NCBI GenBank assembly: GCA_002269645.1 | Contig: NIVC01000085.1 | Location: 806,001-870,000 of the forward strand | Origin: Macrostomum lignano | Taxonomy: Eukaryota | Length of the DNA stretch: 64,000 bases | Direction: 5' to 3' | Shown here: positions 1-64,000 of the stretch, piece after piece | Layout of the letters: each line of letters opens with the position of its first letter | How positions within the stretch are numbered: the first letter of the stretch is position 1 | Position numbers and translations under genes: made by a program | The notes under the pieces: generated by a model | Databases searched by the model: none | What the model saw: only the letters and a program-made list of their open reading frames with translations | What the model was told of the DNA's origin: nothing

Positions 1-1407
1 ATGTACAGAATAAAGCAAACTTTTAAATAATGTTAGCCCAAAATTTTAAACTAAAATAAATAAAATTAAATTATGGGTTGGATTAGGAGTTAGTTAGTTG
101 CTGTCTTGGGATGATTTCTTTTTGCATTGCACTTCATTTGAGTATTTTGTCTTTTCTTTGTGAAGGCTTTATTTGGCTATCTTTTTGTTACTTGTAGAGA
201 ACAGAGATTCTATACAGATGTCCCCCAATGGGGGGGCGAAGATTACTAATGGAAATCTAATTTCAATCCATCACTTAGTCTTTTAAATTTGGTACCCTAT
301 TGGAATAAATGTTAAAAACCCGCGGACGTGCACTTTAGAAAAGAGTCAAACTATTTTACCGTGCTTTAGGATTATTAGAGATGTTCCAAAAGATCTGCAG
401 TTTCGTCGAAATCAAAATTTGCTAACTTTCCAAAATCAAAATTGAAATTTCCCGAAATCATAATTCAGAAAAACAAAGTTTAGTATGATCAACACTCACT
501 TTTTTACTTTCAATTTACTGCTTAAGCAAAAAGTAATACATGTATATGTAGTAGAAAGTAGTTTATTTTTAGCGACTCTTTAGACACTACCAAAATTTTC
601 ACTTCTAAATTTTTTTCTAAATTGAAATTCGCTCTAAAAAATTTCAAATTTTAGAAAATTGAAATTGAATTCTCAGAACATCTCTAAGCTTAATAAATTA
701 CGAGTGTATAAGCCCCTTCAACAGGAAAGAATGGTCGAAAGAATCTAGTTATTAACTTTAGCAGTTTGAACCTAACCCCCAGAAATCGACATTTATCCCC
801 ACAACAACCTGAAATTATCCCTTCATCTAATCTTGCACAATAGACTGCAGTCATTCCTTAGCAGCCGGCATTCATCATCCACTTTTCATTCTACAACTTT
901 TATTAAAATGAAGCATGTATACCCTCAGCGGCATAGAATTGTCCCCTTAGCAAAAATATTTCACTTAGCAGCCCACGGTAATCCCCTCAACAACTTGTAC
1001 TTAATTTCCACAGTTATTATCTACTCAAAACTCAATAGTTAGTTATTAGCCTCAGAAGTCTGCCATTTTCTCCCAATTAGTTGGCAGTTTTCCCTCTCAG
1101 CAGTCTGCTGCTATATGCTCATAAGCAATACCTTCAGTAGTTTCTTTTTCAGAACCGTCTGCAGTTTAGCAATTTCATAATTTCATGAAACTATGCCATA
1201 TACCCATTGATGGGATCAGTACACTCGTAATACATGTACTCAAAGCAATTTTTACAAATCAAATTTGCTTAGCAACTTGTGCCAAATAGCAAAAATAGTT
1301 CATTAAGTTATAACTAATATAACCAATCCGCCTTGTTAATTAAGCAAAAAACTTCCAATTAGTCGAAGCGCAAGCTAAAATGAAATAATTAGTTCAATTT
1401 TAATTGT

Positions 1408-1488
1408 CCGCTGCGAGGCAGACTCGAACCTGGGACCTTACACTTATCCTAAACCTGTTCCTAGTGCCTACAGTGCGGCTACTCCGCC
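1408..1488 (-). mobile_element. tRNA-derived SINE-like head / tRNA pseudogene
   Basis: Minus strand reads GGCGGAGTAGCCGCACTGTAGG...GGTCCCAGGTTCGAGTCTGCC: a degenerate A-box and a canonical B-box (GGTTCGAGTC) at tRNA-like spacing. No convincing full cloverleaf. Confidence 0.4.
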
Positions 1489-1944
1489 TATTGATCGGAG
1501 GGTGACAAAATCAGCCATATATGCTTTGGCACTGCAGTCAAATACACAGCAGTGATAGGCTGCTCAGTGCACGGGTTGCATGCAGGCAGAGCCAATTCTC
1601 AGTTAAGTGAAATCTATAAATTAGATTTAAGTCTGGAGGAACTACTTTACAGTCTGCAGTTTGTCCCCTTTGCAGACTTCAATGATCCCTTTGACAATAT
1701 GCAGTTCCCCTCAGCAATCTGCAGTCATTTCATTTGCAGTCTACAACTGTTTCATTAACAATTCTCACTTATCCCCTCAGCACTCTCTGCAGTTCTTCCT
1801 TTAGCATTGAAGCAGATACAAGAAATTTTAACTGTCTTCTTTCCAGACAATTTTGCATCTTTTGGCGAAAATGCGATCAAAATCGGTCAAGAATTGCAAT
1901 CTCTGGAGCGTTATGGACATTCAAGCATACAAACAAATATGAGA

Positions 1945-2330
1945 GATATAGTATATTTAGATTGAATAGATTAGATAGAAGATAGAAGATTAAATCTCTA
2001 ATCTAATCTTAGATCTAATCTAATCTATTCAGATTAGATTTTGAATCTTTAAGCAAAAACACGATCAAAATCGGTCAAGAATTGCAATCTCTAGGGCGTT
2101 ATTGACATACATACCTTAGAGACTTAGTATATTTAGATATATTAGAAAGATAGAAGATAGATAGATAGAAGATTAGATTAGATTAGAAGATTAGAAGAAG
2201 AAAGATAGATTAGATAGATAGAAGATAGATACATAGAAGAAAGATTAGATAGAGATTTAGTATATTAGATTTAGTATATTTAGAAGATTAGAAGATGTAT
2301 GGATGGAATGGAGGATAGATGGATTTTTGT
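1945..2330. repeat. Low-complexity TAGAT/AGAAG simple repeat
   Basis: Reiterated tagat/gataga/agaag units, directly visible. Confidence 0.8.
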
Positions 2331-2537
2331 CTATAGTAAAGAAATGCAAAATTATTTTGAAAATATTACCATTGAAAGATAAATAATTGCTTAAAAGTTA
2401 TAAAAAGTCATCCAAGAGTAAATTTATGCTTTACTTTCTATTAACTCAAGTATGAATGAACTAAATAGAAATCCTATTCTTTAGTCTATTTAACTTCACT
2501 TTCAGCACTAGCCACAGCACCAGAATCCCTAGTTACC

Positions 2538-4586
2538 ATGGCAACCACCAAGTTGATTAGATCTGCCCGCAACGATGCTCATCGCAAGGGCCCAGGCTCC
2601 GCCCCCGACAAGCCCACAGATCTGGAGCTGCAAGTGGCCCAGACTCTGATGGATCTGCAGCAGAATTCCGATCTGAAGAGCATGCTCCGCGAACTGCATA
2701 TCACTGGTGAGCTCTGCAGTGCTTAAGTATTGTATTCTGCCAGTAGTGTTGAATGCCCAATCCGCCCTCTAGAATCGCCCAATCTGCCCCCTTGAATTCC
2801 TCAATCCGCCCCCTAGAATCATCAATCCGCCCCTCCCCCTAGAATCGCCCAATCTGCCCCCTTGAATTCCTCAATCCGCCCCCTAGAATCATCAATCCGC
2901 CCCTCCCCCTAGAATCGCCCAATCTGCCCCCTTGAATTCCTCAATCCGCCCCCTAGAATCATCAATCCGCCCCTCCCCTAGAATCGCCCAATCTGCCCCC
3001 TTGAATTCCTCAATCCGCCCCCTTGAATTCCTCAATCCGCCCCCTAGAATCATCAATCCGCCCCTCCCCCTAGAATCGCCCAATCCACCCTTAGAATCGC
3101 TCAATCCGCTCCCTAATTATCGCCCGATCCGCCCCCAGGATTTTCTCAATCCCCCCTTGAATTTCACAATCCGCTCCCTAAAATCTGCCCAATCCGCCTC
3201 GTAGAATTGCCCAATCCGCCCCCTAGAATCGCCCAATCCGCCCTCTAGAATCGCCCAATCCGCCCCTCTAGAATCGCCCAATCCGCCCTCTAGAATCGCC
3301 CAATCCGCCCCTCTAGAATCGCCCAATCCGCCCCCCCTAGAATCGCCCAATCCGCCCTCTAGAATCGCCCAATCCGCCCCCCTAGAATCGCCCCCTCCGC
3401 TTCCCTAGAATCGCCCAATCCACCCCCTAGAATCGCCCAATCCGCCCCCCTAGAATCGCCCCCTCCGCTTCCCTAGAATCGCCCAATCCGCCCCCTAGAA
3501 TCGCCCAAACCGCCCTCTAGAATCGCCTAATCCGCCCCTCTAGAATCGCCCAATCCGCCTCCCCCCCCCCTAGAATCGCCCAATCCGCCCTCTAGAATCG
3601 CCCAATCCGCCCTCTAGAATCGCCCAATCCGCCCCTCTAGAATCGCCCAATCCGCCCTCTAGAATCGCCCAATCCGCCCCCTAGAATCGCCCAATCCGCC
3701 CCTCTAGAATCGCCCAATCCGCCCCTCTAGAATCGCCCAATCCGCCCCCCCCCTAGAATCGCCCAATCCGGCCTCTAGAATCGCCCCCTCCGCCCCCTAG
3801 AATCGCCCAATCCGCCTTCTAGAATCGCCCAATCCGCCCTCTAGAATCGCCCAATCCGCCCTCTAGAATCGCCCAATCCGCCCTCTAGAATCGCCCAATC
3901 CGCCCCCCTCTAGAATCGCCCAATCCGCCCCCCCCTAGAATCGCCCCCTCCGCCCCTAGAATCGCCCAAATTGCCCCAGATCCTCTCCATAGTGAGAGCT
4001 TAAGCCAACCTCGTCCCGCCGAACTGCGCAGGCGCCAAGGAGGTGGAGGTGTCGGGCGGCAAGAAGTGCATCATCCTGCTGGTGCCGGTGCCGCAGCTGC
4101 GCGCCTACCAGAAGATCCACGTGCGGCTGGTGCGCGAGCTGGAGAAGAAGTACTCCGGCAAGCACGTGGTAATCGTTGCCGAACGCCGCATCCTGCCGAA
4201 AGAGTCGCCGAAATCGAAGATCCACCAGAAGCAGAAGCGGCCGCGCTCGCGCACCCTGACCGCCGTGCACGACGCCGTGCTGAACGATCTGGTCTTCCCG
4301 GCCGAGATTGTCGGCAAGCGGACCCGGGTTCGCGTCGACGGATCCCAGCTGATGAAGGTGAGAGGCTGCCTGGTTGCTTGGTTAGTCGCAGTGTCTACTC
4401 ACAGTAGCCAGTAAAGTAAGTAGTATTTGTTACCTAATATTTTATGGATATTAAATATTGTTCCAGGTGCACCTGGACCGGGCCAACCAGACAGCTGTGG
4501 ATCACAAGTTGGACACCTTCGTGTCTGTCTATCGCAGCCTTACTGGCAAGCAGGTGATCTTTGAATTCCCAGACTACACCATGTGA
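2538..4586 (+). CDS. RPS7: 40S ribosomal protein S7 (eS7), 3 exons, 204 aa
   Basis: Exons 2538-2706, 4032-4357 and 4467-4586 join in frame through GT-AG introns. Translation includes [52 protein letters not shown] and [11 protein letters not shown], all hallmark eS7 motifs. AATAAA at 4688. Confidence 0.97.
2750..3975. repeat. C-rich minisatellite (~21 bp, CTAGAATCGCCCAATCCGCCC) filling RPS7 intron 1
   Basis: Visible tandem units, with a 70-bp higher-order repeat recurring at 2821, 2891 and 2961. Confidence 0.95.
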
Positions 4587-4864
4587 GCTGGAGTGGAGTT
4601 TAGCAAACTGTCTTGTTCGTGACCATAGCCTGTCGCAGTCTGAGAGAGACGCACTGAAAATAGTGATTGAAATAATTAAAGGCGTCAAATAAAACATGAA
4701 TAATTAATTCGCTCTGAACAACCCCCGATCGGTTCAGTTTGACTGGTGCAACGTCAGATTGTTGAGACGTTTCTGGATGAAAAATATTGCTTTCGTTAAT
4801 GCAAATTTTGTCTTTGATTTATTTAACAACTGCGCTGCTGCGTATGCGTCAGTTAAAGATGTAG

Positions 4865-5035
4865 CAGATAGAATAGAACAGCCACGATGGGATAGAATGG
4901 ATAGAACAGCTGATAAAATGGATAGAACAGCTGATAGAATGGATAGAACATCTGATAGAATAGATAGAACAGCCATGATGGGATAGAATGGATAGACCAG
5001 CCATGATGGGATAGAATGGATAGAACAGCCATGAA
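4865..5035. repeat. Short minisatellite (GATAGAATGGATAGAACAGC-type)
   Basis: About 8 degenerate units of ~20 bp. Confidence 0.85.
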
Positions 5036-5388
5036 TGTCATGTGAGATAGAATAAGTTACCGTCATGCAAGGCGAAGGCGCACCTGCGCATCTCAAGGAT
5101 ACTGTAATCTCTGTTGAGAAGAAAATCTGTGCCATTGGAGCTGCAGGAGGCGCGGGTAGGGCAGGAGCTGCATGTCTTCAGCCCTGTGTGGAGCGGTCTC
5201 AAGTTTCAGTTTTTCTTTGTCTTGCCAGTCTCGAATTCTTCATCAACTTTTGACGAAAGAAGAAATAATTTGGCTCTCCGCACCTGCGTCTAAATAATTG
5301 CTTTTGCACAAATCCAGTTGGGATTTCTGATACGATTGGGGAGAAAATCGTTGGATATAGCTTGCGCGCGGCGTGGAGAAATCATGAT

Positions 5389-5678
5389 GGTAGTTCTCAG
5401 ATGGGAATTGTGCAACTCTGATCTTGGTAGTTCTCAGATGGGAATTGTGCAACTCTGATCTTGGTAGTTCTCAGATGGGAATTGTGCAACTCTGATCTTG
5501 GTAGTTCTCAGATGGGAATTGTGCAACTCTGATCTTGGTAGTTCTCAGATGGGAATTGTGCAACTCTGATCTTGGTAGTTCTCAGATGGGAATTGTGCAA
5601 CTCTGATCTTGGTAGTTCTCAGATGGGAATTGTGCAACTCTGATCTTGGTAGTTCTCAGATGGGAATTGTGCAACTCT
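5389..5678. repeat. 37-bp tandem repeat, ~8 near-identical copies
   Basis: Unit GGTAGTTCTCAGATGGGAATTGTGCAACTCTGATCTT, contiguous with no spacers. Confidence 0.95.
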
Positions 5679-6106
5679 GCTTCTCTAGTCTGTAAAGGTC
5701 TGCTAACATATAAGCTTTGAGAAATAAGGTCACCTTCTCACTAAGCTGGATTGGATAATTGCTCTAATAGGTCATTATAGGCGCGGCAGCTCGCTTATAA
5801 AAGGCGGCCTGGTTTTCTCTTTCAGAGGAAAAGCCACTAGCCGGTTTGCCTTTTTGCGTCTTAGTTTTGATCTGTTGTTAGCGGCTAAGCATTAAAGTGA
5901 CTTTCGGAAGGTGCTCTGCATGTAACTGAACTTCAGATTTAATGACCTGAAATCGTCGTAGAAGACCCACGCACTCGAATCTTTGCAGACGTTTTTTTAA
6001 CTTTCGGCGCAAATATTGAATTCAGCAATTGGGCAGGTGGTTCGATGCCGATTGAGGCTTTGGCTTCATCCGACGGATGTCGGAATGGTCTTCGTGTATC
6101 ACAACA

Positions 6107-7225
6107 GTGACAGAGAAAAGAAGAAAGTGACAGAGAAAAGAAGAAAGTGACAGAGAACAGAAGGAGAGTGACAGAGAAAAAAAGAAAGTGACAGAGAAAA
6201 GAAGAAAGTGACAGAAAACAGAAGGAGAGTGACAGAGAAAAGAAGAAAGTGACAGAGAAAAGAAGAAAGTGACAGAGAACAGAAGGAGAGTGACAGAGAA
6301 AAGAAGAAAGTGACAGAGAAAAGAAGAAAGTGACAGAGAACAGAAGGAGAGTGACAGACAGAGAGAATAGTGAAGAGTGACAGACAACAGGAATAGTGAC
6401 AGACAACAGAAATAGTGACAAGAAAAGAGTGACAGACCGCAGGAATGGTGACAAGTAAAGAGCGACAGACAACAGGAATAGTGGCAGGGAAAAAGTGACA
6501 GACCGCAGGAATGGTGACAAGTAAAGAGTGACAGACAACAGGAATAGTGGCAGGGAAAAAGTGACAGACCGCAGGAATGGTGACAAGTAAAGAGTGACAG
6601 ACAACAGGAATAGTGGCAGGGAAAAAGTGACAGACCGCAGGAATGGTGACAAGTAAAGAGTGACAGACAACAGGAATAGTGGCAGGGAAAAAGTGACAGA
6701 CAACAGAAATAGTGACAGGGAAAGAGTGACAGACAACAGGAATAGTGGCAGGGAAAAAGTGACAGACAACAGAAATAGTGACAGGGAAAGAGTGACAGAC
6801 AACAGGAATAGTGGCAGGGAAAAAGTGACAGACAACAGGAATAGTGACAGGGAAAGAGTGACAGACAACAGGAATAGTGGCAGGGAAAGTGACAGACAAC
6901 AGGAATAGCGACAGCAAAAAGTGAAAGATAACAGAAATAGTGATAAGGAAAGAGTGACAGAGAACAGGAAGAGTGATAGAGAACACTAAAAGAGTGACAG
7001 AGAACAGGAAGAGATGATAGAGAACACTAAGAGAGTGACTGAGAACAGGAAGAGTGATAGAGAACACTAAAAGAGTGACAGAGAACAGGAAGAGATGATA
7101 GAGAACACTAAGAGAGTGACTGAGAACTGGAAGAGTGATAGAGAACACTAAGAGAGTGACAGATAACAGGAAGAGATGATAGAGAACACTAAGAGAGTGA
7201 CTGAGAACAGGGAGAGAGTGACGGA
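6107..7225. repeat. Purine-rich compound minisatellite (GTGACAGAGAA / GTGACAGACAACAGG / GAGAACACTAA blocks)
   Basis: Three successive unit types; explains the overlapping long low-complexity ORFs. Confidence 0.9.
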
Positions 7226-7821
7226 GAGCAGAGTGGATGGCTGGTAGGGCATCAGAGCTGCACCCAGAGTACAGGAGAGGAAGCAGATGGCGCAGGATGC
7301 AGATAGAGACGAGAAAAGCAGGTCTCACGAAAAGGTGCGCCACACCTCCTGCCACGCAGACATCAGGTGTCTCAATGGCAGCACTAATTGTTCCTGGTTA
7401 TTATATACGTAGGAGAATATAAGCCTACGTTAAACAGACTTTTGCAAATTGAAAAATATTGACTGGCGCATGTAACCGATGCAGCCGAGTAGAGCAAACA
7501 TTTTCCTCCTGTATTCTTTGTCGATTTTCTAACTGGTTAATCCAGTTTTCATTGCCAGGTTTGTCCCCTAAATATTTTAAATAAAGCGGCTTATTCGCTG
7601 TCAACCTTGTTTAAGATTTCCCAGCAATAAATCATCTTCTGATATCCCCTTAGCTGGCCAATTTGCTCATTTTAGAACGCAGAAAAACAAATCTCAGCTC
7701 GGATTTAGTAAATTGGACTAGCAATCAGTGCCCCCCATTGGGGAGCCAACAAAAAGTTTATACAATTTTTTGATTAAACTACATGTAGGTTCTGACCTTT
7801 GCCTTGACATCTCAGCTATTC

Positions 7822-8060
7822 GCCAACCCTCGCCCTTATCTAACCCCAATCCTCGCCCTTATCTAACCCCAATCCTCACCCTTATTCAAACCCAATCTTC
7901 GCCCTTATCCAACCCAATCCTCGCCCTTATCTAATCTCAATACTCGCCCTTATCTAACCCCAATCCTCGCTTTTATCTAACCCCAATCCTCGCCCTTATC
8001 TAACCCCAATCCTCGCCCTTATCTAATCCCAATCCTCGCCCTTATCTAACCCTAATCATA
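7822..8060. repeat. 23-bp minisatellite (CCTCGCCCTTATCTAACCCCAAT)
   Basis: About 10 tandem units. Confidence 0.9.
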
Positions 8061-8429
8061 TCTTTTATCTAACCCAAATTCTCACCAGACTAACTTTTTA
8101 CCTTGGAAAATGATTTTACAAGTAAAGGGGCAAATTTTTAGCATAATCTGTGTATTTGGTTTTTCCCGTCGATATTCGAACAAAGAAGGTATTCGGTCTA
8201 CCCGTGAGTCCGTGTGTATTTATAAAAACGAGGCGAAAGAGACGTCGAAGAGACATTTTATTTTTTCAGTTTTTGGAGACTCGCTTTCGTTGGCCGATTC
8301 CGATGGAAAAAATCCTGCATGTGCTCAGGAGTCAGTGGAATGGCCAGAGCTGCCGTCAGCGCTGGTTGTTGGGCGATGTCGCCGGCGTTGCTCCAGGCTG
8401 CCCGCAACTCTTCGGTAACCCATAGTACC

Positions 8430-8875
8430 GATTTTTGGTTGCTATGGGGTTTCTTGAGCAAGGGTTTGGTTGCTATGGGGTTTTTTGAGTAGTTTTGGTT
8501 GCTATTGGATTTTCTTTGAGTAGGTTTGGTAGCTTTGGGTTTGGCTTGAGTAGGTTTGGTTGCTATGGGGTTTCTTTGAGTAGTCTTGGTTGCTATGGCG
8601 TTTTCTTTGAATAGGTTTGGTTGCTATGGGGTTTTCTTCGAGTAGGTTTGGTTGCTATGGGGTTTTCTTCGAGTAGGTTTGGTTGCTATTTCTTTTCTTT
8701 AAGTAGGTTTGGTTGCTATGGTGTTGGCTTGAGTAAGTTTGGTAGCTTTGGGTTTTCTTTGAATAGGTTTGGTTGCTATGGGGTTTCTTCGAGTAGGTTT
8801 GGTTGCTATTTCTTTTCTTTAAGTAGGTTTGGTTGCTATGGGGTTTCCTTGAGTAAGTTTGGTTGCTATCGTGTC
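8430..8875. repeat. ~31-bp minisatellite with GGTTGCTATGG core
   Basis: Tandem TTTGGTTGCTATGGGGTTTCTTGAGTAGG-type units. Confidence 0.9.
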
Positions 8876-9899
8876 TCTGTGATGTTTTATTTTGAGTTTT
8901 ATTTGGAGATAATAACCTTAGGAACCTCGGTTTGCCATAGGGTTGTGTTTAAACAGCATAAAGTGTTGAAGCGGCTCCACATAGAATGGAATGAACTTAA
9001 AAATACGACTCAACTGACGGATCGACACTTCCGCTAGTCCGTGAATAAGTTTTAAAGAGGGTAATAATTAATCCCATTAATTTATGCTGTGCTTTTCCCA
9101 AATCCCTCATCAAGTCCGCCATCTGCATGCTGGGATTTTGGCACCTCTGCGCTGAAGAGCTGGTGAAGTTCGAGACCTGGCAGCCGAGAAGGGCCTGGAG
9201 GCGCGGCGGTCGCCATGACCGACGGGGCGCCGTGCCGCGGCGGCGGTGGCGCGGGCTCACGTCATCAGCTCAAGAGCTCTGCGACCGCTGCTGGCAAACA
9301 GAAGGGAGAGGAAGAGAGAGGGAGAGAGAAGACTGCAAGGAGAAAAATGATAGAGGCAGGGATACTGGAGTTCCATAAAAGAGATCGCCGGCAGAAGTAG
9401 GAAGTCATGTGAAGCAAATCCCTGATACACAGCAGCGTGTGCAGAACTAGGCTGCGCCCTGACTGACAGTTGAACTCAGAACTCCAAACATGCGGCGTGT
9501 CCGCAGGTGAAGTCCTGACTAACCGGTCAATATCAGCTGACGAAGACGAAGATTGACAGCTCAGAAACCAGTGCTGATCTCATTGAAGACGCTCACGCGG
9601 AGGGAAAAAACTGATGCACCACTCCATCATTGAATCGCAACTGCCAGTACAATTTAGGCTGCGCTTGAAACAAAGATGATTGATGATTTCCATTTCTCTC
9701 GCCAGGTGCTACAAACTGCGGCCAGGTGTCTGACCACCTCGCCGCTGCCCGCTAGGCCGACTGCCCAAGTGCTGCTGCCGCTCCGCCAGCCACCTCGCCA
9801 AGGACTGCCCGATGGGCGGCTCCGTCACCGCCACAGCTGCACCGCTTGCGGCTGCTGTGCAAGGGAAATGACTTTAACGGATGAACAGTCACTGATATG

Positions 9900-9970
9900 C
9901 ACAGACAGAAAGACAGACAGACAGACAGACAGACAGACACACACACACACACACAGACAGACGCACAGAA

Positions 9971-10014
<44 letters not shown>

Positions 10015-10020
10015 TGACAC

Positions 10021-10061
<41 letters not shown>

Positions 10062-10076
10062 AAGACGCACAGACAC

Positions 10077-10111
<35 letters not shown>

Positions 10112-10186
10112 CTCAAACAGACACAGACAGACAGACAGACACTCAAACAGACACAGACAGACAGACAGACAGACACTCAAACAGAC

Positions 10187-10217
<31 letters not shown>

Positions 10218-10228
10218 CTCAAACAGAC

Positions 10229-10259
<31 letters not shown>

Positions 10260-10334
10260 CTCAAACAGACACAGACAGACAGACAGACACTCAAACAGAC
10301 ACAGACAGACAGACAGACAGACACTCAAACAGAC

Positions 10335-10365
<31 letters not shown>

Positions 10366-10432
10366 CTCAAACAGACACAGACAGACAAACAGACAGACAC
10401 TCAAACAGACACAGACAGACAGACAGACACAC
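9900..10432. repeat. (CAGA)n microsatellite with CACTCAAA interruptions
   Basis: Directly visible. Confidence 0.97.
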
Positions 10433-10887
10433 AGCTTAGCTACCTCAGCACGCAGCAGTCACTGCACCCCCAGTTATACTTACATGTGATTCAAACACAA
10501 GTCAAGACTCCAGTAAGCCAGGCCTCTCAATATCCCAAGAGAAACTGAGCCTGGAGGCTCGAAAGGCTTTGGTTTGCGCGAGTTCGCACCGCACTAGCTA
10601 ATTTTACGAGCGCTACTCCGCAAAAATATTTGTTCATGTAGGAAGCCCCCAGCGGGAGAACATGCAGTAATGAGTTGTTTTATTACGCTCGTAAGCTTTT
10701 CCCGGTTCAAACAATTATAAAATTCTTTACCTTTCTAAGTACCTGCTTACAAAACCAATAGTAACGATTCTTTGAGGTAAATTTTTATTTCAATAACAAT
10801 CTATCTGAAGTTTATTTTGCTTATTTTGTACTGTGGTTTGACTGATTTCTGAGTTGTGGTCAAAGGGGAATGAAAGATTTAAAGTGG

Positions 10888-11662
10888 ACCCCACACTGCA
10901 CACCCCAGCTCCCCATTGCACACCCCACTGCACGCACCACTGGCACCAGCAACCCATTGCACACCCCACTGCACGCACCACTGGCACGAGCAACCCATTG
11001 CACACCTCACTGCACGCACCACTGGCACCAGCAACCCATTGCACACCTCACTGCACGCACCACTGGCACCAGCAACCCATTGCACACCTCACTGCACGCA
11101 CCACTGGCACCAGCAACCCATTGCATACCTCACTGCACGCCCCAGCACCCCATTGCACATCCCAGCACCCCACTGCACGCTCCAGCACCCCACTGCACAC
11201 CCCAGCTCCCCATTGCACACCCCACTGCACGCACCACTGGCACCAGCAACCCATTGCACGCCCCAGCACCCCATTGCACATCCCAGCACCCCACTGCACG
11301 CCCCAGCACCCCATTGCACATCCCAGCACCCCACTGCACGCCCCAGCACCCCATTGCACATCCCAGCACCCCACTGCACGCCCAGCACCCCACTGCACAC
11401 CCCAGCTCCCCATTGCACACCCCACTGCACGCACCACTGGCCCCAGCAACCCATTGCACACCCCAGCACCCCACTGCACACCCCATCACCCCACTGCACA
11501 CCCCATCACCCCACTGCACACCCCATCACCCCACTGCACACCCCATCACCCCACTGCACGCCCCAGCACCCCACTGCACACCCCAGCACCCCACTGCACA
11601 TCCCAGCACCCCCCTGCACACCCCATCACCCCACTGCACGCCCCAGCACCCCACTGCACATC
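10888..11662. repeat. C/A-rich compound minisatellite (GCACCCCACTGCACA core)
   Basis: Tandem variants; source of the His/Pro-rich spurious ORFs. Confidence 0.93.
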
Positions 11663-12124
11663 TCAACAGCCTACCGCGCACCTGTAAGTAAAAATTCAGA
11701 GACAGCAAGAGGAGACGCAAGAGCAGCTCGCCAATTTCAATGAAACAACATCGGCCTACAAGTAAAAAAATGTTACAGAACAAGTATGAGGTTAATAGCA
11801 CTGTCATATTTATTATATATATATGCTTTTGTAGCGGTATAGCTAGTTTGCATAATAAACTCATTAGCTATGATTAACGTTGCTTAAATATCAAACAAAA
11901 TTGAGGGTTATGGATGCGATTAACGACTAGATGTGATTTACTGACAAGATTGCATTTTTATTTAGGAGCAGTTGCTACATAAAATGTTATACAGTGTCAC
12001 ATTCTGCGGTGCTGTCTAAAGATACTTTAGAACTACTGTATGAGTGTAAACAAATTGTCATCTAATGGACTACTCCTGACGTCACTCTCGGCCAGCACGG
12101 ATAAATAACGAGTCAGAGAGATAG

Positions 12125-12950
12125 GAAACTGGGGGGTTAGAGTGCAGTGGCTTGTCTGAGGGGTAGGAACTGGGGGTTAGAGTGGGGTGGCTGGCCGGAG
12201 GGGTAGGAAAATGGGGGTCAGAGTGGGGTGGTTGGCCGGAGGGATAGGAAGATGGGGGTTAGAGTAGATGGTTGGCCAGAGGGGTCGGAAAATGGGGGTT
12301 AGAGTGGGGTGGCTGGCCGCAGGGGTGGGAAACTGGGGGTTAAAGTGGAGTGGTTGGCTGAAGGGGTAGAAAAATATGGGTTAGAGTTAGGTGGTTGGCC
12401 GGAGGGGTAGGAAAATGGGCGTCAGAGTGGGATGGTTGGCCGGAGGGGTAGAAAATAGGCGTCAGAGTGGGATGGTTGGCTGGAGGGGTAGGAAAATAGG
12501 CGTCAGAGTGGATGGTTGGCCGGAGGGGTAGGAAAATGGGCGTCAGAGTGGGATGGTTGGCTGGAGGGGTAGGAAAATAGGCGTCAGAGTGGATGGTTGG
12601 CCGGAGGGGTAGGAAAATAGGCGTCAGAGTGGATGGTTGGCCGGAGGGGTAGGAAAATAGGCGTCAGAGTGGATGGTTGGCCGGAGGGGTAGGAAAATAG
12701 GCGTCAGAGTGGATGGTTGGCCGGAGGGGTAGGAAAATGGGGGTTAGAGTGGGATGGTTGGCCGGAGGGGTAGGAAAATAGGCGTCAGAGTGGATGGTTG
12801 GCCGGAGGGGTAGGAAAATGGGGGTTAGAGTGCGGTGGCTGGCCGGAGGGGTAGGAAAATGGGCGTCAGAGTGGGGTGGTTGGCCGGAAGGGTAGAAAAA
12901 TGGGGGTTAGAGTGGGATGGCTGGCCGGAGGGGTAGAAAAAATGAGGTTT
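12125..12950. repeat. G-rich ~39-40-bp minisatellite
   Basis: GGGGTAGGAAAATGGGGGTTAGAGTGGGATGGTTGGCCGGA-type units, about 20 copies. Confidence 0.93.
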
Positions 12951-13669
12951 TCTAGAAGTAGTCTATTTATAGTATTTTATAGCAACAGCAGGGGTTTCCT
13001 CGTGACTTATAGCATGTTGATCTAAACCGTAAAATCCCGTAAATATCAAAGCAAATCAATCAATCAATATAGTATTGTCAAAATTGGTAAAAATCGATAG
13101 TTTAGCGAGCAGGTTAGAAAGTGTGTGTTAGGGTTAAACACAAGTAACAAATAAATAATACCAATAACTATTAAGTGTCATTTTTTTCATTATGCCGAAT
13201 TGCGTCAAAAACAAAAAAATTAAAACAAAGAAAAAAGATAGAAACAGCTGAGAGAAAGCAGATTAGTTGCAGAAAAGAAACAGCAATACATGAGGGTGCA
13301 CTGTAACAGCACAAACTCGTGACAGTGTTGCAATGGATAACAGATTGCTAAAACTACCCTAAGTAGCAAAGCTTTGTAAATAAAACGGGGTGTATATAAT
13401 TTCATACACTGGTGTAAAATGTTTTTATAATAACAGAATCAGGATCACGATTTTTTCATTTAAGAAAAACTTTTGATCGACTTTAACATAAAACAAAAAA
13501 TCACATTAATAAAACATTATAGTGTTGCATATTGAGGATAGCATTAGCAAGCAATAATGTATATATAAGATTCCAATAATACGCAGCAAACTGCAAAAAC
13601 AAAATTATTGAAACTTTTAGGCAGAAATACTAACAGCGGCGACCGCAGGAACTTTCATTTCACGATAAG

Positions 13670-13915
13670 GCGTTCATAGCAGCCGACTCAGCAACCCTAG
13701 CAACTGAATTGGCATCCATAGCAACCGATTAGGCGTCCCTAGCAACTTAATTGGTGTTCATAGCCACCGAATCAGAAACCCTAACAACTGAATTGACATC
13801 CATAGCAACCGATTTAGCAAACCCTAGCAACTGAATTGGCATCCATATCAACCATTCCAGCCCTTTGAAACTGAATCAGTGTCCATAGCAACCGACTTAG
13901 CGGTCCTAGCAACCT
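13670..13915. repeat. Degenerate repeat with CATAGCAACC/CCTAGCAACT cores
   Basis: Reiterated catagcaaccgatt and cctagcaactgaattg units. Confidence 0.75.
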
Positions 13916-14241
13916 ATTAAGCGATCCAAGCATGAGAAGTTTATCAGTCACCAAACAAGGGAGACGCTCCCGGGTACGCCACTGACTACTAATAGTATGT
14001 TACGCAGTTTTTTAAACTAAATTTATCTATAGCTGTATAACAAAGGAATAAAAACGAGATTCATTGCACATTTTGCTACTATAATATTGTAAATATGTCA
14101 ATATCCTCAACACTCTACTTCCGGCATGGTCAAGTTTCGTCAGTAGTATGATGGAAACATGACTGTCCATAAGTTTTTCAAAACAAACAATTGTCAGATT
14201 GCCCACACTAAACATTAGCCGGTCGAATGAACGAATCAAGG

Positions 14242-17200
14242 TCAGTAGTTGCCGTAAGCCGGAGCGGCGTCCTCGGGGTGAGAGGCCTCGTAATTCTGCT
14301 GGGTGGTGGTGACCGAGTAGCTGTGGCCGCACTCGCCTTTGTGGAAATGATTTTTCAGCACCTGGTACTTGCGGAACATCAGGAAGCCAAAGTAGCCGTG
14401 TAGGCCAAGCGTGGGAACGGCGAACACCTGGGATAATGAGGCATCAGAGATTCTCGCTGAATTGAAGCCTATGCTAGTGCGAAATATTGAGATTGCTCAG
14501 GGATTTCCCACGGAATTTTTCATCGGGATTTCCCATTGGAAATTTCTCATAGGGATTTCCCAGGGGAATTTATCATAGGGATTTCCCAGGGGAGTTTCTC
14601 AAAGGAATTTCCCAGGGAGTTATCATAGGAATTTCCCAGGGGAGTTTATCATAGGGATTTCTCATAGGGATTTCCCAGGGGAGTTTCTCAGAGGGATTTC
14701 CCATGGGAGTTTTTCATTGGGATTTCCCACAGGAGTTTTTCATTGGGATTTCCCACAGGAGCTTCACAAAGGGATTTCCATTTGGAGTTTCTTATCGGGA
14801 TTTCCATTAGGAGTTTTTCAAAGGGATTCCCATAAGGGTTCCCCTGTGGATTTTTTTACAGCAATAGGGAATTCCCAGTAAGGGGGAATTCTGAAAATTA
14901 GCCAGAAGTTATTTCAAAAAACTCACAGCGCTGGCGATGGCGGCGCCGCCAATGCCCTTTCCGTTCACGGCCGATAGGATGAAAGCAATCAGGCTCAGAA
15001 TGACCACCACGGCCAGGTAGATCAGGATCTGAATGGGGTGGATTAAGAGAGTGTGCAGATTATCAGATTGGTTATTGGTATGTGCGCAAGCAGGGTTTTT
15101 CAAGCGTCAGAATAATGCCATTTGGGATAAAATTACATTTGTGCGTGATTCTAATTATTTTTTATCATTTATCTTACACTAAGGAGACGTTCGTATGGAA
15201 CCAATTTTATCATTGGTTCAGGAACTTATGCTTACATTTCACTTAAGAACAACTTTGTTTTTTATGAACATCAATTAATTAACCTATCCCACAAATAAAC
15301 AATTTGTTATCTCTTGTAAAGTAAATTTTGGTCGTCTGCCGCTTTTCGAAGTGCTCCTGACTTGAGCCACTGTGGCCAATTTTAGTGTCATTTGATTGAA
15401 GGCACTTCTTTTCCATTCACGTGATTCACTTTAACTTTGTATAAAGGCCAAGTGAAGGGCCAATCTGCCGTTGTTTCTGCGTAAACTTGTCAGGGAAGTC
15501 AAGCTGTTACGTTGTGCTGGCTTTAACATTTCTGGGTGTAATGTCAAAGTTGGTACAATGCTACTCATTGGTGATACACATGCTCGTGCTTATTGTTAAA
15601 GGTGCTCTTGGTCATACAGCACCTAAAGAATGCTCGTATTGTCGTTGTACAACCACTCGAATTCAGGATCGCAATGATTTTTCCAACTACTGCATGTACA
15701 TGATAGTCGCACTGATTAATTTTACCGAGCATATCGTGAAGATAATCAGTGAGTCATATCGCCTCTGACAGAAATTTCTGTTTATATCTTCACTTCCTCA
15801 AACTACACTATGCATTTTATGTATTTACTTCTTCGAGGTTCAGTGATTGGTATTCGTATGAATGTGCACATCAATCTCTCGAAAATTTTGGTTCCAATTT
15901 TGTCAGTGTTGTTTGGTGTACATTCATTAAGCTACAATTGTCATTTATTGTTGCATTTGCATGAGTTTGTTAAGTTATATGGCTCAGTTGATTCATTTTT
16001 TGCTTTTCAGTTTGAAAACCATCTTGGTGTTCTTAAGAACACGAGGTGTCCGACAGAAAGAGGTATTTTAAAACATGTCAGTAATCAGTTGATGGTGATG
16101 CGTTCTTTTTAAGTTCTCTCTCAAGCCTTGTTAATTGTAAAGTTGTGCAGTTGTAAATAGTCACTTCCAACTCAGTTTCTGGTGAAGATTTGATATTTCG
16201 CCGTGATTTGTCTATGCATCCCTACCCGTCAGAAAATCTTTCTATTGGTTATTATGCTGTGTCGCGATCATGGATTTCTGGTGCTCCTAAAGGGAAGGTT
16301 GAGTCTGAGTTCGTTTTGTTTCCATTGGCATCTAATCATATTTAGCGATTCATGTTTGTGAGCACTGCTCACAAATTTAGTGTATTACATTTTTGTTCCT
16401 TCAGCCTACATTTTTACATTTACATTTCTTAGATTCTTACATTTTTTGTTCTTCACTTGTCAGATAATATGCTGAAAACATAGAGTACGGCTCGCACATT
16501 GAATTCACTTCCGCTCTTTTGGTTAGTCACTTGCTTTTTGATCATTGACAACAATTTACAGGATTTTTGCATCTGGACTCTTACTGGTCCAGATGGTCGC
16601 TTCTTTGGTGAGAAATTAGGTTTGTTTTCCAACTGAATTGTTTTTTCCTATGGCTAAGTATTTCACATACTTAGGAAAAAATATTATTGAGTCGATAGCT
16701 GCTAAAATTTAGGTAATTTGTGTCTTATTGAAGTCCAAATTAATAACTTTATGGGTCATTTGCTTTATTGAATGTTACATTTACAAAGTTGCAAAATTCT
16801 ATAGATAATTTTCCCAATTTTCATAAATTGATTGAACAGAGATTTTCTGATTATCTTCATAATCTACATGTAGGATGTTTTTGTCTGTTGTCTATCCTCT
16901 TGAATATATCAGTCAAATATCGAATATGAGCAACCATGAATCAACGCAATGGTTTGTCGCTTCGGCATTGGGCCCCACTGAATTGAGTAAAGCTATGTTT
17001 TGAGTGCTCTTATTTATCGTCAGAACTCGGTCATTTTGTGCAATCTGTATCAACTGAAAGAGATGACGGAGGATGAACGAATGCCTTTTCCACCAAGCTG
17101 CCTCAGAGTTGGAAGTCGAAGAACTTCTGGCTGTGCTAAAGGATCCACCGCATCATCGTAAGAAGCTATCTTGAGTTTTAGCACTCGTATAAGTAACTGG

Positions 17201-18902
17201 ACTGGTGCCGAGACTGGAGCAAGTGGCCAGAATTGCTGCTCTCCCCCGCGAGGACCCGATTTCTCTGTACTTCTCGAAGGACAACCTGATACAGGCCATC
17301 AAACGCTCTAAGCCCTCGAAGGCCATTTGGCCTTGACGGTATTTGCCCGCTCGTCCTCAAATATCAAACCGCTCGCTGCATCACAATGAAATTCCTGCGG
17401 TCTGGAAGAAATCGCTGATCTGCCCGATTATCAAGAATGGCAAACCTCCAGATGACGGCGCCTCCTACCTCCCCGCGGCCCGATTTCGTTTCTCTCACCG
17501 CTGGCAAAAATCTTCGAAAAACTCCTGCTGGGCAGCCTCCAGGAAACCAAAGTTTTTAGGTTCCGGGGGAAGTATGGTTGCAAAGCTGCAAAGCTGCGAT
17601 GATGCAGTGGATCAGAAGCATTGATTACTTTATCAGTTACCTCGGTGTCAAAATTTCGGTGACTGGTAAGGTCATATGGTCGACGGATCAACTGAGGCAA
17701 TGGCTAGGCAGGGTTATGAGCGCACCCATGAAGCCTGACCAAAAGATCAAGGGGATTAAGGAAGTCCTAATCGGTAGGCTCACTTATCAACTCAGGCTAA
17801 GTGAGGTACGTGTCTGCGAGCTGGGGAGAGTTACTAGAATGGTCCAAAAAGCATGTAAGCAGATCCTACACATGCAATTAGGTGCGCCCAATGCGTGGGC
17901 CCATCTGCCCCTGTGGAGATGCGGCCTCGGGCTACCTGATTTTGAGCTCACGATTCCGCTGATGCGGCGTGCTGCCTGCGAAAGCATGGCGAGCTCTTCG
18001 GACCCAGTTGTAGCCAACATAAGTGAAAAGATTCCAACTTATGAAAGTAGTCTCACTCGTAGACTTTACGTTAAATCCGCAAAGAAGGTTATACAGGATA
18101 AATATGAGCAGGCCTATTTGAGCACCCAGAGGGAAGCTCATGAGCGTACGGTGGGAAAGCGCGGTTAGACCTTATTGGCTACATGGCGGAGACGGTGTAG
18201 TGAAGGCGGGTGAATACGTGTCTATCAACAAGTTGGTTACAAGAACTGTTGAGACGCGCCAATTCATCCACCCAAGAGTCAAAGACTTTGAGACTCTGAA
18301 ATGCCGTCGCTGTGGAAACGCGGTAGAAACTGATCTGCATGTTTTGAATGAATTCCCGTTTACCAGACTAGCCCAATGCCGCCGGCAAAATTTTATTGCG
18401 GATTACGAGCTATCTTGGCAAAGCCCTGGTGGACAATGGTTGGGAAGTTTGGAGAGAACGGCTCGTTCGTAAAGATCTAGAGAACTTTAAGCCCGACCTG
18501 ATTTGCAGGAAGGGCAACGATGGAGCGATCATAGACGTCACTGTACCCTATGAATCGAATGAGAATGTGCTACAATCAAAGGAACGGTTTAAAGAGGCTA
18601 AATATGAAGGTCTGAGGGGTCAAGTCGCCGAGCTTTTGAACATCTCTGGCGGCGTTAAAGTCGTTGGAATCGCTGGCGGTGCCTTGGGCACGGTTCTAAC
18701 CTCGACTCTCAATAAAGTGAAAGGACTCGGACTTGATCCAGTCAAGGTCGGAAAAGCATTGCAAATCTCAGCACTCCGAGGTTCAGGCCGTGTTTGGAAG
18801 GCCTTTCGGATTTAAGGCCCATATGCCTGGTGCCACCCCTTTTTTGACACTAGCGCTACGTTAGGCAAGGATTAGGGTCATTATGAGCCTAGTGGAAAAA
18901 AA

Positions 18903-18934
<32 letters not shown>

Positions 18935-21900
18935 GAATGGAGCCTGCGGCTTAATTTGACTCAACACGGGAAACCCCTGCTGACAGATGACCTGAAACTC
19001 CCAGCCTGGCAGCACGGCTTTCGCCCGATGCGCTCGACCACCACTGCCCTGTGCCAGCTCGTTGAGCAGATCAGCACTGGTTTCTGCCATGCTAAACACC
19101 CGGCGAGAACAGGCACAGTTGCCCTCGACTTGAAAGCCGCTATCGATTGTGTGGATCACTACGAGCTCATTACCGACATCTTTAACTCCGACCTGCCGAA
19201 CCTGCAACTCTCCAACTACCTTCTTGGTCGTCACGCCCGCACCGTGCTGCGCGACTGCAAGTCCGCCTGGCGCCAAGTCCGTATGGGAGTCCCCCTTATG
19301 GCAGCGCGATCAACCCGCTTCTCTTCGCTTTCTACCTGAAGGACACCCCTATGCCGGACGACCCTGACTCAAGCCTTATCGGATACGCCGACGACCTGAC
19401 TGTGGCTGCGTCTTCCGCTTCCATCTCGCGCATCCAGGAGCAACTTAACGTCTACCTGGCGCGTCTGGTGCTGTTTCTTGACGCCCGCAAGCTCAAGGTC
19501 TCGGCAGTAAAATGTACTACGACGCTCTTCACTCCGGACCAACGGGAATACGCCAGGGCCCTCGAGGTCAACTTTGACGGCTTCAGACTACCCCAGGCCC
19601 TCTATCCTAAAATCCTGGGAGTCATCTTTGACCCGAAAATGACGTTTTGCCGCCACGTCAACGCGACGACCCAGAAGGCCCGCAAGCGTAATAGCGTCCT
19701 CCGTTGATTGGCGGGCAGCAGTTGGGGTTGCTGCAAGGAGCTGCTTCTCAACACCTTTAGGGCGATTTCACGCAGCATCCTCAACTACGCTGCTCCTGTT
19801 TGGGGACCTACTATCTCGTCCTCCTCCTGGACCGGGCTCCAGGCGGTCCAAAACGCGGCCATTCGGTGCGTCACGGGCTGCACCGTCAGCGGTGCCGTGG
19901 CTGACCTCCACTGCGAGACTCGGATGCTCCCGGTCCAGCAGCACAACAGGCTCCTCTCTCCAGTTCCTTCTGGCCTTCCGCTGCCCTGAGCACCCCTGTC
20001 ATCATCTCTCCGCCTGCCCGGCTCCTCGCCGGCGCATGAAGCCATCCATCTTTACAGCACCGTTCTTTGATGATTCCTGGCAGCCAGTCACCGCCCCGGC
20101 GGTCATCGACGACGCGGCAGCCTGGGACAGGGCGAGACGAGCACAAAATTCGCTCATCGTACTGGATTATATCGACAGCCTACCTCCTAACCGCGTCGTT
20201 GGTCTCTGCCCTGATATCTGCGAGTCTGAACGCTCTCTGCCGCGCCGTACATTCTGCCTGCTCGCCCAGCTGCGCTCAGGTTTCAGCCCCTTGCTTCGCA
20301 TCTACCAGCACCGGCTGAACCCTGAGACGCCTCCCAGCTGCCCTGAGTGTGGCGCGGCCTTGCATGACAGCCTGCATCTCTTTAACTGACCGGCTCACCC
20401 CACCGAGCTGGAGCCTTCGGATCAGTGGCGCAACCCCATTGAAGTCGCTAAGTTCCTGTTGCTGTCCGTCCAGCTTGACCCCGGCGAGAGTAAAAAACAA
20501 CACCATCACGGTCGCAAGCGTCATCACGATCGCAAGTGTCATCACGATCGCAAGCGTCATCACGATCGCAAGTGTCATCATGATCGCAAGCGTCATCACG
20601 ATCGCAAGCGTCATCACGTCGCAAGCGTCATCACGATCGCATGCGTCATCACGATCGCAAGCGTCATCACGATCGCAAGTGTCATCACGATCGCAAACCC
20701 CATCACGGCAAGAGTGATTGATATTTCGTCTCCTTATCTATGCTCTAGACGTCAGGATTTAGGACAAAAAAAGCGAATTTAGACAGACGCTTGTACATGT
20801 AAAAGCAGCCATAAGTTTCCAGGAACAATCCAGGTACATTGTTTGTACTAGCTGTTTCGTAATCATGCAGTGCCATTTTCTGATTAGCGTAGCCGCAATT
20901 AAGTAGCAAGAATAACAATTTAGTTTTGTACTGCTATTGGGCTTATTGGCTTATAATTAATTACCATTCTGATATATATATATTGTTTTTTTATTTATCG
21001 AGACATTGAATCACCAGTGTTTTACTGCACTTACTGCACTGTAGTACAAAAATAGTACAGGTGCTACTGAAATATTCGGCTATTCGACTTAGCCCCTAAA
21101 ACCCTTCTGGCTCCTATGGGTCCCCTGCCGGTTTTTTCCAGTGTGGAGGTAAGCTACAGACAGGTACAGTAAGCTACAGACAGGTACAGTAATCTACAGA
21201 CAGGTACTGTAATCTACAGACAGGTACTGTAAGCTACAGACAGGTACTGTAAGCTACAGACAGGTACAGTAAGCTACAGACAGGTACAGTAAGCTATAGA
21301 CAGGTACAGTAATCTACAGACAGGTACAGTAATCTACAGACAGGTACAGTAAACTACAGACAGGCACAGTAAGCTACAGACAGGTACAGTAAGCTACAGA
21401 CAGGCACAGTAAGCTACAGACAGGCACAGTAAGCTACAGACAGGCACAGTAAGCTACAGACAGGCACAGTAAGCTACAGACAGGCACAGTAAGCTACAGA
21501 CAGGCACAGTAAGCTACAGACAGGTACAGTAAGCTACAGACAGGTACAGTAAGCTACAGACAGGCACAGTAAGCTACAGACAGGCACAGTAAGCTACAGA
21601 CAGGTACAGTAAGCTACAGACAGGCACAGTAAGCTACAGACAAGCTGGGGTGACTCACCACCAGCCCGAAGGGGCCGGGAATCTTGGGCAGCAGGCGGAT
21701 CAGGTACAGGACAAACAGAATGCCGGTGCCGAAAGCGGCGGTGGTGCCAACAAAAGCAACAAAGCCGCCGCCGTGAGCGGACCAGGGGAAGACGGTGCCG
21801 CAGATGAATAAAATCACGGCCGAGACGAAAGCCGCAATCAGCACGATGCCGAGAGGAGTTCGGACAAAGTCTTTGTCCAGCCCTACACCGGGTCCCTCGG

Positions 21901-21952
21901 AATGGGTGGCTGTGGTCTCGGTAGTGGTTGCTTTGTAGGCGTCGGTCTCCAT
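14242..21952 (-). CDS. MARVEL-domain membrane protein (plasmolipin/CMTM/MAL-like), 3 exons, 193 aa
   Basis: Exons 21952-21659, 15028-14927 and 14427-14242 join at phase 0 with GTGAGT donors and CAG acceptors. N-terminal motif LDKDFVRTPLGIVLIA is followed by four hydrophobic segments (incl. HGGGFVAFVGTTAAFGTGILFVLYL). Confidence 0.85.
14500..14880. repeat. GGGATTTCCC-core minisatellite in MARVEL intron 2
   Basis: Degenerate ~25-bp units occupying most of the intron. Confidence 0.88.
15480..16350 (+). mobile_element. CMC/EnSpm (CACTA-type) transposase relic
   Basis: Broken frames give GDTHARA..KGALGHTAPKECSYC (cf. CDAPARA..KGH..C..C), RTD..SPLTEI..MH and LFGVHSLSYNCHLLLHLHEFVKLYGSVDSFFAFQFENHLGVLK (cf. 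LYG..SYNVH.LLHL...YGPLD.FSAFPFEN.LG.LK). Multiple stops and frameshifts. Confidence 0.72.
17531..17588 (+). rRNA. 18S rRNA fragment (ectopic, upstream flank of the RLE element)
   Basis: GGCAGCCTCCAGGAAACCAAAGTTTTTAGGTTCCGGGGGAAGTATGGTTGCAAAGCTG matches the conserved eukaryotic 18S stretch that immediately precedes AAACTTAAAGG. Confidence 0.9.
17597..18902 (+). mobile_element. 5'-truncated R2-type RLE non-LTR retrotransposon inserted in 18S sequence (R8-like)
   Basis: RT end (ISYLG, GLGLPD), CCHC-like knuckle (CRRCGNAVETDLHVLNE), RHN-like RQN, and restriction-like endonuclease KPDLICRKGNDGAIIDVTVPYE..KEAKY..GALG. Stop at 18815, ~80-nt 3' UTR, A7 run. Two frameshifts. Confidence 0.92.
18903..18975 (+). 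rRNA. 18S rRNA fragment (ectopic, downstream flank of the RLE element)
   Basis: TAAAGGAATTGACGGAAGGGCACCACCAGGAG(GAA)TGGAGCCTGCGGCTTAATTTGACTCAACACGGGAAAC is the universally conserved SSU sequence with a 3-nt insertion. Confidence 0.95.
20505..20705. repeat. 18-bp minisatellite (CATCACGATCGCAAGCGT) at the LINE 3' end
   Basis: About 11 tandem units. Confidence 0.92.
21150..21642. repeat. 20-bp minisatellite (AAGCTACAGACAGGTACAGT) beside the MARVEL intron 1 donor
   Basis: About 24 units, ending ~16 bp from the donor site. Confidence 0.95.
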
Positions 21953-22159
21953 GGTAGTCTAGTGTGTAGTCTTTGTAGATCTTTATTAGTATGGACTAGT
22001 TGGTGTGCTGCTTCAGGAACAGGAGCGGCTCCGGTTTAGCAAGCTGTTAGCTGGAAATTTAGGGGAGAAATTGGTAACTATTTAATCAGACTTTAAGTGA
22101 GAGTTTGTATCTTGATTTTGAAGTGATTTTGATTATGCGAATGTAATTTACTATCGTCT

Positions 22160-22232
22160 GTCTGTCTACCTGCCTGTTTATCTGCGTCTGCCTGTCTGTC
22201 TGTGCCTGTCCGTCCGTTTGTCTGACTGGCTA

Positions 22233-22315
<83 letters not shown>

Positions 22316-22324
22316 GACTGGCTA

Positions 22325-22370
<46 letters not shown>

Positions 22371-22374
22371 AGCC

Positions 22375-22415
<41 letters not shown>

Positions 22416-22514
22416 TTCTTAGTGTCTGTCTGTCAGTCTGTCTGTCTGCCTGTCTGTCTGTCTGTCTGTCTGTCTGTATGTCTGTCTGTCTGCCTGTCTG
22501 TCTGTCTGTCTGTC
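22160..22514. repeat. (TCTG)n microsatellite
   Basis: Directly visible. Confidence 0.97.
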
Positions 22515-22976
22515 ATAAAATCGATAAATAAATAAGCAGACTCAGCAATCAGTAATCAAAAATGAGCAGCATCGAGGCTCAAAAGGATGTATTTTAACCG
22601 GGTCACGTTAGTGGTAAACTTAATAAACTACAGAATATATCATAAGATAAACAAACTTTAAATTTTTAAGCCCATCTTAGTAACGACTTAACGAGGAAGT
22701 TTAATGACTGTGAAACTAACTGGCATGACATTATTTTAATATGAGAATCGCTAACTGTCCTTACTAGGAAATATGATTTGAAAAAAGCACAACTTACTAC
22801 TTGCAGTAATAATAAATAAATTACATTTGTCGTTTCTGTGCTAAAATTAAAAGTTATAATTTATGATGATTAACAAACTACCCAAAAAATGTTATGAAAC
22901 AAGCAGACAGAAGATGAACAAAGCTGAATTCACAAAAAATAAGTTAATATTAATTTGTTAGCATTCGCTAAGAAAT

Positions 22977-24529
22977 TCAAGCCAGCTTAACTCCGCCACT
23001 CTTGGCCTGGTCCAGGCGATTCTCCACGTCGTCCCAGTTGATCACCTTCCAGATGCTCTTGACGTAGTCTGGGCGAACGTTCTTGTACTGCAGGTAGTAG
23101 GCGTGCTCCCACACATCTATGCCCAGCAGCGGCTCCAGGCCTGTGGTGGCCTTTAGCGGGTCCTGGAATGCAATTTCAATGAGTACAGGTGGGTCAGAAC
23201 TGGCTCTGGTGCTGACAGGTGGGTCAGGACTGGCTCTGGTGCTGACAGGTGGGTCAGGACTGGCTCTGGTGCTGTCATGATTGCTCAGGTCATGAATCAA
23301 GACATGCTAAGATGAACCCATCTCAAACTGATGGGTCAATAGCTACTCAGATAGGTCAATAGCTACTCAGATGGGTCAATAGCTACTCAGATGGGTCAAC
23401 AGCTACTCAGATGGGTCAATAGCTACTCAGATGGGTCAATAGCTACTCAGATGGGTCAATCAATAGCTACTCAGATGGGTCAATAGCTACTCAGATAGGT
23501 CAATAGCTACTCAGATGGGTCAATAGCTACTCAGATGGGTCAACAGCTACTCAGATGGGTCAATAGCTACTCAGATGGGTCAATAGCTACTCAGATGGGT
23601 CAATAGCTACTCAGATGGGTCAATAGCTACTCAGATGGGTCAATCAATAGCTACTCAGATGGGTCAATAGCTACTCAGATGGGTCAATAGCTACTCAGAT
23701 GGGTCAATAGCTACTTAGATAGGTCAATCAATAGCTACTCAGATGGGTCAATAGCTACTCAGATGGGTCAATAGCTACTCAGATAGGTCAATAGCTACTC
23801 AGATGGGTCAATAGCTACTCAGATGGGTCAATAGCTACTCAGATGGGTCAATAGCTACTCAGATAGGTCAATAGCTACTCAGATGGGTCAATAGCTACTC
23901 AGATGGGTCAATAGCTACTCAGATGGGTCAATAGCTACTCACATGGGTCAATAGCTACTCAGAAATATCAAAGGTCAGCTATAAAAGTAGACACTGACCT
24001 GGTTAGCGCAGGTGGCAATCTGCAGCCGGTCAGTCTTGAAGTTATAGCCCAGCCAGGCCCACCCGCTACCCTGAACACCCACGGCGGCGGCTGACATCTG
24101 CTCCTGGAACTTGCTGAACGAGCCGAAATCGCGATTGACCGCCTCCAACAGGAACTGGGATGGCTCGCCACCGCCCTGAGGGCTGAGGTTCTTCCAGAAG
24201 ATGCTGTGGTTCACGTGACCGCCGCCATTGAATCGCAGAGCCGCCTGGACGGCAATGATGTCGGAAGCTTTGCCAGCAGCCAGAGCGGCGGCCAGAGTCT
24301 CCTGGGCGGAGTTGAAATTGTTCACATAGGTGGCGTGGTGCTTCTGGTGGTGCAGACGCATGATATCGGCGCTGATGACCGGCTCCAGGGCGCTGTAGTC
24401 GTAGGGCAGGTCGGGCAGGACAGCCTTTACAATTGGCTGAGGAGCCTGAGCCGCACCGCTGAGCGGTTGGATGCAGAGCCGCTGGCACAGACGGACAGCA
24501 GATGGCAGCTTGGAGCCGATGCAGTGCAT
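22977..24529 (-). CDS. SOD2: Mitochondrial Mn superoxide dismutase, 2 coding exons, 238 aa
   Basis: Exons 24529-23999 and 23162-22977 join at phase 0 (ANQ|DPL). Motifs [46 protein letters not shown] and [18 protein letters not shown], with a presequence-like N-terminus. Confidence 0.97.
23185..23962. repeat. Two minisatellites filling the SOD2 intron (30 bp x3; 20-bp GATGGGTCAATAGCTACTCA x~31)
   Basis: Directly visible tandem units. Confidence 0.95.
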
Positions 24530-27445
24530 GTTGGAGCTGAAGAGCAGGTGGGTTGGGGTGAATAAATTCATTACTAATTATACACTTAATTTCAATTAAT
24601 AATTAAAATAAAAATTTTTATACAATCGAAATGTCAATAAAAATACTATAGAAGTTAAAAAATAATAGCAAAACCATATATAATAATTAGGACTCACAAA
24701 ACTGAAGCTGCTTTTATAACTTATGTCATTGTGTCTTATAATTTCTAAGAAATAGCTTTTCATAGAACTAAATCAGGGTATAAATAATAATGATTTAATT
24801 CACTTTATCTAATTCAAAACCTACCTAAAAGATTATATCTGAACTATTAAGATTTAGTTACATATATATAATATAAGATTTTTGGCTAAAAATAGAACTA
24901 TTTCTTGAATATAAAAATCCATCATTTTTCTTTTTAATTCAATATATCATTGAAATTTCTTCCTTTATTTTAGGTACCTACAAATTTTTTATATGCTGAA
25001 AAATAGGATATATTAGATATATAGATGAATATTTTTATATAGCAAAATTTATGATACATTTTCAATTATAGCAGCTAATAAAAAAGATAAGAAATAAATA
25101 AATAAATAAGAAACCAATAGGTTAATCTCTAGACATGATAGAAAAGTATTTAAATCATAGGAATTTGGGATCCTAGGATTCTGACTTCAATTCAATATTG
25201 TGCAAATGCCAAAAATCATTTAACTTGGTATGTTTTTATAGACCTAAAAATAGCCTATAACTATATGAAACAAGTTTAATACACTTTTAACAAAAATAAA
25301 CTTGACTTTTTCAATAACAAAAATTCCACCTTGGCCTAGGGTAGAATATGAGGGCAAATCAAAAAGTCCTGTTACTTTCTTAACTAGGCCTAGAAACAAA
25401 ACAAACAATGATTAACTGTTAATCATTTTACACTTTCTCAACAAAGTTCCCATGCAGTGACACACACTTGGCCTAGCACTCTGGTAGCTTCTGAATGCCC
25501 ATAGTGTACCAGTCTTTACCCTGGTTTTTGCATCACTGGTTTACCAAGGATGCTAATGGCAATGCAGTCATAGAAGCCTAATGGTGGCCTTAAAGTGAGT
25601 TTTTTAGAACTAAGAATAGCCAAAAGTCTGATAGAGCTAGGTTTGGTAAATGAGCAGGGTAAGGGAGCTGCTTAAACCCTAGCTTGTAGATGGCAGCCTG
25701 CGTCTTGTGATAGGTATATGCCGAGGTGTTGTCACATACTTATATATGCTTAACACCTATCCAACCCATCCAAACTAGATAGGTAAAATGGCCACTGGCC
25801 AAAGTAAGTTGCAAAATTGAAAATGCAATAAGTGAAAAATTGGGAAAAGAAAGGAGAAGAGAAAAGGAAAAGAAAGAAGGGAAAAAGAGAGGAAAAATGA
25901 AAGAAAAAAAGAAAAGAAAAGAAAAAAAGGCAAAAAAGTCATAGGCCTATATAATATAAAAATTAAGTCGCAATTAGGGGAACTAAGTTGCAATTAGGAA
26001 GAACTAAGTTGCAATTGGGAGAAACTAAGTCACAAATCTAGACAAAACTAAGTTGCACTTGCACCAGATGGGTGAAATTTTGGGGTTGGGCATATATATA
26101 TTGTCATAAAACAACTGGATGCCCCTGGTGACCTTTCCTTGTCTCTTCTCCTTGATTGCTTCTTTTAGCTAGCATAATATAGCAATGTAGGAGTCTCCTG
26201 TGACTATCCACTTCTCTGATAGCCACTTGATTAGCATCACCCCTTGCTGAACCCAGAAGATGGTGCCCATCCACTTCTTCATTTATGGTACCATACTAGC
26301 CTTCATTGGAATAGGTTCATTGAGGCACTTCCATTGTATATTTTGAGCTTTGGTCTTTGGCTCATCTGGCCCTAGCTAGGCCTATATATTTTCAACATAA
26401 AAAGTTATAAGGCTTACACATTGAACAAGTGCTTTGAAACCATACATAAGAAAAAATGGTCTATGAAAATTGTCTTAATAGATTAGATTGTTTTAGGGCC
26501 TAACGTTAAAGCTTCTATGTCATCTATGATATTGATTTTTGGAAACATTGTTTTTGCTGATCTGACCATGTTTAGGCCCTATTCTTGGCCAAATTTTGTT
26601 TGGCACCTCAACTTAAGAATTAAGACTCAAAAATAGCAATGTTGCATCATATATAAGTCTAATTAGTATAGCCTATAGGGCCTACTAGAGTTTGATGAAA
26701 TTTTAAATCTAACTTTTTTATTTAAGCCTAACTCACAGTCCCACATAGCAACATGCAAACAAGATAGCCATAGATAATTCAAGCCTATCGCATAGGCTTA
26801 TGCATGGTACAATTGAATAGGCAGGCCTACAAAACTCAAAACTGAGGTTGACAATGTATCAAAATAACTTCTCCAGGACAACACTTGTGTCACTTTTCAG
26901 TGGAAGCGTAATAATAAATTGAAATAAAACTATTTTCATGTTATAAAATTTAATTAATCTACGAGCGTATTATGCATCTAAAATTTAACCTTATCTGTAC
27001 TCTGTATTCTGGGATTGGATAATTTGCTAAAAATAAATTAAAAATAGCCGGTTAAATTTGTGAAGAAAACAATGCGTCATTATAACAAAACTGATTCTAT
27101 GCAAATAGATATATATGTGTACTTTATAAGTTTTTTATATAATTTTTATTTTCAAAAATTAAAATATAGCTAGCAATTCAGCTTTATGTACAGTAATAAT
27201 CAATGTTAATATTTTCGCGAAAATAAGTTCGGTATAATAATCAATATTTAATAGATAGTCACTAAATTGCATAGTATATGAGGCAGTCGCATATATCACA
27301 ATATGTATAGCGCTCATAGAAACACATGCATTTGTGATTACTGTATCGAATCTGTACATGCATATTAAATCTACATGTACATGTATAGCTGTAATGCATA
27401 TAGTGATCTCGAATTAAAAGTGCATTGGTTGGCATGTACACAAGC

Positions 27446-27739
27446 CAGGGCACCGGCCAGGGGACGGGGGTCATGAGACCGAATGAATTCAGAAAAAGCT
27501 TTGGGGAACATGCCAATGCCTTATCCCCACCCGGGCCTATAACTTAATTATTGACCCGTAATGAAAATCAATTAATGTTGCTTCCAGGGGGGTGCCAAAA
27601 TATAGGCTCGCACCTTTTCACCAAAATGAGTGCCTGCGGCGCCAAAATGAGTGGCCGTGGCGCCAAAATGAGAGCAGCTGTCTCCCCCTTTGGTTTTGTC
27701 CCCCCCCCCAACCATAAAATGCATGGCGACACAGCCCTG
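27446..27739. mobile_element. Short MITE-like element carrying a few GGCGCCAAAATGAG units
   Basis: CAGGGC...GCCCTG ends. Its 3' end (CCCCCC-ACCATAAAATGCATGGCGAC-AGCCCTG) closely resembles 56724-56759. No clear TSD. Confidence 0.45.
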
Positions 27740-27764
27740 CATGTACACATGTCACGGATAATAA

Positions 27765-30684
27765 CCCAGTGAAAAAAATGATATGGATTCCATGTGGATT
27801 TTTCATATGAAATCCATATGTGCATTTGTCTCCGTCCATCCATGTGGAATCAAGATATGGATTCCACATGGAAGATCCATATGGAAGTAATTATGTATTT
27901 CACATAGAATCCACATTGTCATTGAATAAGCAGCCATTATACTGGTTGCCATAATAAATTGTTGCATCCTAAATCTCAAAATAATACCAGATCTCAAAAT
28001 TTCATACGAACCCCAGATCTCAATACCATATAAAAGAAACTGAAACACAGATAAAACACTAGCTATAGCCAAAAATATTTCTGCACAAAAATTCAAAATT
28101 CAAAATTCAATATTCAAAAACGATGTAAGGTGTATTTATGTACAGTAGTGAGTCACTGGCACACAAAGAATAAACACACTGATGTAAATATTGATATCTT
28201 TAGAGTTGCACTGTGCATATGATATAATATATAATTTGAAATTGACATTGTCAATAGCATTAATTAACAATAATATAATGCATCAGAATTAGAACAGTCA
28301 GAAACATGCTGCTGCCAATTGCCAGAATGCTGCTTCTTCAGGTCAGGTGAGCAACCTTAGAAAAGAAAGGGGTTAAATTACAGAATTTTATAACAGATTG
28401 ATGACAGATTTTGTAATAGATTTTGATAGATTTTGATGACAGAGAAAAATAAGTTTATAACTAAAACTTACCATTGCTTCACAAAAGGTAGCATTTGAGA
28501 TATTAAATTCAAATTCCAAGTAGCTTTGCAAGCTTCTTCAAATGCAAGACCAAGGTGACATCCAAGTTTGAGGATGGGTCATGTAATGTTAGGCATGCAA
28601 TAAATAGAAAAATAATTGTTGCCAATTAAGATTGATAAATAATATTGATATAATTCATAAAACTAATTTAATGATGAATACTTATAAAATAAAATAAAGT
28701 TTATTTTAAAATTAACTAGGCCTAAGTCCTAGGTTTATTTTTTAAGCGCAAAGTGTGCATATGCACCCTAAATTTAAAAATTGCACCTTGAAAATTGAAA
28801 TTAAAAAGTTGATGATACAGTTTAGGTGTGATCTCATTACCTATTTTTCTGTTGAAGCCTTTTTTGCACTGCCTTTATATAAGAAAAAAGAGAAACTGCA
28901 TTTTAAGCCTTAAAATCATAAAACCCTAAAAGTGAGCATAGGGTATGATTTTGCACCTTGTCTCTAGCAAAAAAGAAAACCCTACCCAAGTCAATCAATA
29001 AAATTAAATTAATAAAATTAAAATAATAAGTACAAAAAAATAATATATGTTTCTATAAATTTAATTTTTTATTTTAAAATTGATTTTAGACTATAAAGTA
29101 TTTAGGCAAAGCAATGCATGTTTTTTTATATTTGCGGGCCTATTATGATTAAAAGGGGGGCTGTAGCCAAGCGGTAGCACAGCTGCTCTGGTATGCCAGC
29201 GACCTAGGCTCAATTCTAAGTGCAGTCACATTAATTTGGGGCTGAATTGGAATCTTGGCTTGGCTCTCTGCTTGTGCAATTAATGGCCTTGAGAGCCAAC
29301 CCCCAAGGCACAGTGAAGTATACATGCCTAACAATAAATAAAGTTAGGGCCACTGTACACCCCTATGTAAATGTGCCTGCATACGTATCCGCACGCTTGT
29401 GTGCCTGCTCAAGGGAGTTAATGGAATGGGCAGCAATGCCTCTCGCCAGTTGTATGCCTATGTCGCTTAACGTGTGCCAGGGTGCACACAACCCTCTGCC
29501 TCTAATAAAAAAAATAGTATGATTAAACATTAGGCCTAATCTTAAAAGCTATGCCCTATAGCTATTAAATTCTAGACTTGGCCTAAATCAGATCAAATTT
29601 ACAATAATCATTATTTATTTATAATAGCAACCTTAGGGATCTGCTAGGCTAGCTATGCCAAAAACAGGTTGCAAGTGTAATTGCAAAGAATTATTTATAA
29701 TGATTAATAATATTGTTTTTAAAAATGCAACAAGTCTAAAAGACGCTAACAGGCTTTTTTGAAGAAAATCATAAATGAATAGATTTTTAACAGATTAACT
29801 AGATTGACTAGTCACAATTCACAAAGTCAAGCTAGTCTTAACCTTAATTAAAATAGAAGGACCTAAATTGATAGTTATAGGCCTAGGCCTAGCTTAAAAT
29901 AGGCCTAATAAGCATACATAAATAGATAAGACTAATAGGTAGGACTAAGAGGAAATTATGAACTTCTAAAGGACTATTTAAGTTTAAAAAATGAGTAGCC
30001 AATCTATGGACATGGCCATGGGATTCCTAGAAATTGGATAAGCCTAAATAAATTTATCATGGATGGATTTTACCAAAAGTATTAGGCCTATCTATGATGA
30101 AATACTGATTTATCTAATTTCTAATCCCATGGAGGCCATGGCCTTATAAGTTATTGCCTATAGGCTACGTCTACTAAAATTTTTAAGGTGCTTAAATAGC
30201 CATAAACAAGGCAATTTATCTTTCAAGGCCTTGAACCAAGACATTGACGAATATAAAATAAAATAAATTTAATTTTAAAAAGCACGAAACGTTTTTTATT
30301 GTTCACTTCTATTTTGTCTATTTTAACAAACAGTATCTTATTTTCTGATTATAATTTAGCTTTAAGATATTAATTTTTACTTAAAAGCATATAAATATAA
30401 TAATTAATTATAGTAATTTCATAAAAACGTCTTAATGTGGTGTATCACAGTTTTTTTATCGAAGTGGATTCCATGTTGAATCAATATACGCTTATTTCTC
30501 ATGAATTCCTTGTAAAATCCACATCAACATTAGGACAGTAAAAATTAAAAAATAGTGCATAAAAAATACTTTGCATACCATTATGTCATCTTTAAGTCAT
30601 TAATTTGCAAAAATTAAAGAAACATTTAAATTCCACATGGCCACGTGGAACCCACGTGGAATCCATGAATCATTTTTCACTGGG
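27765..30684. mobile_element. 2.9-kb non-autonomous TIR element, CCCAG...CTGGG termini, possible 2-bp AA TSD (CMC/EnSpm-like)
   Basis: Left CCCAGTGAAAAAAATGATATGGATTCCATGTGG versus right (reverse complement) CCCAGTGAAAAATGATTCATGGATTCCACGTGG. AA on both flanks; subterminal TGGATTCCA repeats. Confidence 0.75.
29156..29230 (+). mobile_element. tRNA-derived SINE-like head / tRNA pseudogene
   Basis: GGGGGCTGTAGCCAAGCGGTAGCAC...GACCTAGGCTCAATTC: good A-box (TAGCCAAGCGG) and degenerate B-box. Confidence 0.4.
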
Positions 30685-31730
30685 AAGCAGTTGGATTCGG
30701 TGCCTTAAATAAGTTTAAACTTGGCCCCGTGTACACAATGTGTACAGCTGGTGTCTTGTCCCAAACTTCTCTCTATCCCAAGAATTAGTTGGCCGAAATG
30801 AAAGAAAAAATGAGAAAAAGTTGAACTACATGTAGGATGTGCCGCATATAGCTACTGCGAAACAGCAAATACTGAATGCTAAATCTAGCTACTGTAAGAA
30901 CAGTTCCTTACTACGTGTGCATGTGTGGCTCTTAAGGGCAGGGGTCGGAATTGTTTTACTTTAAGGGTCAGATAATTAAAGAATCCAGAGTGAATACGAT
31001 AGGGAATAGGAAATGAGAGAGAATAGAAGAGAAGAGGATGCGAGAATATAATGAGTGAATGAGAAAATACGAGCGTAGATAAGAGGAGAGGGGAGAGATA
31101 GGGGGAAGAGGAGAGAAGAGGAAAGAGGGGAGAAGAGAGTTGAGAAGACACAAACCTTGAGCAGACTCCGGAGTTCGCCCCGACCCCTGCTCTAGGGAGT
31201 CTGTAGACTCTGAGGGCCCCCAGCAAATGAATGACATGATTAAATTCTTTAAGCGAATTGCAGTTTGCGTGCGAAAGCTGGCATGCCCCATTCCCCACTC
31301 CAGACTAATTCTCGAATCGTCAACAGTCTCACACAACACTGACAGCGGTAACTCCCAACCTGTGTCTAGCAATCCCCTTAATATTTGATAACTGATTGGA
31401 CGCTAATTACAGCGCGTAAAACGGTGCAGAGGTCTCTAGGAGCAGACACTCCTCAATGTCATGCGTCATCCCCATCGAAGGGGGCGGAGCTGCGACTCCC
31501 TGGACCGGATTGGGCAATGGTTATACGTAACTCTCAGCCTCGAATTGACGAGATTGCGAAGTTTTGCGCGAATGGCTTTCACGCGATCGGGAGGTCAAGC
31601 ACGCGACATCCCCCAGAAATATATATATCATAAATTATAAGGATGCTGGACCCCATCAGTCCGGCCCTTGTTCCCGAGATTAATTCAGCTCTCACTTTTA
31701 AAAGTCAATTGACACACGACAGTAGCAGAA

Positions 31731-33290
31731 ATGCAGAGCGATTTGAAAGTGGGCAGCAGTTGTCCAAGTTGCTGCAATGCTCAAGCTCATTGTCCTGAAG
31801 CCAGTTTTGGTAATTTCGCGGCATCGCCAAAGAGCCTGCAGTGGCAGCCAAATCTGACGGCCAAACCCGAATGCCAGGGGAATTCTGCGAATTTGACTCT
31901 GACTTCTGAGCCGCTGGATTTCTCCAGGTGAGATTTGCAATGACCTTCACTGTATCTGTGAGACTTTTCGGGAATTTTCCTACCGTTGTGGGGGAATCAT
32001 TGTGGAGGCAAGGGAATTTTCCTACCGATTGGGGGTATCATTGTGGAGGCAAGGGAATTTTCCTACCGATTGAGGGGAATCATTGTGGAGGCGAGGGAAT
32101 TTTCCTACTGATTGAGGGGTATCATTGTGGAGGCGAGGAAATTTTCCTACTGATTGGGAGGGGGAATCATTGTGGAGGCGAGGGAATTTTCCTACTGATT
32201 GGGAGGGGGAATCATTGCGGAGGCGAGGGAATTTTCCTACCGATTGAGAGGGGGAATCATTGCGGAGGCGAGGGAATTTTCCTACCAATTGAGAGGGGGA
32301 ATCATTGCGGAGGCGAGGGAATTTTCCTACCGATTGAGAGGGGGAATCATTGCGGAGGCGAGGGAATTTTCCTACCGATTGAGAGGGGGAATCATTGCGG
32401 AGACAGGGAACTTTTCTGCCGTTGGGGCCGAAACCATTGCGGAGGCGAGGGAATTTTCCTACCGTTGTGGGGGAATCATTGTGGAAGCAAGGGAATTTTC
32501 CTACCGATTGAGGGGAATCATTGTGGAGGCGAGGGAATTTTCCTACTGATTGAGGGGAATCATTGTGGAGGCGAGGGAATTTTCCTACTGATTGAGGGGA
32601 ATCATTGTGGAGGCGAGGGAATTTTCCTACTGATTGAGGGGTATCATTGTGGAGGCGAGGAAATTTTCCTACTGATTGGGAGGGGGAATCATTGCGGAGG
32701 CGAGGGAATTTTCCTACCGATTGAGAGGGGGAATCATTGCGGAGGTGAGGGAATTTTCTTACCGTTTGAGAGGGGGAATCATTGCGGAGGCGAGGGAATT
32801 TTCCTACCGATTGAGAGGGGGAATCATTGCGGAGACAGGGAACTTTTCTGCCGTTGGGGCCGAAACCATTGCGGAGGCGAGGGAATTTTCCTACCGATTG
32901 GGAGGGGGAATCATTGCGGAGACGCGAATCCTTTAAACATCCGTCTTCTCATGCTCTCAGCAGGCAGCCACCTGTCTCGCTCACCTCTGCAATCAACCGC
33001 GAGTCAAGCAGCCGACCGGCCACAAAGAAGCAGACGAGCTGCTCGAAGCAGCGACAGCAGCAACCAGACCGAGTCCGTCGACGCCACGCCGCCAACGATC
33101 GGAGCGACGTCGGATGAACGCTTTGAACGCGGCGTTCGACCAGCTCAGAGCGGCGATTCCGGCCGCTGAGGGTGATGAGGCGGCAGCGCTGCTCGGAGGC
33201 TGCGGCGGTCACGGCAGACGGCTGAGCAAATTTGAGACTCTGCTGATGGCGCAGGCCTACATTGAGATGCTGACTGGCTTGCTGGGCTAA
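31731..33290 (+). CDS. Atonal-family (ATOH1/ATOH7/amos-like) bHLH transcription factor, 2 exons, one 1-nt frameshift at ~33102
   Basis: Exon 31731-31927 (AG|GTGAGA) joins exon 32961-33290 in frame. RRRHAANDR[ERRRM][15 protein letters not shown]...[21 protein letters not shown] requires one missing G (CGGAG instead of CGGGAG). AATAAA at 33344. Exon 1 and the start codon are less certain than the bHLH. Confidence 0.82.
31960..32922. repeat. ~42-45-bp minisatellite filling the atonal-like intron
   Basis: GGGAATTTTCCTACCGATTGAGAGGGGGAATCATTGCGGAGGCGA-type units; explains the 413-aa ORF. Confidence 0.93.
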
Positions 33291-33403
33291 ATGAGCCTTG
33301 CTTAACCTGCGACTGTGCGCTCAGCTTGTGTTGAATCCTATTGAATAAAATCCACTGCTTTTCTGAACTTCTATTTTCATTTCATCTGGAATGAAGGGAT
33401 CGA

Positions 33404-33560
<157 letters not shown>

Positions 33561-34111
33561 TTCCTGGGGACATGGTAGATTTTGATGCAAAATACCTGCC
33601 TTTCTACTACAAGTAGACTAACGAAACTATTACAAGAAAAAAGCAAGAAAAATATTCACCATGACCGTAAAACGCATGTAAACAGTCAGAATGAAAAGCA
33701 AGGCAGGGAGGCATTATGAAATCTTTTATAGGGCGCAGGCTCTGCATGCATGGTGTATTCGCTGCTGACTGCTGCTGCTGCTGCTGGTATCCAAAGTGCT
33801 GTTGAACTGATGCTGCAGCACAGCGAGGCGGCTGTTACCTACAGTATAAAAGATCGAAAAACACAGATTAAACAGGTTTAACCCCCCCCCAATGTACATG
33901 TTAGGGCAAGCAAAAGGTAATTAATAATTTTACAACTGCAAACTGGCGACATCGCACATATTTGCTGTGCGAGTGTGCAGTGTTGATCAGGTTCTCTCTT
34001 GTTCGAGCTAATGATGTGGCTCGCCGGGGCCGCTGCCCCCCCATTCACTAGGCTGGTGAATTTTATGGGCACATTTTTGCCCAGCTGATTTAGCGCCCTT
34101 TACGGCAGCTG

Positions 34112-34862
34112 TGGCGCCCCTGGTGCTGGCGCCCCTGGTGCTGGCGCCCCTGGTGCTGGCGCCCCTGGTGCTGGCGCCCCTGGTGCTGGCGCCCCTGGTG
34201 CTGGCGCCCCTGGTGCTGGCGCCCCTGGTGCTGGCGCCCCTGGTGCTGGCGCCCCTGGTGCTGGCGCCCCTGGTGCTGGCGCCCCTGGTGCTGGCGCCCC
34301 TGGTGCTGGCGCCCCTGGTGCTGGCGCCCCTGGTGCTGGCGCCCCTGGTGCTGGCGCCCCTGGTGCTGGCGCCCCTGGTGCTGGCGCCCCTGGTGCTGGC
34401 GCCCCTGGTGCTAAAGCCCCTGGTGCTAAAACCCCTGTTCCTGGCGCCCCTGGTGCTAAAACACCTGGTGCTAAAACCCCTGGTGCTAAAACCCCTGGTG
34501 CTAAAACCCCTGGTGCTAAAACCCCTGGTGCTAAAACCCCTGGTGCTAAAGCCCCTGGTGCTAAAGCCCCTGGTGCTAAAACCCCTGTTCCTGGCGCCCC
34601 TGGTGCTAAAACACCTGGTGCTAAAACCCCTGGTGCTAAAACCCCTGGTGCTAAAACCCCTGGTGCTAAAACCCCTGGTGCTAAAACCCCTGGTGCTAAA
34701 GCCCCTGGTGCTAAAGCCCCTGGTGCTAAAGCCCCTGGTGCTAAAACCCCTGGTGCTAAAGCCCCTGGTGCTAAAACCCCTGGTGCTAAAGCCCCTGGTG
34801 CTAAAACCCCTGGTGCTAAAGCCCCTGGTGCTAAAACCCCTGGTGCTAAAACACCTGGTGCT
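34112..34862. repeat. 15-bp minisatellite, two domains (CTGGCGCCCCTGGTG then CTAAAACCCCTGGTG)
   Basis: Unit switches near 34410; a 150-bp higher-order duplication occurs at 34411 and 34561. Confidence 0.96.
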
Positions 34863-35274
34863 CCTAACGATGGCAACCCTAATTACGAGCCTGCGGCCCT
34901 GCAGTTTAGCTGCATGCGCAGCAATTCATGTACACGCAGGATATTATTGTACGCGCAAATTTTCCACAGTCTGCTACTTCCGTAACTTCAGTCGCTTTTC
35001 AAATAGAAAATACGCTGGTCTGTTTCGCAGTCTCGGGAAGTTCGCTTTTGTAAAGAACTTTTTTCCGCTCGCTCCGGGAAAAAGCCTTATTAGGGAAGAG
35101 GATCAGAAACTTGGTGTTTTTCGTTTAAAACTAAATGTAGCTTAGAAGCCGCGACCAAGGACTTCTGGTTGTAGCGGTAGACATGGTTTTGAAACCAATT
35201 AAAAAGTTTGACTTTCTAGACATTCAGCAAGTTTCAAAAGTGTTTTCAATTTTTACTTCAGGTTACAGGATGAG

Positions 35275-36472
35275 ATTTAGCGCCACAGGATGGCATTTAG
35301 CGCCACAGGATGGGATTTAGCGCCACAGGATTGAGTTTAGCGCCACAGGATTGAGTTTAGCGCCACAGGATGCGATTTAGCGCCACAGGATTGAGTTTAG
35401 CGCCACAGGATTGAGTTTAGCGCCACAGGATTGAGTTTAGCGCCACAGGATGGGATTTAGCGCCACAGAATTGAGTTTAGCGCCACAGGACGGGATTTAG
35501 CGCCACAGGATTGAGTTTAGCGCCACAGGATGGGATTTAGCGCCACAGGATGGGATTTAGCGCCACAGGATTGAGTTTAGCGACACAGGATGGGATTTAG
35601 CGCCACAGGATGGGATTTAGCGCCACAGGATTGAGTTTAGCGACACAGGATGGGATTTAGCGCCACAGAATGGGATTTAGCGCCACAGAATGGGATTTAG
35701 CGCCACAGGATTAAGTTTAGCGACACAGGATGGGATTTAGCGCCACAGGATTGAGTTTAGCGACACAGGATGGGATTTAGCGCCACAGGATTGAGTTTAG
35801 CGCTACAGGACGGGATTTAGCGCCACAGGATGGGATTTAGCGCCACAGAATTGAGTTTAGCGCCACAGGACGGGATTTAGCGCCACAGGATTGAGTTTAG
35901 CGACACAGGATGGGATTTAGCGCCACAGAATGGGATTTAGCGCCACAGGATTAAGTTTAGCGACACAGGATGGGATTTAGCGCCACAGGATTGAGTTTAG
36001 CGACACAGGATGGGATTTAGCGCCACAGGATTGAGTTTAGCGCTACAGGACGGGATTTAGCGCCACAGGATGGGATTTAGCGCCACTGGATGGGATTTAG
36101 CGCCATAGGATGGGATTTAGCGCCACAGGATTAAGTTTAGCGACACAGGATGGGATTTATCGCCACAGGATGGGATTTAGCGCCACAGGATTGAGTTTAG
36201 CGACACAGGATGGGATTTAGCGTCACAGGATGGGATTTAGCGCCACAGGATGGGATTTATCGCCACAGGATTGGATTCAGCGCCACAGGATGGGATTTAG
36301 CGCCACAGGATTGAGTTTAGCGACACAGGATGGGATTTAGCGCCACAGGATTGGGTTTAGCGACACAGGATGGGATTTAGCGCCGCAGGATGGGATTTAG
36401 CGCCACAGGATTGAGTTTAGCGCCACAGGATGGGATTTAGCGCCACAGGATGGGATTTAGCGCCACAGGATG
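35275..36472. repeat. 20-bp minisatellite (TTAGCGCCACAGGATGGGAT), ~60 copies
   Basis: Directly visible. Confidence 0.97.
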
Positions 36473-36924
36473 TGATAAAAGGCATTTAAAGCATTGAACA
36501 TCCCAGCTGATTTAACAATTCACCCTTCTAGATTTTAGCCAGGCTGATTACGACCGTGTTATAGGCTAGAATCCAGTCCAGGTGTTAATTCCTAAGGTCC
36601 ATGCGAGCACGGGACCCAGACCAGAGAGGAAAAGGCGCACAGAGAGGAAAGAAAGAATTGGTGGGCTGGGCTGGGATTCGGGTAGGTCATATATCTTTCT
36701 TAGTTGGACTTCGGAAAAAGGAAGGAACTCCCCAGGAATAGCGTCAGTCATATTCATAGATGGAAAAGGGGAAAGGAGGAGCCTTAAAGGGGAAGAGAGG
36801 AACTGGGATTGGCGGATCTCAAACAAACAGAACCAACCCTCCATCCCTTGCGTGCACTTGATAAACCTTCTGTAGCAGTGAGCGCCGACCGCCAAGGGCA
36901 TCGAGGATCTAGTATATGGAGTGA

Positions 36925-37665
36925 AATGAGAACCGTGGCGCCAAAATGAGACCCGATGGCGCTAAAATGAGAACCGTGGCGCCAAAATGAGACCCGATGG
37001 CGCTAAAATGAGAACCGTGGTGCCAAAATGAGAACCGATGGCGCTAAAATAATAATCGTGGCGCCAAAATGAGAACCATGGTGCTAAAATGAAAATCGTG
37101 GCGCCAAAAATGAGAACCGAAGGCGCCAAAATGAGAACCGAAGGCGCCAAAATGAGAATAGTCGCGCCAAAACGAGAACCGAAGGCGCCAAAATCAGAAC
37201 CGAGGGCGCCAAAATGAGAACCGATGGCGCTAAAATGAGAACCGAAGGCGCCAAAATGAGAATAGTGGCGCCAAAACGAGAACCGAAGGCGCCAAAATCA
37301 GAACCGAGGGCGCCAAAATGAGAACCGATGGCGCTAAAATGAGAATAGTGGCGCCAAACGAGAACCGAAGGCGCCAAAATGAGAGCCGAAATGAGAATCG
37401 TGGCGCCAAAAACGAGAACTGTGGCGCCAAAATGAGACCCCAAGCCGCCAAAACGAGAACCCAAGGCGCCAAGATGAGAATCGTAGCACCAAAACGAGAA
37501 CTGTGGCGCCAAAATGAGACCCCAAGGCGCCAAAACGAGAACCGAAGGCGCTAAAATGAGAATTATGGCGCCAACATGAGAATCACGGCGCCAACATGAG
37601 AATCACGGCGCCAACATGAGAATGATGGCGCCAACATGAGAATCACGGCGCCAACATGAGAATCA
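36925..37665. repeat. GGCGCCAAAATGAGAA-core minisatellite (~22-24 bp)
   Basis: Same core as the arrays at 27.6, 56 and 63.8 kb. Confidence 0.92.
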
Positions 37666-38544
37666 TTTCACCGAGGTTCACTGAAGGCCACAATGAGTAC
37701 AAATATTAACAATTTCAACAAAACCCATTCCAAGTACAATTACACAAGCGCTATCCTTTTCCACTCCAGACTCCAGCTTCTGCAGCAGTCCTTGGCCACT
37801 TGAAAAAACTCGCAGCCAGCGTAAACCTCACGGGCAAGCAAAACTGAACAATCAAGCCATGAAGCTCTTTCAGTAACCAGTAAGTACCCAGCTTGCACCC
37901 GCGGCCAGACCCGCAGCCCCAACCCCCACAAGCGCGAGGGAAGAGGAGCCAGGGGGGAGACAGGCGCAGGACTGCACAGTTAACCCCAACACCACCACCA
38001 CCATATATAGAGACCATATAGATTATAATAAAATGCAGGGTTAGAGAAATTTAGATAAAAAAGCATGGGGACGAAAGTACGCTGCAGAGGGTGAGGGAGG
38101 GGTGAGAGAGATAGAGAGAGTTCAGGCAGTACAAGCAGTGCGCAAACGTGAAGTAAGGCTGCAAGCAATAAACACTTATTCTCTCTCTCTGCAATACTGG
38201 TACGTATTGCATTGTGACACCCTGCAGAGCCGCTGTAACCCAGGCCAGGTTAACACAGACTAGCTGTTAAGCATCCTATCCTGCCTTACCCTGTCTGGTA
38301 AAGTCTGCATGTGTATATCTATGTATATAATATACGCGAAAGTTTTTCCGGCTTTCCTCTATGACGCACCCCCCCCAGAAGCCAGGCCAATACAAATTAA
38401 CCCAGTCTATCATAGTAAGTGAACGGACACAGTACTGAAATCTGGAATATGCTAAGGAATGAATGAGATATGAGGATTCTAATCTAAAGATATTAAAATT
38501 TGAGGACAACCATTCTTGGTGGCTTAGCTCATGCGTGCTCGTTG

Positions 38545-40180
38545 TCGTTATGATCTCTCTTCATGATCTCTCTTTCCTCTTTATGATCTCTCCCCCCCCT
38601 CTATGATCTCTCTTTCTCTCTATGATCTCTCTTTCCTTTGTGATTGTGATCCCTCTTCCCCTCTATGATCTCTCTTCCCCTCTATGATCTCTCTTCCCCT
38701 CTATGATCTCTCTTCCCCTCTATGATATCTCTTCCCCTCTATGATCTCTCTTCCCCTCTATGATCTCTCTTCTCCTCTATGATCTCTCTTCCCCTCTATG
38801 ATCTCTCTTCCCCCTATGATCTCTCTTCCCCTCTATGATATCTCTTCCCCTCTATGATCTCTCTTCCCCTCTATGATCTCTCTTCTCCTCTATGATCTCT
38901 CTTCCCCTCTATGATCTCTCTTCCCCTCTATGATATCTCTTCCCCTCTATGATCTCTCTTTCCTTTGTGATCCCTCTTCCCCTCTATGATCTCTCTTCCC
39001 CTCTATGATCTCTCTTCCCCTCTATGATATCTCTTCCCCTCTATGATCTCTCTTTCCTTTGTGATCCCTCTTCCCCTCTATGATCTCTCTTCCCCCCTAT
39101 GATCTCTCTTCCCCTCTATGATCTCTCTTCCCCTCTATGATCTCTCTTCCCCTCTATGATCTCTCTTCCCCCCTATGATCTCTCTTCCCCTCTATGATCT
39201 CTCTTCCCCTCTATGATCTCTCTTCTCCTCTATGATATCTCTTCCCCTCTATGATCTCTCTTCCCCTCTATGATATCTCTTCCCCTCTATGATCTCTCTT
39301 TCCTTTGTGATCCCTCTTTCCCTTTATGATCTCTCTTCCCCTCTATGATCTCTCTTCCCCTCTATGATCTCTCTTTCCTTTGTGATCCCTCTTCCCCTCT
39401 ATGATCTCTCTTCCCCTCTATGATCTCTCTTCCCCTCTATGATCTCTCTTCCCCTCTATGATCTCTCTTCCCCTCTATGATCTCTCTTCCCCTCTATGAT
39501 CTCTCTTCCCCTCTATGATATCTCTTCCCCTCTATGATCTCTCTTTCCTTTGTGATCCCTCTTCCCCTCTATGATCTCTCTTCCCCTCTATGATCTCTCT
39601 TCCCCTCTATGATATCTCTTCCCCTCTATGATCTCTCTTCCCCTCTATGATCTCTCTTCTCCTCTATGATATCTCTTCCCCTCTATGATATCTCTTCCCC
39701 TCTATGATCTCTCTTCTCCTCTATGATATCTCTTCCCCTCTATGATCTCTCTTCCCCTCTATGATCTCTCTTCCCCTCTATGATATCTCTTCCCCTCTAT
39801 GATCTCTCTTTCCTTTGTGATCCCTCTTCCCCTCTATGATCTCTCTTCCCCCCTATGATCTCTCTTCTCCTCTATGATCTCTCTTCCCCTCTATGATCTC
39901 TCTTCTCCTCTATGATCTCTCTTCCCCTCTATGATCTCTCTTCCCCCCTATGATCTCTCTTCCCCTCTATGATATCTCTTCCCCTCTATGATCTCTCTTC
40001 CCCTCTATGATATCTCTTCTCCTCTATGATCTCTCTTCCCCTATGATCTCTCTTCCCCTCTATGATATCTCTTCTCCTCTATGATCTCTCTTCCCCTATG
40101 ATCTCTCTTCCCCTCTATGATCTCTCTTCTCCTCTATGATCTCTCTTCCCCTCTGATCTCTCTTCTCCTCTATGATCTCT
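38545..40180. repeat. 19-bp pyrimidine-rich minisatellite (TATGATCTCTCTTCCCCTC), 1.6 kb
   Basis: Directly visible. Confidence 0.97.
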
Positions 40181-41581
40181 CTTAACCTCTCTTATCGTTT
40201 CTGGCCACATTAATAAAACAAAAAACTACGCAGTAAATTTCAAAGAACAAAATGTAATGTTTAAAACTGCAGACTCGCAGAGAGAAGAGCACTGTCGCAC
40301 TTATTTTAACAAAGCAGCATTCTCACAGATGCAGATGGTGTATTTCAAAACCAAAAACTGCAGCCAAATTATTTTGCACTTAATAATATAGTTTTACGAT
40401 CATAGCCAGCGATTTTTAACAAATAGTGATTTATGATTTATACACTTGAAAACTTTCCAATCGAAACGAACAGTTGAAATTATTAAAATTTAAAAGTTCG
40501 CGTGTACGAAATTCACACAATATTTATGCATACAGATATACTATATAATAAGGCTTACAAAGCAGTTCCGCACTGATTTTTGAGAATTAACTATGGCCAT
40601 AATGAGCAGCTAGCTAAAAGGGCAAGGGATTAATCTAAACTCATGGGGATTAAGGCTAGTTGATGCGGTTATATCGATAAAAGAAGTCAAAGGCGCCACT
40701 GCTACAGGCAGGTACAGGTGTGATGAAATATTTAAGTCAGTCAGACAGAAGGCAGTATAGAGCTGATAGCAGATGTAATTAATAAGGCAGTACATGTAAA
40801 TATTGTCAAAATAAATAAATAAATGAATATAAATATTGTGCTAGCAAGGCACAGTACAGGATTAGCACTTCTGCAGCAATTCAATTCTATGCATAGAAGT
40901 GGCAAAGCTAAAAGGCTGATTGATTTGTATGTACAATTATAGCAGAAATAGGCACTGGCGAAAGCTATATTAGAAATTCAATCAGTAGTACTACAGATTA
41001 TTAGCATTATTATTATTAGTTTGGTTATTAAAAATAGAAAACAACTTAATTAAAAGTACACAATAAAACACAAAACAACAACAGATTAGTTACCATGGCA
41101 ACGCCAATTTGCTGCATCCGAAAGAAGCCTTCTCAGCCTCGACTTGGGATGCAGCAAAAGAAACTGGACAAAGACAGAAGAAAAGTGCGAATTGCACAGC
41201 GAAACCAAAGTCGGAAAGGAGATGCAGAAGTCCAAGCACTTCCGGTGCATCCCGGCCAACTTTAACAATCGAAACTTTGGAGAGAGAAGAAAATGAAAAC
41301 GCTCGCAAAAAGGCTTTATCAGAAAATTCGAAATAGCAGAAAAACACGACAACAACAAAACGAGAGCTTAGCGAGGGAGGCGGCGGCTGTTGAAACCGAA
41401 GGAGGGGGCCGCCTACGCAGTGGTTTTCTTGAATAAAAACGTTTGGGATTTAAAAATAAAATAATAAACAAACACAACACAAACAGAAACAAAAAGTTCA
41501 ACAAGAGAAAACTGTTCGTGAAGCAAACAAAGTGTACGAAACAAAAACCAACACAGTCTGTCCAGTCTGACCCTGTCAACT

Positions 41582-44500
41582 TCAATCCTCGAACATTGGC
41601 GTGTGCCCGCCAGACATGGAGTGTGGCATATTGTACATGTGCTGCTGCTGGTGCTGGTGCTGCATTGGACTGGCAAACCCGGAGCTGTGTCCGGATGAGC
41701 TGCTGGTCTGCTGCCAGGCCTGGTGCTGCTGGTGGCCGCCATGGTGATGAGGCAGGGTGTAGTAGCCATTGCCATTGTTGCCTGGGTGATGATACTGCGG
41801 AGGCTGCTGCTGCTGCTGCATCATAGGGTAGCTGCCCATGCTCACAGGCATTCTCTGGTACTGCTGCTGCTGCGGCTGAGGCTGCAGAGGCTGCGGATAG
41901 TGTTGCAGAGTCTGGAAGCCCTGCTGCTGGTACATCATCTGCTGCTGATGCTGAGGAGGCTGCGGAGGTGGCGGAGGCTGCTGAGGCATAGTGGGCATTG
42001 GCAAAGGTGGAGAAGCTTCTACTAGAAGATTCTGCATCATGTTGCTGCTGTTGCTTCCAGCCTGCTGTTGTTGCTGCTGTTGCTGCAGAAGCAGAGCGGC
42101 GTACTGCCGACAAGGCTCGCTGGTGCCGTGCTGAGCCAGCTCAGCCAGGCGATTCAAAACCACTCCATGGCTGGCCAAGTAGTTGGGCACCTCCTGCTGC
42201 GAGCTCAGCTCCCACAGCAGGCCGAGAGCAGCTCTGGGCACCACTTCTGTCTGGGTCGGCAGGAACAGCAGCTGGCAGAGCAGCTGGCAGCAGTGCTGAG
42301 ACAGAGCCGCCCGGCTGTCGGGGTCCCTGGCCAACAGCTGCAGGGCGCCGCAGCAAGCTTCGGCCAGGTCGTCGCAGCGACTGGCTCGGATTCTGCCAGA
42401 TGCCGTCTCGGGCGGGCAGCCGTTGGCGGCGACCTGCAATGGGGCCACCATTTTTTTTTCTCTAGCGTTTGCAGAAATTTTGGGAGCTCAACATCTATTG
42501 GGATCTGTCTGAATTTTGGGATCTTTATAAATCAACTGGTATCTCATAAATCATAATGTGGGGGGACATTAAAGGGCTGGGATCTCATAAATCATAATCT
42601 GGGGGGATATTTAAAAGACTGGGATCTCATAAATCATAATTTGGGGATGTTTAAAGGGCTGGGATCTCATAAATCATAATCTGGAAGGGATAATAAAAGA
42701 CTGTGATCTCATAAATCATAATCTGGAGGATGTTTAAAGGGCTGGGATCTCAGAAATCATAATCTGGAGGGGATATTTAAAGAGCTGGGATCTCATAAAT
42801 CATAATCTGAGAGGATATTTAAAGGGCTCGGATCTCATAATTATAACCTGGAAGGGATATTAAAGGCCTGGGATCTCATAAATCATAATCTGAGTGGATA
42901 TTTGAAGGGCTGGGATCTCATAAATCATAATCTGGAGGGGATATTTAAAGGGCTGGGATCTCATAAATCCTAATCTGAGGGGATATTTAAAGGGCTGGGA
43001 TCTCATAAAGCATAATCTGGATGATGTTTAAACGGCTGGGATCTCATAAATCATAATCTGGGGGTGTTAAAAGGGCTGGGATCTCATAAATCATAATCTG
43101 AGTGGATATTTGAAGGGCTGGGATCTCATAATTATAACCTGGAAGGGATATTAAAGGCCTGGGATCTCATAAATCATAATCTAGAGGATATTTAAGAGAC
43201 AGGCATCTTTCCATATGGTATCATTAAGCATTGCTCCATAAGAATAGGGAACCAAAATTCCAGAATTTGGGGATTATCAAGAAACTGAAATCCCTCAGAA
43301 CAGGGATCAGATTATTTTCAATTATTATAATCCCCACCCAACAGACCTGCATATCCCGATAAGCGGACTGCAGCACTCCGCACAGCTGAGCCACAACGCC
43401 CTTCTCCCTGAGATCGGCGCAGTTGCCGGGGCACAGGGCCAGGTTGCGCACCAGGTTAATGATGGCCTTCCGCACCGACAGCGTGGTGGTCACGTCGAAC
43501 AAGCGAGACAAAACCGACAGACCGTCGAAGAAGCGAACCGACTCCTGGGCTCGGCAGGCCTCGTCGTGTCTGACAGTCAGGTGGCGCAGGGCGCACACGC
43601 AGGGCTCGATGATGTCCTCCTGATCGTTGGAGCGCTTGATGGCCTCGATTAGGGCTTTGATGCCGCCGCTGGCGCACACCTGCGGTTTGGTAGAGTTGAG
43701 CAGCGGCTTGGGGTCATTTAAGGTCACCGAAAGCTAGTTCTAGGAAACGTTCCATTATCTGACACTTATTTTTGATTCTTTGGCGTTATCTGACACTAAT
43801 TTTGATTCTTTATGGCGCCTTCTGACACTAGTTTTGATACTTTATGGCCACTTTCCTGACACTAGTTTTGATTGTTTATGGCCACTTTCCTGACACTAGT
43901 TTTGATTGTTTATATGGCGCCTTTTCTGACACTAATTTTGATTCTTTATGGCGCCTTTTCTGACACTAATTTTGATTCTTTATGGCGCCTTCTAACACGA
44001 ACTTTGATTCTTTATGGCGCCTTCTAACACGAACTTTGATTCTTTATGGCGCCATCTGACACAAATTTTGATTCTTTATGGCGCCATCTGACACAAATTT
44101 TGATTCTTTATGGCGCCATCTGACACTAATTTTGATTTTTTATGGTGCCCTCTGACACGAAATTTGATTCTTTATGGCGCCATCTGACACAAATTTTGAT
44201 TATTTATGGCGCCATCTGACACAAATTTTGATTCTTTATGGCGCCATCTGACACAAATTTTGATTCTTTATGGCGCCATCTGACACAAATTTTGATTATT
44301 TATGGCGCCATCTGACACAAATTTTGATTCTTTATGGCGCCATCTGACACTAATTTTGATTTTTTATGGTGCCCTCTGACACGAAATTTGATTCTTTATG
44401 ACGATTTCTGACACTAATTTTGATTTTTTATGGTGCCCTCTGACACGAAATTTGATTCTTTATGGCGCCATCTGACACAAATTTTGATTCTTTATGGCGC

Positions 44501-47120
44501 CATCTGACACTAATTTTGATTTTTTATGGTGCCCTCTGACACGAAATTTGATTCTTTATGACGATTTCTGACACTAATTTTGATTCTTTTTGACGACTCC
44601 TGACACTAATTTTGATTCCTTATGAGAACTCCTAACATCAATTGATTCTAAGGCGTCACCTGACACTAACTTTGGCAGCATGTCCAACAATTTGAAAGCT
44701 CATAAATGTATATCTCTCAAAGCAACTAAGGCACCAGTGTTTAAAGCTTTGACCTTCAATATCTAGGCATTTTTATGACACCCCCTGACACGCTCACCTG
44801 CTGCTTGCTCTTCTGATTATTGCAGGTCAGATTGGACAGAATGCCGGCGCTGCACGATACCACAGTGTGATCTGAGGAGGCCAGCAGGTTGATAAGCCGC
44901 TCGAACAGGGGGCCGGCAATCTCCTGGCTGGTGGCAGCGTCAGACAGGTTCCTCAGCGTCCACAGGCAGTTGTGCAGCAGCCGCGGCGATGGGTTGGGGC
45001 CGCGGGGCTCGTGCGGAGCTCGGGTCAGGTGCTTGGTCAGGGCGTCGATTCCGTTAGCCCTGATCACGGACACCTTGCTCTCCGGGCAGACGCTGAGCAC
45101 CTTGAGCACACGAGTGGTAGTCCATAGCAGCTTCTCGTAGTTGTAGTTGAGCAGAATGTGCACCAGCTCCACTGGGCCGCCGGCTGAGCAGATCTCAAGC
45201 TTGGTCTGCGGATGCCTGCAGACGGTGACCGATGGGGGATGTTTTGTTAGGGATGATGAGGATCTAAGTTCTCTGATTGGGATAATAAAATAATAGGGAT
45301 AAAGATCTTATATCGGGACTTATGAAATTTGATTATGAAATACTGATGTAGCGACCATGCAATTTGGGATGTGAGATCATGAAATTTGAAGATATGGGAT
45401 CATTGACTTGGGATCTGGGATTATGAGATATTGGGATGTGAGATACTTTGGGATCTGGAATTCTGGGATCATGCGATATTGGGATGTGGGATCATGCGAT
45501 ATTGGGATGTGGGATCATAAGATATTGGGATGTGAGATACTTTGGGATCTGGAATTCTGGGATCATGAGATATTGGGATGTGAGATACTTTGGGATCTAG
45601 AATTCTGAGATCATGAGATATTGGGATGTGGGATCATGCGATATTGGGATGTGAGATACTTTGGGATCTAGAATTCTGAGATCATGAGATATTGGGATGT
45701 GAGATACTTTGGGATCTGGAATTCTGGGATCATGAGATATTGGGATGTGGGATCAGGGATCATGCGATATTGGGATGTGAGATACTTTGGGATCTGGAAT
45801 TCTGGGATCATGAGATATTGGGATGTGGGATCAGGGATCATGCGATATTGGGATGTGAGATACTTTGGGATCTAGAATTCTGAGATCATGCGATATTGGG
45901 ATGTGAGATACTTTGGGATCTAGAATTCTGAGATCATGCGATATTGGAATGTGAGATACTTTGGGATCTAGAATTCTGAGATCATGCGATATTGGGATGT
46001 GGCATCATGAGATATTGGGATTTGGGATAATGAAGTTTAAGGATGTGGGATCATGGACTTTGGAACATGAGATGCTCGTAGTTTGGAATCTGGGATTCTG
46101 GGATCAGGGAATTTAAGGATTATAAACTTTAGGATGTGTGATGCTACAATGGGATCACAATGAGGATCTGAATGTGTAATGAACAGAACAAAATTCAATG
46201 CTAAATGCAAATTACCTGAATGACAGCAGCTGCAGACAGTCGGTGCAAATGGCCAGAAATTTCTGATTATTCTTCTTCAACAGGCCCACAATGACAGGAA
46301 TACCGCCGCACTCGCGCACCTGCTCCTTGGCGCCGTCTTGATACAGCAGCAGATTGTGCAGAGTGGTAATAGAATAGAACTGAATCACTTCGATATTGCT
46401 AGACAGCTGTCTGATCAGGGCTGCCACACCGCCTGTCTTGAAGATGACGGCAAGGCCGCCGGGAGTCTGCGACATCTGATGCAGCGTGCCGGCCAGCCAG
46501 CGGGCGGGCTCCGGAGCGGCCGTGTCCAGCGACCTGACCAGAGCCTCAACCATGCCCGGAGTGTTGATGATGATCTCCAGATTCGGCCGAGTCTTGGACA
46601 GCTGGTTGATCATCATGGAGGCCTGGCCGACCACTACGGGATCTTCGTCCTCGAGCAGCGGCACCAGTTCGGGCAGGGCCGAGGCCGCGTCGGCCAAATC
46701 CGACGCCTCGTCGAAGTTGCCGCCGATGGAGGTGAGGTTGGAGGCGGGGCCGCCGATGCCCTGGTCCAGTGGGATCGGGGTGTTGGTGGTGCCGCCGCTG
46801 CTGGACAGCGGGGTGCCCGGGCTCAACATGCCGCTCAGGTCGGACGGCGGGAACGCGGCTTCAACAGCTCCGACGCTGCCGGGATGTCCGGGCCCACTCG
46901 GCCATGGAGCTTCGAGTTCGTCCGAGCCTCCGATCGGCTGCGAGCAGACGGACGGGGCCGAGGTGCCGGACATGACAGAGTGAATGCCAGAGTCAGACAG
47001 CATGTACTGGCCCTGCTGCTGCCACATCCGGGTCTGCTCGTCGGCGCTCTGCAGCGGCAGGTCGGCTAGAGCATCGAAGCCTTCGATATCGTCCGGGATG
47101 TTTGCATAGTCCGCATCCAT
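41582..47120 (-). CDS. CTNNB1: Beta-catenin/armadillo homolog, 4 coding exons, ~835 aa, Q-rich C-terminus
   Basis: Exons 47120-46216, 45215-44798, 43679-43347 and 42433-41582 join in frame via GT-AG. Contains the DSGIHS degron and ARM motifs LPELVPLLEDED, YSITTLHNLLL, YEKLLWTTTRVLKVLSVC, RLLHNCLWTLRNLSDAAT, CSAGILSNLTCNN, IIEPCVCALRHLT and NLVRNLALCPGN. The symbol denotes family, not established orthology. Confidence 0.95.
42545..43195. repeat. ~40-bp minisatellite in beta-catenin intron 3
   Basis: GGGCTGGGATCTCATAAATCATAATCTGGAGGGGATATTTAAA-type units. Confidence 0.92.
43755..44665. repeat. ~32-bp minisatellite in beta-catenin intron 2
   Basis: TTTATGGCGCCATCTGACACAAATTTTGATTC-type units. 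Confidence 0.93.
45360..46080. repeat. Compound GGGATC/GGGATGTG minisatellite in beta-catenin intron 1
   Basis: GGGATCATGAGATATTGGGATGTGAGATACTTTGGGATCTGGAATTCT-type units. Confidence 0.92.
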
Positions 47121-49972
47121 GCCGAAATCTAAACCGATTGAAATTTTTAGAAAAGATTTGAGAAAATTCTTCAAAACACACGAGATCTCAGTTTAAATCT
47201 CGTCGAACGCTGCTAAGATGGCAGAGAGAAACGCCTGCCGACTGAGGGCATGCATGAATTCAATAATAGGTAAGCAAACTGTTGGAATGGATCTAATAGT
47301 GAGTGCATTATGATCCATTTTAACTAATACCACAATTCTTGTTGTGTTATTCTGCTGGAATGCATCTACCTATTATTTACATGGCTAGGACTTACATCAT
47401 TTTTTGTTTTATTTTTCTATTTAAAATTAAAAAAACCCTGACTTTTGAATATTCAGTATTACAATTTTTATAAGTTTTTTCTATGAAATTCTAAAAAAGA
47501 ATTTAGAAGTTGGTTCTTTATAAAAAAAGTTTTCTTTTCTATTCTAGTTGAATTTAAATTTGAAAAGTTAGCACACCATGCATGTGGTACTAGCATCATT
47601 GAATTAGGCTACAGTCTAGAGGTTGGACAAGATCTTAATCTTGCAATCAATAAATACTTTTCTCAATTTAATCTTGATTTAAGAAAGTGCTAAGAACCTG
47701 AGATATAAAATAAGGTAAAATAAAGAGCCCTAGGCTTAGATACCAAATACTCTGAATATATCATAGATTTCTAGACATCAATATAAATACATTGAATTCA
47801 AACTGATTCAAATTAGTATTAAAAATTTAACTTACTTTAGTGTCACTCATATTAAGGGATCAATAGTGTCCAGCCCTTAGGCTAGGCCCTAGCCCTATTT
47901 AGGTCAGCATAGAATATAAAAACTAGAATTTTTATTTCAGTATAAACTTGCCATGATCTGTACTGATTTTTAGTCTTCTAATCTAAGGACAAAACATATT
48001 AATGTATTTCAGTCAATGGGTTTTTCCTCACAGACAAATTGTCTAACAAGATTTGCTAGTCAAGATTTAAATACCAAGTTTTTCCTTTTGATATTGGCCA
48101 AGAGGTTGCTGTGCAATCTTAACCCATGAGGGCCACTTCCCTTTATACTTCTTGCAAGATACTTGGTACATAGTATTATGCTTGGTGCACTCAGTGTGCA
48201 GTGTGATGTTTAATGTGCATCTATGGATTTTGACCTTATTGGAATAAATTAACAAATTTCAGATAACCATCTATTGCATTTTCAATATTTACTAGAGTTA
48301 CATTGTGGTAGAAGGCAGTATTGCACATTGTGTCATATTGCAATTGATGGGTGGCAGTGATAGCAATACCACAAGAGTAACATAATTATCATTTAAGACT
48401 TTGAATATAGAGTTAAAAACATTTCAGAACACTTCATTTTTTAGGCTTTTTATATTGGACATCATTTGTCATTTTCACAATGTTTTGCAATTTTTCATAT
48501 CATAACTTTGGTATTATGTTTTTGCACTTTTGTCAGATATTAAAGCAACTTTTTTGCATTGGTATTGCTGTCTATAGGTTTTTGAAAATTATAAGTTCCA
48601 ATAAGGAACTTTAAGAACTTATTCAAATAGAGCATTGTATTTGTCTATAGTTAAAAAGATAGCACAGAGGTAGAGCATAACAAAAAATGGTAAAATCTAG
48701 TAGAGAACAAATATTTTGCTAATATAAAATGAGCATTTTTTAGCTTCTGAATATATTGATACCTTTTTATAAAATATATTTAATATCAACATTATATTTT
48801 CTATAAAATAGATTCAAATATAAGTTTTACTAGTATTTTTTAACTGAAAATACAAGTACTATACTAACTTTTGTTTGTGTTTTTGACAAAAAAGTTCTAG
48901 TACATGGCATAAGCAATCTTATTTGATAGGCCCCCTAAGATCTGTTCTAGCATATAGTGCAATCAAACTTTTTAATAGGATTTGTTCTGGCCTTGGTCTT
49001 GACCTATTGTCAAGAAGATAGCCTTTTTTCATAGAAAACTCCAGCACAAAAAGGGGTTGGACATGCACCACAATGGCACCTTCCGGCGTAATAGCAAGCA
49101 AGGGAAGGGATCTAGTGCAGTACAATGCAAGACAAAAAATTGACACAATTTGTTCCAAGAAAAAATGTTTAACAAAAAATATTTTCACAAACAGAAAATT
49201 AGAATATTATTTTTTTTAATAGCACTTATTGGTTTGCCAGTATAGGCCTATTGACAGCTTTTTTTAATTAAAACACATTTACATTGCATTTTCTCTGTGG
49301 TAGGCCAGTCTACCACTGGGGCTCCTGCAACAGTTGGTGACGCGCGAAGCGCCTCCACCCAGTGGGACAACATTTAACATCATTTCTGCTCCCCTGGATG
49401 AACTGTGCACTTCCCCCTTGTTGCTCCCACCTTTGGTCCAATTGTTGCCCCTTCCCTTGGTCCCACTTTGTTTTGCTGTGTTCCTCCCGGGTTTGTCCCC
49501 TTTTTCCCACCAGTGTTCCCCCCAGTGTTCCCCTCAGTGTTCCCCCAATTGGATCCATGTAACAATTTTTGTATAAAAATCATTGCGTTTACTTCTTCTT
49601 CTGCTCCTTCAACTACTGCTATTTCCTGCTCTCGCCTCTGTTTAGTTAAGTTGTGAATTTGTAGTTAACTGCTTGTTTCGCACTGTCTCATAATCATCCG
49701 TCAAATTTAATAGTATGCAACATTCATTTTATTGCCTAAATCCATTTATTAGTCAACTAACTCGTCAATTGCTTATTAACCTCCTGGAAAATTATAATTT
49801 TCTTAATCATTGACTACAATAATAATTGATCGCTAATAGTAACAAACAATAATAATAAGTTTTATATTAATATTTATCCAGTTGGTCTTAATTGAAGCCT
49901 CTAGTTTATATTGAGTTCTTTGCCCGCGGGGCATAAAAAAACCAATCAGTCTCAACTCAAAGAAAGCTCTGA

Positions 49973-51155
49973 GATGGTGCTGCCTGTGCCACTCTTGATG
50001 CCGAAAATGTGATCGTCATGTTGGCTTCCGACAATGTCCAGCGTCAGGTTGAGGCGGCGACTACAGCAGAATCTGGCAGAGAGCTTGTGCGAATAGCCAG
50101 CCGCTTCGACCACCTGCAGGATCTGGACCCGGTTTTGTCACGGATATACATTTCGTCCTACTTCACGACGATCGAAAAGGTATTTGCATTAAAAATTGTG
50201 CTGATATAGTAACATTTTATACTTCGCTTTTCAATATCCATCTCAATATTCATCGGCACAACATTGCAACCATCGCAGGTCCTGCTGACGGGCGACGGTC
50301 GGACTGGCTGGCTAACGCCAGAAGTCTCCGGCAGAATTACCAGCCTAAAATTGGCTTCATCGTCGCAGCTGGCCGATCTTACGCTGCGTGTCTCTGGCAC
50401 GACCGACTCCGGCGACGTATTCATTGCCGCGGTCAATGAGGCGGCTATTTACCACTCATTTTATTGCGACCCCCAGGTGTACAACCAGGCAGGGCATAAA
50501 ACTTGTGCCCTGCTCGACTTCGCTTTGCAACGCGGTGGTACAGGTATAAGAATGCACTATTTATGGGTTAATAACTGCATGAAGCTATTTACTTAAGACA
50601 TCTTGTGATGTGCATACCACGTGCAAACATATTTTAGGTTTCATGTTTTCCTTCCTATCTTGCAACCCTAATTCCAGAGTCAATCGTTGAGACATTCTAT
50701 TCGACGATGCGCTCGCAACAGCAGCAGGGAGGTCAGACGAACGACACCCTGCAGCTGCGGACCAAGCTGGCCTGGACCCTGGCCCCTGTTGGCAGCGAAG
50801 CTAGCGAGCGCTTCCTCGACCAGGCTGCACGGCTGTACCACGCTGGCGATACTAATCGTGGCCTACGCTCGCACAGGGTGCCGTTTTTTTTTTATCCCCG
50901 GTCCAGGGCAACGCCGTACACCACCAATAAGGTGGTGGACAAGCGAAAGCACGCTACGGGCCGCTGCTCTTTTATTGGTGCTCCGGCGAACGAGTAGAAC
51001 TTTTATTGTATAAAACTTAAACTTAAAACTTAAAAAGCTAGCGTACAAGCAACTTTATTCTTGGCGTAAAATTTTTTTTTTGATTTACATCGGCGTAAAA
51101 TTGAAAAAACATGAAATTTCATTCCGGCGTACGCCTGCCATGATCCGGACTATGG
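49973..51155 (+). mobile_element. 5'-incomplete, intron-containing transposase-like gene (hAT-like C-terminus) followed by a TIR-like end
   Basis: Exons ~49973-50179, 50279-50543 and 50678-50997 join in frame through GT-AG introns. GTESIVETFYSTMRSQQQ.GGQ resembles the hAT dimerization S..ER.FS motif (weak, by eye). TGCCATGATCCGGACTATGG at 51136-51155 matches the adjacent MITE TIR at 16/20 positions. Confidence 0.55.
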
Positions 51156-51282
51156 CTGAGACCCTTAACATTCCATAAGACGATATTTACGGTGGTGGCA
51201 GCGCTACTTTACTATTGAAAGTAACACAACTAGCAATCTCAACAAATTATGAGTTTACGGTATCTAAGGACCCATTCTGAAC

Positions 51283-51928
51283 CCATAGTCAGGAAGGTGG
51301 CAATTTGGTCGGAAAATTCCGGCGCACACAAGCCCTTTTTGGGCACACAACGGCGCACAACGGCGCACAGCGGCGCGCCACAACAGCGCACAGCGGCGCA
51401 CAACGGCGCACACCAGAGGACACCGGCGCATGGCGGCGCGGCGCGGCGGGCGCCGCGCCACATGCAGCGTTACCCTTGTGGCGATCCCATGTAACGATGT
51501 AAGTCGTTACTTGTTACAGTACACTATTCACTGTTCTATCTAATGTAACACTGCATTCTACCAAAAAATAAAAAATAAAATAAAATATTTTCCTTTTCCT
51601 TTTTACCTTTGTTTTTGCCATTTGCTTACTTTTTATGTTTGTTTTGTTTTAAAAATTAGAAATTTAATTAAAAATTTTTTAAATTTCTATTTTCGGTTTA
51701 ACGATCTCAATTTCTCATAATATAATATAGATAGCCCGTAACCGTCCCGTATATTGGCGCACAAAAATTGTTGCTATGTTGTAAAAAAAGGTCTTTTATT
51801 GTCGCAAGGCAGGTAGTGGCGGGCGCACAACGGCGCACACGAGGGTTTTTGTGTCGGCGCACGGCGCACAATTTTGGGAGAGGCCAAAATTTGTTCCGGC
51901 GCACACTCTGCCACCTTCCTGACTATGG
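51283..51928. mobile_element. 646-bp hAT-type MITE
   Basis: Perfect 20-bp TIR CCATAGTCAGGAAGGTGGCA; 8-bp TSD TTCTGAAC at 51275-51282 and 51929-51936; internal CGGCGCACA repeats. Confidence 0.92.
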
Positions 51929-53569
51929 TTCTGAACAACCTAGGCCACTACAAGACTGCTTGACTACGATTACAACTACCTTCCCCCTGGAATTGAGGAC
52001 CCCGGCAGACAGAGTATCCAAGGAGAAGACTCAACACAGCAATTTGTGCAATTTTCCGGCTTTACGAGTGCCAAGACAACGCCGGCGGAAATTCAGATGT
52101 AGAATCCGCCCCACCTTACTAGTGTCAACCAACAATTCAAACCACCAATTTAAAAGCCTAAATCTTCTCCACCCCCACCTCATTCTCTGAAACAGATTCA
52201 ACAGATCAATAGATAATGCAAGCAAACTTTTTTGATAGGATTCATTCTGGCATAGGCATGCCATGTTCTTGACTAGGCCTAGGCCAAGGCCTATGGATCT
52301 TGACAATGCCAATTTGCCTGAGTGAATTGCTTGGCAAGTTTTTTCCCATCGAGGTTTGCCCACAATGCTTATTTCCTATTAAGCATTCAGTCATGTGGCA
52401 GATTTTGTCTACATTGTCCTTAATCACAATGCTTAGTAAGTCTAAAAAGATTTTAAAAAAGATTTAGTTAGAGATGGCAACAACATGGCATAATATAGGC
52501 CGAGGCACCATAACAAATTCATAAATTAGGCCTAAATAGCTCACCAAAGACAATCGCAATGTAGGCCTAATGACAATGTATATAGGCCTATCCCTGTTAG
52601 ACCCTGTATAGGCGATAGGCCTGCTTATTAGATATATATACTAATATACATTAATATATTTAGGCCCTACTTTAAAGCTACATAGTTGACAGGAATGTTT
52701 CTTTATTTTAAATGGCCAAATGGCCAAGCATAATAACTCGTTTAGTTAGCATATTGGTTTTTTTAATAAGCCTTCCATATTATTATATTAAGCTTTGAGG
52801 AATGCCATACACTTGTACTAAAAAAAGTTAACGAACCTACAAGTAAAACCTAAACCTGCTACAGTTAACCTATAGTATTCTGATATTTTTAGGTTAGGAC
52901 TTGTCTTTCGTCTTTACTAATTAGCTGGTTAGGAGTTTCGGTAGTTTTCTACATTACAGGTTTAAAACATTTCAAAAGATGTTTTTGTTAAATTTTTGGA
53001 TTGTTGTTAATGGAATTGCAAGTATTGAAAAAATTAAAAAATACTTGCTAACTTTGCATAAAATAAAACAAAAAGTTTTTAAAAACTCGTTTTTTCTGTA
53101 AAAAATTTATAACAAAATTAAAAAACCTTTTATTTGAAAAACTATGCGTTAGTTTTAAGCTTTTTTAAATAGTTTATGATATACATAACGCAGACCGGTA
53201 TTAATAGAAAAGGTATAGTATAGTGCTACAACTGGAGGGAGACGATGTCCATTCAACAGGCATAGCTCGATTTTAGCTCAAAAATAAAGAGAAATAAAAT
53301 TAAAAACCTTCGCTGATTGCTTTCAATTTTCTAGGAGGCTCCTCTTCCCTATGAAGAATGAAAATCCACTTGGAACGGCATACATGTATATCTCGATCAA
53401 AGAAGTACATACACATCGTAATAGCAATGACTGACTCGATGACTTAGTTGTCCGTTGGACATTTTTTGCAAGGACCACTGTAGCTACAGAGTTATACTTC
53501 AGTATAACAGTAATTGATATTGTTACATGTGCTGTACAGTTTTTTGAGACTGCACCGCGGCGGGTGCTC

Positions 53570-54910
53570 GCGCACGACAATTCAAGATCTACCAAGTTCC
53601 GGGAAAGAAGATCATCGTTCCGGACTTTATTTCGTATCACGGTTGCGGTGAGGAGGACTCGGCGGAGCTCCAAGTGTCGGGGCGCTTCATATCGTGACAC
53701 CAAACTGTCCAATTCAAGACATCTCTACAGTTCAGGTCCCGGTGAATTAGCCATGGCGATCGAGATAACCCTGCAAAGTGGGCCGAGTTCCATCAAGCCA
53801 GATGATGTCGGAGAGCTGCAGCCGTTCTGACGGATCAGTGAACAGCTCGCAGTCTGGAATGATGGCAAGTGCCTGGTGAATCGGTTGCGCGCGGTGATTC
53901 CCGCTAAATTTGCTACTTTGGATGGAGCACTGCCGCAGCACTACAGAAGAAGACTGACGAAGAAGGACTCAGGTCTGGTGGCCCGATCGACCACCAAATC
54001 AAAGATCGACAGCCAAATCAAAGATCGACAACCAAATCAAATATCGACAACCAAATCAAAGATCGACAGCCAAATCAAAGATCGACCACCAAATCAAAGA
54101 TCGACAGCCAAATCATAGATCGACAGCCAAATCAAAGATCGACAGCCAAATCAAAGATCGACAGCCAAATCAAAGATCGACAACTAAATCAAAGATCGAC
54201 AGCCAAATCAAAGATCGACAGCTAAATCATAGATCGACAGCCAAATCAAAGATCGACAGCCAAATCAAAGATCGACAGCCAAATCAAAGATCGACAGCCA
54301 AATCAAAGATCGACAGCCAAATCAAAGATCGACAGCCAAATCAAAGATCGACCACCAAATCAAAGATCGACAGCCAAATCAAATATCGACAGCCAAATCA
54401 AAGATCGACAACCAAATCATAGATCGACAGCCAAATCAAAGATCGACAGCCAAATCAAAGATCGACAGCCAAATCAAATATCGACAGCCAAATCAAAGAT
54501 CGACAGCCAAATCAAAGATCGACAGCCAAATCAAAGATCGACAGCCAAATCAAAGATCGACAGCCAAATCAAAGATCGACAGCCAAATCAAATATCGACA
54601 GCCTAATGAAAGAAATCGTGCGGCACTACGAGGCCTGCCAGCTGCTCTCAGCTAGAAAAACTTCAAGCCATACAATACGATGCTGACACCGACGAAGTGG
54701 CCGACGCGACCTTGGGAGGAGCTTCAATTCAACATCTTGAAGGAACTCAAGTCCGCTTCATTCTGGTGCTGTGCGACCTGAATTCGAAGTGACCAGAAAA
54801 GAATCTGCATGTCCGCAGAGTGACCATAGCTGAAGTCTTGATCGACGGGGTGTCACCGACGGAGCTGATGATGGGCCAGAAAATGAGCACCCCGCTGACG
54901 GCACACTGCA
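53570..54910 (+). mobile_element. Ty3/Gypsy pol relic (RNase H end to integrase), interrupted by a minisatellite
   Basis: RQFKIYQVPGKKIIVPDFIS (cf. F.I.Y.PGK.N..AD.LS), R.VIP, VWWP.ID.QIK..EIVRHYEACQ (HHCC region), PTRPWEELQFNI, FILVLCDLNSKWPE and GVSPTELMMGQKMSTPL. Stops and frameshifts; no LTRs identified. Confidence 0.8.
53985..54603. repeat. 19-bp minisatellite (GATCGACAGCCAAATCAAA), ~32 copies
   Basis: Period of 19 measured at 54251 and 54270. Confidence 0.97.
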
Positions 54911-55944
54911 GCCAAGGACGCCAGACAGGATGAGCAGCGAGTCTTCAATAAGCTCAACTCGGCCAGGAGGAGGTCAATGCCGACGTTCAAGGTCAGCGAC
55001 TTGGTGCGCGCGGTAAGGCGCGTCGTTTGCGCGTGCCAAGCTGTGCAGCCGGCTGAGATCTCAAGAATCGCTAGATCGCACCACCGCCGTGATCCCCAGT
55101 GACGGCTCTCGGTCGCGAAGACCTGCTGCCGCATCAAGGAGCACCGACGGCGATTCGAGCGAGTGCGAGGAGTCGGGCTCCACCGCAGTGGTATGGGAAC
55201 GTGCACGTGACTCATTGATTGCAATGACTGCACAAAGGACTCTCGAATTAAGTTTTTTGTTGCATGTTTGCATGCGTGACGTTTACGAGTTGTACATAAA
55301 GCTGTACTGTACATGTACAACTGTTTGCCAATGTTGTGTGTTCTAAATCAGTCAATGTGATCGACTTTCTCAAGCTGCAAATCTAAGGAAAAAACAAAAA
55401 TTGAACAACGAAATCGTTTTAGCCAATGAAATATACTACACGCCGACTGAGTGCGGCAAGGACCTGTATAGACACCTGCAGTGCGAAGCTCAGCCACATC
55501 CATTAATTTCTCAGTAGTCTAAAATATGGTCCAAACTATGATGGGCTTTGGAGCAACTAAATTTAATAATCCCGAGCAGCCATTTATTCATTTCCAGTGT
55601 CACACTGCATGGTGTCGCTTTGGCTGCAAAAGAGGAAAGAGAAGCTGAAGAAGAAGATCGAGGGATCAGGAAGCTAGCCAGCTTTTGGAGGAAGATGGGA
55701 GAGCTATAGTTACCTCAGATGAAGCACTAGAAGAACAAGATCACGCAGCACAGTGGGCTCCTAACTGTATGACAAGATAGGCAACGAAAAGTACATGTAA
55801 GAGCTGGGTGTGAGTGCAATTTGAAGAGGTGATAGCTGGCGCTGTCCACACTTCACGATGGCTGTAGCTGTGAAGCTGCAAACTGTGTATTCCATCCAAC
55901 GGCGCTATAACAAATTGACAGGAGAATTTATGAGTCACGGAAAG

Positions 55945-56645
55945 CGCCAACATGAGTGCCTGCCTGCGGCGCCAACATGAGTGCCTGCCTGCGGCGCCAA
56001 CATGAGTGCCTGCCTGGTGTGCCAACATGAGTGCCTGCCTGCGGCGCCAACATGAGTGCCTGCCTGCGGCGCCAACATGAGTGCCTGCCTGGTGTGCCAA
56101 CATGAGTGCCTGCCTGCGGCGCCAACATGAGTGCCTGCCTGCGGCGCCAAAATGAGTGCCTGCCTGGTGTGCCAACATGAGTGCCTGCCTGCGGCGCCAA
56201 CATGAGTGCCTGCCTGCGGCGCCAACATGAGTGCCTGCCTGCGGCGCCAACATGAGTGCCTGCCTGCGGCGCCAACATGAGTGCCTGCCTGGTGTGCCAA
56301 CATGAGTGCCTGCCTGCGGCGCCAACATGAGTGCCTGCCTGCGGCGCCAAAATGAGTGCCTGCCTGGTGTGCCAACATGAGTGCCTGCCTGAGGCGCCAA
56401 CATGAGTGCCTACCTGCGGCGCCAAAATGAGTGCCTGCCTGCGGCGCCAAAGTGAGTGCCTGCCTGCGGCGCCAAAGTGAGTGCCTGCCTGCGGCGAAAA
56501 AATGAGTGTCTCTGACGCCAAAATGAGTGCCTGAGGCGCCAAAGTAAGTGCCTGCCTGCGGCGCCAAAATGAGTGCCTGCCTGCGGCGCCAAAGTGAGTG
56601 CCTGCCTGCGGCGCCAAAGTGAGTGTCTGCGGCGCCAAAATGAGT
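55945..56645. repeat. 25-bp satellite (GGCGCCAACATGAGTGCCTGCCTGC), ~28 copies
   Basis: Directly visible; followed by a MITE-like terminus at 56724-56759. Confidence 0.96.
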
Positions 56646-57562
56646 AAGTTTTAAACAACGCAGGTTCGAAAAATAATATCTAGAATGTACACGTAAGTCC
56701 ATGTAACTGCATAATGTTTTGATTCCCCCCCCACCATAAAATCCATGGCGACAGTCCTGACAACATGAACTCGATCATTTTAATCGCCGAATGACTTTAT
56801 CTTGGCGTCGCAGGAGACAGGCGTGCATGCTCTGGAACTTTTTGTTGTTGTTGTTAAACGAAAGGGTCCTAAGGGGGGACCCCGCGGGCTCTGCTGCGAG
56901 GGGCACTGACAGGGGCACAGCATTAGCTGTTTTTAGAGCCCGAGATACCCCGAGAGATGGAGATTGGGCCCGCGCATAAAGCGCGGGAGGGCGAAGTCGA
57001 CCCAAACCTACGGTACAAGACACCGCCAAACCAACAGTGGAATCGGGGACGGTGCTAGGAACGAGTCCACCCAGGCCACCCCCCCCCCCCCCAGCAGACA
57101 AGTCCTCGGGAGTGCGCGAAAAACAGAATTGGATTTATTACTAAAAGCCGTCCAAGAGCGGGGAAACCCAGAAGTCTTGGAAAGGGCTAACTATTGGAGC
57201 GAGTCTGGAAGGCTTGTATCCGAGGGCGAGTCTCCTATCAAGAGGTAAACCAGAAAACCCTCCTATAGGGCTGCAAGCCACAAGGGCATCGCCTATCCAG
57301 CTCATTATTGGGGGCCAGGCCAAGGGGTCGGGAAGAGGCACCAGGGGCAAGAGGACACCGGACTCAGCCGGTTGTCCCCGGTACGGGACGAACATCCTTC
57401 CCAGGACACCAATCCACTGTCAGGATGAGAGCCAGAGACACGCAGGCAGGGACCGTCAGCAGGAGCCAGTAGATGGACCCAAGGACAGAGCAGGATGGAC
57501 CGGGCAGTGGGCAGAGCTCATAACTCCGAGAAATTGGATGGCTACATAGGCCGGGTTAAGAT

Positions 57563-58402
57563 TAGGGATTCCAATCCCGGGATTTTTTTGGGGATCGAAT
57601 CCCGGGATTTTTAATCCCGGGATTGCAAAAGTCCGGGATCGGGATCCCGGGATTTCAAGGCCTTAATCCCGGGATTGGTCCGGGATTAGAAAAACCTTTC
57701 AATGCCTAAATTAGATAATTTAAAGTCTAAACGTTTATTTGAATAATAAAACATTTATTTGTTTTTGCTGTTTCTCAATGAAACGTTAAACATTTGCAAA
57801 GCTCCTGTCCTAATTGAGCTAAAAATTGTTAATGTGAACTGTAAATGATAGATAATTTAAATTTTTTTTCGTTTTCCACCACGAGACGAGACTGAGACTC
57901 TGAGAGTCGCGAGACCATGACTACTGCACGCGGCACGCCGCACAGTCCGTCATGTATTATAATTTAAATTTTAATATTTTGACAATTACCTACAAAGATT
58001 TTACTCTTGTTAGTTGTTACTTAGTCTTGTACTCGGGCATCTTGAAGTTTAGGTATTTAAAATATTCCAAATTGTGAAAAAATCATGAGATTGCACAGAG
58101 ACAACTTTCTAGGATACAGTAACAAAAGTCAACAATAAAAACTTACAAAATTTAGCTATATACCTAATCTTCAAGAGACCTTAGGGATTCCAATCCCGGG
58201 ATCCCGGGATCCCGGGATTGGGGCCAAAAATCCGGGATTTGAATCCCGGGATTTTTTTGGGGATCGAATCCCGGGATTTTTAATCCCGGGATTTCAAAAG
58301 CACCGGGATTCCGGGATTTTGAATCCCGGGATTTCAACAGCATCGGGATTTCGGGACTATTCAATCCCGGGATTGTAAAATGTCGGGATTTTGGAATCCC
58401 TA
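57563..58402. mobile_element. 840-bp hAT-type MITE (TAGGGATTCCA TIR) with an extra internal TIR
   Basis: TAGGGATTCCA...TGGAATCCCTA termini; 8-bp TSD GTTAAGAT at 57555-57562 and 58403-58410; many ATCCCGGGAT subterminal palindromes; a third TIR copy at 58182. Confidence 0.92.
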
Positions 58403-60063
58403 GTTAAGATAAAAACAATACTGTAAAGGACTAAAACATAGCTGGAGGAGCACCTGAACCCACACAGGCCTCCTCTCAAACCTGTACCCGGGGCTCAGCC
58501 TCAGGGCTGGCAGTCTACTGGGTCTACCGTGCACCTTTGTGAATTGGTCATTTTCTTTCCTGCAGGGCGGGTACGACCGGGGGGCCCAGTCCCGTCCTAG
58601 CCACACTGCAGTCCAGATATCCAACTCACTCCGGGCACCCCCCCCCCCTAACCCAGGGCCGATGGCCAAATTAGGAGTACGAAAAAAGAATAGGGTTTTA
58701 TTTTTAGACTGGGCACAGCCCCTCCGGGGGGGACCCTTAATTATTGGGCTAGCCGAAGCTAGGCCAATCGGATTGTGCCTAGTTTCGTTTGGTCCACAAA
58801 CGATTGCGTCGACGGAAATTGTGAACTAAGTAAATTTTTGCGCGCCTTTCAGGCATCGAAACAGGAACACAACAGATTGCTTATCTGCGAATAGTCTATG
58901 GTCAAGCCGCTCCCCATCTTTGGATATTCCCAACGGGTTATATTTGGATATACCCATTTGCAGATAAGCAATCTGTATATTCCTGTATCAATGTGTTTGC
59001 GAGGATATTTTTTATTCAATACAACAAAGCTGAATAAACAGATTGTATACATGTACGAAAACAGCCGTAACGTGGGCATAATGAAACGTGGACCAATTGT
59101 TCCGCAATAATCGATGAGTGGAGCTAGAATCGACAATAATTACACTCACATCGGCCGAATTGCATGGTTTGTTCCGCATGGGATCCTCGGGGCAAGCCTC
59201 TTCTTCGCTTGGCAGTGGTGGCAGAGCATCATCGTTACCGCAGTCAATGAATCGGATCAACTCCATCAACTCTTCGTCATCCGCCTCATCACGTCCACCC
59301 ATACTCAAGTCGCTGAGAAAGTTGACCTCATTTCCATTCAAGCCGTCAATGCTTTCAATCGGCAAATTCGACCAATTTATCATTCGTATGAGTGGCATGA
59401 ATAGAGGTTAGGGCAAACAGAAGAAACAGGAACATGTATCCTCTGCTGCAGAGTTCCAGCTTATAAGACCACAACTTCATTTAACATGTTTGGTCTATGG
59501 TCATTTCAGACTGTTCCGCTTAACTTTTCGTTCCAGACGTTTAGTCTATGGCCATCATTTGGCTTGCGCCAAGTGGAAAATGCCTATGACACAAATCCCT
59601 AGAATCACTCAGTGAACAATTCCCGTCTGGGAAGTTGTGTCCTAGCCGTTTTGAATTGGTTTTTGGACGAAAATAGACACAATTCCACTATCGAGAGTTC
59701 ACGCCTCACACACAACTGCCTTACTGCGTCTCGGCCTACCGGCCTCGACGCTATGGCAGTTGTGTGTGAATCGTGACCACTTGATAATCATACATTGCGC
59801 ACAACCCTTAGACAAGCTAAAAGAGAGGCAACCAGGGTAAAAACAGTCAGAGACCGTCTTTACGGCACTTTTCTGGAACTTTTTAGTCATTACCTCATTA
59901 ATGCTGTTTGTTATTACTCGTGAGCAAAGCTTTCAAAATTCGCTTTTCGTATCCAACTGAAGTACTTTGCTGTTCGCTTCCCAATCAGTCACTAGAGCTG
60001 CCTACCTTGAGCTCTCCTGGGAAATCTTCGAGTTGATCTAGTAGCGTTGGTAGTGCTGCCACC

Positions 60064-61304
60064 GGGGGAGGGGGTTCACTAGGCCGAAATTTCACTTTGC
60101 CGAAAGCATCTTCCTTCACAAGACCGAAACTTCATTAGGCCGAAACTTCACTTTGCCGAAAAATCATTTAGCATAGTTTTTCTCTAGGCCGAAACTTCAC
60201 TTTGCCGAAAAAAACATTTTCACTAGGCCGAAACTTCACTTTGCCGAAAAAAACATTTTCACTAGGCCGAAACTTCACTTTGCCGAAAAAAAACATTTTC
60301 ACTAGGCCGAAACTTCACTTTGCCGAAAAAAACATTTTCACTAGGCCGAAACTTCACTTTGCCGAAAAAAACATTTTCACTAGGCCGAAACTTCACTTTG
60401 CCGAAAAAACATTTTCACTAGGCCGAAACTAACATGGTAACATTAAACTGAATCTTTAATCGTTAATAATTATTATCATTATATTATTATTATTATAATT
60501 ATTTTTATTGATTAATAACTAATCACTATTATTAATCATTAAACAGACCTTAGAGATCTAGAACTAGAACCTGCTAGATCCACGAGTCCTTGCACAGACC
60601 AATAACAGACAACAGGACCAGGCCTGCATAGGGCTCGTTCCCGCTAGCGGCTATAGACTGAAGGGTATGAGCGAGCAATTTAAGAAAGAAATGGGGAAGA
60701 TAGGAGAGACAATATGGGGGCATATAAAAAATCATATACTATTGTACATTGTCTTTTTGATACTAAAAACATACGGGTTGAATTTCACAGAAGCCAAAGA
60801 ATTAGAGACTAAGAGCCATGCATATTCTATGAATCGGAATCTAGGCAAATCTGCATACTTTCAAAGGAGCCTTAAAACAACATACGAGCACTCTACAACT
60901 CAAAAGTCCATCCGACTGGGACAGAAAATGCAATGAAAATAATAAGAAATCAAAGTTAACCCCAAATGAAGTCAGGAATGTCTAAAATATTCCATACAAA
61001 AAACTGAGTGACCATATCGTGCTCCCACTTTAGTAGCAGTAACACTTAGGTCAAAATAAAGAAACTGAAGCAGAGAAATCGTCACTGCTTGCTTGCGGTT
61101 CCATTTTGGACGCTTAAGTTCACATCCCCTTTCGACCATAGTAAGGAGGCTGCTAAAATGATTTTCGGCAATGTGAAGTTTCGGCCTAGTGAAGTTTCGG
61201 CCTTATGAAAGAGCGTGCTAGTCATTTCGGCAAAGTGAAGTTTCGGCCTAGTGAAAGAGGCTGCTTTTCGGCGAAGTGAAATTTCGGCCTAATGAAAGCG
61301 CCCC
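60064..61304. mobile_element. 1.24-kb non-autonomous TIR element (Mutator- or hAT-like) with 8-bp TSD
   Basis: Long inverted subterminal blocks TTCACTAGGCCGAAATTTCACTTTGCCGAAA; TSD CTGCCACC at 60056-60063 and 61305-61312; left subterminal unit tandemly amplified at 60180-60432. Confidence 0.88.
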
Positions 61305-61789
61305 CTGCCACCAGCTCCGCAGAGTTGCAGCCTTCGGTGAGGTGCCGAGCTCTTTGAAGCAAATAACTAAGACGAGAGAGAAAGTCAAGCACTTCGTGCG
61401 GATTTAGCAGCCCTCGAGCAGAAGCGTCCCTGCCGGGCGAGTGCGGGGTGAGAGCGATGGTGCTAGCTTCGGGCGATCTAAGCTGCACTGTTAATAGATA
61501 GCAGGAGCAATTAGAAGCAGGCACGCGCAAAGTCGGGAGACTGGGCAGTTCAACTTAAACACAACTTAGAGACTCGGGCTAGAGAGGCGGAACGGGAAGG
61601 ACGAAACGGAAAGATATAGAGGAGGACGCCGAAACGCTTGTCTGAGCCAAGCCATGAAGGGGGTCTGCATTTATAGAGGGAAATCGATTGCACCAAAAAA
61701 TGAAGGACCCCCCGTCGCGAGTCACCATAAAAACACTATGGAGATACAGAAGGATTGTAGAAGAAAGATTTTATCTCTATAGTGTTTTT

Positions 61790-62522
61790 AGGTCTTGTGA
61801 AATTTAGGTCTTGTGAAATTTAGGTCTTGTGAAATTTAGGTCCTGTGAAATTTAGGGCTTGTGAAATTTAGGTCCTGTGAAATTTAGGGCTTATGAAATT
61901 TACGGCTTATGACATTTACGGCTTATGAAATTTAGGGTTTGTGAAATTTAGGTCTTGTGAAATTTAGGTCTTGTGAAATTTAGGGCTTGTGAAATTTAGA
62001 TCTTGTGAAATTTACGGCTTATGAAATTTACGGCTTATGAAATTTAGGGCTTGTGAAATTTAGGTCCTGTGAAATTTAGGTCTTGTGAAATTTAGGTCTT
62101 GTGAAATTTAGGTCCTGTGAAATTTAGGGCTTGTGAAATTTAGGTCCTGTGAAATTTAGGGCTTATGAAATTTACGGCTTATGACATTTACGGCTTATGA
62201 AATTTAGGGTTTGTGAAATTTAGGTCTTGTGAAATTTAGGTCTTGTGAAATTTAGGGCTTGTGAAATTTAGATCTTGTGAAATTTACGGCTTATGAAATT
62301 TACGGCTTATGAAATTTAGGGCTTGTGAAATTTAGGTCCTGTGAAATTTAGGTCTTGTGAAATTTAGGTCTTGTGAAATTTAGGTCCTGTGAAATTTAGG
62401 TCTTGTGAAATTTAGGTCTTGTAAAATTTAGATCTTATGAAATTTACGGCTTATGAAATTTAGGGCTTGTGAAATTTAGGTCTTGTGAAATTCAGGTCTT
62501 GTGAAATTTAGGTCTTGTGAAA
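61790..62522. repeat. 16-bp minisatellite (GAAATTTAGGTCTTGT) with a 272-bp higher-order duplication
   Basis: The GACATTTA variant recurs at 61911 and 62183 (17 units apart). Confidence 0.95.
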
Positions 62523-63739
62523 TCTGCTGCATTGCTTATTTTTGACGTTGTGAAAATTAGGGTTTACGAAACGACCCTGCCAGAGGACAGGCGAGAAGGG
62601 ACAGACAACTGCCCAGCGGCAGACAGAAGCCTGGGGCGAGGGCGAAGGGAACAGCTGACTAGTGCGGCGCCTAACTAAAAAAACTATCGACTCACAACAC
62701 AACTCTGATCATAAATTTTTCTGATAGATCGAGTGGCCATGCAGACTTGGTAGACCGTTCAATAATTATCGATTCAGTTTTGCTCAGCTCAGTTGCGCTC
62801 TGTTTTCTTTCTCTAACAGAATTTTTTTCTTCTCAAATACAACACCAGTAACTTTGGGAATTGGAATTGTCTAGGCCCCCTACGGGTGCTCATAATAGCC
62901 TGCAAATGGTCTGCAAAAAAATATTGTACATGTATACGAGCGTAGCTATACTTATATGCTTTACTTCTTTGCAGTTGCGCTTCTGCTAAACGTTTCTATA
63001 CGAGTATAGCCACTGCCTTTACCCGATCAGGTTCATAAAAGTATACTCAATATTGCAGGGGGCAAGTGTTGTATTGTCACAAAGGGCATTACCCACAGAA
63101 TTTCTTAATAGAAAGAGAAGGCGCAACATTCAGAAGGAGGAGGACGCACTACTTCAAATATATCAGCCATGCCTTCAGACCTCGAGTCCCCAGCGGTGCC
63201 AGCAGCCGACGATGTCAGCGAGCAGCTCAGCAGCAGCCCGACAGTCACCTGCAGCCCCATCGTTGCGGCCTGGGACGCAGAGCCCATGCCAGTCTCGGGC
63301 AGATTGGCAGGTGGGGTCGTGAGCTTCTGCGATTGCTTAAGCATTACCGTAGTCTGAGACCTTTCCGACAGGCCCTGTCTGCATGCTGAAATTCTTTCTC
63401 CGGCTTTTCAGAGTCACTTTCGCAACATGATGGCGGCTGATCAGGGATTGCATCTGCATCACAATGTGTAAATTGATGTAGCTCGTATTGTAACTATAAG
63501 ACTCAATTGTTTGTACAGAAGAGATAGCATAAACTATTGGCTTTTCATTGCACACCCATCACCTAGATTCATTTATTAAATGTTAATAGTTAATGCATTC
63601 ACATGTAAACGTCAAAATTCATGTACATGCTCATATTGGTGATCAACAAAAAGTGACTAAAATACTGTTAGAGAACGATAAAGATGTGATTCACTGTGAT
63701 TCCATAAAATTACATGAAACTGCTCAATGTTAAATGAGG

Positions 63740-64000
63740 CGCAAAAATGAGTGCCTGCCTGCGGCGCCAAAATGAATGCCTGTGGCGCTAAAATGAGTGC
63801 CTGCCTGCGGCGCCAAAATGAATGCCTGTGGCGCTAAAATGAGTGCCTGCCTGCGGCGCCAAAATGAATGCTTGTGGCGCTAAAATGAGTGCCTGCCTGC
63901 GGCGCCAAAATGAGTGCCTGCCTGCGGCGCCAAAATGAGTGCCTGCCTGCGGCGCCAAAATGAGTTCCTGCCTGCGGCGCCAAAATGAGTGCCCTGCGGC
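63740..64000. repeat. 25-bp satellite (GGCGCCAAAATGAGTGCCTGCCTGC), runs off the window
   Basis: Same family as 55945-56645. Confidence 0.95.

Follow-up and report, generated by a model that had tools for sequence, protein, structure and literature searches.

In this work we describe a 1443-bp composite sequence found in a 64,000-nt stretch of DNA (hereafter the window), which sits between two codons of a decayed APE-type LINE, within its RT domain. Very probably it represents a dead, 5'-truncated R8-clade retrotransposon copy, which together with its 18S rRNA gene flanks was moved out of the rDNA into that LINE, most likely by break-repair capture. The copy itself is ordinary debris, and its value lies in the intact relatives it led to, located in the rDNA of Macrostomum lignano.

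Structure of the composite

Direct reading and Rfam alignment revealed at positions 17531-18973 (+) an 18S piece, a 5'-truncated R2-type element, a run of seven A and another 18S piece, all in rRNA sense (Table 1). This agrees with the first-pass annotation, which had placed an element between two consecutive 18S pieces in the rRNA orientation; its 18S end at 18975 is corrected by Rfam and by reading to 18973.

Table 1. Features of the composite and of the surrounding LINE
Feature	Position	Strand	Basis
Left part of outer APE-type LINE, 5'-truncated, frameshifted; RT domains 0-1, ends ...PLAKIFEKLLL	17100..17530	+	Translations
Upstream 18S rRNA fragment, 58 nt, ends ...GGTTGCAAAGCTG	17531..17588	+	Rfam alignment, SSU model ~1081-1139
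Second CAAAGCTG, 5' junction	17589..17596	+	Direct reading; compared with intact copy upstream of truncation point
ORF remnant of R2-type element assigned to the R8 clade: RT thumb, linker, CCHC zinc knuckle, RLE (KPDL...IDVT...K..KY)	17597..18815	+	ORFs/translations, PDB R2 matches
Element 3' UTR, end ...GAGCCTAGTGG like M. lignano copies	18816..18895	+	Alignment to L001-L003
A7 tail	18896..18902	+	Direct reading
Downstream 18S fragment, 71 nt, TAAAGGAATTGACGG...CACGGGAAA	18903..18973	+	Rfam E 4.6e-08, SSU model 1145-~1217
Right part of outer LINE, resumes at codon CCC, PLLTDDLKLPAWQHGFRP...; rest of RT and C-terminal CPECG...H...H	18974..20400	+	Pfam
Tandem repeat just 3' of outer LINE reading frame	20504..20718	+	Self-blast; repetitive translations

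According to Rfam, the last base of the left 18S piece corresponds to G1139 of the SSU model. This piece includes the species-typical AAAGTTTTTAGGTT and in blastn is identical to M. lignano 18S at 60/62 positions (E 3e-24), so that a chance match is excluded. In the right piece the Rfam alignment starts from model position 1146 at 18904, with U1145 just before it, and alignment to the intact copy L002 discloses 3 extra nt behind 18934. Between the two pieces the AAACU of model positions 1140-1144 is missing, i.e. the target AAACT was lost, and two adjacent copies of CAAAGCTG are present (17581-17588, then 17589-17596), both features having been recognized correctly at first pass. The second CAAAGCTG could have arisen by duplication of the target or by joining through microhomology to AACAGCTGC of the element; possibly it is in part element sequence, because the intact copy carries AACAGCTGC directly upstream of the truncation point. 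At its 3' end (to 18895) the element reads ...CCTAGTGG, with A7 next.

Homology of the window copy begins at about codon 759 of the 1156-codon ORF known from its intact relative, P0010, downstream of the RVT_1 span of the latter, and its stop codon is located at 18813-18815. Assignment to R2-type (RLE) elements, already proposed before, is upheld by PDB matches to R2Tg and related R2 proteins (E ~1e-22) and to R2Bm (1e-13). The remnant retains R2-superclade features, namely the knuckle (CRRCG..ETDLH..) and the RLE (KPDL..IDVT..K..KY). From the RT-CCHC-RLE architecture given in the annotation the latter two modules stand, while of the RT only the thumb is left, the catalytic core being gone and RVT_1 being absent from the window copy in Pfam search. 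The N-terminus and the element's 5' end are missing as well. With P0010 (residues 756-1155) the copy shares 85% amino acid and 86% nucleotide identity, with 12.5% mismatch to the intact copies within aligned blocks. Comparison with L002 located two frameshifting indels, the loss of 2 nt after 18127 and the gain of 7 nt after 18403, and a knuckle Cys is replaced by Phe at 18353-18355. The window copy is an inert, dead fragment without present-day function.

Intact relatives and their phylogenetic position

Word-indexed protein search with the remnant yielded only one weak aphid match, and a metagenome scan found no related loci; the relatives were found by exhaustive protein search. In this way we obtained the full-length copy whose recovery the first-pass annotation had recommended: P0010, an intact 1156-aa protein from M. 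lignano rDNA, bearing RVT_1 (residues 515-770 in Pfam), knuckle and RLE motifs. P0010 and two sister copies (L001-L003) are inserted in 18S on three M. lignano contigs, in rDNA units reported as complete (18S, 5.8S, 28S), and all these full-length copies share the 18S position of the window copy. Their junctions match those of the window, GCAAAGCTG/element...GTGG-A(n)-TAAAGG, the tail being A9 in L002 and L003, while L001, which lacks the target T, has 13 consecutive A. In full-length L001 the upstream rRNA sequence is tandemly duplicated with filler at the 5' junction, similarly to the full-length 5' junctions with such duplications and filler described in hydra (PMC3774820). The L001 duplication measures 22 nt and would predict that the RNA begins about 22 nt upstream of the junction. 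The 28S genes of L001 and L002 appear in Rfam as separate downstream matches beginning at model position 1; in L001 this is a single full-length match, and in L002 the 28S is clipped by the locus end and its score is low for its length. The flanks are 18S, and not the 28S TTAAGG^TAGCC site that defines R2 sensu stricto.

The best PDB matches of P0010 are 9nl3, an R2 protein, and R2Tg 9dou (E ~1e-90 for each), and R2Bm 8gh6 follows at 2.5e-74. R2-A clade elements are characterized by three N-terminal zinc fingers (ZnF3:2 plus ZnF1). Residues 82-186 of P0010 can be aligned with 14-103 of 9nl3, a part of its zinc-finger-bearing N-terminus, with matching Cys/His pairs, at a weak local score of 17.7 bits. 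Elements of the R1 clade employ an APE-type endonuclease. PDB and Pfam searches detected no APE domain in P0010, which carries a C-terminal RLE and so differs from the R7/R1-clade type with APE-type endonuclease and two ORFs. R2-type elements may carry a self-cleaving, double-pseudoknot HDV-like ribozyme at or upstream of the 5' junction; in L002 5700-6010, which covers the 5' end of a full-length copy, Rfam gave no match to such a ribozyme, and a 12-nt helix predicted between upstream 18S and 5' UTR is not conserved among the relatives. Since the intact source copies sit in M. lignano rDNA, the host of the window copy is probably M. lignano or its close relative. The element differs from M. 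lignano copies by ~14% and its 18S flanks by only ~3-4%, as though it came from another subfamily or from a sister species.

Insertion in 18S is also seen in eight lineages from environmental assemblies that are more distant, at about 30-36% amino acid identity. Among the environmental loci, L004, L005, L007 and L010 have linked 18S and 28S. Six of them (P0013, P0014, P0166, P0022, P0023, P0024) have the 3' junction .../TAAAGGAATTGACGG, as in the window; for P0011 and P0028 the 5' junction alone was captured, at the same place. The 3' junction is identical in all lineages where it was captured. One further sequence, P0030 (L015), has no rDNA flank and resembles a polyadenylated transcript. The presumed existence of a family specific for an 18S site is thereby substantiated by three M. 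lignano rDNA units and eight further lineages.

The tree was built by neighbour-joining from a C-terminal-region alignment with 106 sequences and 474 columns (it is not a maximum-likelihood RT tree), with Hydra and reference sequences taken from PMC3774820 file S1; no Hydra-labelled protein was present among the AT-biased matches. Hydra R8A falls inside the clade of 18S-inserted lineages, with six 28S R2 references excluded in 81/100 bootstraps. Because of this nesting we assign the window element, on the evidence of sequence, to the R8 clade in a probable flatworm host, rather than to an independent retargeting. The latter, in which a non-R8 R2 lineage would have moved to 18S in a non-cnidarian host, and which the annotation had envisaged together with a new lineage, could draw on the apparent flatworm host and on the low identity to Hydra R8A (corrected distance ~1.4); against the position of R8A in the tree, and with all captured 3' junctions of the sampled lineages at one position, we find it very improbable. 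The label R8-like was therefore apt, as was the remark that grouping with Hydra R8 would remove the novelty and keep the targeting. Site identity with Hydra R8, expressed by the pattern ...GCAAAGCTG(AAAC..)/R8.../TAAAGGAATTG, would be the parsimonious expectation from phylogeny, because the .../TAAAGG 3' junction recurs in six lineages and the 5' position in a further two.

The surrounding LINE and the origin of the composite

The location of the composite in the RT domain of another retrotransposon was missed at first pass. The left part of this outer LINE has homologues at 41-47% identity, and its right part covers Pfam RVT_1 positions 37-125 and 147-204; the tandem repeat behind the reading frame is possibly its 3' tail. 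The spacing from RPI to QHGF is 30 aa in 87/95 homologues, and only an insertion model with no gain and no loss restores both this spacing and the LLLP motif. Neither target-site duplication nor deletion accompanies the joins, and without the insert the LINE would be expected to read ...GAAAAACTCCTGCTG/CCCCTGCTGACAGAT.... Two candidate repeats at the joins, GGAAACC at both ends and AAAC[T/C]CCTGCTG, were considered as signs of microhomology or of a target-site duplication of 12-13 bp and rejected: according to M. lignano 18S the left 18S piece starts at 17531, and homologues identify the repeat as LLL-PLL coding sequence of the outer LINE. There is no other rRNA in the window, and the composite lies inside another LINE and beside single-copy genes, as expected from the earlier claim of capture outside the rDNA array. 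Database proteins reach at most 47% identity to the outer LINE and at most 51% to a beta-catenin-like exon of the window, in both cases with no close M. lignano protein. A spliced MnSOD, looked up as an exact match, gave no hit.

Judging from the junctions, an R8-type protein would have nicked the bottom strand at about GAAACT^TAAAGG, cDNA synthesis was presumably primed there from an A-tailed RNA (TPRT), and the 5' end would have been joined at ...GCAAAGCTG with loss of AAACT. Most likely repair of a chromosome break then captured a piece of an 18S gene interrupted by R8, either in the form of DNA or as reverse-transcribed rRNA/R8 co-transcript, and the captured unit would have decayed afterwards. 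Break-repair, endonuclease-independent capture of retrotransposon cDNA is known for yeast Ty1 and human L1. In common with those events, the composite has no target-site duplication, no terminal poly(A) and 0-1 nt of junction homology; it differs in that what was captured is part of an rRNA gene already holding a truncated element, and in that the route is deduced.

The clean, duplication-free insertion also fits a two-step origin, with R8 inserting itself into an 18S fragment that was already in place, or a double template switch. For the former, an 18S fragment of ~135 bp would have landed in the outer LINE first, and an R8-type protein would have later inserted the 5'-truncated copy by TPRT. 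Such a fragment extends from the site over 58 bp on the upstream and 71 bp on the downstream side, flanks which in view of R2 footprints are plausibly enough for recognition, and both the AAACT loss and the A-tail followed by TAAAGG are identical to canonical rDNA junctions. However, nothing sets this order of events apart from co-capture, copying of a junction that had formed earlier in the rDNA would give the same picture, and two rare events would be needed at one place; we regard it as possible, though rather unlikely. A jump of the outer LINE's RT to the rRNA/R8 co-transcript and back to its own RNA would explain why the insert is oriented as the LINE and leaves its codon phase undisturbed, and such jumps are known for LINE RTs and have been cited for R2 junctions (PMC3774820). 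It is unlikely, however, that the RT would come back precisely at the following nucleotide with no more than 1 nt of homology per junction, and self-blast found no second copy of the chimera in the window, which leaves this route improbable. We give hardly any credence to rDNA/R8 reads misjoined into a unique region, even though chimeric joins classically arise from rDNA and transposons. Misjoined rDNA would be modern sequence, while the insert is old and decayed, being frameshifted, diverged by about 14% and, in its ultra-conserved 18S, altered by substitutions and 3 inserted nt; moreover, both joins fall at one codon boundary of the outer LINE.

Comparison with other rDNA-specific elements

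Break-repair capture of a unit formed in the rDNA being the favored history, the family behind it can be compared with known systems. It resembles R2 sensu stricto (R2Bm, R2Tg) in protein architecture, with 9nl3, 9dou and 8gh6 as the nearest solved structures, and in rRNA co-transcription, TPRT and frequent 5' truncation, but differs in its target, 18S GAAACT^TAAAGGAATTGACGG versus 28S TTAAGG^TAGCC, and unlike many R2s the present element has an A-tail at its 3' end. The R8 site was reportedly placed by Kojima in 2006 37 bp upstream of the R7 site in 18S. R7 (R7Ag) of Anopheles is 18S rDNA-specific and belongs to the R1 clade (PMC7265360, PMC6530143), with ORF1p and ORF2p described (PMC7265360). 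The 18S target and poly(A) end are common to both, whereas the present element has an RLE, and R7 has two ORFs, R1-clade affiliation and a different 18S position.

R8 (R8Hm-A/B) of Hydra magnipapillata is assigned to the R2-A clade and described as 18S rDNA-specific (Kojima et al. 2006 as cited in PMC5035012, PMC4838377). Like it, the present element is a single-ORF RT-CCHC-RLE type inserted in 18S in rRNA sense, and shares with R8A KGLG/CGLG in place of the GGLG of 28S R2 references, and the knuckle CRRCG..ETD.H. Unlike it, the element has a probable flatworm host and low identity to R8A, and the window copy is dead and outside rDNA. The papers searched (PMC5035012, PMC4838377, PMC3636483) describe 18S-specific R2-type elements (R8) from Hydra only; if unpublished, our data would extend the R8 host range to Macrostomum rDNA and at least eight environmental lineages.

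Uninterrupted 1156-codon ORFs in transcribed rDNA make the M. lignano copies candidates for an active enzyme. We consider evenly poised the broader reading, in which R8 would be an old, widespread 18S-specific R2 branch occurring in Cnidaria and Platyhelminthes (Macrostomum) as well as in numerous unidentified eukaryotes, for the most part marine, with the M. lignano ORFs as a candidate active enzyme having a second safe-harbour target. If the branch is so old and widespread, the 28S to 18S retargeting would be ancient and stable. The lineages would constitute a panel of natural proteins, putative recognisers of an almost universally conserved 18S sequence. R2 proteins are currently repurposed for site-specific gene insertion (PMC13580325), and if our reading is true, 18S would provide a second, universally conserved safe-harbour target besides the 28S site in present use. 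The clean capture in another LINE would be, in turn, a small example of rDNA fragments escaping the array.

The interrupted 18S fragment and its intact relatives

The composite inside the window consists of a decayed R2-type element placed between two pieces of 18S rDNA (see the table). In the alignment with the Rfam eukaryotic SSU model the left piece extends up to G1139, and in the right piece model position 1146 falls on window 18904, with U1145 just before it, the target bases absent between them being exactly AAACU (model 1140-1144). The parts read as described in the first-pass annotation, except that the 3' limit lies at 18973 and that the label 'RT' is unsuited, since Pfam found no RVT_1 in this copy. 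Within the 64-kb window no further rRNA or Rfam family was found elsewhere, nor a second copy of any part of the composite.

Features of the window, in window coordinates
Feature	Position	Strand	Description
Upstream 18S fragment	17531-17588		GGCAGCCTCCAGGAAACCAAAGTTTTTAGGTTCCGGGGGAAGTATGGTTGCAAAGCTG; direct reading
Second CAAAGCTG	17589-17596		direct reading
Coding-like sequence with short UTR	end at 18895		1.3 kb, ending ...GAGCCTAGTGG; direct reading
A7	18896-18902		direct reading
Downstream 18S fragment	18903-18973		TAAAGGAATTGACGGAAGGGCACC...CAACACGGGAAA; direct reading
Outer LINE	17100-17530 and 18974-20718		decayed, 5'-truncated, APE-type, several frameshifts
Tandem repeat	20504-20718		just downstream of the outer LINE reading frame
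Mn-superoxide dismutase gene	23114-24571	-	two exons, first ending ...ATCANQ
Beta-catenin/plakoglobin-like gene	~41300-47200	-	multi-exon, armadillo repeats
Long mini-/microsatellite arrays	5939-7355, 9752-10439, 10854-11743, 31928-33169, 34100-35145, 37084-37533, 55741-56702		

A conceptual protein of ~406 aa, assembled from three overlapping reading-frame pieces, matched solved R2 proteins in their C-terminal parts (9nl3 and R2Tg 9dou, E ~1e-22; R2Bm 8gh6, E 1e-13) over the thumb/linker region, the CCHC knuckle (KCRRCGNAVETDLHVLNEFP) and the RLE (KPDLICRK..AIIDVTVPYE..KEAKY). Homology to the intact copy begins at codon ~759 of 1156; relative to that copy two indels disrupt the reading frame (2 nt lost after 18127, 7 nt gained after 18403), and the last Cys of the knuckle is replaced by Phe (18353-18355). 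The window copy is a dead fragment, and the element from which it derives is of a known kind.

A word-indexed protein search with this remnant gave almost no relatives, and exhaustive HMMER search gave 1186. The best of them, the M. lignano hypothetical protein PAA49614.1 (P0010, 1156 aa; E 1e-221), is 85% identical to the window copy over residues 756-1155. Its contig is an rDNA unit with the order 18S, element, remaining 18S, 5.8S, 28S, and the same arrangement occurs on two further M. lignano contigs. In these copies the upstream 18S ends in ...GGTTGCAAAGCTG, matching the window junction, and the element in ...GAGCCTAGTGG, as in the window; A9 and then TAAAGGAATTGACGG follow the element end in loci L002 and L003, and GGAATTGACGG in L001 comes directly after 13 consecutive A. 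Because the junctions match those of the window, we regard the loss of AAACT as a family trait. The AAAGTTTTTAGGTT of the window 18S flank is, among the 18S sequences collected, common to M. lignano only. Nucleotide identity between the window copy and the M. lignano copies is ~86%; the 18S flanks differ by only ~3-4%. From these values, and from the database comparisons of other window features given below, the host would be M. lignano or, perhaps with greater probability, a related macrostomid. In L002 a U1 snRNA gene (1085-1247) lies ~3.4 kb upstream of 18S.

Site and affiliation of the family

Contigs were fetched for ten more distant matches (~30-36% identity), which derive from environmental assemblies, marine ones among them (ENA, JGI, Tara). 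Downstream 18S resumes at TAAAGGAATTGACGG in P0013, P0014, P0166 (same cluster as P0021), P0022, P0023 and P0024, and P0011 and P0028, captured at the 5' junction only, show the same place, ...GCAAAGCTG(AAA); the fetched contig of P0030 holds no rDNA flank. The 3' ends vary by lineage (poly(A), (TTAAA)n or neither), and the 5' junctions stop at GCAAAGCTG plus 0-6 more target bases, with complex partial duplications of upstream 18S at some of them. The full-length copy in L001 has a 22-nt tandem duplication of upstream 18S with a 14-nt filler between (4578-4613), and those in L010 (2766-2840) and, equivalently, L011 and L012 have several partial duplications of GCAAAGCTGAAAC. These rearrangements resemble those of hydra and some R2s, such duplications being reported for hydra and other species (PMC3774820). 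In the L010 rDNA unit, from an environmental host, the stretch separating 28S from 18S holds a 5S gene (777-898). A metagenome-assembled genome includes another R2-type protein, P0092 (NCBI MCC7304188.1), under the name 'reverse transcriptase family protein [bacterium]'; contamination of a bacterial bin by eukaryotic sequence is its probable origin.

R8 is a lineage of the R2-A clade whose target shifted to 18S, with Hydra as its only host in the literature searched (PMC5035012, PMC4838377, PMC3636483). From Hydra R8A and numerous 28S R2 elements, file S1 of PMC3774820 provides the ~480 aa that follow the YADD motif, exactly the region still present in the window copy. We combined Hydra R8A, six 28S references (zebra finch, horseshoe crab, honeybee, silkmoth, D. 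simulans and sea anemone) and 99 database matches in an NJ tree of 106 sequences and 474 columns. The nearest neighbour of Hydra R8A was the 18S-inserted P0013, and the smallest clade uniting Hydra R8A with all nine lineages scored as 18S-inserted had 25 members, none of them a 28S reference; this exclusion held in 81 of 100 bootstraps. CRRCG..ETD.H is likewise common to Hydra R8A and the Macrostomum protein, and both have KGLG/CGLG in place of the GGLG of the R2 references. On the grouping, the outside position of the 28S references and these local motifs we assign the Macrostomum family to the R8 clade, so that intact R8-clade copies exist in a flatworm, M. lignano. An 18S-specific, R8-like family, as proposed in the first-pass annotation, is thus borne out by three M. 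lignano rDNA units, by distant lineages at the same site and by the presence of Hydra R8A in the clade; of the two options left there beside it, independent retargeting is rejected on the same tree, and a new lineage is not supported. In the Kojima 2006 abstract R8 is reportedly located 37 bp upstream of the R7 site. As a useful by-product, the results give evidence for a much broader distribution of the R8 lineage than the searched literature describes. The N-terminus of P0010 aligned weakly with part of that of the PDB R2 protein 9nl3, Cys/His pairs matching. A second M. lignano R2-type protein, P0016 (UniRef A0A1I8FS13, 1377 aa), paired with P0010 in a first rough tree.

Position within the outer LINE

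On both sides the composite is flanked by a single decayed LINE, whose left side encodes ...YRPISFLSPLAKIFEKLLL and whose right side encodes PLLTDDLKLPAWQHGFRPMRSTTTAL... and the remaining RT (Pfam RVT_1; translations), with a C-terminal CPECGAALHDSLHLFN motif. The closest proteins in the database share 41-47% identity with it, and an APE domain is present in some relatives. The claim that the element lies outside the rDNA array therefore stands, the composite being located inside this LINE in a window otherwise free of rRNA. In 87 of 95 homologues the RPI-to-QHGF spacing is 30 residues, and at -15 the usual 4-mer is L[IL]LP. Simple removal of the insert (CTGCTG^CCCCTGCTG) gives a spacing of 30 and restores LLLP, and 18S read-through gives 36. 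The AAAC[T/C]CCTGCTG repeat at both sides was considered as a target-site duplication and rejected, as it would leave a spacing of 27 against the 30 of the homologues. Since only plain removal yields both features, a unit of 1443 bp stands between two codons, with host sequence neither gained nor lost.

The junctions with the outer LINE show at most 1 nt of homology and lack terminal poly(A); APE- or RLE-driven TPRT at this place would carry a different signature. In our judgement the leading, still tentative, explanation is that a piece of an 18S gene interrupted by R8, or of its cDNA, was captured during break repair. The reverse order, with an 18S fragment captured first and R8 inserted into it later, is rather less likely, even if 58 + 71 bp of 18S target would plausibly be enough for recognition. 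We consider it improbable that the template was switched twice while the outer LINE was being reverse-transcribed. An assembly chimera is very improbable, because the insert is visibly old.

Putative insertion mechanism and further features of the window

To the observed architecture and junctions of the family, insertion steps may be added by analogy with R2. The element would be co-transcribed with pre-rRNA, its protein would bind the 18S site and nick the bottom strand opposite CT^TAAAGG, and the A-tailed RNA would be reverse-transcribed from the 3' OH as primer. AAACT would be removed by top-strand cleavage 5 bp upstream, and the 5' end joined via upstream 18S carried on the RNA, or by microhomology. 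Such joining would account for the duplication and filler in L001 and perhaps for the CAAAGCTG repeat in the window. No Rfam match to an HDV-like ribozyme was found at the full-length 5' end (L002 5700-6010). In the M. lignano co-transcript a 12-nt helix of perfect complementarity is predicted between upstream 18S AAGUAUGGUUGC (L002 5757-5768) and a segment of the 5' UTR that lies 164 nt into the element (5943-5955); the MFE fold has z = -2.1, and the helix appeared in 0 of 300 shuffles. The junction sequence AAGCUGGA is likewise predicted to pair with UCCAGCUU (L002 5771-5778 with 5799-5806). These pairings may form a processing structure; the 12-nt helix is not conserved in other lineages.

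The spliced protein of the Mn-superoxide dismutase gene is absent, as an exact sequence, from a collection of 15 billion proteins. The best database identity of the beta-catenin/plakoglobin-like gene is 47-51%, and neither for it nor for the outer LINE does the database hold a close M. lignano protein. Long but spurious ORFs arise in several frames within the many mini- and microsatellite arrays, and tandem repeats are very abundant in the genome.
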